Shown here: piece by piece, positions 1 to 53,292 of the stretch | How positions within the stretch are numbered: the first letter of the stretch is position 1 | Layout of the letters: every line of letters starts with the position of its first letter | Assembly (NCBI GenBank): GCA_005882715.1 | Contig: VBEI01000002.1 | Location: 1 to 53,292, forward strand | Source: Chloroflexota bacterium | Lineage (GTDB): Bacteria > Chloroflexota > Dehalococcoidia > SM23-28-2 > RBG-16-64-32 | Reading direction: 5' to 3' | Length of the DNA stretch: 53,292 bases | The notes under the pieces: generated by a model | The model's input: the letters and a program-made list of their open reading frames with translations, nothing else | What the model was told of the DNA's origin: nothing | Database searches by the model: none | Program-made: the position numbers and the translations under genes

Positions 1-1
1 G

Positions 2-578
2 ATCGTCAGTTGCGACTTGCTTGGGGTGCACGCATCGATCACGAGCGAGGTGCGGCGCCTCGCGGAGAAACGCTCGGGAATCGCTCCTGACAATCTTCTG
101 GTTTGCGCCACCCATAACCACGCCGGCCCGGCGGGACTGCGTGGCGGGATGTTCTCGCGATTGAACGAGGCTCTGGCGGCAACGCTGGTGCAGCACATCA
201 TCGGGGCGCTGGACGAGGCGTCGAGTAACATGCGTCCGGCGAAGCTCAAGCTGGCGCAGACCGTAATAGACACGATCAGCCAGAACCGGCGCGATCCGGC
301 TGGGCCGATCGATCCGGTGCTTCGCGTGCTGCTCGTCGACGGCGATGAGGGGCCGATCGCTTCGGTGTTGAGCTTCGCCTGCCACGCCACCGTGCTCAGC
401 GGCGCGAACCTGATGCTATCGGCGGAGTTCCCCGGGGTGGCCTGCCGCCTGCTGCAAGAGCAGACCGGCGCGCCGGCGCTCTGCCTGCAGGGCGCCTGCG
501 GCAACGTGAACCCCGTTTGGGTCAAGCAGGACTTCGAGGCCGTCGAGCGCGCGGGCCAGATCTTAGGCGGCGCTCCGG
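2..578 (+). CDS. Neutral/alkaline ceramidase-family hydrolase, N-terminal portion. The 5' end lies outside the window and the frame breaks near 567-580.
   Basis: Frame-2 translation IVSCDLLGVHASITSEV..LLVCATHNHAGPAG..SFACHATVLSG resembles neutral ceramidases. The protein-like signal leaves this frame after AGQILGGA and continues in frame 0. Confidence 0.6.
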
Positions 579-1241
579 TTGATAGGGGAGCTGCGGGCCG
601 TTGGGCCGGGCCAGCGGGCGCACAACATTCGCTGGGACGAGTTCACGGAGAAGCCGGTAGCGGGGCGCATCATCGAGGCGCGCCTGCAGGCGGCGCGCCG
701 TGAAGTAGAGTTGCCGCTGCGCGAGTTCTTCTCGGATGAGGAATATGCGTCGCGTATCGAGGAGCTGAGCGCGAAGGTGGGTTCGCTAGCGGAAGGATCT
801 TCGGAACGAAGGGCCGTGATTGCCCAGCTTACGCGCTACCAGAACGAGCGCCGGGCCGCGGCTTGGGCGCGGCGCCAGCCGGAGAGGACGGCGCAGCAGA
901 CGGAATTACAGGCGCTGTCGCTCGGTGATGGGCTGGCGTTGCTGGCGCTGCCGGGCGAGTTCTTCGTCGAGACGGGGGATTCGATCAGAGTGCGATTCGG
1001 CGTCGAGGACCTTCTGATCGCCTGCTACGCGAACGATTACGTCGGGTACGTGGTCCCACCTGCGGCGTACGACGAAGGCGGATACGAGGCGGGGATCACG
1101 TTTTGTCCTGCTGAGGCGGAGGGCATGATTGTCGACGCGTCGCTCAGCCTTCTTCGAGAGGTCACGAATGGACTGAGGATCCGCGACGCCTATGGGCGTC
1201 CGGTTTCCCCGACCAGTTCAGATCCGCCTCCAGGCGGTTAA
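579..1241 (+). CDS. Neutral/alkaline ceramidase-family hydrolase, C-terminal portion (frame 0, continues the previous feature)
   Basis: LIGELRAVG..LALLALPGEFFVETG..CYANDYVGYVVPPAAYDEGGYEAG is typical of a ceramidase C-terminal half. Frame 0 opens just after a TAG at 564-566. Confidence 0.6.
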   Translation: MIGELRAVGPGQRAHNIRWDEFTEKPVAGRIIEARLQAARREVELPLREFFSDEEYASRIEELSAKVGSLAEGSSERRAVIAQLTRYQNERRAAAWARRQPERTAQQTELQALSLGDGLALLALPGEFFVETGDSIRVRFGVEDLLIACYANDYVGYVVPPAAYDEGGYEAGITFCPAEAEGMIVDASLSLLREVTNGLRIRDAYGRPVSPTSSDPPPGG

Positions 1242-1250
1242 CGAAGCCAC

Positions 1251-1532
1251 TCATACGGTCTTCGGGGTGCCCCGTCGGGTAGCTAGAAAAAACCAGGCCC
1301 CTTCTAGTAACAACGAAAAGCCCCCGGCAGAATCAAATACAGCTCCCACAAGCCCACTTGGGTCAGCAGTCAGGCCTATAATGGAGGATGTGCAGGCAAT
1401 TGTCGCTAGGACGGCTGCCGCCAATAACCAGCGTCTCACGGTCCGCGTAGAGGGCCGTCGCGCGCGGTATCCGACGTAACCACCGATCCACATTGCCGGC
1501 GCAAGCACCAGCGTCAACAAATCAAATAGCAT
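1251..1532 (-). CDS. Hypothetical small membrane protein (about 93 aa, 3 hydrophobic segments)
   Basis: ATG at 1532 inside the 1251..1820 ORF. MLFDLLTLVLAPAMWIGGYVGY..WLLAAAVLATIACTSSIIGL..GGFSLLLEGAWFFLA. The upstream part of the ORF is Arg/Pro-rich and not protein-like. Confidence 0.3.
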   Translation of the reverse strand: MLFDLLTLVLAPAMWIGGYVGYRARRPSTRTVRRWLLAAAVLATIACTSSIIGLTADPSGLVGAVFDSAGGFSLLLEGAWFFLATRRGTPKTV

Positions 1533-1721
1533 GCCTTCAAGCTTCCCACGCTGCCTGCGCGGATCACTTTTCCCAGGCGCGGCCTGAGCTGCACCGGCGG
1601 GGCGCGTCGCGCAGTTGTCGGTTGCCCGTCGCCACTGAACCGGCAGATGCGCGCGTAAGGGCCTCCTCTGATTTCTACGATACCTCAGACAAGCGGAGAG
1701 CGCGTTCGATGACGGCACAGC

Positions 1722-1837
1722 GTGAGACCACACCGCGTACGAGGAAGGAGGATACGAGGCGGGATCACATTCTGCACGCCGCCCGCCGAAGGTATAATCG
1801 TGGACGCATCTCTGGAGCATCTTCGAGCCGTTACTGA
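1722..1837 (+). pseudogene. Remnant of the 3' end of a second, diverged ceramidase-family gene
   Basis: Aligns to 1058-1170 of the upstream gene (..YEEGGYEAG-ITFCTPPAEGIIVDASLEHLRAVTDGN*). It has a 1-nt deletion (ggg vs gggg). Most differences fall at third codon positions. Its stop overlaps the ATG at 1837. Confidence 0.6.
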
Positions 1838-2904
1838 TGGCAACTGAAGGAACCTTCGTCCTCGCGGATATCGGCGGCTATACCGGGTTTCTGACCGGCG
1901 TCGGCATCGAGCACGGTAAGGAGATCACGAGCCATCTCCTGAATTCGCTGCTCAAGCGCAACCGGGGCCGCTGGAAGCTGGCGAATATCGAGGGGGACTG
2001 CTTGTTCCTGTACCGCGAAGGCCGCGAGCCAGCCGAGGAGCTCCTGGGCCACGTGCGGACGCTGTACGAAGACTTCTGCGACCGCACGCTCGACATTGCG
2101 GAGCGCGCTTCGTGTCCGTGCGGCGCCTGCTCGCGAACGAGCGAGCTATCGCTGAAGTTCATCGTGCACGCGGGGCAATTTGACACGCAGAAGATCGGGG
2201 ACCGCGTGGAGCTGATCGGGCCCGATGTCGTAGTGATTCACCGGCTGCTCAAGAACAGCGTGGCGCAGAATGAGTACGCGTTGCTCACCGAGAGCTATAC
2301 GCTCGGCGTCACGCCGGACGGCCTGCCCGCAGCGAAGGGCGGGGACGAGGCCCAAGGGGTCGGGCAGGTGTCGTGGGTGGCGCTCGACCTGGCGCCACTG
2401 CGAGCGGACCTCGAGTCTCGGCGGCAGGTGTTCATAGACGAAGGGAGCGCAAAGCTGGCTATCACGACGGAGATCGACGCTACACCAGACGCCGTCTTCG
2501 ACGCAATCATGGACACTGAAAAGCGGGCGCAGTGGCAGCGCTCGATCAAGAGCATCAAGGTGATGGAGGGGAAGCGCGGCGAGATCGGTGAGGTGCATCG
2601 CTGCATCCACAACAACGGCGCGAAGATGATCCACGTCAACGTTGGCATCGACCGCGAGAACCGGCGGCGCACCGAGAAGATCTGGGCCAGCCGCCTGCTG
2701 AGGGACGTCTACGTCACGACTGAAGTGCGGCCTCTGCCGAACGGACGCACGCAGGCGGGATTCCTCGCGACGTACAAGCCGGCGATACCGGTCGTCTCGC
2801 ACGTCGCTGTGCCGGTGTTCAAGATGGTGATGAAGCGGCAGGTGGGGAACGACATGGCCGGGCTGAAGGAGTTCTGCGAGGTGAGGGCTGCGGTTGGCAG
2901 CTAA
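1837..2904 (+). CDS. DUF2652-like (nucleotidyl-cyclase-fold) domain fused to a C-terminal SRPBCC/START-like domain
   Basis: N-terminus FVLADIGGYTGFL..LANIEGDCLFLY..CPCGAC..KFIVHAGQF. C-terminal about 150 aa has a polyketide-cyclase/SRPBCC-like pattern. Confidence 0.6.
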   Translation: MATEGTFVLADIGGYTGFLTGVGIEHGKEITSHLLNSLLKRNRGRWKLANIEGDCLFLYREGREPAEELLGHVRTLYEDFCDRTLDIAERASCPCGACSRTSELSLKFIVHAGQFDTQKIGDRVELIGPDVVVIHRLLKNSVAQNEYALLTESYTLGVTPDGLPAAKGGDEAQGVGQVSWVALDLAPLRADLESRRQVFIDEGSAKLAITTEIDATPDAVFDAIMDTEKRAQWQRSIKSIKVMEGKRGEIGEVHRCIHNNGAKMIHVNVGIDRENRRRTEKIWASRLLRDVYVTTEVRPLPNGRTQAGFLATYKPAIPVVSHVAVPVFKMVMKRQVGNDMAGLKEFCEVRAAVGS

Positions 2905-3745
2905 AACCGTTCTCGTCATCGTCGCGCATGCGGACGACATGGAGTTTATGGCGGGCGGGACGATCGCGAAGATGGCGGAGCTCGGTTACTCGATTCGCGA
3001 GGTGATAGCGACCAACAATGAGCGAGGGACCCTTCGAGTAGCCTCAGGACAGGCGCTGGAGCCGGACTGGAGCGCGGCGTTCACGGCGGACGCCAGGCGG
3101 GAAGAGGCGCGGCGTGGAGCGAAGGTGCTGGGCGTCGATCCGGAGATCCAGTTCCTCGGCTACGAGGACGGGCGACTTAGCGAGACGACGCTTAACGAGC
3201 TGCGGGAGCAGTGCATGAGGGCGATACGATGGCATAAGCCGGACGTGCTCTTCACGTGGGACCCGCACGCGCCGTACGAGGACCACCAGGACCACCGGGC
3301 GGTAGCCTGGGCAGCGACCGAGGCAGCGATGTTCGCGCACTTCCCGCTCTACCACCCGGAGCACGGCGACGAGGGCCTCGAGCCGCACTATGTTGGCGAG
3401 CGCTACTTCTTCGCGAAGTCGCCCCGCGACGCCGATAAGACTGTCGATATCAGCGATTACATCGAGCGCAAGATCGAGGCACTGTGCGAGCACGTCTGTC
3501 AGATGGAGATGACGGTGGCGGATCTGCAGGTGCAGCTCGCGGCTTCGGGACTGGACATCCCTCTCCTGAGCGAGGCGAGCCCGAAGGAGTTCCGGCCGGT
3601 GATCGAGACGCAGATCAAGGCGTGGGCGGCGTCCGTGGGGCGGCGCGCGGGGTTCGCCTACGGCGAGGAGTTCCGGCGGGTGCGGTTCAGCGGCATCGAG
3701 CGCTGGGCGCGGGGATCCGAGGCCGCTCTTCGCGACGAGCTTTAG
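2894..3745 (+). CDS. PIG-L/LmbE-family N-acetylglucosaminyl deacetylase
   Basis: VLVIVAHADDMEFMAGGTIAK and HQDHRAV motifs. TTG start overlaps the upstream gene by 11 nt. Confidence 0.8.
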   Translation: MAAKTVLVIVAHADDMEFMAGGTIAKMAELGYSIREVIATNNERGTLRVASGQALEPDWSAAFTADARREEARRGAKVLGVDPEIQFLGYEDGRLSETTLNELREQCMRAIRWHKPDVLFTWDPHAPYEDHQDHRAVAWAATEAAMFAHFPLYHPEHGDEGLEPHYVGERYFFAKSPRDADKTVDISDYIERKIEALCEHVCQMEMTVADLQVQLAASGLDIPLLSEASPKEFRPVIETQIKAWAASVGRRAGFAYGEEFRRVRFSGIERWARGSEAALRDEL

Positions 3746-3754
3746 GCGGGTAAT

Positions 3755-4093
3755 TCAGGACCGGCTGTGCTGAGCGACGCTCGTGACCGGTTCAGCGCCG
3801 GCATCCAGCAGGTAGCCAATGCCCTGTACGGTCTTGATCAGCGCCGGGCCGGAGGACGCCGGTTCCAGCTTGGAACGCAGGCGGGACATCCAGACTCGCA
3901 AGTAGGGCAGCTCGCCTCGGTACGACGCACCCCAAACATTCGTCAGCATCTGTTCGGAGGAGACTGCACGGCCGGGCTTGGCGGCAAGTTCGCGCAGCAA
4001 GAGGCGTTCCTTGCGCGTCAGAGGCAGTCTTTCACCCTGACGGCTGGCCTCGCCACTCTTTGTGTCGATCTGAAGCCCGTTAACGCGAAGCAA
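3755..4093 (-). CDS. Stand-alone OmpR/PhoB-type winged-helix DNA-binding protein (no receiver domain)
   Basis: LPLTRKERLLLRELAAKPGRAVSSEQMLTNVWG..YLRVWMSRLRSKLE..IKTVQGIGYLL. Proposed TTG start at 4093 lies 2 nt after the upstream stop, with GAGG upstream. The longer ORF to 4174 overlaps the upstream gene. Confidence 0.75.
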   Translation of the reverse strand: MLRVNGLQIDTKSGEASRQGERLPLTRKERLLLRELAAKPGRAVSSEQMLTNVWGASYRGELPYLRVWMSRLRSKLEPASSGPALIKTVQGIGYLLDAGAEPVTSVAQHSRS

Positions 4094-4095
4094 GG

Positions 4096-4680
4096 TTATA
4101 CCGCCTCGTCCGCGGGCTTCTTCCCGTAGAACAAGGCGCGCGCCATGTTGATGATGAGGAGCGGCTCGCGCCACACCTGGGCTCTGCCCTTGTCCGCGGT
4201 CACCGTTACATCCGTGAACGGCACGAAGTGATGGTCTGCAACGATAGGCACCATTTTAGGGTCCGCATCGGGCATCAGGTGCAGATGGCCTGTGGCCTCG
4301 TAACCGGGCAGCACGACTGTTGAAGGCACGCGCTTCTTCCGCACAATCTCGAACGGATCTGGTTTGTGCAGCTCTCCTCGGGGAATCGCGAACAGGATGC
4401 CGCTGCGGTCCAGCTGGATGACATCGAACTTGTGGGTCTCAGCTTCCGGGTTCAGCGGATCGTCGAGCGTGCCGGAGTTCATTATGAAATAGGTCATGTC
4501 ATTTGAGTTCAGAATGTCGACTAAGCGGCGCGGCACACCGGGCGCGAAAAGCTCGCCGTTCACTCGGAAGCTGTCCATTACAATCTCGACAATGACGCCG
4601 GTTGCCGTTGGCGCCTCAGGCTCGCGCGGCGCCTCGAGATTAGGTTGGGCATCGACGGGCTGCTCGGTGTCTATTTCCAC
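4096..4680 (-). CDS. Hypothetical protein with two tandem modules of about 70 aa; no recognised family
   Basis: 194-aa ORF packed between the HD-GYP gene (stop 4682) and the wHTH gene (start 4093). By eye it has an acidic/Pro N-terminal tail followed by two similar hydrophobic-pattern modules. Confidence 0.7.
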   Translation of the reverse strand: MEIDTEQPVDAQPNLEAPREPEAPTATGVIVEIVMDSFRVNGELFAPGVPRRLVDILNSNDMTYFIMNSGTLDDPLNPEAETHKFDVIQLDRSGILFAIPRGELHKPDPFEIVRKKRVPSTVVLPGYEATGHLHLMPDADPKMVPIVADHHFVPFTDVTVTADKGRAQVWREPLLIINMARALFYGKKPADEAV

Positions 4681-4681
4681 A

Positions 4682-5518
4682 TCACACCTCGGAGGCTACC
4701 CGCGATTCCCTATCGTCGAGCCTTCCCCCGTTTTCGCGGCCTTCGCCGAAGAGGCCTCGCCTCTCCGCCTCGGCCAGCGCCCGCACGACGGCCGGATCGA
4801 ACTGAGTCCCCGCGTGGCGCAGGATCTCTTGCATGGCGTCCTCGTGCGTGCGCGTCTTGCGGTACGGCCGCTTCGACGTCATCGCGACGTAGGCGTCTAG
4901 CACGGACAGGATACGAGCCGCGATTGGTATCTTCTCGCCCGATACGCCGCGGGGATAGCCTTGACCGTCATACCGCTCGTGGTGACAGCGTACTACTTCC
5001 GCCAGCTCGCGAAAGAAGGTGACCTCGCTGAGCATGCGGTAGCCGATCTCGGGATGCCGCTTCATTTCTTCCCAGTCTTGCTCCGTGAAGTCCTCTTCCT
5101 TCAGCAGCACCGACTCAGCGACTCCCCTCTTCCCAACGTCCCGCAACGCTGCCGCCTGGTCCACGACGGCGGCCTGCTCAGTCGGGATCCTCATCTGCCG
5201 CACTAGAATCGAGGCCAGACGCGAAAGCCTCTCCAGCTCACGGTCTCTCACCGTGTCGCGCATGCCAAGCGCTCCGCATAGCCGCTCGATAATAGCGTTC
5301 GTGTTAGCGCGCGACGCTTCAAGTTCGGCCTTGACCGAGGTCGCCTCTTTGCGATTGTTGCCCACGATCCGCCAAACGGACAGCCACATGATCAGGACCA
5401 GGACTACGATCGCCGTCGTCGCGCTCGCAACCATGGCAACTAACGATAAGGCCAGAGCCGTCGCCAGCGAAGCGCCGCTGAGGATCAGTATTCGGCGTAG
5501 TGTTGCGTTCTTAGACAT
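4682..5518 (-). CDS. Membrane-anchored HD-GYP-domain protein with degenerate metal-binding residues (RD-GYP)
   Basis: HHERYDGQGYPRG present. The HD dyad position reads ALRDVGK (R126-D127). N-terminal hydrophobic segments. GGAGGGGAG RBS before the ATG at 5518. Confidence 0.85.
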   Translation of the reverse strand: MSKNATLRRILILSGASLATALALSLVAMVASATTAIVVLVLIMWLSVWRIVGNNRKEATSVKAELEASRANTNAIIERLCGALGMRDTVRDRELERLSRLASILVRQMRIPTEQAAVVDQAAALRDVGKRGVAESVLLKEEDFTEQDWEEMKRHPEIGYRMLSEVTFFRELAEVVRCHHERYDGQGYPRGVSGEKIPIAARILSVLDAYVAMTSKRPYRKTRTHEDAMQEILRHAGTQFDPAVVRALAEAERRGLFGEGRENGGRLDDRESRVASEV

Positions 5519-5533
5519 TCTCCCCTCCGGTGC

Positions 5534-6415
5534 CTAATTTCCCAGAACGTAATCGTCGATCAACGCGCCCGTATCGTCCGGTTCCTGCTTTAGCTCGGGT
5601 CCGTTCGGAAGACGACGCGACATCTTGTTGGCGTACATATCGGCATCCGCCCAGTGCAACATCTCGTCCAGGCTATCGCCGCCCCAGGGATAGCCAGCTA
5701 CGCCGATCGAAACTGTTACCATCAGTTCCGTTTTGCTGTCCTGGTACATCGGGCTCCGTTCCATCTCTTCCCACAGGCGTCGCGCCAGCGCAAAAGCGCC
5801 CCGCTTGTCCGTTCCCGGCATTACTACGCCGAACTCGTCGCCGCCCAGCCGTGCCGCCACATCCGTCCCCCGGATGTGCTTCGATATGATCGCGGCGAGG
5901 TTCGTGATGACGATGTCTCCTACGCCATGACCAAACTCGTCGTTGATACCTTTGAGGCCGTCGAGGTCCATCAGAAGAATCGCCAGGGTGTCGCGCCGCT
6001 GCTGCGCGCGCGTCAACTCTTCCTCCGCCACTTCGTAGAAATGACGGCGGTTATTGAGGCCGGTCATCTCGTCACGAGACGCCATCTCCTTCAGCTCGGA
6101 CACTCGCATCAGCAGTTGGCCCTGATGGCGCCGCAGGAGCAAAACCTGCATCTTGAAGAGGACGAGGCTGGAAAACAGCCCGTATGCTAGCGGAACTCCG
6201 CCGAGCGCCAAATACACTGGATACTGCCAACCGTTAGTTGCAGACATCAGCAGCGGGAATAGGATTGCCGCCGTGACAATCGTGACTGCGACGCCTCCGA
6301 CCCATGCGACGCGACGGATCATCGACTCTTCGCGGGTGAGTCTCTCCTCGTCAAGTATTGGCTTGTGTTGCGCCACTGAACCGTTCATACAGTCCCGTTC
6401 CTGGGTGCTGCCCAC
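5534..6415 (-). CDS. Membrane-anchored diguanylate cyclase (GGDEF domain with I-site)
   Basis: LLMDLDGLKGINDEFGHGVGD and RGTDVAARLGGDEFGV (RxxD five residues before GGDEF). N-terminal TM segments. Confidence 0.9.
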   Translation of the reverse strand: MGSTQERDCMNGSVAQHKPILDEERLTREESMIRRVAWVGGVAVTIVTAAILFPLLMSATNGWQYPVYLALGGVPLAYGLFSSLVLFKMQVLLLRRHQGQLLMRVSELKEMASRDEMTGLNNRRHFYEVAEEELTRAQQRRDTLAILLMDLDGLKGINDEFGHGVGDIVITNLAAIISKHIRGTDVAARLGGDEFGVVMPGTDKRGAFALARRLWEEMERSPMYQDSKTELMVTVSIGVAGYPWGGDSLDEMLHWADADMYANKMSRRLPNGPELKQEPDDTGALIDDYVLGN

Positions 6416-6497
6416 ATAGGCACCTGAAGTGCCTTCTTTCGCCCACTGAGTAAGACGCCGCCTCCAGTAGCGAGTTACATAAGTAGCGGGTGTGCGG

Positions 6498-7673
6498 CTA
6501 GTTGAAATGTTCGCCGCGCGTGTAGACCAGCCGCCCGGCCACCCAGGTCATGGCAACGTTCAGGTCGCTGTCCAGGGCAACGAGGTCGGCGTCATAGCCG
6601 GGCACGATGCGGCCTTTCCGCTCGGACAGACCAAGAACTCGTGCTGGAACTGTTGATGCCATACGGACCGCGTCGGTCAGGCCGGCAACGCCCCATTCGA
6701 CTACGTTGCGGACGATACGGTCCATCGTGGACGCCCCTCCGGCAATCGTTCCGTCCGGAAGCAATACCCTACCGGCAGTAAGGCGTGCCTTTTCACTCCC
6801 GAGCTGAAACACGCCTGAATCCAGGCCCGCCGGCGCGACGGCATCGCTTACCAGCGTAATACGGTCGGTTCCAACCGCGCGCCGTATACTCCTCACCGTG
6901 GCCGGGTGGAGGTGGACGCCGTCCGCGATGAGCTCCAGCGTAACGTTCGGCGAGTCGATGGCGGCGAGCACCGGGCCCGGATCGCGATGGTGAAAAGGAC
7001 GCATGCCGTTGAACGCGTGCGTGACGTGCGACGCGCCGCCCTCAAAGGCCCCGAGAGCCTCTTCGTATGTAGCGTCCGTGTGACCGATAGCGACTACGAT
7101 CCGGTCCTGATGTGCGATTTGTAACAGTCTTCCCGCATTAGGGATTTCGGGCGCCAGAGTCGTCAGCTTAATGGAGCCCTCGCTCGCGTTGGAGAGTGCA
7201 GCCAGCTCCACCGGATTGGGCGCTCGCACCCATGACTCCGGCAGCGCGCCCCGGCGCTGAGGGTTGACGAACGGACCCTCTAGGTTAATTCCGAGAATTT
7301 CGGCGGCGCCTTCGTGCCGCTGGTCCGACACGTATCCTGCTGCGCCTACGAACGCCAGCGCTTCGTCAAAGTCAGAGGCGAACACCGTTGCCAAAAAGCC
7401 AGTGACACCTCGTGAGATAACCCAACGAGCGTACGACTCGATTTCGGAAGAATCTTCCGTCGCCAGCGAGAAGCCGCCCCCGCCGTGAACGTGCAGGTCA
7501 ATGAAGCCCGGCGCCAACGTCAGCCCGCGTCCCTCGGTGATTTCGGCGCTCGGTGGCGGTTCCGCGTCGGAGCCCACAGCAGTGATGCGACCGGCGCCGT
7601 CGAAGACCACTGTCCCCGTTTCCATGCTCTCTTCGGGAGTTAGAATGCGGGCCCCGCGGATAACGCCGCTCAT
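6498..7673 (-). CDS. nagA: N-acetylglucosamine-6-phosphate deacetylase
   Basis: GFIDLHVHGGGGFS, GINLEGPF and HTDATYEE amidohydrolase motifs; 391 aa. Confidence 0.85.
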   Translation of the reverse strand: MSGVIRGARILTPEESMETGTVVFDGAGRITAVGSDAEPPPSAEITEGRGLTLAPGFIDLHVHGGGGFSLATEDSSEIESYARWVISRGVTGFLATVFASDFDEALAFVGAAGYVSDQRHEGAAEILGINLEGPFVNPQRRGALPESWVRAPNPVELAALSNASEGSIKLTTLAPEIPNAGRLLQIAHQDRIVVAIGHTDATYEEALGAFEGGASHVTHAFNGMRPFHHRDPGPVLAAIDSPNVTLELIADGVHLHPATVRSIRRAVGTDRITLVSDAVAPAGLDSGVFQLGSEKARLTAGRVLLPDGTIAGGASTMDRIVRNVVEWGVAGLTDAVRMASTVPARVLGLSERKGRIVPGYDADLVALDSDLNVAMTWVAGRLVYTRGEHFN

Positions 7674-7764
7674 CGGCAGCCAATCTTACTATGGGCGCTG
7701 TCGACCGCCGAATGTAACCACCGGGCGGGCACGAGCATCTTAACCACTTGGACGGATACTCCCT

Positions 7765-8643
7765 ATGTTGAACAAGCTCCTCGCACCCCTCGACGGCACC
7801 CCACTCGCAGAAGCAGGCCTCCTCTGGGCGGAGAAGGCGGCTCAGCGCTCCGGCGCCTCTGTGCACCTGCTTACGGTCGTCGATCCTTCGCTGAGCGATT
7901 TCGAGACTCACTACAAGCAGGCCGAGGCCTACCTGCAGTCCCGGCGCGACCAGCTGAAGAACAAAGGGCTGACCGTGAAGATGGAAGTTGCCGCGGGCGA
8001 GCCTGCCCAGACAATCCTCGAGCGAGCTGAGAACGTCGACCTAACTGTCGTCAGCTCTGGCACAGTGCGCTGGCTCATCAGTGCCGTCCTCGACCGCGTT
8101 CTGGAGAAGATGACGAGGCCGATCGTCGTCGTGCGCGCCTCAGCCATTCAGCCGGCCGTCCCCGAGCTTGACAGGATTCTCGTCGCGGTAGACCGCTCCG
8201 ATTACTCGGGAGACATACTGCCCGTCATCCAGGGCCTCGCGAAAGCATTCCAGGCTTCGGTCACCGTCTGCCACGCGGTTCCGCCGTTGACGGATAACTA
8301 CGGACGACAGACGCAGACGCACGCCACCAGTGCCGCGGCCTCGATACACGAGGCTAACCTCTTCGTCGCGCGTGCGGCCAAGAGGTTGCAGGACGAAGGA
8401 ATAGAGGTCGAGACCATCGTGGCCGTCGGCGATCCGCCCGGACAGATCGTGAATGCGGCCCAGAAAAGCCGCGCCGGGCTCATAGCTCTTACAACCCGCG
8501 GCCGCGACCACCTCGATAGCCGCCTCGTCGGCAGCACGGCCAATGCCGTTCTCCATTCGACGCGACTGCCCTGCCTCCTCACACGCCGCGCTCCTCTCAG
8601 CGCCGGTTTCGGGGGCGCGCGCTCCCGCATCACTTCACGCTGA
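7765..8643 (+). CDS. Tandem universal stress protein (2 x UspA domain)
   Basis: Two repeats of the Usp pattern (LLAPLDGT.., ILVAVDRSDYS.., LIALTTRGR..VGSTANAVL). Confidence 0.75.
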   Translation: MLNKLLAPLDGTPLAEAGLLWAEKAAQRSGASVHLLTVVDPSLSDFETHYKQAEAYLQSRRDQLKNKGLTVKMEVAAGEPAQTILERAENVDLTVVSSGTVRWLISAVLDRVLEKMTRPIVVVRASAIQPAVPELDRILVAVDRSDYSGDILPVIQGLAKAFQASVTVCHAVPPLTDNYGRQTQTHATSAAASIHEANLFVARAAKRLQDEGIEVETIVAVGDPPGQIVNAAQKSRAGLIALTTRGRDHLDSRLVGSTANAVLHSTRLPCLLTRRAPLSAGFGGARSRITSR

Positions 8644-8699
8644 TCACGACCCGGCTTTCCTCGAGGCGCTGTGCTATTCTGACGGCGACCGGCCCGGAG

Positions 8700-10190
8700 G
8701 TGGTCGGGGTATCAGCGGGGGCCAAGAATTTGGAAGAAACGGTCCGCATTGAGGGCCACTTAACGGCGGAGCAGGTAAGGCGGAACCCCTACTTCTACCT
8801 CCCCTTCAACGTCCCCAATAACGCCTCCGGCATTCACGTCTCATACGGCTATTCGGATCCCGTGACGGCGTCGTTCGGCAACGGTCCGGGCAACGTCGTC
8901 GATATCGGCATCTTCGACTCGCGCGGATACGATTTTCCGCAGCCGGCGGGCTTCCGCGGCTGGAGCGGCGCCTCCCGGCCGGAGTTCTTCCTCGCGCCGG
9001 AAGACGCGACCCCCGGCTACATCCGCGGCCACCTATTTCCCGGCGAGTGGCACATCATGCTCGGCGTCGACCGCGTCGAGCCGGAGGGTGTCCGTTATGA
9101 CGTCTCAGTGACGGTCGAACAGGAGTCAGGAGCCGGGAATCAGGAGCCAGGAGGGACGCCCCGTTCCGCTCGTCCTGAGGTATCGAAGGAACGAGTGGGG
9201 TACAGCACCCCGAAGACGAATGGCGCCCGCTGGCTGAAGGGCGACCTGCACTGCCACACGGTCCACTCGGATGGCCTCAACTCCGTCGAGGAGATCGTCC
9301 GTAACGCCGTCGAGCTGGGCCTCGACTTCCTCGCGGTAACAGACCACAACACGAGCACACACTTCGAGGAGCTGGAGCGACTCTCCGACCTCCCGATCAC
9401 CCTCATCCCGAGCGAAGAGGTCACGACTTACTGGGGCCACGCCAACATGTGGGGCTTGCGCGAGTGGATTGACTTCCGCTGCGCGGACCAGGCATCGATC
9501 GACGGGGTCCGGCGATACGTGCTCCAGAAGGGCGGTCTCATCTCTATGAACCACCCGAAGTCCGTCGGTCCGCCCTGGTTCTTCCGCGGCTGGGAGGGCT
9601 ATCCCTCGATGGAGGTGTGGCAGGCGCCCTGGCGCTTCTACAACTGGGAGTCTCTCGAGCGCTGGGACTCGCTTCTCCGCAAGGGCGAGCGCGTCGTCGC
9701 CGTCGGCGGCTCAGATGTGCACTCGATCCCGCCCGCTGAGCCGCGCCACCCGCACGGCCTCGCCAACCCGACCACTTGGGTGTACGCGGAGTCCTCCGAA
9801 TCGTCGATTCTCGACGCCATCCGAGCGGGCCATGTCTTCATCACCGATGGCCCGAACGACACGCGCCTCGTGCTGAGCGCAGACGCGGACGGCGACAGGC
9901 GCTTCGAGAGCCTCATGGGCGACACGATCTCGCCGCTTGATGGCCGCCTAGTCCGCTTTCGTGTCGAAGTGAACGGCGGCATGGACCGCCGCCTCTGGCT
10001 CATTGCCGACGGTGTCCCAGTCGACATCCGCTCACTCGAAAAGGTCGAAACGACGCACGAGTTCTCGCTCGACGTTTCGGGCTACCGCTACATCCGCGCC
10101 GAGCTGCGTGGCCCCCGCGGCCGCCCGGAGCGCGGCGAGGTCATCTGGGCCATGACCAACCCGATATGGATAGCGAACAGCGAACGGTGA
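8700..10190 (+). CDS. PHP-domain metallohydrolase (CehA/McbA-like)
   Basis: LKGDLHCHTVHSDGLNSVEEIV..LDFLAVTDHNT..GGSDVHS. An alternative TTG start near 8730 is possible. Confidence 0.75.
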   Translation: MVGVSAGAKNLEETVRIEGHLTAEQVRRNPYFYLPFNVPNNASGIHVSYGYSDPVTASFGNGPGNVVDIGIFDSRGYDFPQPAGFRGWSGASRPEFFLAPEDATPGYIRGHLFPGEWHIMLGVDRVEPEGVRYDVSVTVEQESGAGNQEPGGTPRSARPEVSKERVGYSTPKTNGARWLKGDLHCHTVHSDGLNSVEEIVRNAVELGLDFLAVTDHNTSTHFEELERLSDLPITLIPSEEVTTYWGHANMWGLREWIDFRCADQASIDGVRRYVLQKGGLISMNHPKSVGPPWFFRGWEGYPSMEVWQAPWRFYNWESLERWDSLLRKGERVVAVGGSDVHSIPPAEPRHPHGLANPTTWVYAESSESSILDAIRAGHVFITDGPNDTRLVLSADADGDRRFESLMGDTISPLDGRLVRFRVEVNGGMDRRLWLIADGVPVDIRSLEKVETTHEFSLDVSGYRYIRAELRGPRGRPERGEVIWAMTNPIWIANSER

Positions 10191-10319
10191 CTAGGGTGAA
10201 CAGCGGCCCCGCGTGCGCGTCATCGTGAGCGTCGACCACGCCCGCGCGCTGCATGACGCTCCCTCGCGAAGGGATCTGGGGAGGGGCGAATGCTCGTGCG
10301 CGGATAGAAGCTGCAAGCA

Positions 10320-10723
10320 ATGAGCGAGGAAGAAGCGGTTCGAGTGGGTGAAGCGTTCACCCGTTCGTTGGAGCTCTTGCCCGGAGAAAGAGTGCTGAGA
10401 GAATCGAGGGTCAATCGCGAGCGGCTCTTCATGGACGTTCTTGGCCTGCTCTATCTGACCAACCAGCGCCTAATCTTCTTGCCGTATCTATACACGCTCT
10501 CGTGGTCGCCCGTCATTGTTGACCTAACGGCGGTCGAGTCTTTCGGCTCGGCTACGCTCCCTTGGTACCGAAGCATCTGTTCACGTCGACCAGCTGGTAT
10601 GTCAAAGTTCGCAAGCGAGTCCACGTCTTCTCTTCGATGAGCGGGAGTGAGGACAGAGACAGTTGGCTCACGGCCGTCTCTTCCGTAGCCAACGTTCCTA
10701 TTGGACGACCCCGTGCCTTCTGA
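10320..10723 (+). pseudogene. GRAM/bacterial-PH-like small protein with an apparent frameshift near 10562
   Basis: Frame 0 gives GLLYLTNQRLIFLP..VIVDLTAVESFG. The domain-like ending LVPKHLFTSTSWYVKVRKRVHVFS..DRDSWLTAV continues in another frame (10562-10723). Confidence 0.4.
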
Positions 10724-13382
10724 CCCCTCCCGCACCCTCGTCGTCGTCTCCCACACCCACTGGGACCGCGAATGGTACCTCCCCTTCGAGGCCTTCCGCG
10801 CGCGGCTCGTGCGCATGATGGACGCGCTCCTCGACCTGCTCGAACGCGACCCCGAGTACCGCCACTTCGTCCTCGACGGCCAGACCGTCCCGCTCGACGA
10901 CTACCTCGAGATCCGCCCGGAGCGGCGCGCGGACATCGAGCGGCTGGTCCGCGACGGGCGGCTGCTCGCCGGGCCGGGCTACGTGCTGCCGGACGAGTTC
11001 CTCATCGGCGGCGAGTCCCACATCCGCAACCTTATGACCGGCATCCGCTCGGCGCGCGCGTACGGGCGGGCGATGATGGTCGGCTACGCGCCGGACGCCT
11101 TCGGGCACATCGCGCACCTGCCCGCGATCCTGCGCGGCTTCGGGATCGACTCGGTCCTCATCTGGCGGGGCGTGGGCGCCGAGGCCACGACGTCGGAATT
11201 CCGCTGGGCAGCGCCCGACGGTTCGGAGGTGCTCGCCGTCCATCTTACCCATAGTTACGGCTTGCTGCCCGCTCTGCCCCAGGATCCGGAAACCTTGCGT
11301 GGCGTCCTGAGCAACATCCGAGGGATGCTCGAGCCTTTCGCCACGACGCGCTACGTCCTCGTACCGAACGGCACGGACCATCTGCCCGCGCACACCGGCC
11401 TCGCAGCCTTCATCCAGCACGCCAACGAGCTGTTGGAAGACGCAGAGATGGTGCAGGGCGACTACCCGTCTTACATCGAGAATGTGCGCCGTGAGCTGAG
11501 CGAGAACATCGACTCGCTCCCGCGCCTGGAAGGCGAGTTCCGCTCCTCACAGCGCTCAAACGTCCTCGCGGGGGTACTCTCGACCCGCATCTGGCTAAAG
11601 CAGCGCTACCAGCAGTGCGAGGACCTGCTGGCCCGCTACGCGGAACCGCTAAGCGCGTGGCGGTATCTGTTGGAGCAAGGAACGAGAGAGACATCCGTTC
11701 CCGCTCATCCTGAGGTGTCGAAGGATCGAGCGGTGCAGAACACCCCTTCCGAGAACGACACCGCCTCCACGCGCGGGCTGCTTCGTCACGGCTGGCGGCT
11801 TCTCCTCCAGAACGCGCCGCACGATTCCGTCACCGGGTGCTCGGTCGACGCCGTCTATGACGATGTGGGCGCGCGATTCAACCGTTGCGAGCAGATCGCA
11901 GAGTCCGTTATCTACGACGCGCTGCGCTACATCGCGGACCACGCCTCGCGGCCGGGCGAGCAGTCGGTGGTCGTCTTCAATCCAGAAAACGGCCCGAGGA
12001 CGGATTTCTGTACGGTGCGCCTGCCGGTGGAGGACGGGAAATGGCCGGCGAAGCTCGTCGCGGAGGACGGCAGCGAGGCGGCGCTACAGGTGATCGAGCG
12101 TGGCGGACACTCGCCGCTTGACCGGCGTGAGCGCGTGGTGTTCGGATTCGTGGCGCGGGACGTCCCTAAGTTCGGCTATCGGACGTTTCGGGTGGAAGCT
12201 AGCGATCCGGACGTAGGGGCGCATCATGACGCGCCCCTACGCCTCGCCGTCGAAACGGGCTTCTTTCGCGTTACGGCCGACCTCACAGATGACACACTGA
12301 CCATCGCAGACAATCGCACAGGCGCCGTCTATCGCGGCCTCAATCACTTCATCGACGATGGGGAACGTGGCGATGAATACACGTACGACGCACCGAAGCG
12401 CGATGAGGCCGTCGACCTACCCTTTGCGCCGCCGGACGTGCGCGTGCTTGAAAAGGGCCCTGCCCGCCACACCCTCGAAGTTCGCTTGACCTACCCACTG
12501 CCGAAGGGCCTCACGAAGGATCGGAAGGGTCGCTCCGAGGAGCTCGTCGGTTGCGAGGTCGTCTCGCGCGTCAGTCTGTATCCGGGCGTCGCACGCATCG
12601 ACATCGAGACCGAGGTCGACAACCGCGCAAAGGACCACCGCCTGCGTGTCCACTTCCCGACCGGGATCCGAGCCGCGCGCTCGCACGCGGAGCAGCACTT
12701 CGGCGTCGTCTCACGCCCCGTCGGCGTGCCGGACCACGACGACACGTGGTTCGAGACCCCTGTCGCGACATACCCGCAGAAGGCGTTCGTTGACATCTCT
12801 GACGGCGAGCGGGGGTTCATGCTAGCAAACCGCGGCCTGCCCGAGTACGAGGCGATCGAAGAGGCGGACGGAACGATCACAATCGCGCTCACCCTTCTGC
12901 GCTCCGTCGAGTGGCTCTCACGGGACGATCTCTCGACGCGCAGGGGACACGCGGGCCCGGGCATGCACACGCCCGGCGCGCAGATGCAGGGGCGCTGGAA
13001 GTTCAACTACTCGATCATTCCCCATGAGGGCGGCTGGGAGAGCGCGTACTCGGACGCTCACCGATTCGTGCGCCCGCTTCGCGCGGTCCGGACGTCGCGC
13101 GGCGACGGGACGCTGCCGCCCAGTGGCTCGCTTGTCGAGATCGAGCCACCGGAGGTGATTCTCTCGGCGCTGAAGCTCGCGGAGGACGGCGATGGCGTTG
13201 TCGCGCGAGTCTACAACATCGCCGCGGGACCGCTCGAAGCTCGCCTGGGGCTCCGGCTGCCCTTCGAGCGGGTTGAACGCATGGACCTCAACGAGGAGAA
13301 CGCTAATCCCGTCGAGAGCGAAGACGGCGCGGTTCGATTTCAACTCAAGCCAAACGAAATCGCTACGCTCAAATTCTGCTAG
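10701..13382 (+). CDS. Glycoside hydrolase family 38 alpha-mannosidase-family protein
   Basis: VVVSHTHWDREWYLPFE..FVLDGQT..GYAPDAFGH N-terminal GH38 signature; 893 aa. Confidence 0.9.
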   Translation: MDDPVPSDPSRTLVVVSHTHWDREWYLPFEAFRARLVRMMDALLDLLERDPEYRHFVLDGQTVPLDDYLEIRPERRADIERLVRDGRLLAGPGYVLPDEFLIGGESHIRNLMTGIRSARAYGRAMMVGYAPDAFGHIAHLPAILRGFGIDSVLIWRGVGAEATTSEFRWAAPDGSEVLAVHLTHSYGLLPALPQDPETLRGVLSNIRGMLEPFATTRYVLVPNGTDHLPAHTGLAAFIQHANELLEDAEMVQGDYPSYIENVRRELSENIDSLPRLEGEFRSSQRSNVLAGVLSTRIWLKQRYQQCEDLLARYAEPLSAWRYLLEQGTRETSVPAHPEVSKDRAVQNTPSENDTASTRGLLRHGWRLLLQNAPHDSVTGCSVDAVYDDVGARFNRCEQIAESVIYDALRYIADHASRPGEQSVVVFNPENGPRTDFCTVRLPVEDGKWPAKLVAEDGSEAALQVIERGGHSPLDRRERVVFGFVARDVPKFGYRTFRVEASDPDVGAHHDAPLRLAVETGFFRVTADLTDDTLTIADNRTGAVYRGLNHFIDDGERGDEYTYDAPKRDEAVDLPFAPPDVRVLEKGPARHTLEVRLTYPLPKGLTKDRKGRSEELVGCEVVSRVSLYPGVARIDIETEVDNRAKDHRLRVHFPTGIRAARSHAEQHFGVVSRPVGVPDHDDTWFETPVATYPQKAFVDISDGERGFMLANRGLPEYEAIEEADGTITIALTLLRSVEWLSRDDLSTRRGHAGPGMHTPGAQMQGRWKFNYSIIPHEGGWESAYSDAHRFVRPLRAVRTSRGDGTLPPSGSLVEIEPPEVILSALKLAEDGDGVVARVYNIAAGPLEARLGLRLPFERVERMDLNEENANPVESEDGAVRFQLKPNEIATLKFC

Positions 13383-13447
13383 GCTCTCGGTTCTGGCCGC
13401 ACCCAGTGGTAGGCTATGATGCCTGAGATAGAGGAAGGAGGGCGGCC

Positions 13448-13912
13448 ATGACTACGCGAGCTGAACTCATTCAGCAACTCGACGCCGCGTACGAGGACTA
13501 CCGCTCCGCCGTAGCGGGGCTCGACGAGCCCCATTTCGACAAGAAGTGGCTCGCCGGCCAATGGGGCGCGCGCGAGATCACTGCCCATATCACCGGCTGG
13601 CTTGGGACGCTCGCCGGAGGCCTGGAGCGGATGAGCCGCGGCGAGAAGCCGGCACCGGAGGGCGAGGACTGGACGGTCCCCGATCCGTATAACGCAACCT
13701 TCGCCTCGCACGCCAAGGGCAAGAAGCACGCTCAGATACTCGAGGAGCTTGAACACGGCATGGACTCGTTCAAGAAAGCGGCGATGATGGTCCCCGAGGA
13801 GCGCTACGGCGACGGAAAGACCGCGAACCGCATCTTCGACGGCGCCGGCATAGAGCACTTCGCGGAGCACGCCGCCGTAATCCGCCTGTGGCGGAACCGC
13901 GAAGGCATCTGA
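13448..13912 (+). CDS. DinB/ClbS-like four-helix-bundle protein
   Basis: RAELIQQLDAAYEDYRSAVAGL..WGAREITAHITGW pattern; 154 aa. Confidence 0.55.
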   Translation: MTTRAELIQQLDAAYEDYRSAVAGLDEPHFDKKWLAGQWGAREITAHITGWLGTLAGGLERMSRGEKPAPEGEDWTVPDPYNATFASHAKGKKHAQILEELEHGMDSFKKAAMMVPEERYGDGKTANRIFDGAGIEHFAEHAAVIRLWRNREGI

Positions 13913-14017
13913 CCGGCGGCTCGTACGGACAGAGCTTCAGCTCTGTCCGCTAGCGTCCCGGTTGAGTACAGCCGAAGCCAAAAGAACGCCTTGGGGTGTG
14001 GAAGGAGGCTCCAACTG

Positions 14018-14884
14018 ATGACCACTCAAATCGCGAACCTGCCCTCTTGCGTCGTCGCCGGCGCAAAGCTCGTCCGCAAAGGAGCTGTCTTCCCGCTGAA
14101 CCTGAGTATCGACCAGCCCAATCCGCCGCTTTTCGGCCGCGGCGCTCCGCGCGTGGAGTTCGTCACCGGCGAGGTCCACCGCGATGACTACCTCGACAAC
14201 TTCTGGCCGCAGGCTTCCAGCCAATGGGACAGCCTCCGCCACATCCTCCATCCGCGTGATGGCTTCTACAACGGCGTGAAGGCGAACGAAATCGTCGTCG
14301 GCGGCGGCAACCTTGGCATCGAGAACATAGCTCGGCGGGGCATCGCCGGCCGTGGGGTGCTCCTCGATGTCGCGCGCCATCTCGAGAAATCAGGCGCGCC
14401 GCTCGATTACACGACGGCTACTGTGATCACGAAGGATGTGCTGTCAAACTGCGCGAAGCAGCAGCAAGCGATCGTGGAGACAGGCGACATTATGATCATC
14501 CGCACCGGCTGGCTCCGCTGGTACCTTGAGGAAGCGACCGCCGAACAGAAGCAGGAACTGGCCGGCGACCCGATGACCAACCTCAGATTTCCGGGCATCG
14601 GTCCGGACGAGGAGATGGCCTCCTATCTCTGGGACTTGCATATCGCGGCCGTCGCCGCTGATAACCCGGCGCTCGAAGCATGGCCGCCCGGGCCGGAGAG
14701 CGGCGGCTTCCTGCACTTCCGCCTGATCCCGCTCCTCGGCATGAACATCGGCGAGTTCTGGTACCTCGAAGACCTCGCCGCCGACTGTGCGCAGGACGGC
14801 GCGTACGAGTTCATGTTCACTTCCGCGCCGCTCAACGTCCCAGGCGGAGTCGGCTCGCCGCCTAATGCGCTAGCAATCAAGTAG
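14018..14884 (+). CDS. Putative cyclase-family (kynurenine-formamidase-like) hydrolase
   Basis: ATG at 14018 preceded by GGAAGGAGG. WDSLRHI..GRGVLLDV..IRTGW pattern. Confidence 0.7.
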   Translation: MTTQIANLPSCVVAGAKLVRKGAVFPLNLSIDQPNPPLFGRGAPRVEFVTGEVHRDDYLDNFWPQASSQWDSLRHILHPRDGFYNGVKANEIVVGGGNLGIENIARRGIAGRGVLLDVARHLEKSGAPLDYTTATVITKDVLSNCAKQQQAIVETGDIMIIRTGWLRWYLEEATAEQKQELAGDPMTNLRFPGIGPDEEMASYLWDLHIAAVAADNPALEAWPPGPESGGFLHFRLIPLLGMNIGEFWYLEDLAADCAQDGAYEFMFTSAPLNVPGGVGSPPNALAIK

Positions 14885-15625
14885 CGCCCTCGAGTGTCAT
14901 TCTGAGCCTCGGCGCGCCCGATGAGTCTGGTACAAAATAATAGGCCTTGGGCATCGACTGACCCGTCTCAGCTGCGAAGAATCTCGGCGACTACTTAATT
15001 GAGGACCATCGTCGGGCGGCGCCGCAATCCTCAAACGACCCTCCTGTCCGTAACATTCCGCCGGCTCAGCTGTTTGAAATAAGTGCGGCGACTGACCCGC
15101 TCTCCGTCTCGAGGGTGATCGTTGCCCTGGGGGTCTCCCTTATTCGCGCTATCCCCCGCGTTCCTGGCATCTTAGCCTTTCGCTCCCACTTCCGCCCGCC
15201 CCAGGCAGTGCAGATGCCGATTCCACTCTCAGGCAAGACGCGACCGGGCGGCCGGTGCCCAGCAAAATGCACGATCAGACTAGGCCCCGCGCCCCGCTTT
15301 GTACCTCAAAGATGCATCCCGGCGCCGGGCGAGCACGAACGCGGGGCAGGCGTCCGTGCTCGCCAATCGAGAGTGGATAGGACAGTCACACAGGGCGAGG
15401 GCCCGCCCGCTCCGGTTGCTGGCTCTGCATCCGGAGCGGGCTTGACCGGAGACAATGCGTCCGGGAGTTTGCAGCCTCTCGTCCTTCCTTCCGATGACCG
15501 GACATCCACAACACTCCCGAACTTTTGCGACCCGAAGGGGTGGGCCACAAAGAAATGCTCGCAGGCCGACTGATTCCCGACATTAAGCAGGTCTCAATAA
15601 TCGATGAATTTTGGATGAAGAATGA

Positions 15626-17008
15626 TTACGCCCGGCGCGTCTCGCCGTCGCCTGGAATCGGCAGCTCGACCACGAAAGTCGTTCCATTGGTCGGCTCGCT
15701 CACCACCGATACCGTTCCCCCGTGCGCTTCCGCCACATACTTGACGATAGCTAGCCCCAACCCTGTCCCGGCTGGCCGGCTCGCCCGCGCGGACTCGCCC
15801 CGATAAAAACGCTCGAACACATGCGCTATCTCATCCGCTTTAATCCCCTGACCGGTGTCCCTTACCTCCAGCTGCACCCGGCCGTTAAACCGCTGAAGCC
15901 CAAACACCACCCTCCCTTCTCGCGGTGTGTACTGGACGGCGTTGTCCAACAGGTTGCCGACCATCTGGTCCAGCCGCTCCCCATCGCCGAGCACCACAAT
16001 GCCGGGTTCGATCTCCTCCCTCAGCTCGTGTGAGTCTTCCTGCTTGACCCGCGCCAGCGCCCGTTCACAAACCGCACTGAAATCGACTCGCGCCCGTTCG
16101 ATCGACTGCGACTCCTCTCGTGCCAGCATGAGAAGATCCGCGACTAGTCTCCTCATAATTTGCGCCTCCACCCTGACTTCCGCGACGCAGCGTTCTCGGT
16201 CGGCCTGCGAGAGATTGGGCCGGCTCAATATATCGACGTTCGTCTGGAGGACCGACAGCGGCCGACGCAGTTCGTGGGACGAATCGGCCAAAAAAGACTT
16301 CTGGTGCGCCAGCGTCTGCTCCACCCGCTCGATCATCGCGTTAAACGCGCTGACCAGCTCGCGCACCTCGCCCTCGCCCGCGCTCTTGTCGAGCCTGCGC
16401 GTGAAGTCGGCCGTCTCCTCAATGTCTCTCGCCATCTGTGAGACGTTCCGCACCGGTCGTAGCGCCCTGCCGGACAGCGTGTATCCCGATACTGCAGTCA
16501 CCAAAAGCGCGGCCAGACCCCCGACAACGATGACATCTCGGATCTCACTGACTGCCCCGTTCGCGCCGCTGAGAGACTCTCCGACCTCGATTGAACCACC
16601 TGTCGGCAGCGGCTGGTACAAGATACGGGTGTCCTCGCCCCGCACGTCTTTCGTTGCGAATCCCCCCACCAACGACCGCGTATCGTCGGGCGGCGGCAGG
16701 CTGCCGCTGGGCGGCTGGGCGGAGGAGTAGAGCACAGTGCCATCCGCGCGCCGCAACTGGAATACTAGGTCCGCCTTCGAAGCTAGGGCGTCGAGTTCGC
16801 CTTTGTTGTTTTCAATGTCCTCTTGGTTAAATTCAGTACCAATCGGCTCCAGCGCCAGGGCCACAGCCTGGGCCCGCAGAGTCAGGCTGTCGTCCAGGCC
16901 TGCATAAATCCTGTGCGCCGCGATCACGTAGCCGGTGATACCCGTGACCGCCAGTGCGGCCGCCAACAGCCCGACGTATAGGAGCGTGAGGCGCAGCCGC
17001 AGAGTCAC
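15626..17008 (-). CDS. Sensor histidine kinase (TM-HAMP-HisKA-HATPase_c)
   Basis: SFLADSSHELRRPL H-box, NLLDNAVQYT N-box, DTGQGI and GTGLGLAIV G-boxes. Confidence 0.9.
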   Translation of the reverse strand: MTLRLRLTLLYVGLLAAALAVTGITGYVIAAHRIYAGLDDSLTLRAQAVALALEPIGTEFNQEDIENNKGELDALASKADLVFQLRRADGTVLYSSAQPPSGSLPPPDDTRSLVGGFATKDVRGEDTRILYQPLPTGGSIEVGESLSGANGAVSEIRDVIVVGGLAALLVTAVSGYTLSGRALRPVRNVSQMARDIEETADFTRRLDKSAGEGEVRELVSAFNAMIERVEQTLAHQKSFLADSSHELRRPLSVLQTNVDILSRPNLSQADRERCVAEVRVEAQIMRRLVADLLMLAREESQSIERARVDFSAVCERALARVKQEDSHELREEIEPGIVVLGDGERLDQMVGNLLDNAVQYTPREGRVVFGLQRFNGRVQLEVRDTGQGIKADEIAHVFERFYRGESARASRPAGTGLGLAIVKYVAEAHGGTVSVVSEPTNGTTFVVELPIPGDGETRRA

Positions 17009-17010
17009 AA

Positions 17011-17751
17011 CTAAGGCTCCTTCAGGACGTAGCCGACTCCCCTCACCGTGTGGATCAGGCGCGGTTTGTCGCCGCTCTCGAGTTTCAGACGTAGGTTCGC
17101 AATGTGCGCATCGATCACATTGGACTCCACCTTCGCGTCCTCACCCCACACGGCGTTCAGTATGTCCTCGCGTGTTAAGACCCGCCCCGGGTTCTCGAGG
17201 AACTGTTTCAGGAGCCGGAACTCCTTCGCCGTCGTTGGCAGCGCCTCACCGCCGCGGTACACCGTCCAAGTTGCCGTATCAAGTGCCACATCGCCGAAGG
17301 AGAGACGGCCCTCCGCCGGCGCCGGCGTGGTAGATCGCCTGAGCAGAGCCTGAATCCGCGCGATAAGTTCGTCCAGAGCGCACGGCTTGATCAGGTAATC
17401 GTCCGCCCCCATCTGTAGCCCTGCGACGCGGTCCGGGACGCTATCGAGCGCCGTCAACATCAGGATGCGTACTGGGGAGCGTTCGCGCACCAGCCGGCAG
17501 AGACTCAGCCCGTCCAGTCCCGGCATCATGATATCCAGCACCATTACGTCCGGCCAGCCGCTCTCCACGCACGTCAGCGCCTGCCCCGCCTCCTTCGCGA
17601 TCGTTACGTCGAACCCGCTCAAAGACAGGCCACGCCGCAGTGCGTCCAGCAGACGCGCGTCGTCGTCGACTAAGAGTATTCGCGGCTGGCTCTTGCTGCC
17701 GTTCTGTCCGAATTCTTCGCTTACCATGACTTCGGCCCGGCTCTCTTTCAT
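17011..17751 (-). CDS. OmpR-family response regulator
   Basis: ILLVDDD..VMVLDIMMPGLDG..LTA receiver plus LTTAKEFRLLKQFL..VRGVGYVL wHTH. The start may be the internal ATG at 17727. Confidence 0.9.
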   Translation of the reverse strand: MKESRAEVMVSEEFGQNGSKSQPRILLVDDDARLLDALRRGLSLSGFDVTIAKEAGQALTCVESGWPDVMVLDIMMPGLDGLSLCRLVRERSPVRILMLTALDSVPDRVAGLQMGADDYLIKPCALDELIARIQALLRRSTTPAPAEGRLSFGDVALDTATWTVYRGGEALPTTAKEFRLLKQFLENPGRVLTREDILNAVWGEDAKVESNVIDAHIANLRLKLESGDKPRLIHTVRGVGYVLKEP

Positions 17752-17848
17752 ATTGCGATCCGGATTGGCGGCTCTCCTACATCCATCTTCACACCGCGCT
17801 GCGATGCGAGCAACGCCGCTTTCAAAGGGACGCCACCTCCTCTATTCT

Positions 17849-18943
17849 TTACGACGGCGCCGGCTGCCCGGCCTTCGCCAGCGACGCTTTCAGTTCGTCG
17901 ATCACCGCCGTCGGGGCGGGGTCGACCCCGTAAAGCAGCGCTAGGTATGCCGCCACGTAATCACCAAGCAGCGTGAGAGATAGCATCTGCGCGAGCGCGC
18001 TCTCCCCCCGCGCTTTCACGTCGAGCGCATCGATCGCGCCGTCGTCCAGCAGCCCTCTCATGAGGTCATAGCGCAGCCCTACCCGCGGATGATCTAGCCC
18101 CTCAGAGCGCAGAAGTACCATTGTCGTCGCCCGCGCTATCGCCGGCGGCAGTCCCAACGCGACGATCGCATTGTGCTGCGCCTCCGGCATCTCCTCGAAG
18201 AACGCACACACCTTCGCTGACTCGTTTGTCTGCGTCTTCCAGCGCCGCGCCACCTCGATCAGCACCCCGCCTCCGTAAATCACGGGCAGCCGCTCGTGCA
18301 GCCGCCACGCCAGCTGCTTTGCGGGATTCCGTGAAGAAGCAGTCTCGGCACCGTACTCCTCGCGCAGCGAAGCGAGAACAGCAATCGCCTCGTCCACATC
18401 CCCCTCGATCCCCTGCATGAGGCCCAACTTCTGTCCGATGGCCAGCAGTGGCATCAGACCCCACCCGATGGCTGCCCGCGGCTCTCCCTTGTACGTGAAC
18501 GTGAACGCAGGCACGCCGTTCGCTCGCGCCGTGGCCAGTAGCCGCCCACCTGTCGTGATCGCCAGCTTCTTGGCGGGCATAGCCAGCGCCTGCTCGAACG
18601 CCGAGAGCGTCTCCTCGGTCTCGCCGCTGAAACTCGAAGCGATGACCAAAGTATCTTCGTCCACAAACGACGGCAGGTCGTACGCGCGGACGTTGAACAC
18701 GCGTACGGACGACTCGAGCGATAGCAACGCTCGGAAGTAGTCCCCCGCGATCGCCGAGCCGCCCATGCCGAGGATTACGATCTGCCGGGGTGCCTCCTTC
18801 CACGGCGCCTCGAACGCCTTGGCCGCAGCCCACGCCTCTCGGCACTGCTCCGGCAGCCCATGCACCGCCTCGAGCATCCCAGCTGGATCCAGTCTGCTAC
18901 GTTCAGCCGCATCGTCGAGGACCGGATGCCGCTTGGAGGTCAT
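17849..18943 (-). CDS. Bifunctional phosphoglucose/phosphomannose isomerase (SIS domain)
   Basis: IVILGMGGSAIAGDY..ASSFSGETEETL SIS motifs; 364 aa. Confidence 0.8.
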   Translation of the reverse strand: MTSKRHPVLDDAAERSRLDPAGMLEAVHGLPEQCREAWAAAKAFEAPWKEAPRQIVILGMGGSAIAGDYFRALLSLESSVRVFNVRAYDLPSFVDEDTLVIASSFSGETEETLSAFEQALAMPAKKLAITTGGRLLATARANGVPAFTFTYKGEPRAAIGWGLMPLLAIGQKLGLMQGIEGDVDEAIAVLASLREEYGAETASSRNPAKQLAWRLHERLPVIYGGGVLIEVARRWKTQTNESAKVCAFFEEMPEAQHNAIVALGLPPAIARATTMVLLRSEGLDHPRVGLRYDLMRGLLDDGAIDALDVKARGESALAQMLSLTLLGDYVAAYLALLYGVDPAPTAVIDELKASLAKAGQPAPS

Positions 18944-18984
18944 TCCGGACTATTGCGAACTCAAGCGCCCCAAGCCCCGACGCC

Positions 18985-20412
18985 TCAGGCCCCTGTCAGC
19001 TCGCGCACGGCCTCCAGCAGGGGCTGCACCTGCTCGCCCTCACGCACCTCCGTGTAGATTCGCATAAGCGGCTCTGTTCCCGAAAGCCGGATGAGCGCCC
19101 ACGCGCCACCCTCCAACAGAAAGCGCAGGCCGTCAGTGCGGTCGTAACCCGTCACCCGCAATCCGTCGATTTTAGACGGCTCAAGCGTCGTCAGGAGCCC
19201 AGCGATACGGTCGCGCTCTGCCGGCGTCATCGTAATATCGACGCGGTCATAGTAATGCGGCCCCACCTTTGCGAAAACTTCCTCGAGAAGTTCTGGCAAG
19301 CTCTTCCCACGCCGCGCCATCAAGTCGAGAATGTACAGGCCGGACAGGATGCCGTCACGCTCCGGTAAATGCCCGCGGAAGGCAAAACCGCCCGACTCCT
19401 CGCCCGCGATCAGCGCGTCCGTCTCGATCATTTTCGGCCCCAGGTATTTGAACCCGACGCCTGTTTCGTACACGGGCACGCCGTACAGCTCGCCCAAGCG
19501 GTGCACCATGCTCGTCGTCGTGACTGACTTCACGATCGGTCCGCGCAGCCCGCGCACTTCCAGCAGGTAATACGTCAGCAGCGCGAACACCCGCAACTGA
19601 TCGACGAATTCTCCCCGGTCGTCCATTACGCCGATGCGGTCAGCGTCGCCGTCTGTCGCCAGCGCAGCCTCCGCATGGGCTTGCACGATCGCCTCGCGCG
19701 TAGCCTCGAGGTTCCGCGCGATCGGCTCGGGATTGTGCATCCCCGGGAACGCCGGGTTCCGCTCAGAGCGGATCTCGATCACCTCCGTCCGCCCGCCGGA
19801 AAGCAGCTCACGCAGGTACCCCGCCCCCGCTCCGTGCATCGGGTCGACCACCACGCGCAGCCCCGCCTGACGTAGCCGCTCGATCTCAACAAGCTGTCCT
19901 AGGTGACGCAGGTAGTCCGCCCTCGGGTCGAATTTCTGCACCAACCCCTTCGCCGTTGCCTCCTCCAGCGGCATCCGCTCGACGGCGCCGTCCAGCGCCT
20001 CGGGGATCAGCGCCTCAATCTGCGACAGCACCTCCGGCGGCGCCGCGCTTGCCTGCTCCGTCCTCACCTTGAACCCCGAATATAACGCGGGGTTGTGACT
20101 CGACGTGATGACGACTCCGCCGCCCGCGTTCAGCCGGCGGATGTTGAACCCGATCACCGGCGTCGGAGCCGCTCGGTCGCAGAGCTGCACCGGCACCCCG
20201 TTCGCTGCCAGCACCTCAACCACCGCCGCCGCGAACTCCTCCGACGCGAACCGCGTATCGTAGCCCACGACAATCTCGCGCGACGCCGCGGTCGCTTCGT
20301 GGAAGTATCGGGCCGTCGCCTGAGCGCATACCCGCACATTCGCGAACGTAAACTCGTCCGCGATGATCGCCCGCCACCCGTCCGTCCCGAACTTAATTGG
20401 ACTGCCGCTCAT
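18985..20412 (-). CDS. Phosphoglucomutase/phosphomannomutase (alpha-D-phosphohexomutase)
   Basis: FGTDGWRA, ITSSHNP (catalytic Ser loop), TDGDADR, GEESGG motifs. Confidence 0.9.
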   Translation of the reverse strand: MSGSPIKFGTDGWRAIIADEFTFANVRVCAQATARYFHEATAASREIVVGYDTRFASEEFAAAVVEVLAANGVPVQLCDRAAPTPVIGFNIRRLNAGGGVVITSSHNPALYSGFKVRTEQASAAPPEVLSQIEALIPEALDGAVERMPLEEATAKGLVQKFDPRADYLRHLGQLVEIERLRQAGLRVVVDPMHGAGAGYLRELLSGGRTEVIEIRSERNPAFPGMHNPEPIARNLEATREAIVQAHAEAALATDGDADRIGVMDDRGEFVDQLRVFALLTYYLLEVRGLRGPIVKSVTTTSMVHRLGELYGVPVYETGVGFKYLGPKMIETDALIAGEESGGFAFRGHLPERDGILSGLYILDLMARRGKSLPELLEEVFAKVGPHYYDRVDITMTPAERDRIAGLLTTLEPSKIDGLRVTGYDRTDGLRFLLEGGAWALIRLSGTEPLMRIYTEVREGEQVQPLLEAVRELTGA

Positions 20413-20461
20413 CTAATGGTCATATTACGACAGACCGCATCGTCTCTACGTCCAAACAGCA

Positions 20462-21235
20462 CTACACGAAGAGGTCGTTTTGGTAGCGGACTTTCATGAG
20501 ACACAGCCCGTGGGCGGGAGCAACGACGCTTGCGGCGCCCGGGTGTGGGTCATCGAGGAGTGACACGAACTGCACCTGGGTGCGTTTTTCCGAACCAACC
20601 TCGACAAGAGCGCCCACGATGCGGCGCACCATCTGTGTCAGGAACGCGTTGGCCTCGATGTCGAAGAGCGCGAGTTCGCCTTTCCTGCGCAGTTCCGCTC
20701 GCGTCACGTGACGTTCGGTCTGACGGCGGCGAGCTTCAGAGGGCTGAGCGAAGGAGGCGAAGTCGTGCGCTCCCACCAGCCTGTGTGCCGCCTCGGCCAT
20801 CGGAGCGAGATTCAGCGTCACGCGTGGGTGCCATGCGAAGTCGCGAAGCAGGCCGGGCCGCTGATGGCCGAGATGCAGGGTGTAGCGGTACAGGCGGCTG
20901 AGGGCGTGGCGGCGGGGGTCGAACTGCAGCGGGACCTCTGCGACTGCGCGCACGCTGACGTCGAGCGGCAGAACGGCATTCGTACCGCGCCCGAAGGTGT
21001 CGAGGGGCAGGCGGCTATTGGTGTTGAAGGCAGCGACCTGCCCTTTAGCGTGCACGCCGGCGTCAGTGCGGCCGGCCAGCGCCACCCTCACGGACTCGCC
21101 TGTTAGCGTGCCGAGGGCCTGCTCGAGCGCCCCTTGAACGGTCGGTGCGTTTGCTTGCAATTGGGAGCCGGCATAGGCCGTTCCCTGGTATTCGAGGAGG
21201 AAGGCCAGGCGGCGCGGCCGGTCACTGCCTTGCAG
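20462..21235 (-). CDS. truA: tRNA pseudouridine(38-40) synthase; the start codon is uncertain
   Basis: GRTDAGVHAKGQV catalytic motif. The conserved N-terminus RRLAFLLEYQGTAYAGSQ lies upstream of the first TTG (21160). There is no ATG/GTG/TTG in frame back to the rplQ stop. The 21235 start is a tentative CTG. Confidence 0.8.
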   Translation of the reverse strand: MQGSDRPRRLAFLLEYQGTAYAGSQLQANAPTVQGALEQALGTLTGESVRVALAGRTDAGVHAKGQVAAFNTNSRLPLDTFGRGTNAVLPLDVSVRAVAEVPLQFDPRRHALSRLYRYTLHLGHQRPGLLRDFAWHPRVTLNLAPMAEAAHRLVGAHDFASFAQPSEARRRQTERHVTRAELRRKGELALFDIEANAFLTQMVRRIVGALVEVGSEKRTQVQFVSLLDDPHPGAASVVAPAHGLCLMKVRYQNDLFV

Positions 21236-21346
21236 CTGCCCGGCCGCGAGGGCTTGTTCTGGAATCAGCGTCGTGAGGTTGATTGCTCCGGCTCGGCGGC
21301 CTGCGATGTATTGGGCCGCGGGCTTCCCTCTGCTCGCGTGGTTGGG

Positions 21347-21709
21347 CTAGGCCTCTCCGACGATTAGCTCGAGCTGGGCCATGCGAGCGCCGTCGCCCTG
21401 CCGGGGGCCGAGCTTGATCATGCGGCTGTAGCCGCCGGGGCGGCTCGCATAGCGGGGGCCGAGTTCGCCGAAAACCTTCTCGACGACCTTCTTGTCGTAG
21501 ACGAAGCCCATCGCACGGCGGCGTGCGGGCAGGTCACCGCGTTTGCCGAGGGTGATTACACGCTCCGCCAGACCACGGACCTCCCGCGCCTTGGCCTCGG
21601 TGGTGATGATCTTCTCGTAGCGGAGCAGGTCCGTCACAAGGTTGCGAAAGAGCGCCAGGCGATGGTCGGTGGCACGGCCGAGCTTGCGGCCGTCGATGCG
21701 GTGGGCCAA
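21347..21709 (-). CDS. rplQ: 50S ribosomal protein L17
   Basis: GRKLGRATDHRLALFRNL..; conserved position after rpoA. Confidence 0.95.
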   Translation of the reverse strand: MAHRIDGRKLGRATDHRLALFRNLVTDLLRYEKIITTEAKAREVRGLAERVITLGKRGDLPARRRAMGFVYDKKVVEKVFGELGPRYASRPGGYSRMIKLGPRQGDGARMAQLELIVGEA

Positions 21710-21715
21710 GGCTAG

Positions 21716-23002
21716 TTACTCCTTGGCCTCGTTGGTGTCTTCAGTCAGCTGACGAAGTTGGCGCTTCCAATCGGGCTCTTCTTCCTCCTCGCCTTCATCC
21801 AGCGCTTCAGGCTCCGGCTTCGCCTTGGCCTTGCCGGTCTTCTTGCGGCCGACTGGCGCAGGTTCGATGGATGGAAGCGCCGCGGGCGCCTTGAGCTCCG
21901 GCTGTGGCTGGGACGGAGCCTCGGGCGGCTGCGGAGGAATGATCGGCGTCTCTTCGGCGGTAAGCGGCGGCGCTTCGACCAGCTCTTCGCCGCGATCGAT
22001 GGGGAGGAGGCCGAGCTCATCGAGTTTCTCGCGTAACTCGTCGTAGGACTTGCGGCCGAAGTTGCGGAGTGCCAGCAGCTCTTCTTCGCTTTTTTCGAGC
22101 ACTTGGGCAATGGTGATGAGGCCGCTGCGCCTCAGGCAGTTGTAAGCGCGCATCGAGAGGTTGAGGTCCTCAATGGGCATGCCGTATTTATCGGGCGGGA
22201 GCTGAATACCGGCGCCGAGCCCACGCTCGACGATGGGCAGGGCGGGGCGGCCCATGTGCGAGAAGAGCCGGAACTGGTCGATGACGACGTCGGCGCTGCG
22301 GCTGACCGCCTCGACGGCACTGACCGTGCCGTCGGTCCAGACCTCGAGGGTGAGCTTATCGTAGTTCGTCGCCTGACCCACCCGTGTACTGGTGACCTTG
22401 TAGTTGACCTTGCGCACCGGCGAGAAGATGGAGTCAACGGGGATTACGCCGATAGTCGCGCCGTCCACCTGGCCGGCGGGCGCGTAACCGCGGCCCTGCT
22501 CGACGTTGAACTCGACGTAGAGCCTGCCGTCCGGCGAGTCCACGCTGGCCAGATAGAGGTCTTCGTTCACAATTTCGTAGTGTTCTGGCACCTGGAGATC
22601 GGCGGCGATGATTGGCCCCTCGCGGCCGCTGATGTCAAGGATGAGCGTGCCGGGCCGATCGGATAGGGCGCGCAGCCGCAACTCCTTGACGTTGAGCAGG
22701 AACTCAATGGTGTCTTCTCTGACGTTCGGGATCGTCGAGAATTCGTGGAGGACGCCATCGATGCGGACGGAGGTGACAGCAGCCCCTGTGAGCGAACTTA
22801 AGAGTACTCGGCGAAGAGCGTTGCCGAGGGTTATCCCGAAGCCGGGCGGCAGCGGCGCCGCGACGATTCGCGCGTAATCGCCGATATCGCTCGTCTCTTC
22901 GACATCGATGGTGGGCTCTTCACTGGGCTGTTGAAGCGGTTGAGGCGCGAGCGGAGTGGACGCCGGGGACCCGGACCTCCGATAAAGCTGGGATTCTAAC
23001 AT
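21716..23002 (-). CDS. rpoA: DNA-directed RNA polymerase alpha subunit with N- and C-terminal extensions
   Basis: GFGITLGNALRRVLLSS, alpha-CTD LNLSMRAYNCLRR..NFGRKSYDEL. ATG at 23002 has an AAGGAAGG RBS. 428 aa versus about 330 typical. Confidence 0.95.
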   Translation of the reverse strand: MLESQLYRRSGSPASTPLAPQPLQQPSEEPTIDVEETSDIGDYARIVAAPLPPGFGITLGNALRRVLLSSLTGAAVTSVRIDGVLHEFSTIPNVREDTIEFLLNVKELRLRALSDRPGTLILDISGREGPIIAADLQVPEHYEIVNEDLYLASVDSPDGRLYVEFNVEQGRGYAPAGQVDGATIGVIPVDSIFSPVRKVNYKVTSTRVGQATNYDKLTLEVWTDGTVSAVEAVSRSADVVIDQFRLFSHMGRPALPIVERGLGAGIQLPPDKYGMPIEDLNLSMRAYNCLRRSGLITIAQVLEKSEEELLALRNFGRKSYDELREKLDELGLLPIDRGEELVEAPPLTAEETPIIPPQPPEAPSQPQPELKAPAALPSIEPAPVGRKKTGKAKAKPEPEALDEGEEEEEPDWKRQLRQLTEDTNEAKE

Positions 23003-23011
23003 GACCTTCCT

Positions 23012-23638
23012 TTAGCGCGAGTAGTACTCGACTATCGTCGCTACGTTGAACTTGGGGCCGATTTCTTCGACTTCCGGCAGAGCCAGGACGCGCCCTGTCA
23101 AATCGCGAGCGTCCAGGCTGAGCCAGGATGGAATGCTTTTGCTTGCTATCTGCTCGCTCACCATCTTGAAATACTCGCTCTTCTTGCCGCGGCCGGTGAG
23201 ACTCACAACGTCGTTGGGTTTGAGCACGTGGGATGGGATGGCGGACTTTCGCTCATTCACTGCTATATGGCCGTGAAGTACGAGCTGGCGCGCCTGCTGG
23301 CGCGAGTCGGCGAAGCCGAGGCGATAGGCTACGTTGTCGAGCCGGAGCTCGAGCGTACGCAAGAGCGTTTCGCCCGTCACACCGTGCCGCTTGGCTGCGA
23401 TTTCGTAGTACTTGTTGAATTGCCGCTCGAGGATCCCGTAGATCGCGCGGGCGCGCTGCTTCTCGCGCAGCTGAAGGCCGCGATCAGAGACCTTGCGGCG
23501 GCGCGTGGAGCGCTGGCCCGGGGGATAGGGACGCTTCTCGAACGGGCATTTAGGCGTGAAGCATTTCTCGCCCTTGAGGTACAGTTTGTCCCCGAGGCGG
23601 CGACATAGACGGCAAACAGGACCGGTATAGCGGGCCAT
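23012..23638 (-). CDS. rpsD: 30S ribosomal protein S4 (Cys4 form)
   Basis: MARYTGPVCRLCRR..KCFTPKCP. ATG at 23638 inside the longer ORF. Confidence 0.95.
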   Translation of the reverse strand: MARYTGPVCRLCRRLGDKLYLKGEKCFTPKCPFEKRPYPPGQRSTRRRKVSDRGLQLREKQRARAIYGILERQFNKYYEIAAKRHGVTGETLLRTLELRLDNVAYRLGFADSRQQARQLVLHGHIAVNERKSAIPSHVLKPNDVVSLTGRGKKSEYFKMVSEQIASKSIPSWLSLDARDLTGRVLALPEVEEIGPKFNVATIVEYYSR

Positions 23639-23646
23639 AAACTCTC

Positions 23647-24036
23647 CTACACGCGACGGCGTTTGGGCGGGCGGCAACCGTTGTGGGGCATAGGCGTGAC
23701 ATCGCGGATGTTGGTGACCTGGAGCCCGGCCGACTGCAAGGAGCGAATCGCTGCTTCGCGTCCGCTGCCGGGGCCCTTGATGCGCACTTCGACCTGCCTG
23801 AGACCGTGCTCCATCGCCCGGCGAGCGGCGGCCTCGGCGGCGAGTCCGGCCGCATAAGGGGTGCTCTTGCGAGAGCCCTTGAAGCCGGCGGTGCCCGCGG
23901 AGGCCCAGGACAGGACGGCGCCGTTGGGGTCTGTCAAGGTGATCGTCGTATTGTTGAAGGTGGAGGCGATGTAGGCGCGCCCAACGGGTACGTTCTTCTT
24001 CTCCCTCCTTCTTGTGCGTGTCTTGCGTTCTGCCAC
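23647..24036 (-). CDS. rpsK: 30S ribosomal protein S11
   Basis: [30 protein letters not shown] at 24036 lies after a GAGGA RBS and just downstream of the rpsM stop. Confidence 0.93.
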
Positions 24037-24049
24037 AGGCCTTAATTCC

Positions 24050-24433
24050 TCACTTCTTAGCAATTGCGCGGCGGCGGCCGGCGACCGTCCGGCGCGGGCC
24101 ACGCTTGGTTCTCGCGTTGGTCCTTGTACGCTGACCGCGGGCGGGCAGGCCGCGACGGTGACGGATGCCGCGGTAGCTGCCGATTTCGATCAGCCGCTGA
24201 ATGTCCTGTCGCACCTGCTTGCGAAGCTCGCCTTCGACGGTGTAGTTCTTGTCGATGTACTCGCGAATGCGGGCTACTTCGTCGTCGGTGAGGTCGCGCA
24301 CCTTTGTTTCGAGCGGAACGTTGGCGGCCGAGCAGATCTTGTGAGCAGTCGGGCGGCCGATGCCGAAGATATAACTCAGCGAGATCTCGACTCTCTTCTC
24401 ACGCGGAATATCGACGCCGGCGATACGCGCCAA
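24050..24433 (-). CDS. rpsM: 30S ribosomal protein S13
   Basis: [26 protein letters not shown]. Confidence 0.96.
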
Positions 24434-24436
24434 GGA

Positions 24437-24550
24437 CTAGCCCTGCCTCTGCTTGTGGCGCGGGTTGGAGCAGATGATGCGCACGACGCCATGGCGGCGT
24501 ACGACCTTGCACTTTTCGCAGCGTTTTCTGACTGAAGCCTGGACTTTCAT
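24437..24550 (-). CDS. rpmJ: 50S ribosomal protein L36 (37 aa; not in the ORF track)
   Basis: Hand translation gives [37 protein letters not shown], between infA and rpsM. Confidence 0.93.
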
Positions 24551-24554
24551 TTGC

Positions 24555-24773
24555 CTACCTGAAACGATAAGTAATCCTGCCCCGGGTCAGGTCATAGGGA
24601 GACAATTCCACCAGTACCTTGTCTCCGGGGAGGATCCTGATAAAGTGCATCCGAATTTTTCCGGACGCATGGGCCAGAACTCTGTGCCCATTTGCCAATT
24701 CTACACGAAACATCGCGTTTGGCAAATTCTCTTTTACCGTGCCTTCAACCTCAATCGACTCTTTTTTCGCCAT
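24555..24773 (-). CDS. infA: Translation initiation factor IF-1
   Basis: [39 protein letters not shown]. Confidence 0.96.
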
Positions 24774-24822
24774 TCAGCGGGTAGTTTCCATCACCTCCCG
24801 GATTCGGCCATCCAAAAGAGAT

Positions 24823-24851
24823 ATTCTACTGAATGGGGAGAGTTGGGGCAA
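24823..24851 (-). promoter_or_regulatory. Candidate sigma-70 promoter for infA (TTGCCC-17 nt-TAGAAT)
   Basis: Minus-strand reading is TTGCCCcaactctccccattcagTAGAAT, about 45 nt upstream of the infA ATG, which has a GGGAGGTG RBS. Confidence 0.45.
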
Positions 24852-25074
24852 CGGGTAGCAGCGAGGCGGAGCTGCGCTCGGCCATCCCGGACGGAGGTGG
24901 GGGACACCCCCCACACCCCCGGCCTGCGGCGCCTCGCTAGGCTTTGCGGGCGATCCGAAGCGTTGCGCTACCGCTGTTTGGCGAAGCCAGAGATTCCCTC
25001 CTGCGGCGGCTGGGCCTTCGCCAGCTCCCCGCTGCCGCCCGCCCCACCCCGCAAGCTCGGAATGATAGGGTGCG

Positions 25075-25830
25075 CTAAGGCAGCGTGAGGACTTCGGCTT
25101 CGCCGTCTGTGATGGCGAGGGTGTGCTCGAAGTGGGCGGAGAGGCTGCCGTCGAGGGTGCGGACGGTCCAGTTGTCGGCGTCGCGCTTGGTGCGCCAGTC
25201 ACCGACGTTGACCATGGGCTCGATCGCGATGACCATGCCGGGCCGGAGCACGGGGCCTGAGTCGGGGGTGCCATAGTTGGGGATTTGCGGGTCTTCGTGC
25301 ATCTGGCGGCCGACGCCGTGGCCGACGTATTCGCGGACGACGGAAAAGCCCTCCCCTTCGACCCAGGCCTGGATGGCGGCGCCGATCTCGCCGATGCGAG
25401 CGCCGCCACGGGAGGCGGCAATTCCTCGCCAGAGCGCATCGCGGGTGACATCGATCAGCTTTTGGGCCTGAGGCGCGAGTGTTCCGGCGCCGACCGTGAC
25501 CGCCATGTCGGCGACGAAGCCTTTGTGAGTGCAGCCGATGTCGATGCTAACGACGTCGCCTTCCGCTATTTCCCGGTCGCCGGGAATGCCATGGACGATC
25601 TCGTCGTTCACGGACACACAGATCGCGGCCGGATACGGCGGCTCCCCGTAGTTGAAGAACGTGGGAACGACGCCCCGTTTCTTGAACTCTCGGCGCGCAA
25701 TCTCGTCAAGCTCCCTCTCAATCACTCCCGGACGCACATGGCTCACGACGATTTCGAGAGTCTCCGCCAGGATGCGTCCGGCTTCCCGCATAAGTCCGAT
25801 TTCATCGCGGGACTTGACGATTATCGGCAC
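25075..25830 (-). CDS. map: Type I methionine aminopeptidase
   Basis: FKGFVADMAVT, GHGVGRQMHE, IEPM motifs. GTG start at 25830. Confidence 0.95.
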   Translation of the reverse strand: MPIIVKSRDEIGLMREAGRILAETLEIVVSHVRPGVIERELDEIARREFKKRGVVPTFFNYGEPPYPAAICVSVNDEIVHGIPGDREIAEGDVVSIDIGCTHKGFVADMAVTVGAGTLAPQAQKLIDVTRDALWRGIAASRGGARIGEIGAAIQAWVEGEGFSVVREYVGHGVGRQMHEDPQIPNYGTPDSGPVLRPGMVIAIEPMVNVGDWRTKRDADNWTVRTLDGSLSAHFEHTLAITDGEAEVLTLP

Positions 25831-26480
25831 TAGTGCTCCCCCTCGAGGCAGGCACGCACGGCGCGAGTGACATCTTCGACATCACCCTCACCGGGGGCCT
25901 CGCAGAGTTTTCCCTGCGCGCGATAGTAATCGAGCAGCGGTTCGAGGTTCTTAAGATTGACCTCGAGCCGCGTTCGTACCGCGTCGGGTCTGTCGTCCTT
26001 ACGCTGCTCCAGCTGGAAGCCGCAGTTATCGCACACGCCCGGTGTCTTAGGCGGCAGGCTGATCTCGTTGTAGACGGCGCCACAGTTCGGGCAGCTCCAG
26101 CGCCCGGACAGACGGCGGACGAGTTTGCCAGTGGCGACGGAAATGTAGATCGCGCGATCGATGCGCTTGCCGTCTCCGGCCAATGCTTCGTCGAGGGCGC
26201 GCGCCTGCTCGAGGTTTCGAGGGAAGCCGTCGAGCATGCAACCGCGCGCGCAATCGGGCTGTGAAATGCGGTCGAGCAGCATGCCGATCGTGATCTCGTC
26301 GGGGACGAGCCGGCCGCTTTCAACGAACGGCTGGGCTTTCTTGCCAAGCGCCGTGCCGAGACGGATGTTCTCGCGAAAGAGCTCTCCGGTGGTGACATGG
26401 GCGAGGCCGGTCTCGTTTTTGAGCAACGCCGCCTGGGTGCCCTTGCCGGCGCCCGGCAGGCCAAGGAGGATTACGTACAA
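25830..26480 (-). CDS. adk: Adenylate kinase (Zn-lid form)
   Basis: ILLGLPGAGKGTQA P-loop. Lid is CPNCGAVY..CDNCG. TTG start at 26480 lies just after the secY stop. Confidence 0.93.
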   Translation of the reverse strand: MYVILLGLPGAGKGTQAALLKNETGLAHVTTGELFRENIRLGTALGKKAQPFVESGRLVPDEITIGMLLDRISQPDCARGCMLDGFPRNLEQARALDEALAGDGKRIDRAIYISVATGKLVRRLSGRWSCPNCGAVYNEISLPPKTPGVCDNCGFQLEQRKDDRPDAVRTRLEVNLKNLEPLLDYYRAQGKLCEAPGEGDVEDVTRAVRACLEGEH

Positions 26481-26487
26481 CGGATGC

Positions 26488-27864
26488 CTAGCGGATGAAG
26501 CCTTCGTACTGGCGCATGAGCAGCTGGGCTTCGATCTGGCGGAGGGTGTCAAGAATGACGCCGACGACGATGATGAGACCGCTTGTCGTTATGCCAAGCG
26601 CGGTCTGACGGCCGCTCGTCGTACCGGCCCCCACAAGATGAGACGTGATGAAGGGGGCGACGGCGACGATGCCCAAGAAGAAGGCGCCGCCCCATGTGAT
26701 ACGCAGAAGGACGCGGTTGATGTAGTCCTCGGTCGGGCGCCCGGGACGGATTCCCGGGATGAACCCGCCCTGTCTCTGGAGGTTCTCCGCGAGATTTTGT
26801 TGCTGAAAGACGACGAGGGTATAGAAGAACGTGAACACGACGACGGTGACGAAGACGAAGGCCCAATACCAGACGTTACCGGGGTTGAAAGAGTTCTTGA
26901 GGAATTCCCCGGTGTTCGCCAGAAGGCTGTTGTCCGAGCTTTCCAGAGCGCTGCCTACGAAGGCCGGCATGATCACGATGGAGAATGCGAAGATGAGGGG
27001 AATCATCCCGGTGCTATTCACGCGCAAAGGGATATGTGTCTGACCGGACTGGCGGTACATGCGGCCTGAGCGAAAGACGCTCCGTGAGTACTGTACGGGG
27101 ATGCGGCGCTGCGCTTCCTGAAAAGTGACGATGAAGGCGACTAGGCCGACGATCATGATCGTGAGGAAGAAGGTGGCGGTGACGCCCTCGCCGGTACCGG
27201 TGTACAACCGCCCGCCGATGAACTGCGGCAGGCCGGCGATGATGCCGGCGAAGATGATGATCGAGATGCCGTTGCCGACTCCCTTCTCGCTGATCAGCTC
27301 GCCGAGCCAAACAAGAAACATCGTGCCGGCGGTCATCGTAATGATCGCGGAGAGCGTGGGTAAGGCGTCGGGGCCGGAAAGCGATGGCTGGGGGATGGCG
27401 CCCGGCGCAATGCTCTGGACGATGATGAGCTGCCCGTAGCCCTGCACGAAGGCCATAGGCACGGTCATCCAGTGCGTGTAGATGTTTAGCTGCTTGCGGC
27501 CCTGCTCGCCCTCCTTGGAGAGCGCCTGGAGGGCAGGCACGAGCGGCACCATCAGCTGCATGACGATCGACGAGGTTATGTAGGGATAGACACCCATCGC
27601 GACGACGCTCATGTGTGATAGCGCGCCCCCGCTAAAGATATTCATGAAACCGAGGACGGTGCTCTGCTTGAAGGCCTCATCGAGCTTCGACGGATCCACT
27701 CCCGGGACGGGGACATTGGAAACGAACCGGAAGATCACGATTAACCCGAACGTGAAGAGCAGCTTCTCGCGGATGTCCGGTTGGGCCATCGCGCTGATGG
27801 CCGCCTGAAGGAGCTGCGGACGCTGTGTCTGCTGCTGTCTACCCGCCGCTGCCATCGTCTTCAC
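26488..27864 (-). CDS. secY: Preprotein translocase subunit SecY
   Basis: Ten-TM pattern; IREKLLFTFGLIVIFR..GALSHMSVVAMGVYPYITSSI. The start is uncertain within the first 10 codons. Confidence 0.95.
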   Translation of the reverse strand: MKTMAAAGRQQQTQRPQLLQAAISAMAQPDIREKLLFTFGLIVIFRFVSNVPVPGVDPSKLDEAFKQSTVLGFMNIFSGGALSHMSVVAMGVYPYITSSIVMQLMVPLVPALQALSKEGEQGRKQLNIYTHWMTVPMAFVQGYGQLIIVQSIAPGAIPQPSLSGPDALPTLSAIITMTAGTMFLVWLGELISEKGVGNGISIIIFAGIIAGLPQFIGGRLYTGTGEGVTATFFLTIMIVGLVAFIVTFQEAQRRIPVQYSRSVFRSGRMYRQSGQTHIPLRVNSTGMIPLIFAFSIVIMPAFVGSALESSDNSLLANTGEFLKNSFNPGNVWYWAFVFVTVVVFTFFYTLVVFQQQNLAENLQRQGGFIPGIRPGRPTEDYINRVLLRITWGGAFFLGIVAVAPFITSHLVGAGTTSGRQTALGITTSGLIIVVGVILDTLRQIEAQLLMRQYEGFIR

Positions 27865-28414
27865 CTTCGGGTGCGTCCTCGCCGGCTGGCGCTTGGGAAG
27901 CCTGGGACGCGTCTTCGTACTTATCGTTCGGGACGGAACCGCGGTCGTGAGGTTTTTTCTTCTTGCGTTCGCCCAGTTCGACGACGGTCCCGCCCGCTGC
28001 CTCGATCTTTTCTCTGGCGTTGATCGAAAAACTGTGAGCGTGTACGGTGAGCTTCTTGGTCAGATCGCCGGCGGCGAGGACCTTGACAGGCTTCCTCAGA
28101 CTGCGGAGGATACCCTTTTCCTTCAGGAGCTGGGGAGTGACCTCAGAGTCTTTGTCGAAGCGCTCGAGGACGATCAGGTTGACTGCCTGGTACTCTACGC
28201 GGAAGGGGTTCGTAAAGCCGCGGCGGAAGGGGAGCTTCTTGAAGAGCCGTGTCTGGCCGCCCTCGAAGAAACGGCGGGGCTTGTTGCCCGCTCGCGCCTT
28301 TTGACCCTTCAGGCCACGCCCGGCAAAGGTACCCTGGCCGGCGGCGTTGCCGCGGCCGACGCGCTTGCGGGCATGCCTCGCCCCCGGTGGGGGTTTCAAC
28401 TGGTGGGCTTGCAT
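27839..28414 (-). CDS. rplO: 50S ribosomal protein L15 with an acidic C-terminal extension
   Basis: GARHARKRVGRGNAAGQGTFAGRGLKGQKAR. Tail is KKKKPHDRG..APEGEDDGSGG. Confidence 0.95.
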   Translation of the reverse strand: MQAHQLKPPPGARHARKRVGRGNAAGQGTFAGRGLKGQKARAGNKPRRFFEGGQTRLFKKLPFRRGFTNPFRVEYQAVNLIVLERFDKDSEVTPQLLKEKGILRSLRKPVKVLAAGDLTKKLTVHAHSFSINAREKIEAAGGTVVELGERKKKKPHDRGSVPNDKYEDASQASQAPAGEDAPEGEDDGSGG

Positions 28415-28605
28415 CAGTCCTGGGGGATCTCAGTCACCTCGACGAGGTGACGAACCTTTGTAATCATACCACGCAGGGGGCGGCTATCTTCCCGCTCAAC
28501 GCTCTGGCCAAGGCGCTTGAGTCCGAGCGCCTCGATCGTTCGTTTCTGGTTGTTTTGGTATCCAATCGCGCTCTTCTTCCAGGTGATACGAACCTTAGCC
28601 GCCAA
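28414..28605 (-). CDS. rpmD: 50S ribosomal protein L30
   Basis: TTG at 28605 gives [34 protein letters not shown]. The longer ORF overlaps rpsE. Confidence 0.9.
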
Positions 28606-29131
28606 CAGACGCCTCCGGGGAGACAGCGCGGCGGCGTTCGCGGACCTCATCGGGCGAGCGCAGGCGGGACAGTGCAAGCATCGTCGCTTTCACGGTGTTG
28701 GCCGGGTTGTTGGAGCCGAGGGACTTAGCAACGGCATCCCTAACGCCCGCCATCTCAAGCACCGCGCGCACGCCGCCGCCGGCGATAAGGCCTGTGCCTG
28801 GAGGTGCGGGCTTTATGAGCACTCTGGCGGCGCCGAAGTGGACAAGGAGGGGGTGCGGCACCGTGGTACCGTTCAGCGGAACACTGATCATGTGCTTGCG
28901 GGCTATCGTACCGGCCTTGCGGATCGCCTCGGGCACTTCGGTGGCCTTGCCCATGGCGGCGCCGACTCGCCCGGCGGTATCGCCGACGACGACGATGGCG
29001 GTGAAGTGAAAACGCCTGCCGCCCCTCATCACCTTGGCGACACGGTTGATGAAAACAACCTTTTCGGTGAGTTCTAAGGCAGCGGCATCGACCCGGTCTC
29101 TCTTGGCGATGTATTTGCGTGGATTTGACAT
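28595..29131 (-). CDS. rpsE: 30S ribosomal protein S5
   Basis: [24 protein letters not shown]. Confidence 0.96.
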
Positions 29132-29141
29132 TAGCGGCTTC

Positions 29142-29510
29142 CTAGAATGTGAGTCCAGCTTTGCGGGCGGCCTCCGCGAACGCCTTCACGCGGCCGTGGT
29201 ACATGAACCCGCCGCGGTCGAAGACGACGGAGCCAATGCCTTTTTCCTTCGCTCTTTTGGCCAGCGCCTCGCCGACCAGCCCGGCAACTTCGCTCTTCTT
29301 TTTGCCATCGCGTACCGATTTGAGATCGGCTTCGAGGTCGCTAGCAGAGACGAGCGTGTGGCCCGCACTATCGTCAATGAGCTGTGCGTAAATGTGGTTC
29401 AGGCTGCGGAAGACGGCTAAGCGTGGCCGCTCGGTCGTACCCGTCAAGCGTTCACGGACGCGAAGGTGACGTCGCGCCCGGGCAGCGCGGGGTAGACGTG
29501 ACTTCTTCAT
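29142..29510 (-). CDS. rplR: 50S ribosomal protein L18
   Basis: ATG at 29510: [42 protein letters not shown]. Confidence 0.95.
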
Positions 29511-29520
29511 AGGTGCGTTC

Positions 29521-30066
29521 CTAGTGGGTCGCCTTGCCGGCTTTGCCGGCCTTGCGGCGCACGTATTCGCCAGTGTAGCGAATGCCTTTGCCCTTGTATG
29601 GCTCGGGTGGCCGGATCTTGCGAACGTCGGCGGCCGTTTGGCCGACCTGCTCCCTGTTGATGCCCTTGACGGTGATCTTGGAGGTACCTTCGACCTCGAA
29701 CTCGATGCCGGGCGGGGGCGGCACATTCACCGGATGCGAATAACCAATCGCCAGCACGAGGTTTCTGCCCTGCATCTGTGCTCGATAGCCGACGCCCTGG
29801 AGCTCCAGTGTCTTGCTGAAGCCGGCGGTGACGCCGGCGACCATATTTGCGACCAGCGAGCGGGTGAGGCCATGCATCGCACGGTGTCGGGGCTGCTCAC
29901 TGGGGCGGGAAACAACGATCTGTCCGTCCTTCTGCTCGATCCGCATTTCGCGATTGAGCTCGCGGCTCAGTTCGCCCTTGGGTCCCTTAACGGCGACGTG
30001 CGTGCCGTCGATGCGGATCTCCACCCCGGAAGGGATGGCGATCGGCATTTTCCCTACTCTCGACAT
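29521..30066 (-). CDS. rplF: 50S ribosomal protein L6
   Basis: [31 protein letters not shown]. Confidence 0.96.
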
Positions 30067-30070
30067 CGGT

Positions 30071-30466
30071 TCACCACACGTAGCAAAGTACTTCGCCGCC
30101 CACGCCGCGGCGGCGGGCTTCCTTACCCGTCATGACGCCCTCCGGAGTAGAGAGGATAGCGACACCGAGACCTCCATAGACGCGCGGGATCTCGCGCTTG
30201 GCCGCATAGACGCGCAAGCCCGGGCGGCTTACGCGCTGGAGGCCCATAATGACCGGCTCGCGCGCGGGTGTATAAGCGAGATGGATGCGGACATTCTTGT
30301 GCGTACCCTCACTCCGGACCTCGAAGTCGCCGATGAACCCCTCGTTCTTAAGGACCTGAGCCAGCGCAACCCTAGTTTTGGAAGCGGGCATGTCTGTGTG
30401 GTCGTGGCGGGCAACGAGCGAGTTCCTGATCCTGGACAACATGTCGGCGATGGGATCGGTAACCAT
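30071..30466 (-). CDS. rpsH: 30S ribosomal protein S8
   Basis: ATG at 30466: [16 protein letters not shown]. Confidence 0.95.
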
Positions 30467-30470
30467 AACG

Positions 30471-30659
30471 CTACCAGCTGGACTTCTGCACACCCGGGAT
30501 GTGGCCTTCCAGAGCGAACTTGCGGAAGCAGATGCGGCAGAGGCCGAACTTGCGGATGTAGGCGCGCGGGCGTCCACAAAGGCGGCAGCGGTTGCGGAGG
30601 CGGCCTGGGAACTTGGGGGGCTTGTTGAAGGTCTTCTCGTAAAGCGCCTTTCGCGTCAT
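30471..30659 (-). CDS. rpsN: 30S ribosomal protein S14, type Z (zinc-binding, 61 aa)
   Basis: [23 protein letters not shown]. Confidence 0.95.
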
Positions 30660-30671
30660 CTGGTCCTCTAC

Positions 30672-31220
30672 CTAGCCTCGCCTGGCGAACGGCATGCCCA
30701 ACAACTCGAGCAGCCGCTGCCCCTCTTCGTCTGTCTTTGCGGTCGTGCAGATCGTTATTTGCATGCCGCGAATCTTGTCGATTTTGTCGTACTCGATTTC
30801 CGGGAAGATGACCTGCTCGCGGATGCCCAGGCTGTAGTTGCCCCGGCCGTCGAACGAGTTTGGAGACACGCCCTGAAAGTCGCGAATGCGGGGCAGAGCG
30901 GCGTTCAGCGTGCGGTCAAGGAACTCCCACATGTGATCGCCTCGGAGCGTGACCATGACGCCGATGGGCATGCCCTCGCGGAGCTTGAAGTTCGCTATCG
31001 ACTTCTTCGCCCGGGTAATCACTGGATGCTGGCCGGTAATTGTCGCGATGTCGGTGGAAGCGGCGTCGAGCGCCTTTGCGTTCTGGACAGCCTCCCCGGT
31101 GCCGACGTTCAGGGTCACCTTCTCTACGCGCGGCGCTTGCATGGCGTTAGCGTAGCCGAACTCCTTGACTAGAGCCGGTACGATCTCTTCCCGGTAGCGT
31201 TCTTTCAATCGCGGTGGCAT
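30672..31220 (-). CDS. rplE: 50S ribosomal protein L5
   Basis: ATG at 31220: [30 protein letters not shown]. Confidence 0.95.
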
Positions 31221-31230
31221 CTGTTCTGTC

Positions 31231-31578
31231 CTAATCCTGGTTCGCGTCACAGCGCTTGCAGTAGCGCACTTTACGCCCATCCGCCTGCCGGCGGAAGCCG
31301 ACGCGGGCGGGTTTGCCACAGGAAGCGCAAACAAGCGCCGTGTTCGCCCACGATATGGGGGCTTCGCGGTCAACGATGCCGCCAGGCTTTTGAGGGCCGC
31401 GGGGCTTCATGTGCCGCTTGACCATGTTGATTCCGGTGACGATGAGGCGCGGCGGCCGCGGCTGACCGAGCTTGCTGATTTTGCCGGTACCGAGGAGCAC
31501 CTTGCGCACCTGCCCGGTGCGGCCCCTGTCCTTGCCTTTGGTTATGAGGACCGTATCATCGCGCTTAATCTTTTGCAT
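31231..31578 (-). CDS. rplX: 50S ribosomal protein L24 (C-terminal CxxC..CxxC)
   Basis: [22 protein letters not shown]-terminus CASCGKP..YCKRCD. Confidence 0.95.
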
Positions 31579-31580
31579 TT

Positions 31581-31949
31581 CTACACGACCTCTGGCGCCA
31601 GCGAGACGATCTTCATGAAGTTGCGCTCTCTCAGCTCGCGAGCTACGGGCCCGAAAATGCGGGTGCCACGCGGGTTGAAGGCGTCCGAGAGGACCACGGC
31701 GGCGTTCTCATCAAAGCGGATATACGAGCCGTCGTTGCGCCGGTATGGCTGCGCGGCACGCACTACGACCGCGCGGACGACTTCGCCCTTCTTGACGCCG
31801 CCCATGGGAGTGGCCTGCTTGACAGAGGCGACGATAATATCGCCCACGGTGCCGTAACGACGCCGGGAGCCGCCGATAACCTGAATGCACATCAGTTGCC
31901 GGGCGCCGGAGTTGTCGGCCACCTTGAGGCGGGAGTAAGACTGAATCAA
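31581..31949 (-). CDS. rplN: 50S ribosomal protein L14
   Basis: [20 protein letters not shown] start overlaps the rpsQ stop. Confidence 0.96.
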
Positions 31950-32587
31950 GAGGGCTGCTCCTCTGCCGACTCTTCAGCAGCCTCTGCCGATTCTTCAGCG
32001 GCCTCCGGCGGTTCTTCGTCGGCCTCCGGCGGTTCTTCAGCCTTCTCTGCCGGCTCTTCCGGGGCCTCTTCTTGCTCTTCGCCGGCCGGCTCCTCGGCTT
32101 CGGCCTCGACGGCTTCGATTTCGGGTACCTCTTCGGCCACCTCGACCTCCTCGGGCACAACGGCTTCGGCCGCAGGACCAGCGACCGCTTCCGCGGGGAC
32201 GGTCTCTTCGCTCTTGGCCTTCGCGCCACCGCGCGGCCTAGGTGCCTCTTCGATTTCCGGCTCTTCGGGCTTAACCTCGCCCAACAACTCGAGGTCGATC
32301 GATTCCGGCGCCACTTCAGGAAGCTCCGCTCGAGTCAGGACTTCGAGCAGGCGCCAGCGCTTGCGCCGAGAGATAGGCGCGGCCTCGATGATGCGGACGC
32401 GGTCTCCCAACTGCGCTTCCTCAGCCTCGTCGTGAGCCATCAGCCGGCGTACGCGGCGTACTGTCTTCTTGTACAAGCGGTGGCGGAAGTTGGCCTCGAC
32501 GGCGACGACGACCGTTTTCTGCATCTTGTCGCTGACGACGGTGCCGTCGCGGACTTTGCCGCGCAGGCCGCTCTGCTTGGCAGTCAT
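31946..32587 (-). CDS. rpsQ: 30S ribosomal protein S17 with an acidic C-terminal extension of about 125 aa
   Basis: Core is [40 protein letters not shown]. It is followed by an E/A/P-rich tail that ends exactly at the rplN start. Confidence 0.93.
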
Positions 32588-32820
32588 TTGCGCGGTGCCT
32601 GACCGCCGACTCGGGCCAGCTGTCGCTGTTGCTCGATGGTTTTGAGGCGGGCGATGTGACGCTTCATTTTCGGCAGCTCCTGGTAGTTCGTGAGCTGCCG
32701 AGTCTCGCGCTGGAGACGCATAGAGAAGAGGCGGCGATGGGCCTCCTCCAGCTCCTTGCGCAGGTCCGTTTCGGAGAGCTTGCGGATATCGTCGAGTTTG
32801 GTCTTCAGCTTCTTCGCCAT
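32584..32820 (-). CDS. rpmC: 50S ribosomal protein L29
   Basis: LRKLSETDLRKELEEAHRRLFSMRLQ. Confidence 0.94.
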   Translation of the reverse strand: MAKKLKTKLDDIRKLSETDLRKELEEAHRRLFSMRLQRETRQLTNYQELPKMKRHIARLKTIEQQRQLARVGGQAPRK

Positions 32821-32823
32821 CGA

Positions 32824-33237
32824 TTACATCTCCGGCCTTGCCACGAAGCGCGTGGGGATGGGGAGCTTGTGGGCGGCGAGGCGCATGGCTTCACGCGCGG
32901 TCTCTTCCTGGACACCAGCGATCTCGTAGATCATGCGGCCCGGGCGAACGACGGCCACCCACGCTTCGACGGGGCCCTTGCCGCTTCCCTGACGGACCTC
33001 GAGCGGCTTCTTGGTGATCGGCTTGTCGGGGAAAACGCGGATCCAGAGCTTGCCACCGCGGCGGACGTAGCGTGTAATGGCGCGACGGCCGGCCTCAATC
33101 TGGCGGGCGGTGAGCCAGCACGGCCCAAGAGCCTGCAGGCCGTAATCGCCGAAGGTGACGTGGTTGCCGGCTGTGGCCATGCCACGCCGGCGGCCACGGT
33201 GCGCTTTGCGGAACTTCGTCCGCTTAGGCTGTAGCAT
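32824..33237 (-). CDS. rplP: 50S ribosomal protein L16
   Basis: ATG at 33237: [19 protein letters not shown]. Confidence 0.95.
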
Positions 33238-34030
33238 CGCCGCTCTCCTGCTGAGCTGGCTCCGGAGGAGGTTCCGCCGCTGCCGCCTCTGCGCTCGCTT
33301 CCGACGGCTGGTCGGGGCCGCCAGGCGCCGCAACCCCGCCCGCTTGTGGTTCACCGCTGGCCGCGCGTGCCTTTTCAAGCGCGCTGACCGGGGGCGCCGT
33401 CCGCTCCGAGATCTTGTCGCCCTTGTATATCCAGACCTTGACGCCGATGCGGCCGAGCGTGGTGCGGGCTTCGGCAGTGCCGTAGTCGACATCCGCCTTC
33501 AGCGTGTGCAAGGGGACCCGGCCCTGCCGTTCCTGGTCTCTGCGAGACATGTCGGAGCCCCCGAGCCTCCCTGCGATGCGGATGCGCACGCCCTGGGCGC
33601 CGCGCTGCATTGCCCGTAGCGCTGCTTGCTTGATGGCGCGGCGGTGCGAGACGCGGCGCTCTATCTGCTCGGCAACCGCCCGGGCGACGAGCGGCGCTTC
33701 GATTTCCGGGAGCCGCACCTCGTTGATGTTGACGCGAACGCGGCGTCCGCTCGTTTTTTCGAGCCTGCCGCGCAGCTCATCTACGCGCTGGCCGCCGCGG
33801 CCGATGACGATTCCCGGACGCGCTGTGTGGATGCTGACCGTGATCTGGTTGGCGTTTCGCTCGATCTCGACGCGCGAGATGCCGGCATCAGGCAGCATCC
33901 GCTCGATCGAGCGGCGGATGCGCAGGTCCTCGTGCAGCTGCTCAGTATAGTTCTTGTCGGCGTACCACTTGCTGTTCCAGGTATAGATGTAGCCGAGGCG
34001 AAAGCCGTGGGGGTGAACTTTCTGGCCCAT
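33224..34030 (-). CDS. rpsC: 30S ribosomal protein S3 with a C-terminal A/P/E-rich extension
   Basis: [24 protein letters not shown]..; the KH domain pattern is present. Confidence 0.96.
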
Positions 34031-34368
34031 CAGCCGCCTTCCTCCACGATGATTGTGATATTGCTGCGGCGGCGGCGAATGATATCAGCGCGGCCGCGCG
34101 CACGCGGGGTCATGCGGCGCAACTTAACGCCGTCGCCGACGAATGCGCGCGTGACCCGCAGATGTCTGGGGTCCATGTTGTAGTTGTTTTCGGCGTTGGC
34201 GGCGGCCGAGCGTACGGCCTTGGCAATCGTCCGAGCGTGCGGACTTTGCATGAAGCGCAGGATAGACATCGCCTCATCGACACGCTTGCCGCGCACTTCG
34301 TCGAGAATGAGGCGCACCTTCTTGGGCGCGACCTGGGCGCCCCTCATGTACGACTTAACGGCGACCAC
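34030..34368 (-). CDS. rplV: 50S ribosomal protein L22
   Basis: RGAQVAPKKVRLILDEVRGK. Confidence 0.95.
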   Translation of the reverse strand: MVAVKSYMRGAQVAPKKVRLILDEVRGKRVDEAMSILRFMQSPHARTIAKAVRSAAANAENNYNMDPRHLRVTRAFVGDGVKLRRMTPRARGRADIIRRRRSNITIIVEEGG

Positions 34369-34658
34369 TATTTCTTCCTCACCTGGCTGACCTGCGCGGA
34401 ACGGCTGGTATGCCCGCGGTAGGTGCGAGTCGGCGCAAATTCGCCGAGCTTGTGCCCGACCATGTTCTCAGTGATGAAGACGGGCACATGGCGGCGGCCG
34501 TCGTGGATGGCGATGGTGAGGCCGACCATTTCAGGCAGAATGGTCGAGCGGCGCGACCAGGTGCGGATGACGGCCTTCTGGCCCGATTGCTGCACCTTCA
34601 TCACCTTGGCGATCAGCTTGGCGTCCGCGAACGGGCCTTTCTTCGTCGACCGGGACAT
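34368..34658 (-). CDS. rpsS: 30S ribosomal protein S19
   Basis: [38 protein letters not shown]. Confidence 0.96.
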
Positions 34659-34661
34659 CGT

Positions 34662-35492
34662 CTAAACCTGGTACCTGCGGCGGACGATGTATTTGTTGGT
34701 GTCTTTGCGGCGGCGCGTGCGGGCGCCCAGCGTGGGCTTTCCCCACGGGCTGCGCGGCCCCGGGAGGCCGATCGGTGCGCGGCCCTCACCACCGCCGTGC
34801 GGATGGTCTCGCGGGTTCATGACGGTGCCACGCACGCTCGGCCTGCGGCCCATCAAGCGCTTGCGCCCGGCCCTTCCCAGCTTGACCTGGCTGTGCTCGA
34901 CGTTGCCGACCTGGCCGATCGTGGCCATACAATCCGCGTGGATGCGCCGGACTTCACCCGAAGGCAGCCGCACGAGCGCGTAATCCCCTTCGCGGGCGAG
35001 GAGCTGGGCGGAGCCGCCGGCGCCGCGAACGAGCTGGCCGCCTTTGCCCTTGTGCATCTCGAGGTTGTGGATTGTCGTGCCGGAAGGAATGTTGCGCATG
35101 GGGAGCGCGTTGCCGGGCTTGATCTCGGAGTTGGGGCCGGCCATTACGCTGTCGCCGATTTTGAGGCCTACCGGCCAGAGGATATAGCGCTTCTCGCCGT
35201 CCGCGTAGTGGACGAGGGCGATGCGGGCGGAGCGGTTCGGGTCGTACTCGATCGAGGCGATCTTTCCCGGGACGCCGGTCTTGTCACGGCGAAAATCGAC
35301 GATGCGCAGGCGACGCTTGGCCCCGCCGCCGCGATGGCGTACGGTGATTCGGCCCTGGTTGTTGCGCCCGGCCTGGCGCCGCAGAGGGGCGACGAGGGAC
35401 TTCTGCGGCTTCGAGCGCGTGATCTCGTCGAAGCTGTGCCCGCTGGCGCCGCGGCGGCCGGGAGAGGTGGGCTTGTACTGCTTGATCGGCAC
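34662..35492 (-). CDS. rplB: 50S ribosomal protein L2
   Basis: [33 protein letters not shown]. Confidence 0.97.
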
Positions 35493-35493
35493 G

Positions 35494-35793
35494 CTAGACG
35501 CCCTCGAACAGCTCGATCTTGTCGCCGGGGGCGAGCGAGACTACGGCCTTCTTCCAATTCGGCCGGTGCTTGATGCGGTTGCCCCGCGCCCGGCGCGGCT
35601 TGCCCTTCATGACCATTACGTTGACATCTGTCACTTTTACATCGAACCCTTTTTCGACCGCATCCTTGATCTGGACCTTGTTCGCTTCCGGACGCACCTC
35701 GAACATGTACTTATTCTCGCCGCCGAGGCGCGTCGCTTTCTCCGTAATCATCGGCCGGATCACGATGTCGAGACTATGCAGTTCTCTACCCAT
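35494..35793 (-). CDS. rplW: 50S ribosomal protein L23
   Basis: [33 protein letters not shown]. Confidence 0.95.
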
Positions 35794-35980
35794 GAGCCAG
35801 CCTCACGCTCCTTCGAACGAACTCAGGAAGCCACAACCCGCAAGGGCGCCGGACCGGCGCGGAGTGCGGGCGCGCCCGCCTGCGGCGGACTATCGCACTT
35901 TAATAACGCCGCCCGTGGCGCTGGGTACGCTTTGTGCGCCGGACACGCGTCAACGAGGCATCCCGCCAGGCGGGACGCCG

Positions 35981-36021
35981 GATAACCTATAACAGTGTAC
36001 AGGGATTTGCGTGTGGGTCAA
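35981..36021 (-). promoter_or_regulatory. Candidate promoter module upstream of rplW (TTGACC-16 nt-TACACT followed by GTTATAGGTTATC); copy A of a 41-nt duplicated module
   Basis: Minus strand reads TTGACCcacacgcaaatccctgTACACTGTTATAGGTTATC. It matches 43426-43466 upstream of rplC at 36/41 positions, and all 5 mismatches fall in the spacer. Confidence 0.55.
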
Positions 36022-36043
36022 GCGAGCGAATCGTGGTAAGCGG

Positions 36044-36208
36044 TCAGTTTGTCTGGCAGGCTATCGCGACGGGTGTAGGTGGGGTCGGCAGACTGTCAAG
36101 GCAGTCTTGATATTGATCATTGGGGTCGACAGGACCAGATCTGAATACCATCACCATAACAAGCAGAAATACACTGAGAACTACGATTACGGTCAGAGCC
36201 CACCTCAC
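36044..36208 (-). CDS. Possible small membrane protein (54 aa from GTG)
   Basis: Hand translation gives VRWALTVIVVLSVFLLVMVMVFRSGPVDPNDQYQDCLDSLPTPPTPVAIACQTN*. It lies between the pckA stop and the rplW promoter module. No clear RBS was seen. Confidence 0.25.
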   Translation of the reverse strand: MRWALTVIVVLSVFLLVMVMVFRSGPVDPNDQYQDCLDSLPTPPTPVAIACQTN

Positions 36209-36246
36209 GCCGCGCTTGTAGCGCAGACGCGGGCTTGCGTCAACCG

Positions 36247-37833
36247 TCAGACGCCGGCGCGGATGTAGCCGTCGAGGCCCGGGAAGCTCTCGAGACAGGC
36301 GCGGCGCTCGGCCTTGAGGCGCTCGACCCAGGAGCGGTAATCGTCCAGCCGGCCGAGGGCCTCGAAGCGCTCCCTGGGTTGGAGTAGGTCCTCGTCCTCA
36401 GGTGCGATTCCGGGGACGCGGACGGGCAGCTGGTAGCCGAAGTCGGGGTCGGTGAACCACTCGAGGCCGCCCTCGGCGATGGCCCGCATACAGGCGGAGG
36501 AATGCTCGACGGTGACCTTCTTGGAGTCCGGGCCGCTGTCATCGACGATCCAGCCGGTGTTCATCAGGTAGACATCGATCGGGTGTGTGCGCAGCAGCTC
36601 GAGGAAGCGGTTGCCCTGGAGCTCGTTGGGTAGAGGGAAGAACGGGTTGGTGCCGGGCACGCGCAGCGACTTGCCGGCTTCATCTTTGCCCCCCGCGCTC
36701 GTGCCCTGGGTCTCGCCGAGCATGAAGTAGGCGGCGGCCTGCTGTTCGCTCAGCTTCGCGAGCGCCGGAACGACGCTGCGTGCGCGGTTGAGAATGACGA
36801 TGGCGTTGACGGGGCCAATGTTGTTGGCGTCCTCGTACCGCCCGAGCGCCTCCAGGTGGAACACGGCGCGGCCATTTTGCGTGAAGGACTCGTTGAAGAA
36901 GTCCGGGGTGCCATCCTCGCTGAGGTAGACGTTTTCGAGGTAAGCGATCGGGCTCGTGACGGCTCGATAAATCTCGGGCTCGTGCTCTGGGGAAAGCGAG
37001 AAGGTCTTCGCGAAGCAGCCGTTCTCGGTGCCGTAGACCTTGCCGCCGCGCATCAGAGCGATGAAGTCGTCCTGGACGGCTTTGGAGTCGCCCTGCCTTC
37101 GGAAGGTGGTGGTCGTCTTCCCGGTGCCCGAGAGGCCGATCACGACGATCGTCTTCTCGCCCTGCGCCGTCGGGATGACCTTGCATCCGGCGTGCATGGG
37201 CAGGCCGCCCTTGTCGTAGACGATCTTGTTCCACATGCGCAGGCCGCCCTTCTTCGACTCGCCGAAGTAGTCTGAGTTGAGGACGCGCGTGACGCCGTTC
37301 TCGAGGTCTACTGCGATGCAGCGGTCGTTCGGGTAGCCGGGGGCGGCCAGGTTCGGTGTGTCGATGACGGTGACTTGAGGGTCGCCGTCGGCGCGTTCGA
37401 AGTAGAGGAATTTCTGCATGCCGGCGACATTGGCGTTGGCGCGCTCGATGACCAATCGAGCGGCCGTCTGCACTTCTTTCGCGTTTGAGATGTAGCCGTC
37501 GATGACGATCATCGGCCGGCCGGCGATGTATTCTTCCTGCAGGCGGGTGATCTCTTCGTACTCGGCCCGCGGCATGGTCTGGTGGCCGCGATATTCTTCC
37601 GGCGTTTCAGTGACGATGTAGGTCGAGCCGCTGCTGCGCGAGTCCACGCTGGTGAAGACGTCGACGCTGCCGTAGGCCGTCCGCTTGGCGTTGGGCATCT
37701 GGAGCGTGAGGCGGCGCAGCTGCTCCTGAGGCGGGTTGTCGAGGACCACTCGGGGCCGCATCTCATGCGCCGGTTCGTGCAGGACGACCATTCTTTCCTC
37801 CCTTGGGCTAGGGTCAAAAGTGCTTCTCATCAT
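36247..37833 (-). CDS. pckA: Phosphoenolpyruvate carboxykinase (ATP)
   Basis: IGLSGTGKTTTT kinase-1a P-loop, ENGCFAKT, NTGW motifs; 528 aa. Confidence 0.9.
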   Translation of the reverse strand: MMRSTFDPSPREERMVVLHEPAHEMRPRVVLDNPPQEQLRRLTLQMPNAKRTAYGSVDVFTSVDSRSSGSTYIVTETPEEYRGHQTMPRAEYEEITRLQEEYIAGRPMIVIDGYISNAKEVQTAARLVIERANANVAGMQKFLYFERADGDPQVTVIDTPNLAAPGYPNDRCIAVDLENGVTRVLNSDYFGESKKGGLRMWNKIVYDKGGLPMHAGCKVIPTAQGEKTIVVIGLSGTGKTTTTFRRQGDSKAVQDDFIALMRGGKVYGTENGCFAKTFSLSPEHEPEIYRAVTSPIAYLENVYLSEDGTPDFFNESFTQNGRAVFHLEALGRYEDANNIGPVNAIVILNRARSVVPALAKLSEQQAAAYFMLGETQGTSAGGKDEAGKSLRVPGTNPFFPLPNELQGNRFLELLRTHPIDVYLMNTGWIVDDSGPDSKKVTVEHSSACMRAIAEGGLEWFTDPDFGYQLPVRVPGIAPEDEDLLQPRERFEALGRLDDYRSWVERLKAERRACLESFPGLDGYIRAGV

Positions 37834-38165
37834 AATCGGAAAAGTAAGCGATTACGCGTCCGAACGCGCCGAGAAGCATTAATTCTGCGTAAGAAATTAG
37901 TTGGCAGATTATGAGCGCCAATGGATCGGCAGCCTGAACGCATCAGGCCGACTCGACACTGAAGCAAGCGGAATGATCCTCCTTCGAGCTCCGTCCTGGG
38001 CTGCCGCATTGGATGGCCGTGAGCCTACCCGCCGGCGACCGGTTCTGTCAAGCAGCGTGATCGGAGCACGCGAAGTAACGACGCGGCCCCCACGATGCGA
38101 GATGCAACGACAGCGCGCTGGTCGCGTCTCTTATTGGGCGAACAATAACGACGTATAGGGCGGTT

Positions 38166-39737
38166 ATGTTAAACTGCATGAGCCCCATTCTTCAACTCCA
38201 CCGACAACTGTCGAATGGTCTTGACGTCGTTCGGCGAAGCAGTGAGGGATGTTTGCGTCTGTCGTCTCTAACGACAAAGACAAACCTGCGCTGGGCATGC
38301 GCGTCTGCGGCTGTGTCGGCAGTCCTAATATTCGCAGCCAGCGGACAGAGCGGGGGCACACGGCCGCAGAACCTGAGCGCCGCGTCTCTGAAAACCGCTG
38401 ACCCCACACCGAGACCGACGGCGAAGCCAACGCCCGCACCGACGGCGGCGCCCACACCGGCGCCAACGCCCGCTCCAACTCCCGAACCGCCACCGCCACC
38501 CCCGCCTATAGCGCCCGAGCCGGAGCCGGTCGCGGCGTCCGGGCCGGCGCCACTCCCGGGCACGGGGCCGAACTACTACGTCGACGATGTCAACGGGAAC
38601 GATGGCAACGGCGGCACCAGCGAGTCGGCCGCGTGGCGCAGCCTGGATCGCGCCAGCGACTTCACGATTCCCCCCGGCGCACGCCTGCTGTTCCGCCGAG
38701 GCGGAGCGTGGGCCGGGACGCTGAAGATCGAGGAGAGCGGTGCCGGAGGCCTCCCGGTGGTGATCGGGTCCTACGGCAGCGGCCCTCTTCCGGTGATCCA
38801 GGGCGCGAACGACTGCATCGCGCTCTTCGGCTCCGGAATCATCGTCGCGCAAATGCAGATGCAGGACTGCTGGTCGGGGGTCAGGATTCCAGCTGGGGCT
38901 TCGTCGAACCGCGTGCAGGACAGCGTGCTCGCGGGAAACGTCGCGGGCGTGCTGGTCAGCGAGGGCGCCTCCGACAACGCGATCATCGGTAACACATTCC
39001 AGAACAACAACAAGATGTCCGTGAATACACCGGGCGGATACGACGACTCGGGGGCGTTTGGCGTTCTGCTGAACGGCGACCGCAATGAGGTCGCGTATAA
39101 CCAGATCTCCGGGAGCGACGCCTTCTCCTACGACTACGGGCGGGACGGCGCAGCCGTCGAGATCTACAAGGGCCAGGGCAACAGCATCCACCACAATACG
39201 GCGGTCGATAACCATGCGTTCAGCGAGCTCGGCGACCCACGCACTCAGGACAACACGTTTGCGTACAATCTAGTGCAATCGTCTCTGCCCGACTCGACGT
39301 TCCTGGTGACCAGAGGCGGCCAAGACGGGCATGGGCCGGTGGTGAACACGAGGCTCTTCAACAACACCGTCGTCATGACGGGGCCGGGCAGCCAGGGCTT
39401 CGTCTGCCACGGTGGGTGCAACGGCGGCGTGCTCACGATGAGGAACAACGTCATCCAGGCCGTACAGAAGGCTGGGTATGCCGACGGCGCCTTCGACGAG
39501 GACTATGACTTCTACGCCGGCGGCATAACACAGTTCCCGCTCGGGCCCCACAGTGCGGTCGGCAACCCGATGTTCAACGACCCGTCAGGGGGCGACTTTC
39601 ATCTTGCCGGTGGCAGCCCGGCCGTCGACAGCGGTATCGACACGGGATACAGCGCAGATCTCGAAGGCCGGAGTGTGCCACGGGACGGAAACGGAGATGG
39701 GTTTGCCGTTGCGGACAGAGGCGCCTTCGAGCGCTAG
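38166..39737 (+). CDS. Secreted right-handed parallel beta-helix repeat protein with a Pro/Thr/Ala linker
   Basis: Signal-like LRWACASAAVSAVLIFAASG, then a PTPAPTAAPTPAPTPAPTPEPPPPPPP linker and beta-helix repeats. C-terminus DPMFNDPSGGDFHLAGGSPAVDSG..DRGAFE. The likely true start is TTG at 38253, after GAGGGA. Confidence 0.75.
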   Translation: MLNCMSPILQLHRQLSNGLDVVRRSSEGCLRLSSLTTKTNLRWACASAAVSAVLIFAASGQSGGTRPQNLSAASLKTADPTPRPTAKPTPAPTAAPTPAPTPAPTPEPPPPPPPIAPEPEPVAASGPAPLPGTGPNYYVDDVNGNDGNGGTSESAAWRSLDRASDFTIPPGARLLFRRGGAWAGTLKIEESGAGGLPVVIGSYGSGPLPVIQGANDCIALFGSGIIVAQMQMQDCWSGVRIPAGASSNRVQDSVLAGNVAGVLVSEGASDNAIIGNTFQNNNKMSVNTPGGYDDSGAFGVLLNGDRNEVAYNQISGSDAFSYDYGRDGAAVEIYKGQGNSIHHNTAVDNHAFSELGDPRTQDNTFAYNLVQSSLPDSTFLVTRGGQDGHGPVVNTRLFNNTVVMTGPGSQGFVCHGGCNGGVLTMRNNVIQAVQKAGYADGAFDEDYDFYAGGITQFPLGPHSAVGNPMFNDPSGGDFHLAGGSPAVDSGIDTGYSADLEGRSVPRDGNGDGFAVADRGAFER

Positions 39738-39850
39738 CTCCGGGCCTCGCCGTCGGTAGCGCCCTCGCACGAACCGATGCAACAGGACGGCGGACGCCGG
39801 TGTCTTTAGTACTCAGGCGCGATAAGGCGCGGCAACCAGGAGGCAATGCA

Positions 39851-40648
39851 TTGATCGATCCTCAAGCACAAGGCCAGGGGCGTTTTCTTGGCTTCACGCC
39901 CAGGCAGTTGAACGTGGGGTTCTTGACTGCCGTTGGCGCGGCAGCCGCCGGCATCTGCGTGTGGCTGTTTGCTTTCGGCGGCCTGGACTCAATTACCGGA
40001 GACAGCACAACCGAAGAAGGCGTCGTGGACACTACGGCTCGCGAGATATCAAACGCGGACCTGGAACGTATCGCACTCCGACCGGAGCAGTTCCCGACAG
40101 AGTACGCAGGCTTTGCCGCAGACGAGGACAACGGGCCACTCACGCTTGAGAAGAATGCGAACCAAGCGTTCGATCCGATCGAACAACGCGCACAGTTCGA
40201 GAGTTCCGGTTGGGTCACAGGCTACGATGCCGCATATAGAGATCGCCAACCGGCGCCCGACAAGGCGTTTTTTCTCGACACTCAGCTAGACCTCTTCAAG
40301 ACGGTGGATGGAGCGGCGGGCTTCTTCACAACGCAAATGGCGGAAGCGACGCAACATCAGGGCCAGGCGAAGGACAACGTTACCGAGGTTGAGGCCTCGC
40401 TATTCGATGTATCGGTCGCCGAACAATCAGCTGGCTTCCGCGGTCACTATAGGGTTCAGCTTGAAGACGGCTCGCAGCGCGAATATTGGCAGATCGGCAT
40501 CGCGTTCCGGCGCGGTCGCCTGCTTGGCAGCGTCACTTTGGCCGGACTCGAACTGAGCGACGCCGGCAGGCAGGTCCTCGAGGGACACGCCGCGGACCTG
40601 GCGAATAGATTGAACAACCAAATGACGGCCGCGCTGTCGACTCGCTAG
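39851..40648 (+). CDS. Hypothetical membrane-anchored protein
   Basis: TTG at 39851 lies 7 nt after AGGAGG. There is one N-terminal TM (FLTAVGAAAAGICVWLFAFGG). No family was recognised. The ORF track starts it at 39800. Confidence 0.55.
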   Translation: MIDPQAQGQGRFLGFTPRQLNVGFLTAVGAAAAGICVWLFAFGGLDSITGDSTTEEGVVDTTAREISNADLERIALRPEQFPTEYAGFAADEDNGPLTLEKNANQAFDPIEQRAQFESSGWVTGYDAAYRDRQPAPDKAFFLDTQLDLFKTVDGAAGFFTTQMAEATQHQGQAKDNVTEVEASLFDVSVAEQSAGFRGHYRVQLEDGSQREYWQIGIAFRRGRLLGSVTLAGLELSDAGRQVLEGHAADLANRLNNQMTAALSTR

Positions 40649-40654
40649 CGAACC

Positions 40655-41065
40655 CTAACACTCGACGCCGACCGGTTCGGTCACCGGGGTCTGGTCTGAG
40701 GCGGACCCGCGGTGGCGCACAACTGCCGCCACGCTTACAACAGCAACGACGGCGGACATCGCCATAACGGAACCAGCGGGCGGCGCGAACCCAGTGAGAG
40801 CGCGGATCAGATACACCACATATGAGTCCGTGTAAGGCATTCTTTCACCGGCGCGGTGACGTAGCGCCTGTTCGAGGGCGACAAGCGGGCATTGTCCAAG
40901 GAAAGCCCGGCCCGTGACCATGATGGAGATCGCCAGGTTGTGGAGACGCCATAAGACCCGCTTCCCGTGGTAATAACCGAGATACGCGAGGACCGCCGAT
41001 GGGAGTGCGAGGACGACAAACACGCCGTGGAGAACAAACACCCAGTCCGCCAGCAATGCGAGCAT
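40655..41065 (-). CDS. DUF2784-like membrane protein
   Basis: ATG preceded by AGGAGG. VFVLHGVFVVL..GQCPLVALEQALR pattern. Confidence 0.6.
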   Translation of the reverse strand: MLALLADWVFVLHGVFVVLALPSAVLAYLGYYHGKRVLWRLHNLAISIMVTGRAFLGQCPLVALEQALRHRAGERMPYTDSYVVYLIRALTGFAPPAGSVMAMSAVVAVVSVAAVVRHRGSASDQTPVTEPVGVEC

Positions 41066-41256
41066 CCAGTCCTCCTGACGAATAAAGCCGCTTGATGTTT
41101 ATCAATAAGCTACCACGAACGATGGTCAGAGGTTAGCAGCGGGCCTCTTTGTCAGGTCGGTGACAAGCGAACTAGGTCGGGCGCCCGCTTACTCGTCGGA
41201 GCCGAGGAGTGAATTGGGTCGCAAGCAAAGAACCTGGTCTTATCGGAACGGTTTAG

Positions 41257-41451
41257 TCACGCTCGATGACTTGGCGTTCGGTGAGAGCCGGTCATGTCTT
41301 GCTCTCCCGCCAAGATCCGTCCGAGTCCGATGATCATCGCAATCATGGCTAAATAGATCAGACCGAGACCGCACAAGATCGCTGCATCCGCGACCATTTC
41401 GACTGCGCCTCCAAAGTGATCAGCATCACGTGCTTGACGAGCGGACTGCAT
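41257..41451 (-). CDS. Possible small membrane protein (64 aa)
   Basis: Hydrophobic core AILCGLGLIYLAMIAMIIGLGRIL. It overlaps the 3' end of the zinc-ribbon ORF by 26 nt. Confidence 0.3.
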   Translation of the reverse strand: MQSARQARDADHFGGAVEMVADAAILCGLGLIYLAMIAMIIGLGRILAGEQDMTGSHRTPSHRA

Positions 41452-41629
41452 CGGTCCGATGCAAAGGAAACTCGAGGAGCAAAGCCTCGCTGGACGCCTT
41501 CGGTGCCTCGCCGATTACGAGACGAAACCGTGTGAAGCCGCACCGCATGCAGCTTATGTAGCGTCCCCATTTGTCCGTTTGGGCGAAGACGTCGCTGTGG
41601 CACCGGGGGCACGCCTTCGACCAGATCAT
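41426..41629 (-). CDS. Possible small C4 zinc-ribbon protein (67 aa)
   Basis: MIWSKACPRCHSDVFAQTDKWGRYISCMRCGF (CxxC-17-CxxC). GGAGGGGAG lies 13-17 nt upstream of the ATG. Confidence 0.4.
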   Translation of the reverse strand: MIWSKACPRCHSDVFAQTDKWGRYISCMRCGFTRFRLVIGEAPKASSEALLLEFPLHRTDAVRSSST

Positions 41630-41793
41630 TGCGGCTATCGATCTCCCCTCCGAATCTAGTCGCTTCCGCTAACTGACGCATTAACCTGCGATGAATTACG
41701 GATGACAATCGTGTGAAACTGGGGCAGCGAGAGAGGTGAGGTAAACTGCGGCCGTCCCGAGCGGCAATATTCCGAGCGAGCGCCCAGCCGGCT

Positions 41794-42732
41794 CTAGCTC
41801 GCCTCGTCGACCTTTCTGGTTCGGCGGCGCGCAGCCGGGCGAGTCTCCGCCTCCGGCTTGGGCGCTTCTTCGGCGGACAGCTCGGGTGCGGTTTTCGCGC
41901 GGCGGGTGGGCCGCTTCGGCTGCCGCTCCTCGGCCGCCGTCGCTTCGGGTGCGGCGGCAGCGCGGCGGGCGCGCGGTTTCGGCGACGTCGCTTCGGCGAC
42001 GGCCTCCGCCTTCGCTGGCTCAGGCTGCGCGGCCGGTTTGTCGGCCTTCGCGCGGCGCTGTCCGTCCGTCCGCTTAGGCCCTTCCGCTGTCGCGACGGGC
42101 GCCACGCGCTTGCTGCCCCAGAGGCCTTCTGCGACTTTGACCGCTTCCTCCGTCATGAGCAAGTGAGCATGGTTCAGCATATCGCCGACGTTCAGGTACG
42201 CCGCCGGGAGCACCTTCGTCTTCTGAAGATTTCGGGCGCTGGCGAGGATCGACCTGTCCGCCTGCCCGGTGACGATCAGCGCCGAGCGCTCGATTCCGAC
42301 ATTGCGTAGGATGCTCAGCATTTCCTTCGTCTTCGGGGCCTTGAATGCCAGCTCATCGATCACAATGAGCTGGCCGTCCGCGACCTTCCCGGAAAGCGCG
42401 GACCTTATGGCGAGGCGCCTCATCTTCTTATTGATTGCGAGGCCGAAGTCGCGCGGCTGCGGCCCGAAAACGATGCCTCCGCCGACGTAGATCGGCGCGC
42501 GGATGCTGCCGTGGCGGGCGCGGCCGGTGTACTTCTGCATGCGGACCTTGCGGGTGCTGCCCTGCACCATGCCTCGCGTCTTCGTATTAGCCGTGCCCGC
42601 GCGCTGGTTGTTGCGCTGGGTGACGAACGCCTGGTGAAGGACGGCCTCGTTCGGCTCGATGCCAAATACGGAGTCATCGACGTCGAGGCTGCGCAGCTCC
42701 TTGCCCTGCGCGTTGACGACCGGGAGCTTCAT
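41794..42732 (-). CDS. rplD: 50S ribosomal protein L4 with a C-terminal A/K/P/E/R-rich extension of about 105 aa
   Basis: The L4 core runs MKLPVVNAQGKE..RQKYTGRARHGSIRAPIYVGGG up to ..EEAVKVAEGLWG, followed by a low-complexity tail. Confidence 0.94.
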   Translation of the reverse strand: MKLPVVNAQGKELRSLDVDDSVFGIEPNEAVLHQAFVTQRNNQRAGTANTKTRGMVQGSTRKVRMQKYTGRARHGSIRAPIYVGGGIVFGPQPRDFGLAINKKMRRLAIRSALSGKVADGQLIVIDELAFKAPKTKEMLSILRNVGIERSALIVTGQADRSILASARNLQKTKVLPAAYLNVGDMLNHAHLLMTEEAVKVAEGLWGSKRVAPVATAEGPKRTDGQRRAKADKPAAQPEPAKAEAVAEATSPKPRARRAAAAPEATAAEERQPKRPTRRAKTAPELSAEEAPKPEAETRPAARRRTRKVDEAS

Positions 42733-43361
42733 TTCTTGGCCCGGCGTCCGGTGAGCCTGACCTTCAAAAGAACGCCCTCGTTGCCGGGAACGGCGCCCTT
42801 CACCATGAGGATGCCCTTCGCCGAGTCAGAGCGCACAACTTTGAGGTTCTTGACTGTGGCCTGCCCCGTGCCCATGTGGCCGGCCATCTTGACACCCTTG
42901 ATCACGCGACCGGGGTCCGTGCCGGCGCCGATGGAGCCAGGCGCGCGTGCGCGGTCCGACTGGCCGTGGGTCTTCGGGCCGCCGCGAAAGCCGTGGCGCT
43001 TCATGACGCCCGCGAAGCCGTGGCCCTTGGTCGCGCCGGAAACGTCGACGATGTCGCCCGGCTCGAAAATCTCGCAACCGACCTTCTTGCCGACTTCCCA
43101 TTCACCGATATTGTCAACGCGCAGCTCGCGCAGGTAGCGGAACTGGCCGAGCTTTCGCATATGGCCTTTAAGGGGCGAGTTGACCTTTTTGCGCGTGCCA
43201 AAGCCCAGCTGCAGCGCCTCGTAGCCGTCGCTCTCCTTGGTCTTGACCTGGACGACGGTGCAGGGAAGCGCCTCGATCACGGTTACAGGCACGGCGCTGC
43301 CGTCAGGCTCGAACACCTGCGTCATACCGATCTTGCGCCCCAGAATGCCTTCGATGGTCAT
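42729..43361 (-). CDS. rplC: 50S ribosomal protein L3
   Basis: GILGRKIGMTQVF..VSGATKGHGFAGVMKRHGFRGGP. Confidence 0.96.
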   Translation of the reverse strand: MTIEGILGRKIGMTQVFEPDGSAVPVTVIEALPCTVVQVKTKESDGYEALQLGFGTRKKVNSPLKGHMRKLGQFRYLRELRVDNIGEWEVGKKVGCEIFEPGDIVDVSGATKGHGFAGVMKRHGFRGGPKTHGQSDRARAPGSIGAGTDPGRVIKGVKMAGHMGTGQATVKNLKVVRSDSAKGILMVKGAVPGNEGVLLKVRLTGRRAKK

Positions 43362-43425
43362 GGTTAGTCTCGAATCGCTTGTACGCCCGCGCGCGACAGC
43401 CGGTCACGACGTCCCATGGCGTGGG

Positions 43426-43466
43426 GATAACCTATAACAGTGTACAGAGATTCACGTTGGGGTCAA
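43426..43466 (-). promoter_or_regulatory. Candidate promoter module upstream of rplC (TTGACC-16 nt-TACACT followed by GTTATAGGTTATC); copy B
   Basis: Minus strand reads TTGACCccaacgtgaatctctgTACACTGTTATAGGTTATC, about 70 nt upstream of the rplC ATG. It is near-identical to 35981-36021. Confidence 0.55.
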
Positions 43467-43628
43467 TCGCCTGGTGTGCGGGTCCGGGTTGAGGCCCCGC
43501 TCTCACTGGTTGATGCTTTGAAGTTCGTATTGTAATTCGCTCCAGTACTTACGAAAGAATTCTGAGTTCCTTACACCGGGTCGTGGTCCCGCGCCCCGCT
43601 GTCGATAGCGACATATTCCCGATAATCT

Positions 43629-43671
43629 GTTAAGATGCGGTAAATTGCTAATCGGTTAAGATGCGGTAAAT
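43629..43671 (+). repeat. Perfect 17-bp direct repeat GTTAAGATGCGGTAAAT x2 (26-bp period) just upstream of the ECF sigma gene
   Basis: Copies at 43629-43645 and 43655-43671, separated by tgctaatcg. They lie 24 nt before the GTG at 43695. Confidence 0.9.
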
Positions 43672-43694
43672 GACCATCAAACCTGGGGGATCTG

Positions 43695-44327
43695 GTGACA
43701 ACGCGGGACGAACAAATGCGGCATCAATTGGTCTCCCCGGCTGGGGTCTATCCTCCGGCTCGAATGGAGGGCATTGCTGAAGAAGAACTCGCTCGACTGC
43801 TGAAAGAGCGTTCAATAGCGGCCTGGGAATTCTTGTTCGAGCGGCATTTCGATCGGGTCTATCGGTATGCCCTTGGCCGCTTATTCTGCCGAGAAGCAGC
43901 TGAGGACGTTGCTGCTGCAACTTTTGACCGGGCATTGGCCCTGATAGACGGCTACTCATACCGCGGGCGGCCCGCACTCGCCTGGCTCTACGGAATCGCG
44001 CGTAATGTCGTGAAGGAATCGCGGCGCAATGACGTTCGCCAGCAAGGCGCGGGACTGCTCAGGGGGTTGCATCCCCATCGTAACGGTCACCGCACAGACC
44101 ACGTGATCCCGCTGAACCATATGGATAGCGCTGACGCCGCCGTATCCCGGATCGACCTGACTCGTGCGATTGCCAGGCTTACGGAGATCCAGCGTGAAGT
44201 GGTGCTTCTCCGATACTTCGCCGGCCTTTCGGCAAGTGAGACCGGCCGCGTAATCGACCGCCCCGAGACGGCTGTCTACGCGCTGCAGGCGCGCGCGCTG
44301 GCGGCGCTGCGGCGGCAACTCACCTAA
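43695..44327 (+). CDS. ECF-type RNA polymerase sigma-70 family factor
   Basis: Region 2 is FERHFDRVYRYALGRL..WLYGIARNVV. Region 4 is LTEIQREVVLLRYFAGLSASETGRVIDRPETAVYALQARAL. Confidence 0.85.
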   Translation: MTTRDEQMRHQLVSPAGVYPPARMEGIAEEELARLLKERSIAAWEFLFERHFDRVYRYALGRLFCREAAEDVAAATFDRALALIDGYSYRGRPALAWLYGIARNVVKESRRNDVRQQGAGLLRGLHPHRNGHRTDHVIPLNHMDSADAAVSRIDLTRAIARLTEIQREVVLLRYFAGLSASETGRVIDRPETAVYALQARALAALRRQLT

Positions 44328-44368
44328 CAACAAATAGAAGAATCTAACTAATTGCCCGTCTGATCTGC

Positions 44369-45442
44369 TTGTCGCGCGGTCATAAGCCATCGAATCGCCC
44401 AGAGGGAGACAGCCAACTGAACGCCCAGCAGCGCGACATCCTTATTGCCTGCCTTCGACGAGTCGAGCAAGGAGACCGCCTCGACTCGGTCCTCCGCGCC
44501 TACCCGAAGGAAACGCGCTGGCTACGAGAGCATATAGCGATTTCAAGGGCGCTCTATATCGTGGGCGAATCGTCTCCCATCAACAAAGAGCGGGCACGCG
44601 AACGCATCTTGAGTACCGTCGCTCATTCAACGGCCCCTTCTGCCATTTCAAGCCGCCGTCAATTTATCTTCGCCGTCGCGCAGGCCGCGTTGATAACGGT
44701 CGGCGTTCTGGTCCTGATGGTGGGTGCAGCCGCCGCGGCTGGCGTCGACCTTAGCTCAGTTCCGAGACATGTTGTTGACACTCTGGCCGAGCCGCTGCCG
44801 CTATCAGCCCAGAGCCTAGAGAACTCGGGCGCGCGTAAGCCGGGAGAGGGAGAGCCTCGCGCCGCTTCTGGCGGTAGCGATCGCGAGGTTGCTCGGTCGG
44901 CTGGGGGACCCGCCATCGAGGGCGATCTTTCAACCCTTACGAGTACCGGCTCTCGTGAGGTCGATCCCAATGATACTAACTCGCTGGCGCAAGGCGGTCA
45001 GCCCAGCCGGACGAATCCACCTGCCAGCGACACACCCGACGGCAACTCGCCTGGTAACGGCGGCCATCCCGGGGGCGAAAACCAAGAGGGCAACCATGGC
45101 AATCAGCCGGGCACGACTGGCCCACGAGATCAAAACCCGAGCCATAGTGGCCAACCCGGCAGCGACGGACACAACGATTCCAACTGCCCCGGCAATCAAG
45201 GAGTTAGCAATCAGCAGGGCCAAACCGACTCGAATGGCAACGGGTCGAACGGCGATAAGCCGAACGGCTCGAGTGGCGACGCATCGAATGGCTCGAACGG
45301 CGGTGGGTCGAACGGCGGTGGGCCGACGCTCTCGACGGGCGACGCACCGAATGGCTCGAACGGCGGCGCGTCGAGCGGCGCGAATAGCAACGCGGCGAAT
45401 GAGGCGTCCACCGACCATTCACTCATATTCACTCTCTATTAA
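44369..45442 (+). CDS. Putative anti-sigma factor: single TM, with a long G/N/S/P/D-rich low-complexity C-terminal region
   Basis: Lies directly downstream of the ECF sigma gene. TM is FIFAVAQAALITVGVLVLMVGAAAAAG. The start codon is uncertain. Confidence 0.55.
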   Translation: MSRGHKPSNRPEGDSQLNAQQRDILIACLRRVEQGDRLDSVLRAYPKETRWLREHIAISRALYIVGESSPINKERARERILSTVAHSTAPSAISSRRQFIFAVAQAALITVGVLVLMVGAAAAAGVDLSSVPRHVVDTLAEPLPLSAQSLENSGARKPGEGEPRAASGGSDREVARSAGGPAIEGDLSTLTSTGSREVDPNDTNSLAQGGQPSRTNPPASDTPDGNSPGNGGHPGGENQEGNHGNQPGTTGPRDQNPSHSGQPGSDGHNDSNCPGNQGVSNQQGQTDSNGNGSNGDKPNGSSGDASNGSNGGGSNGGGPTLSTGDAPNGSNGGASSGANSNAANEASTDHSLIFTLY

Positions 45443-45649
45443 CGGAAAGACGCCGTGATCCGAATTAGGCTGCTAACAACAAAGGTTTAGATCCGGTAAA
45501 GGAGTTGGGATGAATTCGGTCGGTGCCACTTGTGCGGAAACGGACAAACAAGGCTCGAACGAGGGTGCGCCGAACGATCAGAACAGCGGCGTACCGCGTG
45601 GGTTGAAACCGAGCCACGGCGGCCCAGCTGGAACAGGCGGGACGAAGTA

Positions 45650-47083
45650 GTGGCACAGCTCGCGGTAGTCGGCGCCGGCTACGTCGGTCTAGTCACCGCC
45701 GCCTGTCTCGCCAAGTTAGGTCATCGGGTGATCTGCGTCGAGGTAGATGAGAGCAGGCTCAATGGACTTGCGGCCGGTGAGCCGCCGATCAGCGAGCCCG
45801 GCCTGGCTGAGCTCGTCCGGGAACAACTGCGGCACGGGAGCCTCCGGTTCACGGGCGACTATGCGGGCGTAGCCGAGAGCGAATTCATCTTTATCGCTGT
45901 CCCCACTCCATCACGAGAGGATGGTTCGGCGGACACTAGCCACGTCCTCCATGCCGTCAACTCACTTATCCCTCATGTCCGGCCGGCGACGGTAATCGTC
46001 GTCAAAAGCACCGTGCCCGTTGGCACAACCGACAGGCTCGCCGCGATGCCGCCACTGTTGGAGGCGCGGATTGAGGTCGTATCGAACCCCGAGTTCCTGA
46101 GGCAAGGAACTGCGGTCCATGATTTCCTGCAGCCAGACCGTGTCGTCATCGGTGCCTCGTCGCCAGATGCGGCCGCGCGTGTGGCGCGCCTCTACTCGTC
46201 AATCGAGGCACCGATTGTTGCCGTGGATACACGCTCAGCGGAACTCGCCAAGTACACGGCAAATGCCCTGCTCGCCGCTCGAGTTTCGTTCATGAACGAG
46301 ATCTCACACATCGCCGCGGCGGTAGACGCTAATGTGGACGACGTCGCGCGGATAGTCGGCATGGACAGGCGCATCGGCCCCGCCTTTCTTAGGGCGGGCC
46401 TGGGCTGGGGTGGATCATGCTTTCCAAAGGACGTGCTCGCCCTGGCTGCGGTCGCTAATAGCAATGGCTGCCGAACTCCGATCTTGCAGGCCGTGTACGA
46501 GACTAACGAGCTACAGCGCGAGCACGCGGCCAAGCTTCTGCTTGATGCTGTGCGCACCATCCCGGGTCCGATCGTGGCGATATTAGGGCTCGCCTTCAAA
46601 CCAAATACCGATGATGTGCGAGGCTCGCCGGCGCTTGGCATTGCCCAGCATCTGCTGGCAGAAGGCGTCATCGTGCGCGCACACGACCCTTTCGCCCTTG
46701 TGAACGCCAGCCGTGTGCTTCCCGATGTGGAGTACAGCGAGGACGCCTATTCGGCGCTTGACGGGGCTGATGCCATCCTCCTCGCCACTGAGTGGGAGGA
46801 ATATTACGACCTGGACTGGATTCTTGTTAGAGAATCGATGCGCGGGAAGACAGTTGTCGATGGGAGGAACGCGCTGAACGGGGTACTCCTTACTGATCTT
46901 GGGTTCCGCTACTGGTCATTCGGACGGGCAACGCAGTCCAACGGAAACGGTACGGGGCCGCATGAGGGCCCCATGGACTCATCGCCCTTAGGTGGGGCAA
47001 CACATACCAACGGGAACGGTGCGGTGCCGCGCGAGGACGGCTTCGCTTCAGCTCTCGATTTTCGGGGAGCGGTTGCGGAATGA
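45650..47083 (+). CDS. ugd: UDP-glucose 6-dehydrogenase with a repeat-containing C-terminal tail
   Basis: GTG at 45650 gives VAQLAVVGAGYVGLVTAACLA (Rossmann). GGSCFPKD is the catalytic Cys motif. LGLAFKPNTDDVR is also present. Confidence 0.88.
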   Translation: MAQLAVVGAGYVGLVTAACLAKLGHRVICVEVDESRLNGLAAGEPPISEPGLAELVREQLRHGSLRFTGDYAGVAESEFIFIAVPTPSREDGSADTSHVLHAVNSLIPHVRPATVIVVKSTVPVGTTDRLAAMPPLLEARIEVVSNPEFLRQGTAVHDFLQPDRVVIGASSPDAAARVARLYSSIEAPIVAVDTRSAELAKYTANALLAARVSFMNEISHIAAAVDANVDDVARIVGMDRRIGPAFLRAGLGWGGSCFPKDVLALAAVANSNGCRTPILQAVYETNELQREHAAKLLLDAVRTIPGPIVAILGLAFKPNTDDVRGSPALGIAQHLLAEGVIVRAHDPFALVNASRVLPDVEYSEDAYSALDGADAILLATEWEEYYDLDWILVRESMRGKTVVDGRNALNGVLLTDLGFRYWSFGRATQSNGNGTGPHEGPMDSSPLGGATHTNGNGAVPREDGFASALDFRGAVAE

Positions 47084-49581
47084 CCATCAAGGCAGCGCTC
47101 CGGCGAGACCGCAGTACCGGACGGGCGACGAGGGTGAAGGCCCAAGGCAAGTTCCTGTTCGCAAACGGTAAGAAGCTGTACCTCCGCGGTGTCACTTATG
47201 GGACGTTTCGCCCCCAACCTGACGGCACGATGTTCCCACCGCCGGAAGTTGTTGAAGCAGATTTCCGGGGCATGATCGAGGCACGCGTCAACTCTATCCG
47301 CACGTATACCGTTCCTCCAGCCTGGCTGCTGGATCTAGCGGTATCGTTCGGACTATATGTTCTCGTTGGCATTCCATGGGAGCAGCACGTCCGGTTTTTG
47401 GACGACCGCAAGACGCGAAAGGGGATCGAGCGCACCATCCGGGATGCCGTGGATAGCTGCGGCGCCCATCCCGCCGTTCTTGCCTACCTCGTCGGCAACG
47501 AGATTCCAGCACCGATCGTACGCTGGCATGGCCGGCGCCGGATCGAAGCATGGCTAAGGCGTCTATACCAGGTCGCCAAGCGTGAGGACCCCGGTGCGTT
47601 GGTGGCATACGTGAACTATCCGACCACGGAATACCTCGATCTGTCCTTCACGGACTTCGTGTGCTTCAACGTTTATCTGGAGACGCCAGAACGACTCCAG
47701 GCATATCTTGCTCGCCTCCAGAACCTGGCCGGCGAGAAGCCGCTCGTAATGACGGAAATCGGGCTTGACAGCCGGCGGAACGGGCTCGAGCGGCAGGCGG
47801 AGGTGCTTGAGTGGCAGATCCGCGAGGTCTTTGCGGAAGGCTGTGCGGGTGTGTTCGTCTTCGCCTGGACCGACGAGTGGCACCGGGGCGGTTACGACAT
47901 CGAGGACTGGGACTTCGGGCTGATGAATCGAGACCGTAACGCGAAACCGGCCCTCGCCGCCGTTGCTGGCGCCTTTGCGGAGGTGCCGTTCCCGGCTATG
48001 CGTCTCTGGCCACGCGTGTCAGTCGTCGTCTGTAGCTACAACGGTGCGCGGACTATCGGCGATACGTTCGAGGCCCTGCAACATGTCGAATATCCGAACT
48101 TTGAGGTGATCCTTGTCGACGACGGTTCGAAGGACGCGACCGCCGCGATCGGCCTAGAGTTCGGCGTCAGAGTGATCAGCACGGAGAACCGCGGTCTGAG
48201 CAACGCCCGCAATACCGGTTACGAGGCGGCGACCGGCGAAATCGTCGCGTACGTCGACGACGACGCCTACCCGGAGGTCCATTGGCTCCATTACCTCGCC
48301 CATCGTTTCATGCAGCGCGATTGGGCTGGGGTGGGAGGGCCGAACCTACCCCCAGCGGGCGACGGGATGATCGCGGAGTGCGTCGCGAACTCACCGGGCG
48401 GCCCGGTGCACGTCCTAGTGTCTGACATCGAGGCAGAACACATTCCCGGCTGCAATATGGCCTTTCGCAAAGCTGCGCTCGAGGGCACCGGCGGATTTGA
48501 TCCGCGTTTTCGGACCGCGGGCGACGATGTGGATATCTGTTGGCGGCTGTTGAATTCGGGAGCCCACATCGGATTTCACGCCGGTGCGATGGTCTGGCAC
48601 CACCGCCGCAACTCTGTGCGCACGTACTGGAAACAGCAGCGCGGTTACGGCCGGGCGGAAGCACTGCTCGAGCGAAAGTGGCCCGAGAGATACAACGCAC
48701 CGGGACACCTCTCGTGGGCCGGACGCCTGTACGGCCGGGGACTGACGACGGCGCTTACGCGGGCGCCGGGACGCATCTATCAGGGGCACGCGGGTAGCGC
48801 CCTCTTTCAGTCGGTTTACCAGCCGGCGCCTGGGACGCTCGCGTCGCTTCCACAAATGCCGGAATGGTACATGGCGGTCCTCGGGCTGGCAGCCATAACC
48901 GCGCTCGGAGCGATCTGGCTGCCGCTGTTGGCCGCGGGCCCGCTTCTTCTGATCGCATTAGGGGCGCCATTAGGGCAAGCGTCGTTGGACGCGGCCCGAG
49001 CCACGTTCTCCGAGCGGCGAGGAGTTCGCGCGTGGCCGCGGCACCTCCTCACCGGGCTACTCCGCGTGATGCAGCCGATCGCCCGCCTATCCGGACGCAT
49101 CGAGTATGGCTTGACGCCATGGAGACGCAGGGGTCGCGGCCTGGCGTTACCGTTCGCCATCACCGAGAGCGCCTGGCGCGAGGAGTGGCAGTCGATTGAA
49201 GCGCGGACGCAAACGCTAGCCAGCGCTTTGAAGCAACAAGAAGCCGCGTGGCGACCGGGTGGCGACTTCGATGCCTGGGACTTCGAGGTGCGCGGCGGGA
49301 TGCTGTCGTCGGCGCGACTGCTATCGAGTGTCGAAGAACATGGGGGCGGCCGCCAATTAGTGCTGTTCCGAGCCTGGCCCGAGATTTCGAACTTTGCGCT
49401 CGGCCTTATCGGCGCGACTAGCGGGCTTGCGCTCGCGGCAGGCTTCGACGGTGCCTGGGCTGCGGCGGCCGTGCTCGCGCTGATCGCCGGTGCGATAACT
49501 CTGCGCAGCATCTGGGAAGCGGCGCTAGCGATGGGTGCGGTCAAAGTCACCATCGCGGAGTACCAGGAAGCCGCGCAATGA
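47080..49581 (+). CDS. Fusion protein: clan GH-A-like TIM-barrel glycosidase domain, family-2 glycosyltransferase, and C-terminal membrane helices
   Basis: N-terminus YLRGVTYG..LVGNEIP..VMTEIG. GT2 is VSVVVCSYNG..ILVDDGS..VDDDAYP..GCNMAFRK. C-terminal hydrophobic segments. ATGA overlap with ugd. Confidence 0.8.
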   Translation: MTIKAALRRDRSTGRATRVKAQGKFLFANGKKLYLRGVTYGTFRPQPDGTMFPPPEVVEADFRGMIEARVNSIRTYTVPPAWLLDLAVSFGLYVLVGIPWEQHVRFLDDRKTRKGIERTIRDAVDSCGAHPAVLAYLVGNEIPAPIVRWHGRRRIEAWLRRLYQVAKREDPGALVAYVNYPTTEYLDLSFTDFVCFNVYLETPERLQAYLARLQNLAGEKPLVMTEIGLDSRRNGLERQAEVLEWQIREVFAEGCAGVFVFAWTDEWHRGGYDIEDWDFGLMNRDRNAKPALAAVAGAFAEVPFPAMRLWPRVSVVVCSYNGARTIGDTFEALQHVEYPNFEVILVDDGSKDATAAIGLEFGVRVISTENRGLSNARNTGYEAATGEIVAYVDDDAYPEVHWLHYLAHRFMQRDWAGVGGPNLPPAGDGMIAECVANSPGGPVHVLVSDIEAEHIPGCNMAFRKAALEGTGGFDPRFRTAGDDVDICWRLLNSGAHIGFHAGAMVWHHRRNSVRTYWKQQRGYGRAEALLERKWPERYNAPGHLSWAGRLYGRGLTTALTRAPGRIYQGHAGSALFQSVYQPAPGTLASLPQMPEWYMAVLGLAAITALGAIWLPLLAAGPLLLIALGAPLGQASLDAARATFSERRGVRAWPRHLLTGLLRVMQPIARLSGRIEYGLTPWRRRGRGLALPFAITESAWREEWQSIEARTQTLASALKQQEAAWRPGGDFDAWDFEVRGGMLSSARLLSSVEEHGGGRQLVLFRAWPEISNFALGLIGATSGLALAAGFDGAWAAAAVLALIAGAITLRSIWEAALAMGAVKVTIAEYQEAAQ

Positions 49582-52337
49582 GACTCATCCCGCGCGGCGG
49601 CGACATTGGACTGATGTTCCGCGTAATGCTGCTCGCGCGCTCATACTGGGCGCTCATTCTGCTCTTTTTCATCGTTAGCATGCTCGCGACGCCGCTGACG
49701 CTGCTCGCACCGATCCCGCTGAAGATTGTGGCCGACGTTCTCGTACAGAAGCAGGCCCTCCCCGGCTTTCTCTCGCCCCTCGTTCCGGACGCGATCAACT
49801 CGTCCGAGACGCGGCTTATTGCGTTCGCCGCGGTATTGTTCGTGCTCGTGGCGTTCCTGCGTCAGACGCAGGACCTTGCTCGCACACTTCTAGACACATA
49901 CATAGGTGAGCGCCTCACTCTGAGGTTTCGCTCCCAACTCTTTTCTCAGGTCCAGCGTATGTCGCTGGCCTATCACGACAGCCAGGGAACGGCCGACTCG
50001 GTATACCGGATCCAGTGGGACGCCATGGCCATCCAGGACCTGGCCATCGACGGTATGATTCCCTTTCTGTCCGCGTCATTCACGCTTGTGTCGATGATCT
50101 ACGTGGTTCTGGCGATCGACTGGCAGCTCGGCGTCGCCGCCCTCGCCGCCGGCCCGGTGCTCCTCGTCCTGACCAGGGTGTACCAAACCAGGCTCCGTCA
50201 GCGCGCTCGGACTGTGAAGCGCCTGGAAAGCTCGGCGATGGGTGTGATCCAGGAAGTCCTTGGGGCGCTCCGCGTGGTCAAGGCCTTCGGGCAGGAGGGA
50301 CGCGAGGAGGAGCGCTTCTACGGGCGCGCAGAGGACGGAGTCCAGGCACGGGTCGGCCTTTCGGCGATGGAGGGCTTCTTCGGTCTCTTGATCGGCTTAA
50401 CAACCGCCGCCGTTACCGCGGTCGTGCTCTACATCGGGGCCCTGCACGTGCAGTCGGGGAAGCTGACGCTCGGCGAGCTGCTGCTCGTGATGGGCTATCT
50501 CACCCAGCTATACGATCCGCTAAGAAGTGCGAGCAAACGAATCGGCAAGATGCAGTCTTCGCTTGCGAGCGCCGAGCGCGCGTTTCAATTACTCGACCAA
50601 GCGCCAGATGTGGAAGAGCGAGTGGACGCGCAGCCGCTCGAGCGAGCTAATGGAGATATCAGGTTTGAAGAAGTTTCGTTCGGCTACGACACAAGCGCAC
50701 CCGTCCTCAGTGAGGTCTCGTTGGAGCTACGGCCAGGAGAGCGGATCGGCGTCTACGGCGTGACCGGCGCCGGGAAGACTACGCTGATCAGCCTACTCAC
50801 CCGTCTTTATGATCCCAATGAAGGCGGAATCCTGCTCGACGGCGTCGATATCCGAGACTACAGGGTTGCTGACTTGCGGAAGCAATTCGCTGTCGTCCTG
50901 CAGGAGCCGGTCCTGTTCTCGACGACGATTGCTGAGAACATCGCCTACGCCTGCCCTGGCGCAACATTCGAAGAGTTGGTGACCGCCGCCAAGGCGGCCG
51001 ACGCTCACGACTTCATTACGGCGCTCCCAGACGGCTACGACACCGTCGTTGGCGAGCGCGGAATGCGGCTCTCCGGGGGCGAACGCCAGCGTGTGGCTCT
51101 GGCCCGCGCCTTTCTGAAGGACGCCCCAATCCTCGTTCTGGACGAACCGACAAGCTCGGTTGACCACCAGACGGAGGCGACGATTATAGCCGCGATGGAG
51201 CGGTTGATGGCGGGCAGAACGACGATCATGATTGCCCACCGCTTAACCACACTAGGCAACTGTGACCGCTGGCTGGAGCTGCTCCCGGGCGGCAAAACAA
51301 GAGCAACTTGCAAACCTCCGTCCGGGGTGCGACGGCACGCCGCGCGACGTTCGGCCGCACGCGAGGCCCGTCACCCCGCAGCACGAGCCTGGGCTCAGAT
51401 CGGCGAGGGCCTATCGAATCCGCGGGCAGTGACTCAGGTCGAACCACCCGAGGTTGGCTTCCCCAAATCCACAATCTATCGGCTGGAGGGAGCCGGGGAG
51501 TGCGGCGCCACCGTCATTGCGAAGAAATGCAGGCGGCAACGCGGGCAGATAGAACGAACGATCTACGAGCTCGTCCTTCCCAAACTGTCACTGCCTTACC
51601 CGCGCTTTCTTGGCATGGCCAACGACGACGACGGGTCATGCTGGCTGTTCCTGGAGGATGCTGGTGACGAGGCGTATTCGCCACTTGACCCTAAGCACCG
51701 GGTCGTCGCTGGCCACTGGCTCGGCGCCTTGCATTCGTCGACCACATCGCTGCCATCTGATGTACCGCTACCCGATCGTGGTCCAGCGTACTATTTGGGA
51801 CATCTAACGGCGGCAAGGGACTTGATCCGCGCGAACCTAGATAATCCGGCACTGGGCAAGGATCAGCGCTGCCAACTCCAGAGGATCATTATGAATTGCG
51901 ATTTCATTGAGTCCGAGTGGTGGCGCCTCGAGCAATTCTGCCAGCCCATACCAACGACTCTGGTGCACGGCGACTTCATCGGAAAGAATGTGCGCATGAG
52001 AAGTGGGGCGACGAGCTTCGAAATTCTGCCGTTCGACTGGGAGCATGCGGGCATTGGCGTCCCAGCGGTCGATTTAGCGCAGGCGAGATACTCGTCAACG
52101 ACCTTTCTTGCGAATCCTGACCTCTCTGAGTATTGGATGACCACCGAATGGACCAAGCTCGGATATGAGACGGTTCTGCAGCTGGCCACGTACGGGACGA
52201 TATTCCGCTGCCTCGCTGCCCTTCACTGGGAGTCACATAAGCTCGCTTCTGAATGGGTCGAGTGGCCCGTGAAGAACATGACCCTGTATGAGGCTGAGTT
52301 GGCAGAAGCGGTGTACGCCTCCGGCTGGAGTAATTGA
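49578..52337 (+). CDS. ABC exporter half-transporter (TMD-NBD) fused to a C-terminal APH/choline-kinase-like phosphotransferase domain
   Basis: GVTGAGKTT, LSGGERQRVALARA, ILVLDEPTS, IAHRL; then, from about aa 600, VIAKKCRR..ERTIYELVLP, LVHGDFIGKNV, FDWEHAG. A single 919-aa ORF. ATGA overlap upstream and TGATG overlap downstream. Confidence 0.8.
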   Translation: MRLIPRGGDIGLMFRVMLLARSYWALILLFFIVSMLATPLTLLAPIPLKIVADVLVQKQALPGFLSPLVPDAINSSETRLIAFAAVLFVLVAFLRQTQDLARTLLDTYIGERLTLRFRSQLFSQVQRMSLAYHDSQGTADSVYRIQWDAMAIQDLAIDGMIPFLSASFTLVSMIYVVLAIDWQLGVAALAAGPVLLVLTRVYQTRLRQRARTVKRLESSAMGVIQEVLGALRVVKAFGQEGREEERFYGRAEDGVQARVGLSAMEGFFGLLIGLTTAAVTAVVLYIGALHVQSGKLTLGELLLVMGYLTQLYDPLRSASKRIGKMQSSLASAERAFQLLDQAPDVEERVDAQPLERANGDIRFEEVSFGYDTSAPVLSEVSLELRPGERIGVYGVTGAGKTTLISLLTRLYDPNEGGILLDGVDIRDYRVADLRKQFAVVLQEPVLFSTTIAENIAYACPGATFEELVTAAKAADAHDFITALPDGYDTVVGERGMRLSGGERQRVALARAFLKDAPILVLDEPTSSVDHQTEATIIAAMERLMAGRTTIMIAHRLTTLGNCDRWLELLPGGKTRATCKPPSGVRRHAARRSAAREARHPAARAWAQIGEGLSNPRAVTQVEPPEVGFPKSTIYRLEGAGECGATVIAKKCRRQRGQIERTIYELVLPKLSLPYPRFLGMANDDDGSCWLFLEDAGDEAYSPLDPKHRVVAGHWLGALHSSTTSLPSDVPLPDRGPAYYLGHLTAARDLIRANLDNPALGKDQRCQLQRIIMNCDFIESEWWRLEQFCQPIPTTLVHGDFIGKNVRMRSGATSFEILPFDWEHAGIGVPAVDLAQARYSSTTFLANPDLSEYWMTTEWTKLGYETVLQLATYGTIFRCLAALHWESHKLASEWVEWPVKNMTLYEAELAEAVYASGWSN

Positions 52338-53292
52338 TGGCGGACCTCGTTGCCGGTGGTGCGGGCTTCGTCGGTTCGCACCTGTGCCAACGGCTGATCG
52401 ATGCCGGACGCACTGTGATCTGCGTCGACAACTTCCGCACCGGGCGCCGCGCCAACGTGGAGCATCTGCTCTCCTCGCCCCGCTTCGCCCTCCTCGAGCT
52501 GGACCTTATAGCAGGCGCACCCGCGGTCGAGGCCGAGCGGATTTACCATCTCGCCAGTCCCGCCAGCCCTCCCGGCTACACCCGCTTCCCAATAGAGACG
52601 CTGCGGGTAAACAGCGATGGTACCCGACACCTACTTGAACTCGCCGCACGCACAGACTCTCGCATTCTGTATGCCAGCACCTCTGAGGTCTACGGCGACC
52701 CACTGGAGCATCCCCAGCGCGAGGAGTACCGAGGAAATGTGAGCTCCACCGGCCCGCGCTCGATGTACGACGAGGCGAAGCGTTTCGGAGAGGCGCTGAC
52801 CATGGCCTATCGCAGGAGCCACTCGGTCGATGTGCGGATCGCCCGAATCTTCAATACCTATGGCCCGCACTCCGATGCGGACGATGGGCGCCTGGTCCCG
52901 AACTTTATCGTCCAGGCGCTGACCGGCCGGCCGATCACGGTCTACGGCGACGGCAAACAGACACGCTCGCTCTGTTTCGTCTCCGATCTGGTCGACGGGC
53001 TGATGCGGTTGATGGAAAGCGACGGAGCTTCCGGCGAGGTCATCAACCTGGGAAACCCGGATGAACACACTGTCCTCGAGTACGCCGAAATGACACGGCG
53101 GTTGGCGTGCTCGAACTCGGAAATAGTGTTCGGCGCCTACGCCGTCGGTGATGATCCGCAGCGGCGCTGTCCCGACATCACGAAGGCGCTCGAGCTGCTG
53201 GGCTGGGAGCCGACTATCGGTCTTGAGGAGGGTCTCTCGCAGACCATCGAGTACTTTCGGTCCGAAACCGCATTGCAAGAGTGCACAGCATG
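52337..53292 (+). CDS. uxs: UDP-glucuronate decarboxylase (UDP-xylose synthase), 3' end outside the window; not in the ORF track
   Basis: Hand translation gives MADLVAGGAGFVGSHLCQRL..ICVDNFRTG..YHLASPASP..STSEVYGDP..YDEAKR..ARIFNTYGP, open to the window end. Confidence 0.88.
   Translation, partial: MADLVAGGAGFVGSHLCQRLIDAGRTVICVDNFRTGRRANVEHLLSSPRFALLELDLIAGAPAVEAERIYHLASPASPPGYTRFPIETLRVNSDGTRHLLELAARTDSRILYASTSEVYGDPLEHPQREEYRGNVSSTGPRSMYDEAKRFGEALTMAYRRSHSVDVRIARIFNTYGPHSDADDGRLVPNFIVQALTGRPITVYGDGKQTRSLCFVSDLVDGLMRLMESDGASGEVINLGNPDEHTVLEYAEMTRRLACSNSEIVFGAYAVGDDPQRRCPDITKALELLGWEPTIGLEEGLSQTIEYFRSETALQECTA

Follow-up and report, generated by a model that had tools for sequence, protein, structure and literature searches.

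Four closely packed genes occupy positions 3755 to 6415 of the 53,292-nucleotide (nt) stretch of DNA analyzed here (termed the window), all on the minus strand. Re-derivation of the open reading frame (ORF) coordinates reproduced the gaps of 15, 1, and 2 nt reported in the initial annotation, and a Shine-Dalgarno-like sequence is located ahead of every start. The genes encode a predicted membrane-anchored GGDEF cyclase, a membrane protein with an HD-GYP domain, a 194-amino-acid (aa) protein assigned here to the Pfam family DUF6812, and an OmpR/PhoB-type winged-helix (wHTH) protein. The features discussed below are as follows.

6451 to 6479, minus strand: conserved ECF-sigma-type promoter-like motif, TGTAAC-N16-CGTCTTA
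5534 to 6415, minus strand: GGDEF gene
Residues D150-L-D152 of the GGDEF protein: metal-binding DxD region
5872 to 5861, minus strand: I-site R182-G-T-D185 (RxxD), five residues upstream of the GGDEF motif
5845 to 5831, minus strand: GGDEF motif, residues 191 to 195, intact
4682 to 5518, minus strand: HD_5/HD-GYP gene
5239 to 5237, minus strand: E94, in place of H189 of PmGH
5143 to 5138, minus strand: R126-D127, in place of the HD dyad (R126 corresponds to PmGH H221)
4096 to 4680, minus strand: DUF6812-family gene, 194 aa
4530 to 4507, minus strand: family hallmark R51-R52-L-V-D55-I-L-N58 (RRLxDxLN)
3755 to 4093, minus strand: Trans_reg_C wHTH gene, TTG start, 112 aa

The GGDEF gene more likely starts at the ATG at position 6388, which gives a protein of 284 aa and matches the start conserved in the orthologues. 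The longest ORF for the wHTH gene reaches position 4174 and overlaps the gene upstream.

Conservation was assessed in 53 orthologue-type loci from metagenomes and metagenome-assembled genomes (MAGs), and presence was counted only at loci with enough flank on the relevant side (upstream for the HD-GYP and GGDEF genes, downstream for the wHTH gene). An HD-GYP gene lay next to the DUF6812 gene at 43/43 of these loci and a GGDEF gene next to the DUF6812/HD-GYP pair at 31/31, and this synteny spans DUF6812 identities of 38 to 98%, with the flanking genes changing. Together with gaps of 1 to 15 nt, these counts identify the genes as a conserved, closely coupled unit, as had been proposed, and the four-gene arrangement is far beyond chance. 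The expectation that all four genes would be syntenic in relatives held for three of them: the wHTH gene was found at only 35 of 40 loci, so that the conserved unit is the triad of GGDEF, HD-GYP, and DUF6812 genes, with the wHTH gene as an accessory. The best conserved of the four genes is the GGDEF gene (identities of 99.7% versus 92% for DUF6812, and of 81% versus 64%). The host lineage of the operon is uncultured soil Chloroflexi, and its taxonomic range is narrow. PADLOC antiphage defense models gave no matches for any of the four proteins.

The cyclase and a degenerate HD-GYP domain

Both enzymes carry a hydrophobic N-terminal anchor (KD19 values of 2.3 for the GGDEF protein and 2.6 for the HD-GYP protein), and the DUF6812 and wHTH proteins are predicted to be soluble. 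The GGDEF protein matched PF00990 in Pfam (139.4 bits, cutoff 23.8, E 1.1e-40) and TIGR00254 (160.6 bits, cutoff 37.4, E 2.6e-47) and has two hydrophobic segments. Its earlier description as a membrane cyclase with an intact GGDEF motif and RxxD I-site agrees with the motifs found at residues 191 to 195 and R182 to D185 and with the N-terminal anchor; by these motifs, it is predicted to be a membrane-anchored diguanylate cyclase whose active site and I-site are whole.

The second protein had been described as a membrane HD-GYP protein, and its domain, its GYP block, and its anchor support this: it matched PF13487 (HD_5) with 121.9 bits (cutoff 27.2, E 3e-35), keeps the block HHERYDGQGYP (pattern HHExxDGxGYP), and begins with a hydrophobic stretch of 47 residues and has a two-helix membrane anchor, the transmembrane (TM) segments of which are strongly conserved among orthologues. 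The active site, however, is not that of a complete HD-GYP domain. Ligands were assigned from alignments to 4mcw, 4r8z, and 5z7c, with the full metal-ligand set of PmGH being H189, H221, D222, H250, H276, H277, and D305. The window protein lacks the complete set, with E94 at the position of H189 and R126 at that of H221, so that the HD dyad reads RD; in addition, PmGH E185 corresponds to V90, and the G/M-site ligands are intact. The E94 and R126 substitutions are fixed in all aligned orthologues (63 to 98% identity). In PmGH, the H189A and H221A mutations each remove phosphodiesterase activity, the E185 position is naturally variable, and RpfG likewise has no H189 ligand (PMC4159591). Because the H-site metal ligands are lost, the window HD-GYP protein is probably not a c-di-GMP phosphodiesterase, with a residual binuclear activity of the RD form being possible. 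In the outgroup HD-GYP proteins, the first His is gone and the HD dyad is kept, and an ancestral phosphodiesterase activity is therefore possible.

Inactive HD-GYP proteins such as HnoD of Shewanella and ECA3548 of Pectobacterium work by protein-protein interaction or by c-di-GMP binding (10.1101/2021.11.05.467447). Like these, the window protein, which is probably inactive, combines altered active-site motifs with a retained fold; it differs from them in the changes themselves (H to E, and RD in place of the HD dyad, the HHE and GYP motifs being preserved), in its two-helix anchor, and in having no REC or PilZ partner.

The DUF6812 protein and the receiverless winged helix

The 194-aa protein had been assigned to no recognized family. 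Against DUF6812 (PF20660), it scored 24.1 bits, which is under the gathering cutoff of 27.1 (E 3.5e-5, residues 150 to 179 only). A profile built from its clade retrieved 266 family representatives (clusters at 50% identity), and 77 of 80 sampled representatives matched DUF6812 (best 3e-17), in full-length, two-domain alignments with a common RRLxDxLN motif, in which R52 is invariant. By profile comparison, the protein is thus a subthreshold member of Pfam DUF6812; the family is functionally uncharacterized, a literature search found DUF6812 mentioned nowhere, and it has no member of solved structure. NCBIfam gave no matches, and single-sequence and profile searches of the PDB returned no sequence relative. 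Pfam searches for PilZ gave no matches up to an E value of 10, the RxxxR and (D/N)xSxxG motifs are missing, and neither MshEN nor other known receptor domains were found with Pfam.

An acidic, disordered N terminus of approximately 27 residues is followed by two homologous Sm-like beta-barrels in the AF2 model (pLDDT 78.6, pTM 0.72), and the N- and C-terminal halves aligned with each other in hhalign with a probability of 96.9% (E 1.9e-10). As modeled, the protein is a double barrel of Sm-like type with an internal duplication. Among the top 50 Foldseek matches of this model, nearly all were Sm/LSm proteins, with weak E values; the best, 4emg_A (TM 0.73, rmsd 2.5 Å, E 4e-3), aligned over the length of one domain. 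The placement of the RRLxD helix, between strands 2 and 3, departs from the canonical Sm layout, and Sm1/Sm2 motifs were not found in the protein. Neither the distant DUF6812 subfamilies nor a paralogue encoded in the MAG of the window has c-di-GMP neighbor genes; OsmC, Ku, or methyltransferase genes adjoin them instead. The link to GGDEF and HD-GYP genes is limited to the clade of the window protein, and the family overall is therefore not dedicated to c-di-GMP.

The 112-aa wHTH protein matched PF00486 (Trans_reg_C) over the full-length domain (74.1 bits, E 9.6e-21, residues 20 to 96), and Pfam gave no Response_reg match. Trans_reg_C was also the sole match in its orthologues (92 to 139 aa), all 24 of which are receiverless, confirming the reading as an OmpR/PhoB-type winged helix without a receiver. 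Its best NCBIfam matches were MtrA, RpaB, and YycF, and in each of these only the C-terminal DNA-binding part was aligned. In contrast, a canonical response regulator encoded at 17011 to 17751 carries both receiver and output domains; similarity between the two is only distant (E 1.5e-15), so that the wHTH gene is not a recent duplicate of this regulator gene. A fusion of DUF6812 and wHTH by frameshifting or read-through was rejected, as the frame relation is not conserved: the two genes are separated by 2 nt in the window but by 3 nt in locus L004, and in some loci, the gap appears to be larger (tblastn coordinates).

The triad occurs without the wHTH gene in every deep outgroup (L061, P0203, and P0204) as well as in one nested subclade (loci L009/L010, L048, L052, and P0029), a distribution consistent with one gain and one loss. 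Since the triad persists in these lineages, relay to DNA through the wHTH protein, one of the two routes that the initial annotation had suggested (the other being through the 194-aa protein), cannot be the core function of the module.

A conserved promoter-like motif upstream of the operon

The TGTAAC-N16-CGTCTTA motif precedes the conserved ATG start of the GGDEF gene by approximately 60 nt. It falls within an 82-nt gap downstream of an amidohydrolase gene and has a single match within the window. It was present at 31/31 loci with enough upstream sequence. Among 13 diverse orthologous upstream regions, TGTAACT and CGTCTTACT were unchanged and the 16-nt spacer was variable, and the counterpart in outgroup L071 is TGCAAC-N17-CGTC. 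Envelope-stress ECF sigma promoters are exemplified by those of sigmaM, sigmaX, and sigmaW of Bacillus subtilis; the window motif resembles this type in its −35 element ending in AAC, its spacer of 16 to 17 nt, and its −10 element CGTCT(T). The targets of Streptomyces coelicolor sigmaE carry xxxAAC-N17-CGTCTT (PMC6767563). The motif is therefore regarded as a candidate ECF-sigma-type promoter.

RNAalifold found no consensus RNA structure in the motif region and Rfam had no match in the window, which argues against an RNA element or riboswitch, and the short GC inverted repeats of the spacer shift register between lineages, favoring the reading as a promoter. An operator for the wHTH protein was rejected because the motif is no less invariant where the wHTH gene is missing (L009, L049, and L061). 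The window encodes an ECF sigma factor (43695 to 44327) as part of a sigma/anti-sigma pair (43695 to 45442). This pair has no matching autoregulatory promoter, only a partial TGTAAT...CTTAC resemblance of wrong spacing that is not conserved in L001, and was rejected as the cognate pair.

Possible roles of the module

The operon is plausibly a new signaling module and a candidate route from c-di-GMP to DNA. The initial annotation recognized no described c-di-GMP-to-transcription pathway of this makeup, and our literature search found none. We tentatively favor, at clearly less than an even chance, a membrane-anchored, self-contained c-di-GMP module induced by envelope stress, with DUF6812 as adaptor/effector and the wHTH protein as a lineage-specific transcriptional output. 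An envelope-stress (ECF) sigma factor would probably turn the operon on, and the GGDEF cyclase would synthesize c-di-GMP locally. The RD-GYP domain would not break c-di-GMP down efficiently and might instead serve as a c-di-GMP sensor or as a scaffold touching the cyclase, through a contact modeled on RpfG that would involve the GYP motif and the DxD motif of the cyclase. DUF6812 would read the state of the cyclase/HD-GYP pair, and its invariant, RxxD-like RRLxD motif may bind c-di-GMP. The wHTH protein is a bare DNA-binding domain, and any input must come in trans or via its expression level; in the subclade that has it, DUF6812 or the complex could gate it by protein-protein contact, giving a transcriptional output, and in lineages that do not, output would be directed at other targets.

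This module is favored by the invariant synteny, the 1- to 2-nt spacing of the HD-GYP, DUF6812, and wHTH genes, the intact cyclase motifs, and the fixed HD-GYP substitutions, as well as by the conserved HD-GYP TM segments, the presence of both GYP and DxD, the invariant promoter motif, and a wHTH protein without a sensor. Against it stand the lack of the wHTH gene in a nested subclade and all outgroups, the DUF6812 relatives without c-di-GMP genes, and the HD dyad kept in outgroups; moreover, the modeled Sm-like fold (Foldseek E of about 4e-3) hints at RNA binding no less than at nucleotide binding.

Receiverless OmpR-family proteins, in which an OmpR-type wHTH works without phospho-acceptor control, include the ToxR/CadC and the SARP/AfsR/EmbR types. 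These have sensor or partner domains of their own (TM plus periplasmic, BTAD, or FHA), whereas the window protein is bare. In Streptomyces, the small c-di-GMP effector RsiG gates the transcription protein sigmaWhiG by contact. Local c-di-GMP signaling by direct contact between an enzyme or effector and a transcription factor has been described for LchP-Clp of Lysobacter (PMC6182147) and for trigger phosphodiesterases (PMC5052742). The hypothetical window case is like all three in concept, with different protein families. In Xanthomonas campestris, the HD-GYP protein RpfG, a GGDEF protein (XC_0249/XC_0420), and the PilZ protein XC_2249 form a tri-protein complex (PMC3749722), in which the cyclase is active and the PilZ protein, a small beta-barrel adaptor, hands the signal on to a target. 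The window likewise encodes an HD-GYP protein, a GGDEF cyclase, and a small beta-barrel protein, both motifs required for the RpfG-GGDEF contact (GYP and DxD) are present, and RpfG shares the missing PmGH-H189 ligand. In contrast to the RpfG complex, the window genes form one operon, both enzymes are membrane anchored without REC, the HD dyad is lost, the adaptor would be Sm-like DUF6812 instead of PilZ, and the target of the hypothetical complex might be the wHTH protein instead of pilus ATPases.

The most serious rival explanation, which we consider only slightly less likely, is coexpression with no relay of its own: c-di-GMP levels for effectors encoded elsewhere would be set by the cyclase together with a partly active, binuclear HD-GYP protein, and DUF6812 and a constitutively DNA-binding wHTH protein, set by its abundance, would merely be coinduced in a stress regulon. 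The triads without a wHTH gene, the DUF6812 relatives outside c-di-GMP contexts, the HD dyad of the outgroups, and the intact G/M-site ligands all fit this explanation, as do the natural variability of the E185 position and the missing H189 ligand of RpfG (PMC4159591), and the strong conserved promoter alone could supply the regulatory input. However, DUF6812 stays linked to the enzymes without exception across deep divergence, at a spacing of 1 to 2 nt, which is more than coregulation usually maintains, and the activity of PmGH is lost in H221A (PMC4159591), the position at which Arg is fixed across the clade.

It is quite improbable that DUF6812 is an Sm/Hfq-like RNA-binding protein giving the module a posttranscriptional output, with c-di-GMP control optional and the wHTH gene an unrelated add-on. 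The Sm/LSm proteins among the top Foldseek matches, the tandem duplication of a small barrel, and the wide occurrence of the family in varied contexts would suit such a role, but the Foldseek E values (∼4e-3) are weak, the RRLxD helix is placed noncanonically for an Sm fold, Sm1/Sm2 motifs were not found, and neither Rfam nor structure conservation points to an RNA element nearby. That the wHTH protein is itself the c-di-GMP receptor, with DUF6812 in another role, is very improbable: it has no other input domain, it is encoded within a c-di-GMP operon, and c-di-GMP is bound by many unrelated transcription-factor folds, but we know of no OmpR-type DNA-binding domain that acts as such a receptor, no known c-di-GMP-binding motif was seen in it, and many lineages have the triad without it.

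Within the favored envelope-stress module, an unlikely but specific possibility is that the DUF6812 double Sm barrel represents an unrecognized class of c-di-GMP receptor/adaptor that, in this clade, sits on the membrane cyclase/pseudo-phosphodiesterase pair and releases or sequesters the bare OmpR-type domain in a c-di-GMP-dependent manner. If true, gating by DUF6812 would drive an OmpR-family output in a new manner that does not depend on phosphorylation, and c-di-GMP would reach transcription by a new route.

If the module reading is true, it would provide the first functional context for DUF6812, a family of 266 clusters at 50% identity, and would illustrate how an OmpR-type DNA-binding domain can work without a receiver. 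A naturally fixed RD-GYP would join the short list of noncatalytic HD-GYP domains, and the c-di-GMP signaling of little-studied soil Chloroflexi would be tied to an ECF (envelope-stress)-type promoter motif, giving a concrete input-to-output chain.

The four-gene operon and its neighbors

As described in the initial annotation, the operon consists of four minus-strand open reading frames (ORFs) in series at 3755-6415, separated by 15, 1, and 2 nt. A Shine-Dalgarno-like sequence lies ahead of every start codon. The genes are as follows:

5534-6415, minus strand: GGDEF protein (ORF and Pfam/NCBIfam)
4682-5518, minus strand: HD_5/HD-GYP protein (ORF and Pfam/NCBIfam)
4096-4680, minus strand: 194-aa protein (ORF)
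3755-4093, minus strand: Trans_reg_C winged helix-turn-helix (wHTH) protein (TTG start)

The longest wHTH ORF extends to 4174 and would overlap the 194-aa gene. For the GGDEF gene, the ATG at 6388 is kept in all orthologues and the GTG at 6415 is not; the 284-aa form is the choice of gene callers in other records, too. The motifs of this protein (GGDEF, 191-195; I-site RxxD, R182-D185; DxD region) and its hydrophobic N-terminus bear out its description as a membrane cyclase with intact GGDEF and I-site. Like the GGDEF protein, the HD-GYP protein has a hydrophobic N-terminus and no extracytoplasmic domain of appreciable size; the 194-aa protein and the wHTH are predicted to be soluble. The receiverless, OmpR-type character of the wHTH was also confirmed: residues 20-96 cover the whole Pfam Trans_reg_C model, followed by a 16-residue tail without any other domain, and all 24 orthologues found (92-139 aa) match Trans_reg_C only. 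A canonical OmpR-type pair lies 11 kb from the operon:

15626-17751, minus strand: HAMP-HisKA-HATPase kinase and REC-Trans_reg_C regulator

This regulator (17011-17751) has a receiver domain and an adjoining histidine kinase; an origin of the wHTH as a recent copy of it was rejected, the DNA-binding domains being only distantly related.

Close relatives were found only in uncultured soil Chloroflexi/Dehalococcoidia metagenome-assembled genomes (MAGs) and soil metagenomes. We sampled 53 orthologue-type loci (47-98% identity in the 194-aa protein) and added three deeper loci from gene tables or DNA (P0203, 42%; P0204, 38%; L061, 47%). Wherever the flank sufficed, the HD-GYP gene was directly upstream of the 194-aa gene (43 of 43 loci) and the GGDEF gene upstream of HD-GYP (31 of 31). 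The wHTH gene directly followed the 194-aa gene in 35 of 40 loci (22 of 26 distinct sequences) and is missing from all deep outgroups; the loci lacking it (L009, L048, L052, and P0029) form a single clade nested among wHTH-bearing loci in a neighbor-joining (NJ) tree of the 194-aa protein. The proposed four-gene synteny therefore holds for the triad of GGDEF, HD-GYP, and 194-aa genes, which is the conserved unit, whereas the wHTH is accessory. One gain and one loss would be its simplest history, which is suggestive only, because the NJ tree has no support values. Conservation decreases from GGDEF to HD-GYP to the 194-aa protein and the wHTH, which are about equal (99.7, 98, 92, and 92% identity, respectively, in locus L005; 81, 69, 64, and 67% in L004). 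Flanking genes differ among triad loci: the downstream gene is PIG-L except in one lineage with FBPase, and the upstream gene is the amidohydrolase except in one lineage with a cation-efflux gene. In the window, the neighbors are as follows:

1837-2904, plus strand: DUF2652 + Polyketide_cyc2 (SRPBCC) protein
2894-3745, plus strand: PIG-L/LmbE-type deacetylase
6498-7673, minus strand: NagA-like amidohydrolase, directly upstream of the operon on the same strand
7765-8643, plus strand: tandem-Usp protein
8700-10190, plus strand: PHP-domain protein

At most loci, outgroups L061 and P0204 among them, the first two are conserved convergent neighbors of the triad; the other three are likewise syntenic with it at most loci. 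The N-terminus of the DUF2652/SRPBCC protein, FVLADIGGYTGFL, resembles the metal-binding motif of class III nucleotidyl cyclases, and the protein has no sequence relative in the PDB; the gene could be a second nucleotide-signaling gene next to the operon. GH38 mannosidase, PGM, and PGI genes lie nearby, in a neighborhood rich in sugar and envelope metabolism.

A degenerate HD-GYP domain and a DUF6812-family protein

The HD-GYP protein was aligned to three HD-GYP enzymes of solved structure, PmGH (4mcw), PA4781 (4r8z), and V-cGAP3 (5z7c). Its HD_5 domain and N-terminus agree with the proposed membrane HD-GYP protein, but the domain is degenerate: at the positions of three PmGH metal ligands, E185, H189, and H221, it has V90, E94, and R126, respectively, and the HD dyad reads LRDVGK ("RD-GYP"). 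Retained are PmGH D222, K225, H250, H276/H277, and D305 and the GYP block. E94 and R126 do not vary in any of the aligned orthologues, which are 63-98% identical. In outgroups L061 and L071, the HD dyad is intact, and S or A takes the place of H189. PmGH activity is abolished by H189A and by H221A, the E185 position is naturally variable, and RpfG likewise lacks H189 (PMC4159591). We infer that the protein probably has little or no phosphodiesterase activity. For HD-GYP domains without activity, action via protein contacts or c-di-GMP binding has been documented (10.1101/2021.11.05.467447).

The 194-aa protein, initially assigned to no recognized family, belongs by profile to DUF6812 (PF20660), even though its own match is subthreshold (24.1 versus 27.1 bits in Pfam) and no match was found in NCBIfam, PADLOC, or PDB sequences. 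A clade profile retrieved 266 representatives (50% clustering of 1.8 billion proteins), mostly full-length at 170-230 aa, and 77 of 80 sampled match DUF6812. In the literature searched, no paper mentions this family. The first half carries the family motif G...RRLxDxLN, in which R52 is invariant and D55 and N58 are almost so; the second half shares K115, G131, F152, and T156. Comparison by hhalign shows that the halves are homologous to each other (probability, 96.9%; E value, 1.9e-10). AF2 models from a 52-sequence alignment (pLDDT, 78.6; pTM, 0.72; five models concordant) place two small barrels after an acidic disordered N-terminus. In a Foldseek search of the PDB, the hits are nearly all Sm/LSm proteins (best, 4emg_A; TM score, 0.73; rmsd, 2.5 Å), although with an E value of no better than ∼4e-3.

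Taken as a whole, DUF6812 has no general link to c-di-GMP. One paralogue subfamily (37-41% identity) is solitary in 11 of 11 loci, and MAG CF_23 carries both a solitary paralogue and an operon copy. The genes next to distant subfamilies encode methyltransferase, OsmC, Ku, WYL, and stand-alone REC proteins. At L015, L018, L074, and L077 (17-28% identity), a methyltransferase-DUF6812-OsmC-(REC)-Ku arrangement recurs, at times also with WYL regulator, ATP-dependent DNA ligase, and LEA-like genes; such company hints that the wider family works in stress or dormancy. The P0054 protein (243 aa, on a 58.5-kb ENA contig) is homologous over its first ∼70-95 residues only and then Arg/Pro-rich, apparently the product of an assembly error in that contig or of a frameshift in the called gene.

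Putative promoter motif and an ECF sigma factor

Ahead of the GGDEF gene, an 82-nt gap contains TGTAACT-N15-GCGTCTTACT (6479-6451, minus strand), a motif that occurs only once in the window. Across 13 diverse lineages, wHTH-less ones included, TGTAACT and CGTCTTACT do not change, and the spacer between them varies in sequence and is fixed in length. The counterpart in outgroup L071 is TGCAAC-N17-CGTC. RNAalifold predicted no RNA structure at the motif, and the window has no Rfam match. As a putative promoter, the motif has the ECF-sigma pattern of a -35 element ending in AAC, a 16- to 17-nt spacer, and a -10 element CGTCT, of which the Bacillus subtilis sigmaX, sigmaM, and sigmaW promoters are further examples. 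Streptomyces coelicolor sigmaE targets with this pattern include GGCAAC-N17-CGTCTT (PMC6767563). The window encodes an ECF sigma factor, with no evidence found that it is cognate to the operon motif:

43695-44327, plus strand: ECF sigma factor
44369-45442, plus strand: putative anti-sigma factor (357 aa; single TM; long low-complexity Gly/Asn/Ser-rich tail; no Pfam match)

A UDP-glucose dehydrogenase gene and a gene for a large glycosyltransferase follow this pair, and the related locus L001 (6785-8484) has the same order, with a DUF6812 paralogue ∼1.8 kb upstream of its sigma gene. A short way before the ECF sigma gene, the 17-nt direct repeat GTTAAGATGCGGTAAAT occurs twice with a 27-nt period (43629-43675, plus strand); it may represent an operator or a -10 region present in duplicate. 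One related copy, CGGTTAAGATTTCGTAAAC, accompanies the homologous sigma gene in L001/L002.

Interpretation of the operon

At all orthologue-type loci with enough flank, the DUF6812 gene is linked to both enzyme genes, and the operon carries an ECF-type promoter motif of its own. We tentatively favor a local c-di-GMP module at the membrane cyclase with intact motifs, in which the pseudo-phosphodiesterase, with its crippled H-site and intact GYP block, would sense or scaffold, the soluble double-barrel DUF6812 protein would act as adaptor or effector, and the wHTH, in loci having one, would be gated in trans. Among known systems, the Xanthomonas RpfG::GGDEF::PilZ complex comes closest; it needs GYP and DxD motifs, both found in the window proteins.

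Plain co-expression under a stress promoter, in which some phosphodiesterase activity would remain and the wHTH would be controlled by its abundance, seems to us only slightly less likely; the ECF-type motif and the retained ligands would suit it, and the replaced metal ligands would not. An Sm-like RNA-binding function for DUF6812 appears quite improbable. That the accessory wHTH is itself the direct c-di-GMP receptor is very improbable.

The four-gene observation itself is confirmed. The initial proposal that a c-di-GMP signal is relayed to DNA through these proteins finds partial support: the linked signaling triad forms the core, and a path to DNA does not belong to it. Judged from its genes, the operon is a variation on known c-di-GMP module designs, with an uncharacterized candidate effector family, and the taxonomic range of the module is narrow.

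Follow-up and report, generated by a model that had tools for sequence, protein, structure and literature searches.

The 53,292-nt stretch of Chloroflexota DNA analyzed here (hereafter, the window) carries two copies of a 41-nt module, one upstream of rplW (positions 35981–36021) and the other upstream of rplC (43426–43466), both on the minus strand and both oriented towards the gene that follows. At a probability of roughly 0.8, the comparative evidence identifies them as paralogous housekeeping promoters of the sigma-A/sigma-70 type that would serve the two orphaned fragments of a broken ribosomal protein operon. The proposal, put forward in an earlier sequence-only reading of this DNA, that copying of a promoter kept rplW expressed once the cluster had been split fits all the tests applied, namely the pattern of the sites, their retention throughout the clade, their absence from unsplit relatives and their restriction to two gene starts. 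This retention, absence and restriction, like the identity, orientation and position of the copies, are shown by the sequences; we infer which sigma factor recognizes the copies, where exactly transcription starts, how strong the promoters are and how they were duplicated.

The minus-strand reading of 35981–36021 is TTGACCCACACGCAAATCCCTGTACACTGTTATAGGTTATC and that of 43426–43466 is TTGACCCCAACGTGAATCTCTGTACACTGTTATAGGTTATC. Parsed as a promoter, the rplW-side copy (36021–35981) reads TTGACC CACACGCAAATCCCTG TACACT GTTATAGGTTATC, with the putative -35 hexamer at 36021–36016, a 16-nt spacer and the putative -10 hexamer at 35999–35994. The rplC-side copy (43466–43426) reads TTGACC CCAACGTGAATCTCTG TACACT GTTATAGGTTATC, with the hexamers at 43466–43461 and 43444–43439, again separated by 16 nt. 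On the basis of the pattern scan and of the relatives described below, a discriminator GTTATA was assigned to the rplW-side copy, with a predicted +1 G at 35987 (alternatively, the A at 35988); the predicted +1 of the rplC-side copy is the G at 43432. Direct comparison of both copies bore out the reported identity at 36 of 41 positions and the confinement of all five mismatches (module positions 8, 9, 13, 14 and 19) to the 16-nt spacer. The identical 22-nt block does exist, but it is made up of CTG, with which the spacer ends, and the 19 nt that begin at the -10 hexamer, instead of 22 nt counted from the -10 hexamer as had been described. A repeat finder returned the same pair as a 45-nt direct repeat with 87% identity (35980–36024 and 43425–43469). 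Even when three mismatches were tolerated, the 22-mer GATAACCTATAACAGTGTACAG had no more than these two occurrences in the window and none in 100 dinucleotide shuffles, and the chance expectation for such 41-nt pairs in 53 kb was about 1.6e-6 (binomial estimate).

The abrupt end of the similarity on both sides was also confirmed: the upstream DNA is unrelated and, beyond +8, the leaders aligned no better than shuffled sequences (local alignment score of 18 versus 16.0 ± 2.4 in shuffles, p = 0.23). Homology beyond the 41 nt, which the words GGGAYGCC, GTGAC and TGTCC shared by both leaders had suggested by eye, was discarded because the alignment stayed at this dinucleotide-shuffle level. When the rplW leader was compared by BLAST with rplC-rplD and with unsplit loci, only chance words were retrieved; the resemblance to the rplD end of unsplit relatives is limited to some 20 nt surrounding the Shine-Dalgarno sequence of rplW. 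The module lies 71 nt from the start codon of rplC and 194 nt from that of rplW.

With regard to the gene context, Pfam scans agreed with the previous description of a split ribosomal protein cluster; about 6 kb of unrelated genes lie between rplD and rplW. The rplC (42729–43361, Ribosomal_L3) and rplD (41794–42732, Ribosomal_L4) genes, both on the minus strand, form a two-gene remnant of the old S10 operon (41794–43361). They are separated from rplW (35494–35793, minus strand) by a block (36247–41065) comprising the genes for PEPCK (36247–37833, minus strand), a beta-helix protein (38166–39737, plus strand) and a DUF2784 protein (40655–41065, minus strand), as well as an unknown ORF (39800–40648, plus strand). 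Behind the rplW promoter lies the distal fragment of the cluster (21347–35793, minus strand), which starts with rplW, rplB, rpsS, rplV, rpsC and rplP, includes secY, adk, map, rpsM, rpsK, rpsD and rpoA, and ends with rplQ (21709–21347). A second break is located upstream, where rplC lacks a preceding rpsJ gene and a divergently oriented gene for an ECF-type sigma factor (43695–44327, plus strand) sits at the place that rpsJ occupies in unsplit relatives; the upstream neighbor at this position varies among relatives. Since PEPCK homologs have 514 amino acids, the 528-aa ORF annotated in the window probably begins at a later ATG.

Several other features of the window were recorded. Downstream of the ECF sigma factor gene lies an ORF without a Pfam match (44369–45442, plus strand), possibly encoding its anti-sigma factor, which harbors in-frame imperfect repeats (45229–45402, with starts 24, 39 and 48 nt apart) rich in Ser, Asn and Gly. 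Among the proteins encoded on the minus strand, L4 (312 aa, 41794–42732), S17 (213 aa, 31946–32587), S3 (268 aa, 33224–34030) and RpoA (428 aa, 21716–23002) are unusually long, and the Lys/Ala/Pro-rich tail of L4 is also present in unsplit relatives. Two unusual domain fusions are encoded on the plus strand: a GH2-type TIM barrel joined to a family-2 glycosyltransferase (47080–49581, 833 aa), and an ABC exporter, with transmembrane and ATPase parts, joined to an APH-type phosphotransferase (49578–52337, 919 aa). No tRNAs were found in the window. The L23 protein is present without changes on many soil-metagenome contigs and in one NCBI MAG; the window comes from a soil lineage of Chloroflexi that is uncultured.

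For the comparison with relatives, contigs carrying L4 homologs were retrieved by protein similarity. In the unsplit relatives L018, L099 and L101, the genes follow the order rpsL-rpsG-fusA-rpsJ-rplC-rplD-rplW and onwards, with 3-nt gene junctions; the module is absent from all three, and a different site (TTGACA-17-TAnnnT) precedes rpsL. The L100 locus, whose L4 protein is 65% identical, represents an intermediate state, with rpsJ, 5.6 kb of foreign genes, rplC-rplD, PEPCK and rplW in succession. The order in L017 is rplC-rplD-PEPCK-rplW, extra genes lie between rplD and PEPCK in L015, L016 and the window, and further contigs place rplC-rplD or rplW within other neighborhoods. The module was found at both sites in all split relatives (L014 to L017, L100, CF_23 and CF_163), down to an L4 identity of 65%. 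In most of the split clade, PEPCK is the constant neighbor upstream of rplW and, because no other gene stands between rplD and rplW in L017 and L100, it looks like the original insertion.

Three side observations concern these neighborhoods. In L015, a gene for an IS1595-family transposase (8340–9197) is located directly upstream of the rplC promoter, a placement which fits the very fluid neighborhoods of both promoter copies. In one unsplit sister lineage, an MNT nucleotidyltransferase/HEPN pair with overlapping junctions interrupts the otherwise continuous cluster between rpsJ and rplC (L018, 8578–9372; L103, 6344–7094; also L104 and L105); pairs of this kind are typical of toxin-antitoxin modules. 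Finally, the interval that separates PEPCK from the rplW promoter in the window holds a small single-pass membrane ORF containing DASPRLRYKRGVRWALTVIVVLSVFLLV (about 36040–36250, minus strand), and a divergent homolog is found in L014 upstream of the rplC promoter (about 8900–9250, reverse strand); this pair may be a trace of rearrangements or a coincidence.

A simple promoter scan called both copies as TTGACC-16-TACACT in gene orientation. Compared to the consensus TTGACA-17-TATAAT, the -35 hexamer matches at five of six positions and the -10 hexamer at four of six (9/12 in total), with the A at position 2 and the T at position 6 of the -10 hexamer being present. The scan was not significant on its own, as it returned six sites in 16 kb when 3.2 were expected; the pattern TTGAC-N16–19-TAnnnT occurred four times when both strands of the entire window were counted, and two of these occurrences are the modules. 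Other assignments of the -10 element were rejected on inspection: TGTTATAGG as an extended -10 element does not end in the T that is essential there, and the conserved TTGACC would then lie 24 nt from it, and TAGGTT is too distant from the -35 hexamer.

Conservation was assessed in a set of 13 sequences (7 from rplW and 6 from rplC sites, with L4 identities of at least 65%), which had been found via the proteins and not via the motif. In all 13, TTGAC, the TG before the -10 hexamer, TACACT, GTTA and the GG at +1/+2 were invariant, including both non-consensus C residues of the -10 hexamer. The proximal half of the spacer (AATCYCTG) and the discriminator (GTTAnA) were fixed as well, while the distal spacer and the 30 nt upstream could not be aligned and the upstream region of PEPCK next door showed no conservation over the same distances. 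These profiles support the view that the constrained positions are those that a promoter would need, with the distal spacer and everything outside -35 to +8 drifting freely. They also refine what had been described as an identical 22-nt block: a core from about -22 to +2, together with the -35 hexamer, is invariant throughout the clade, but TTATCC at +3 to +8 varies at both sites in distant lineages. The invariance of the -10 C residues, the proximal spacer and the discriminator exceeds the constraint usual for promoter recognition alone.

This excess speaks for a dual role, in which the core (about -22 to +2, AATCYCTGTACACTGTTAnRGG) would belong to a promoter and at the same time bind a clade-specific regulator, or make a special contact with the polymerase or a sigma factor for growth-rate control, so that both fragments would be switched together. 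Non-consensus -10 bases, proximal spacer and discriminator are kept in both paralogs across the clade, which is more than hexamers need, even as the adjacent PEPCK promoter drifts, and the block includes both a palindrome (TGTACA) and a direct repeat (GTTAT-N2-GTTAT). However, extended dyad symmetry was not seen beyond these 6 nt and the GTTAT repeated with a 7-nt period; TTATCC, which includes the second GTTAT unit, drifts in distant lineages; and no conserved regulator gene lies nearby, the neighbors varying among relatives. Nor was a third site found in GTDB (exact 19-mer), in the listed metagenome matches or in the 658 kb of related loci. The same footprint could result if a highly expressed promoter were under strong selection for its open-complex kinetics, and we regard the dual role as rather unlikely. 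If it were true, a control site would have been installed at both breakpoints, keeping the orphaned fragments stoichiometric, and the core together with the undescribed rplW leader would mean that the regulation of the fragmented S10 operon had been rebuilt.

The sequence-only reading had left undecided whether the promoter was copied or convergently retained, and the comparison among lineages favors copying. The spacers of the two paralogs agree at 11 of 16 positions in the window and at 14 of 16 in the deep-branching L100, and they do so at positions which vary among lineages. This sharing of freely varying spacer positions, together with a sequence that is not optimal, favors duplication of one ancestral sequence over two independent promoters that selection for an optimal strong promoter had driven to the same sequence. 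Such convergence would be helped by the same selection acting on both sites, and it would account for flanks without homology; a copying unit of just 41–45 nt is mechanistically awkward, which counts against the duplication that we prefer. Nevertheless, the spacer agreement, the departure from the consensus optimum (TACACT and a 16-nt spacer) and the different appearance of the rpsL promoters in unsplit sister lineages render convergence improbable. In a search for the str/rpsJ promoter of the split clade as a possible donor of the module, both contigs retrieved through S10, a protein too conserved to single out the lineage, turned out to be from unsplit lineages.

Regarding the age of the duplication, spacer position 13 is a T in nearly all rplC copies and a C in nearly all rplW copies, a paralog-specific mark that points to an old event followed by separate evolution without ongoing gene conversion. 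In L017, the rplC copy is intact and the rplW copy has drifted (GTTAAAGGCTTTGG), and this drift, together with the T/C mark, led us to reject a homogenization of the two copies by concerted evolution or gene conversion. The copies therefore evolve independently of each other, and the modules of the window owe their identity to purifying selection and not to gene conversion.

The distribution of the module was examined at several scales. Among GTDB representatives (one genome per species), the exact 19-mer TACACTGTTATAGGTTATC occurred three times: one contig of the MAG 'Chloroflexi bacterium CF_23' carries it twice, ahead of rplC and ahead of rplW, and 'CF_163' carries it once, ahead of rplW. 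A metagenome scan with the pattern TTGACC-N14-TGTACACTGTTA returned at least 80 loci, and, of the 80 matches listed, 33 were followed by rplC, 33 by rplW and 10 lay on truncated contigs with either leader, which adds up to 76 rplC- or rplW-type sites; the remaining 4 were AT-rich chance matches, and no third class of site was present among the 80. A search for a 17-nt core in 658 kb of related loci, with a tolerance of three mismatches, gave 99 matches, every one of the promoter type. Throughout GTDB, the listed metagenome matches and these loci, the module was thus restricted to the starts of rplC and rplW, and it is not scattered in the manner of a generic repeat.

This restriction bears on the alternative that the copies are no promoters at all, and that they represent a dispersed repeat, the ends of a mobile element or direct repeats left by the insertion or recombination of a 7.4-kb segment. 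The copies do flank 7.4 kb as direct repeats, in neighborhoods of very fluid gene order and with the IS1595 transposase gene of L015 beside an rplC copy. The flanked segment, however, contains the essential rplC and rplD genes, and the spacing between the copies varies: L017 and L100 have nothing but PEPCK between rplD and rplW, the neighbors on the upstream side differ in L003 and L014, and the P0044 contig has no rplW within 10 kb. The module always stands in gene orientation at a fixed distance to the rplC or the rplW leader. Considering also the lack of further copies in GTDB, in the listed metagenome matches and in the 658 kb of loci, we deem an origin of this kind extremely improbable.

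Transcription data were available as metatranscriptome contigs, that is, as assembler contigs of 2–5x depth from related strains, so that the positions given here are contig ends and not read ends. Four such contigs lie over the rplW leader and end at 35971 (X25), at 35959 and 35908 (X27) and at about 35976 (X29); the three farthest ends fall 11–28 nt short of the predicted +1 at 35987. The region 35977–36200 was covered by no metatranscriptome contig (2–5x deep, related strains), and DNA-derived contigs cross the module. In the case of rplC, one RNA contig with a CF_23-type leader reaches 36 nt upstream of the ATG. Three additional runs (X30 to X32), inspected over 35700–36250, are labelled RNA-Seq with a library source given as METAGENOMIC; their contigs cross the promoter into the flanks of other strains and, because they behave as DNA, they were treated as such and excluded as transcription evidence. 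The contig ends are consistent with initiation at the module.

The same contigs are relevant to the idea that the module is transcribed from farther upstream and acts as an element in the RNA. Its direct contact with conserved, structured leaders would suit such a role. Against it, the upstream DNA is unrelated between lineages, the metatranscriptome contigs (2–5x) never cover the module, hexamers with fixed spacing are a signature at the DNA level, and no sequence was seen with which the block could pair; a function in RNA is very improbable. Some transcription from upstream might nonetheless reach rplW. PEPCK is co-oriented with rplW and, in L017 and L100, it ends about 60 nt before the -35 hexamer, with no convincing intrinsic terminator found between PEPCK and the rplW promoter in these two loci; read-through from PEPCK could also feed rplW.

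Downstream of the promoters, the leaders differ. The earlier description missed, between the module and rplW, a long structured leader of 194 nt (35794–35987, minus strand), which a covariance model and the Rfam search point out as a candidate ribosomal protein leader. It begins with a short 5' tail (GGUUAUCC), followed by a covarying 5' hairpin and by three or more additional helices; a CUUCCU upstream of the Shine-Dalgarno sequence of rplW (AAGGAG) is paired with it. The proposed structure comprises 30 pairs in 4 helices, with 93.5% of pairs formed versus 42–55% for slid partners, in an alignment fitted to a model built from the same sequences. Twelve pairs were changed on both sides, and these counts lean towards the proposed structure, again under the same-sequence model; none of 500 shuffles reached the structure score. 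The covariance model recovered one copy per locus in the split clade, including that of L100, which had not been used for model building, and gave no match in unsplit relatives.

The predicted rplC leader is shorter (71 nt, 43362–43432, minus strand) and starts with the same tail, so that both predicted transcripts run from GGUUAUCC directly into a GC-rich hairpin. In the rplC leader, the hairpin GGGACGYCGUGACCGGCUGUC is conserved, and the rest is unrelated to the rplW leader. A search of the whole window against Rfam at the gathering threshold gave no credible match; in E-value mode, the best hit for the rplW leader was nhaA-II with a non-credible E value of 3.1, and nothing credible was obtained for the rplC leader. 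The 5' UTR of rplW is a candidate for a new ribosomal protein leader.

Based on these observations, the following course of events is proposed. In an ancestor of this clade of soil Chloroflexi, a continuous rpsL-rpsG-fusA-rpsJ-rplC-rplD-rplW cluster would have been broken twice, once at the rpsJ-rplC junction and once at the rplD-rplW junction, with PEPCK entering the latter, and a single promoter sequence would have been placed before both orphaned fragments. Transcription would start at the invariant GG (35987 and 43432), yielding transcripts that begin with GGUUAUCC and continue into structured leaders specific for each fragment. The same promoter at both sites would provide equal transcriptional input and thereby a balance of ribosomal proteins, leaving the fine tuning to the differing leaders.

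As a mechanism this is conventional: a housekeeping promoter before orphaned genes, that is, a clean and ordinary rescue of expression after an operon split. The case is of interest mainly because it is evolutionarily well documented and because its conservation is unusually strong. Few gene arrangements in bacteria are as stable as the str-S10-spc cluster, and how its breakage is survived is a real question in operon evolution, for which this clade offers a clear natural example in which the unsplit, the intermediate and the split state can all be observed. Here, the break within the S10 operon was accompanied by two promoter copies, which selection then froze while L4 diverged to 65% identity. 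Furthermore, the analysis supplies a phylogenetically footprinted promoter for an uncultured group of soil Chloroflexi without promoter data, and draws attention to a leader RNA of rplW that had not been described. We found no account of this split, of the motif or of a Chloroflexi rplW leader in the literature.

With regard to known systems, the modules resemble sigma-70/sigma-A promoters in having ordered and oriented hexamers before highly expressed genes and a 16-nt spacer within the usual range, but differ from them in that the proximal spacer and the discriminator are conserved as strongly as the hexamers. Their TG abuts the -10 hexamer directly, whereas the TG of a canonical extended -10 element sits one base away. 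The rrnB P1 promoter of E. coli is growth-rate-controlled and has a 16-bp spacer and a special discriminator, and B. subtilis has +1G promoters that sense GTP. With such promoters, tuned for growth rate, the modules share the 16-nt spacer and a conserved discriminator, and they show an invariant GG at the predicted start; in contrast to the G+C-rich discriminator of rrnB P1, theirs (GTTATA) is A/T-rich. By analogy, the 16-nt spacer, the fixed discriminator and the invariant GG suggest selection on initiation kinetics and not on binding alone.

Like the ribosomal protein leaders compiled in Rfam, the 5' UTR of rplW is conserved and covarying, lies upstream of a ribosomal protein operon and has its Shine-Dalgarno sequence sequestered, but it matches no family. 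A survey of such leaders contains neither an rplW-first leader nor one from Chloroflexi (Eckert & Weinberg 2020; PMC7247131). In a study of the evolution of the cluster (Brandis et al. 2019; PMC6735719), terminator-promoter overlaps were described to resist separation, and promoter duplication was not described. The unsplit relatives, for their part, show the same gene order as the str-S10-spc-alpha super-cluster of E. coli. In that super-cluster, the S10 promoter is followed by a leader under the control of L4; long structured leaders between promoter and first gene are a further point of resemblance, although those found here are without an Rfam match. Both in clusters of the E. coli type and in the present clade, insertions separate operons in some lineages. 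What sets the present case apart from the E. coli super-cluster is that the S10 operon itself is interrupted, both ahead of rplC and behind rplD, and that the resulting fragments carry copies of one promoter.

Follow-up and report, generated by a model that had tools for sequence, protein, structure and literature searches.

An ABCB-like exporter fused to an APH-fold kinase within a candidate glycan synthesis and export module of soil bacteria

In O9a-type systems, a phosphate at the nonreducing end of the glycan terminates elongation and licenses export. Escherichia coli has an msbA-lpxK operon, and in LPS assembly MsbA flips a glycolipid to which kinases (LpxK, KdkA, and WaaP) add phosphate on the cytoplasmic leaflet. 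For Nod factors (NodC with NodIJ) and cyclic beta-1,2-glucan (the glucan synthase with NdvA/ChvA), a membrane GT2 synthase works with a separate ABC exporter, and we know of no fusion between a modifying enzyme and the exporter in either system. In E. coli O9a, a carbohydrate-binding module located C-terminal to the nucleotide-binding domain (NBD) of Wzt recognizes the capped terminus (PMC3482155). ABC-dependent glycan export and cytoplasmic glycan phosphorylation are both known, but not as one polypeptide; the literature that we searched yielded neither a covalent kinase-exporter fusion of the kind described here nor a publication on the GH2/GT2-ABC-kinase cluster to which it belongs.

The window analyzed here, a stretch of 53,292 nucleotides from a Chloroflexota bacterium, carries such a fusion on the forward strand, as are all features given below, at positions 49578 to 52337: a single open reading frame (ORF) of 919 amino acids (aa) that starts with ATG and has no internal stop in the ORF list. 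Pfam identifies ABC_membrane, ABC_tran, and APH domains in it, each above its gathering score, and full-length fused homologs of 918 to 924 aa share 73 to 99% identity with it, which upholds the ABC-kinase fusion proposed in a sequence-only reading of this DNA. The N-terminal part is a six-helix transmembrane domain, according to Pfam and hydropathy, with a type IV, ABCB-like exporter fold (49659 to 50522; ABC_membrane at residues 28 to 315, E = 1.3e-35). The NBD follows in the same chain (50640 to 51293, residues ~355 to 572; ABC_tran at residues 377 to 526, E = 3.7e-33) and has a Walker A motif (GVTGAGKT, residue 394), an ABC signature (LSGGERQ, residue 498), a Walker B motif with its catalytic Glu (ILVLDEPTS, residue 518), and an H-loop (IAHRL, residue 552). 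Three-frame translation places an Arg/Ala/Pro-rich linker of about 24 aa next (CKPPSGVRRHAARRSAAREAR; 51294 to 51365, residues ~573 to 596), in agreement with the Arg-rich linker of about 25 aa noted earlier. The remainder is a kinase domain of the APH/choline-kinase fold (51366 to 52334, residues 597 to 919), which begins HPAARAW and matches APH (PF01636) at residues 633 to 837 (E = 1.3e-10; 41.9 bits, gathering score 23.2). Its ATP-binding Lys sits in IAKK, its catalytic loop, HGDFIGKN, lies at residue 797 (51966 to 51989), and a DWEH motif lies at residue 820 (52035 to 52046).

The best PDB matches of the ABC part are ABCB1/ABCB4/ABCB19, Sav1866, TM287/288, and MsbA. It scores below the cutoffs of all the NCBIfam families considered for it (MsbA, cyanophycin-associated, HepA, glucan exporter, and PglK): MsbA proper is ruled out by the equivalog model TIGR02203 (400.2 bits, cutoff 602) and by PRK11176 (329.8 against 867), the glucan exporter models gave 351 bits (PRK13657) and 297 bits (chvA), both below the family cutoffs, and PglK gave 163.5 bits against a cutoff of 1000. 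The transporter had been described as complete, which holds for its four ATPase motifs, kept in 104 to 106 of 106 fused relatives; its C terminus is ~30 residues short. Alignments of the NBD to solved ABC exporters end at query residues 563 to 569, ~30 residues before the C termini of the targets, and the canonical NBD C-terminal helix is missing from the fusion ORF, with the linker in its place across the family. Fused and separate members both have this low-complexity linker after ...GR(V/I)V.DT / LELLPGGKTR.

A sequence search of the kinase domain against the PDB returned a single, marginal match (7f0a, E = 0.3), so that a comparison of folds was needed. The AlphaFold2 (AF2) model of the domain (pLDDT 86.7, pTM 0.84) has a bilobal kinase fold, and Foldseek gave 255 PDB matches at an E value of 0.001 or below, of which the best 50 are all kinases of the APH, choline kinase, YihE, Mph, or NahK type; the APH/choline-kinase fold with HGDxxxxN and DWE that the sequence had suggested is thus borne out by Pfam, model, and structural search. 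With the solved APH/choline-kinase-fold and YihE/YtaA structures (2q83, 2qg7, 1zyl, 4n57, 8ixi, and 4wh2), the domain has in common the bilobal fold, the HGDxxxxN catalytic loop, and the metal-binding Asp, at an identity of only 10 to 16% and TM scores of 0.4 to 0.65. At this identity it is equally near to small-molecule kinases (choline/ethanolamine, APH, and Mph), a protein kinase (YihE), and sugar kinases (NahK and FN3K), so that the class of substrate cannot be read from the fold. The domain defines a family of its own, which comprises about 1,100 clusters at 50% identity; its hallmarks are an HPAxxAW element at the N terminus and an obligate linkage to an ABC exporter. The Lys, HGDxxxxN, and DW(E) motifs are present in 99 to 102 of 106 fused representatives, and K80, H228-G229-D230, N235, and D251-W252 are invariant in alignment A1; this retention argues for a catalytically active enzyme under selection. 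As a curated antibiotic-resistance phosphotransferase (APH, Mph, or Cph) the domain was rejected, with scores far below the cutoffs; the sole NCBIfam match was a capreomycin phosphotransferase, at 16.1 bits against a cutoff of 390.

The gene upstream of the fusion, whose stop overlaps the fusion start (ATGA), encodes an 833-aa GH2-like/GT2 protein (47080 to 49581), assigned from Pfam, motifs, and hydropathy, that we regard as the partner synthase. Its N terminus is a TIM barrel of clan GH-A with GNE at residue 140 and TEIG at residue 225; a GT2 domain of putatively processive type follows (Pfam Glyco_tranf_2_3 and Glyco_trans_2_3). Compared with the D, DxD, (T/G)ED, and Q(Q/R)xRW motifs of processive membrane synthases (BcsA/NodC/HAS-like), it has DDD (residue 393), GDDVD (residue 483), and QQRGYG (residue 519), the last with Tyr in place of the Trp. 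Foldseek matched the AF2 model (pLDDT 80.4) to GH2 beta-glucuronidases and GH157 (9FZ9), and to BcsA with a very high root mean square deviation over multidomain alignments. Hydropathy and the AF2 model give the C terminus only about four transmembrane (TM) helices, so that the synthase plausibly needs a separate exporter. It is strongly conserved, with about 60% identity between phyla, and in 45 of 50 loci the ABC gene follows it directly. The predicted core order is invariant: GH-A-like/GT2/4-TM synthase, ABC exporter, and one or more kinases.

The synthase gene is preceded by a gene of the UDP-glucose/GDP-mannose dehydrogenase family (UGDH; 45530 to 47083) with three UDPG_MGDP_dh Pfam domains, which probably starts farther downstream than the listed TTG; its ortholog in the related locus L083 has 454 aa. 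Downstream, a UXS-like NAD-dependent epimerase/decarboxylase gene (52337 to 53292, the window end; Pfam Epimerase/GDP_Man_Dehyd) with the motif VDNFRTGRRANV begins within the fusion stop, the overlaps with the two flanking genes being ATGA and TGATG, and is syntenic in L001 to L004 and L083. The glycan operon context previously proposed for the fusion is supported by these three flanking genes and their overlaps. UGDH and UXS were rejected as core components, being present in only 9 and 12 of 79 loci, respectively; by distribution, these predicted genes are lineage-specific accessories, and the sugar chemistry suggested by the window does not generalize, since most loci lack both. Other loci have extra kinases, an ATP-grasp ligase, a YdjC deacetylase, or an outer-membrane barrel, and glycan-type genes there, together with UGDH and UXS here, point to a glycan context rather than a drug context. 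Farther upstream, an ECF-type sigma factor (43695 to 44327; Pfam) and a 357-aa protein without a family match (44369 to 45442) are syntenic in the window's clade (L001, L003, L083, and L084) and are possible regulators. The latter was compared with a conserved 387-aa protein of unknown function from Gemmatimonadota clusters and proved unrelated. Scans for Rfam families, tRNAs, promoters, and terminators gave nothing informative.

The three-part module is widespread in uncultured soil bacteria, in metagenome-assembled genomes (MAGs) of about 10 phyla; Nocardioides iriomotensis (NBRC 105384, locus L064) is a cultured carrier of the unfused module. A first protein search had suggested that most relatives are standalone proteins, which was misleading: a full-length query together with a genome scan revealed abundant fused forms. 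Clustering at 50% identity collapses the fused forms into few clusters. More than 100 full-length fused cluster representatives were found, and a single ORF encodes both the NBD and the kinase in 46 of the 69 genome loci that were informative, which come from about 10 phyla; most of the remaining loci have directly adjacent genes, with the ABC stop about where the kinase start would be expected. The kinase lies directly downstream of the NBD in 58 of 64 loci. Fused and adjacent forms thus both occur, and the fusion, presented in the sequence-only reading as a different solution, is not singular but proved to be a common architecture in soil MAGs. At least five independent fusion or fission events appear to have taken place, and other combinations were seen as well, namely a GT2-ABC fusion (P0141) and ABC-kinase-kinase fusions (P0145 and P0151), in which the second kinase domain can be degenerate (HGDIAEDH in P0145). 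Clusters often encode two to four kinase paralogs, some of them as tandem double kinases. The coexistence of fused and adjacent forms provides a Rosetta stone argument that the kinase and the exporter work together.

On balance, and with only modest confidence, we favor the interpretation that the fusion is an ABCB/MsbA-like exporter with a tethered kinase that phosphorylates the glycan or glycolipid made by the synthase, coupled in space to export. The membrane-anchored GH-A-like/processive-type GT2 synthase would first build an oligo- or polysaccharide or a glycolipid at the inner membrane face, in the window's lineage probably from sugars derived from UDP-GlcA/UDP-Xyl, with the flanking UGDH and UXS-like genes as their source; the tethered kinase would then add phosphate to this product, and the ABC exporter would carry the phosphorylated product across the membrane. 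As a homodimer-type exporter, the fusion would carry a kinase on each NBD, attached in the cytoplasm by a flexible basic linker, and would hold this pair of kinase domains at the transporter's cytoplasmic mouth in a fixed 1:1 ratio. The most likely kinase substrate is a glycan or glycolipid made in the cytoplasm, with phosphorylation either preceding or accompanying its export. We infer the identity of its substrate, the order of the steps, and the requirement of phosphate for export, and, from gene association, the coupling of phosphorylation to export; the model of synthase, kinase, and exporter leaves the GH-A-like domain unexplained. A broader proposal, which we advance tentatively and consider rather doubtful, is that the synthase, the ABCB-type exporter, and the kinase or kinases constitute an unrecognized, self-contained pathway, present in at least 10 soil phyla, most of them uncultured, by which a (poly)phosphorylated oligosaccharide or glycolipid is made and exported. 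The NBD-tethered kinase would add the phosphate as a required export signal, and the protein would be a "cap-and-export" machine in a single polypeptide, arisen repeatedly through gene fusion.

Several other explanations were weighed against this interpretation. The domain could be a regulatory protein kinase that autophosphorylates, or phosphorylates the transporter or the synthase, and thereby gates synthesis and export; this would parallel the Wzc tyrosine autokinase of Wzy-dependent pathways or Ser/Thr kinases of the YihE/RdoA type, and we consider it improbable. Among the best structural matches, YihE (1zyl) has the highest TM scores (0.61/0.65), and a regulatory module would be well served by an Arg-rich linker and by a stoichiometry fixed to that of the NBD; some sources also label relatives "Ser/Thr protein kinase RdoA," but these names are automatic. 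The two to four paralogous kinases per cluster are more typical of multisite decoration of a substrate, and the linker, in which A, P, and R dominate, showed no conserved acceptor segment rich in Ser/Thr/Tyr.

The near-universal linkage to the GH-A/GT2 synthase and the existence of the GT2-ABC fusion would be unexpected for a resistance pair, and this lowers the standing of a second alternative, to which we assign a small probability: a kinase for a small molecule, either a substrate of the choline/ethanolamine/aminopropanol or free-sugar type that feeds decoration or a toxin that is inactivated and then expelled. Ethanolamine/choline kinases, APH(2''), macrolide phosphotransferases, and NahK are among the top Foldseek matches, the ABC part is as similar to multidrug exporters as to lipid flippases, and the weak sequence matches are to capreomycin phosphotransferase. 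However, the matches to curated resistance families are far below the cutoffs (16 bits against 390), and neither a cytidylyltransferase nor a LicD-type transferase was seen in the clusters inspected.

It is quite unlikely that the kinase-fold domain serves mainly to bind and present the glycan, like the carbohydrate-binding module of Wzt, with catalysis secondary or lost. Such a role would fit its location C-terminal to the NBD, the same place as that of the O9a module, and the degenerate second kinase domain of P0145, but not the retention of the catalytic Lys, HGDxxxxN, and DW(E) in nearly all fused representatives and their invariance in A1.

The origin of the junction can be traced in the DNA. 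In alignment A3, the window and the relatives L002, L001, and L083 have an identical 70-nucleotide (nt) gap relative to L004 and L003, with an inferred deletion junction at about 51362|51363; the deletion covers ATGCCTGA, the overlap of the ABC stop and the kinase start, which is still intact in the sister genomes L004 and L003, where the genes are separate. The fusion in the window's lineage can thus be shown from aligned DNA to have arisen by one 70-nt deletion. The same in-frame junction occurs in at least 14 independent metagenome sequences from several projects (73 to 99% identity, 908 to 924 aa); in P0121 to P0133, the linker keeps a constant length and the reading frame while varying in sequence, L002 has the same architecture at 83% identity, and L083 and L084 have it as well. 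The sequence-only reading had asked whether close relatives separate the two genes by a stop: many keep the fusion, and the equally close L004, L003, and P0140/143/144 have two genes. That an assembly or sequencing indel falsely joins two genes in the window has a negligible probability and is rejected, in spite of these two-gene relatives and of related contigs (L001 and L003) visibly full of frameshifts, because the fused and separate states differ by 70 nt rather than by a 1-nt indel, because the junction recurs in those independent assemblies, and because the two other frames across the junction have stops and supply neither an NBD tail nor a kinase start, as had been reported earlier. At the level of sequence, the fusion ORF is confirmed as a genuine gene kept by evolution, with a product that is probably bifunctional.

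A kinase placed on the NBD of a type IV exporter, repeatedly made and kept, is a natural Rosetta stone that would place both activities on the same molecule or complex. Our results also mark out a large unnamed kinase family and a strongly conserved synthase, both of which have only generic annotations in lineages that are abundant in soil (Gemmatimonadota, Chloroflexota, Acidobacteriota, and Rokubacteria). If the phosphate is an export license, the system would offer a compact model for how an exporter selects finished glycans; it might also point to a so far unknown class of phosphorylated glycans, located in the envelope or outside the cell, with a possible bearing on soil aggregation and desiccation tolerance.

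Compared with described systems, the fusion resembles O9a WbdD/Wzm-Wzt in having an extra domain C-terminal to the NBD and an enzyme with a eukaryotic-like kinase fold that would phosphorylate a glycan in the cytoplasm before ABC-driven export. By membership, the predicted system is not of the WbdD/Wzt type, and the earlier analogy fails on every testable defining feature: the O9a Wzm/Wzt exporter is a two-polypeptide type V (ABC2) transporter, whereas that of the window is a single-chain type IV ABCB-like protein, and the neighboring ORFs scanned contain no ABC2-type permease; the extra domain is a carbohydrate-binding module on Wzt and a kinase here; and WbdD, a protein of its own, combines its kinase with a methyltransferase domain and a coiled coil, and no methyltransferase domain occurs in the fusion ORF or its neighbors. 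The O9a glycan is made on undecaprenyl-PP by soluble mannosyltransferases, whereas the window has one membrane GT2 synthase. No lipid carrier-priming enzyme lies among the operon genes. With MsbA and LpxK/KdkA/WaaP, the locus shares a type IV half-transporter and a linkage of kinase and exporter genes; WaaP and KdkA have protein-kinase-like folds, as the window kinase does, but LpxK is a P-loop kinase, and no lipid A genes lie near the fusion ORF. PglK, the lipid-linked oligosaccharide flippase of Campylobacter, is likewise a type IV ABC half-transporter, whose dedicated substrate bears a glycan, but it has no C-terminal enzyme domain. The NodC/NodIJ and NdvA/ChvA systems have a processive GT2-type enzyme with few TM helices and a cytoplasmic oligosaccharide that is decorated and then exported by an ABC transporter, a sequence of events that may also apply here, and the glycoside-hydrolase-like domain of the window synthase recalls cyclic glucan synthase; NodIJ is of type V, unlike the window exporter, and decoration in these systems consists of acylation, sulfation, or phosphoglycerol addition, with no dedicated APH-fold kinase. 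By analogy, a membrane GT2 synthase paired with a type IV exporter, with modification at the cytoplasmic face, would be a better model than O9a for this locus.

Our analysis of the window showed that a single uninterrupted reading frame at 49578..52337 (+), of 919 aa and with an ATG start, spans an ABC exporter and a kinase domain, as the sequence-only reading had claimed. All three Pfam domains for which it had suggested a search scored above their gathering scores: ABC_membrane (residues 28-315, E 1.3e-35), ABC_tran (residues 377-526, E 3.7e-33) and APH (PF01636; residues 633-837, E 1.3e-10, 41.9 bits against a gathering score of 23.2). The motifs it had named were located at residues 394 (Walker A, GVTGAGKT), 498 (signature, LSGGERQ), 518 (Walker B, ILVLDEPTS), 552 (H-loop, IAHRL), 797 (HGDFIGKN) and 820 (DWEH), and the Arg-rich linker between the ABC and kinase domains (CKPPSGVRRHAARRSAAREAR) at about residues 573-596; the other two frames across the junction, both interrupted by stops, encode no NBD tail and no kinase start. 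Its description of a complete half-transporter held for the four ATPase motifs but not for the end of the NBD. Alignments to solved exporters (Sav1866, TM287/288, MsbA, and ABCB1) stop at query residues 563-569, about 30 residues short of the C-termini of those proteins; judged from these alignments, the NBD is not fully canonical, the linker standing in place of the usual C-terminal helix. Assignment of the ABC part to MsbA, glucan exporters, HepA, or PglK was rejected, as all models score below cut-off.

The C-terminal domain has the APH/choline-kinase-type fold that had been proposed. An AF2 model of residues 570-919 had a pLDDT of 86.7 and a pTM of 0.84, with disorder confined to the linker, and Foldseek against the PDB gave 255 matches at E <= 0.001; the best 50 were all kinases of the APH/choline-kinase/YihE/YtaA/Mph/NahK/FN3K group, at identities of only 10-16% and TM values of 0.4-0.65. 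We regard the modeled kinase fold as certain, while the acceptor class is not revealed by it. A profile search of 1.84 billion representatives returned 1,133 clusters at E <= 1e-30, and on sequence grounds the domain is a sizeable, distinct family with an N-terminal HPAxxAW element as its hallmark.

Four genes here are translationally coupled, and the fusion is the third of them. It is preceded by a UDP-glucose/GDP-mannose dehydrogenase family gene (UGDH; 45530-47083) and the gene for an 833-aa GH2-like/GT2 protein (47080-49581), and is followed by a UXS-like NAD-dependent epimerase/decarboxylase gene that starts at 52337 and continues past the window end; the junctions are, in order, ATGA, ATGA, and TGATG overlaps. 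An ECF-type sigma factor and a 357-aa protein without a family match are encoded upstream, and farther upstream, on the opposite strand and divergent, the genes for ribosomal proteins L4 (41794-42732) and L3 (42729-43361) adjoin the sigma factor and the glycan operon. No phosphoglycosyl transferase, Wzm/Wzt-type transporter, or methyltransferase was found among the neighboring window ORFs scanned. Nearest among the genomes are the Chloroflexota MAGs L004, an uncultured Dehalococcoidia, and L053, Chloroflexi CF_23. At 312 aa, L4 is of unusual length, its Pfam domain covering residues 17-202 only, and a long contig with the same operon (L083) has the same L4/L3 neighborhood plus an S10 gene. The UGDH ORF (517 aa, TTG start) carries an N-terminal extension of about 40-60 residues absent from the 454-aa L083 orthologue, and the real start codon probably lies around residue 40 (…VVAQLAVVGAGYVG). 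A 523-aa protein encoded a few kilobases upstream of the operon (38166-39737, +) has weak right-handed beta-helix/NosD matches and might be a glycan-active enzyme.

The 833-aa synthase, annotated at source just as "glycosyltransferase," is unusually conserved, with about 60% identity among Chloroflexota, Gemmatimonadota, Acidobacteriota, and Tectomicrobia in an alignment of its relatives. It combines intact-looking clan GH-A-type motifs (GNE at residue 140 and TEIG at 225) with processive-GT2-type motifs (DDD at 393, GDDVD at 483, and QQRGYG at 519). In its model (pLDDT 80.4), the N-domain matches GH2 beta-glucuronidases and a GH157 endo-beta-1,3-glucanase, and the GT2/TM part matches BcsA (Foldseek). 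Its TM helices, only about four and C-terminal, are too few for a channel of its own, and a lone synthase of this kind, with a type IV exporter invariably next to it, is consistent with a scheme of cytoplasmic synthesis and ABC-driven export. Candidate roles for the cytoplasmic hydrolase-like domain of the synthase are trimming, transglycosylation, and cyclization.

Homologues occur both fused and as adjacent genes. Scanning 185,579 species genomes with the kinase-domain alignment gave 79 loci, 78 of them in MAGs, mostly from soil and groundwater, in Gemmatimonadota, Chloroflexota, Acidobacteriota, Rokubacteria, Eisenbacteria, Verrucomicrobiota, Planctomycetota, Myxococcota, Actinomycetota, and ANGP1. 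When the window proteins were mapped onto these loci, the ABC exporter lay directly 5' of the kinase in 58 of the 64 with sufficient flank and the GH2-like/GT2 protein directly 5' of the exporter in 45 of 50; NBD and kinase formed one uninterrupted ORF in 46 of 69. The fusion is common across about 10 phyla and not unique to the source genome. Fused and separate forms numbered 26 and 2 in Gemmatimonadota, 4 and 8 in Acidobacteriota, 0 and 2 in loci titled Dehalococcoidia, and 6 and 6 in the remaining Chloroflexota. Where the two genes are separate, the ABC stop mostly sits some 30-60 nt ahead of the first aligned kinase residue, about at the kinase start codon, which suggests that the two genes are translationally coupled. 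A neighbor-joining tree of 68 NBD-adjacent kinases placed the window clade apart from a large fused clade and requires no fewer than five changes between the fused and separate states; in the major fused type the junction is different (...GR(V/I)V.DT, then 25-40 Ala/Pro/Arg-rich residues, then HPAVQAW). UGDH and UXS, present in only 9 and 12 of the 79 loci, are thus accessories. In Gemmatimonadota, the core is followed 3' by two further APH-family kinases, a RimK/LysX-like ATP-grasp ligase, a YdjC (chitin-disaccharide-deacetylase-like) protein, conserved unknown proteins, and an outer-membrane beta-barrel. As a purely structural statement, we are highly confident that the fusion is a real, conserved bifunctional protein within a three-part module.

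We lean, though not strongly, towards a mechanism in which synthesis is followed by phosphorylation by the tethered kinase and then ABC export. At the inner membrane face, the synthase would make a glycolipid or an oligo- or polysaccharide, in the window lineage probably from UDP-GlcA/UDP-Xyl-derived sugars; the NBD-tethered kinase would phosphorylate this product, and the exporter would then translocate it. In a homodimeric exporter, the fusion would set two kinase domains at the cytoplasmic mouth, in a fixed 1:1 ratio with the transporter. A regulatory protein kinase, for which YihE is a good structural match, is unlikely, as the presence of several paralogous kinases in a cluster points instead to decoration of a substrate. 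We consider it similarly improbable that a small-molecule or drug kinase is paired here with an efflux pump, since linkage to the synthase is near-universal and inspection of the clusters showed no downstream activating or transfer enzymes. A mainly non-catalytic recognition module, comparable to the CBM of Wzt, is less probable still given the conserved catalytic residues: a 15-sequence kinase alignment shows no variation at Lys, a Glu, HGD, Asn, and Asp-Trp, and among 106 full-length fused representatives the kinase Lys is kept in 99, HGDxxxxN in 102, and DW(E) in 100. In the ABC half of these representatives, Walker A and the Walker B Glu are kept in all 106, the signature in 105, and the H-loop in 104.

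An assembly artefact, of negligible probability, is ruled out by the recurrence of the fused architecture in independent sequences and by in-frame linker drift. A scaffold from another project (L002) encodes the same architecture in one 932-aa, single-frame ORF (83% identity over residues 1-919), the operon recurs in two long contigs (L083 and L084), where the fused gene codes for 924 aa, and a full-length search returned 14 cluster representatives (73-99% identity, 908-924 aa, 100% coverage), each with all three Pfam domains. The distance from H-loop to kinase start is constant at 46 residues across fused relatives while the linker sequence drifts, and one relative has an in-frame 11-residue deletion, a pattern typical of a linker that is translated and under selection. 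The sequence-only reading had held that a stop between the genes in close relatives would count against a fusion; many relatives are fused, and L004 and L003 have two genes and differ from the fused state by 70 nt. In L004 the ABC protein terminates ...LELLPGGKTRVTSDPPSGAWRHAEEPAATPRSSQSHVGVKADA* and the kinase begins MPDRHAGLYQLEVAQHPAARAW in the next frame, its ATG overlapping the ABC TGA (ATGCCTGA); many standalone kinases (335-339 aa, 60-73% identity) share a similar N-terminus. The same 70 nt, which hold this start/stop overlap in L004 and L003, are missing from the window (junction at about 51362|51363), L002, L001, and L083. Because 70 is 1 mod 3, the deletion removes stop and start and also puts the kinase in the ABC frame. 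From the DNA alignment we read this as one ancestral deletion, retained through divergence to about 73% full-length identity (67-69% in the kinase domain); an insertion creating a perfectly overlapping stop/start is much less likely. L001 and L003 (ENA ERZ25039531 and ERZ25039469) show a frameshift about every 100 codons in every operon gene, a pattern resembling uncorrected long-read assemblies; their gene calls (e.g., the "545-aa" P0005 and "337-aa" P0016) are unreliable for fused or separate status, and these contigs were used cautiously.

Further combinations were found. ABC-kinase-kinase triple fusions of 1,222-1,278 aa (P0145 and P0151) and many tandem double kinases of 640-720 aa occur, and in some lineages the exporter is followed by as many as four paralogous kinases in tandem (examples at L043, L078, L081, L085, and L086); in P0145 the catalytic loop of the second kinase domain is degenerate (HGDIAEDH). 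In P0141 (1,251 aa, contig-truncated), on one contig, a GT2 synthase is in frame with the ABC exporter (…YRKAAKMKLIPRGG…), possibly another Rosetta-stone link by its sequence; as a single example it could also reflect a misread base in the ATGA overlap. P0113 (587 aa) joins the ABC transmembrane domain straight to a kinase domain without an NBD and may be a degenerate gene or assembly chimera. Chloroflexi CF_23 (L053; VBEJ01000074, 526-8896) is a mosaic relative: identity to the window is about 84% for its synthase, ABC transmembrane domain, and UXS, 63% for its NBD, and only 38% for its fused kinase, which is followed by a second kinase. This suggests that the NBD-kinase module was swapped by recombination within the ABC gene. 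Clusters of Gemmatimonadota and Nocardioides (L085 14693-15856, L086 14848-16014, and L064 4757-5902) encode, either between the additional kinases or beyond them, a conserved protein of 381-388 aa without a Pfam or NCBIfam match; it is probably a further module component and is unrelated to the 357-aa window ORF.

That the fusion recurs gives a strong and testable functional link between kinase and exporter, and experiments are feasible since a cultured organism, Nocardioides iriomotensis NBRC 105384, carries the unfused module. While the fusion itself is confirmed, the interpretation given to it stands in part: coupling to export we infer, and the O9a WbdD/Wzt analogy does not extend to membership. 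In O9a, the chain end is phosphorylated and methylated by WbdD and then recognized by a CBM on Wzt (PMC3482155). The analogy catches the idea, yet the fusion system fails every testable membership feature: its exporter is type IV rather than type V, its NBD carries a kinase instead of a CBM, and it has no methyltransferase. Other systems are closer in function, although the fusion system does not belong to those families either. MsbA works alongside the cytoplasmic-face kinases LpxK, KdkA, and WaaP, and GT2 synthases are paired with ABC exporters in NodC with NodIJ and in cyclic glucan synthase with NdvA/ChvA. The full-text literature searched contained no account of an ABC-APH fusion or a synthase-ABC-kinase cluster. 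Cytoplasmic glycan modification coupled to ABC export is known, whereas its placement in one polypeptide on an ABCB-type scaffold, within an uncharacterized but widespread module, appears to be new.
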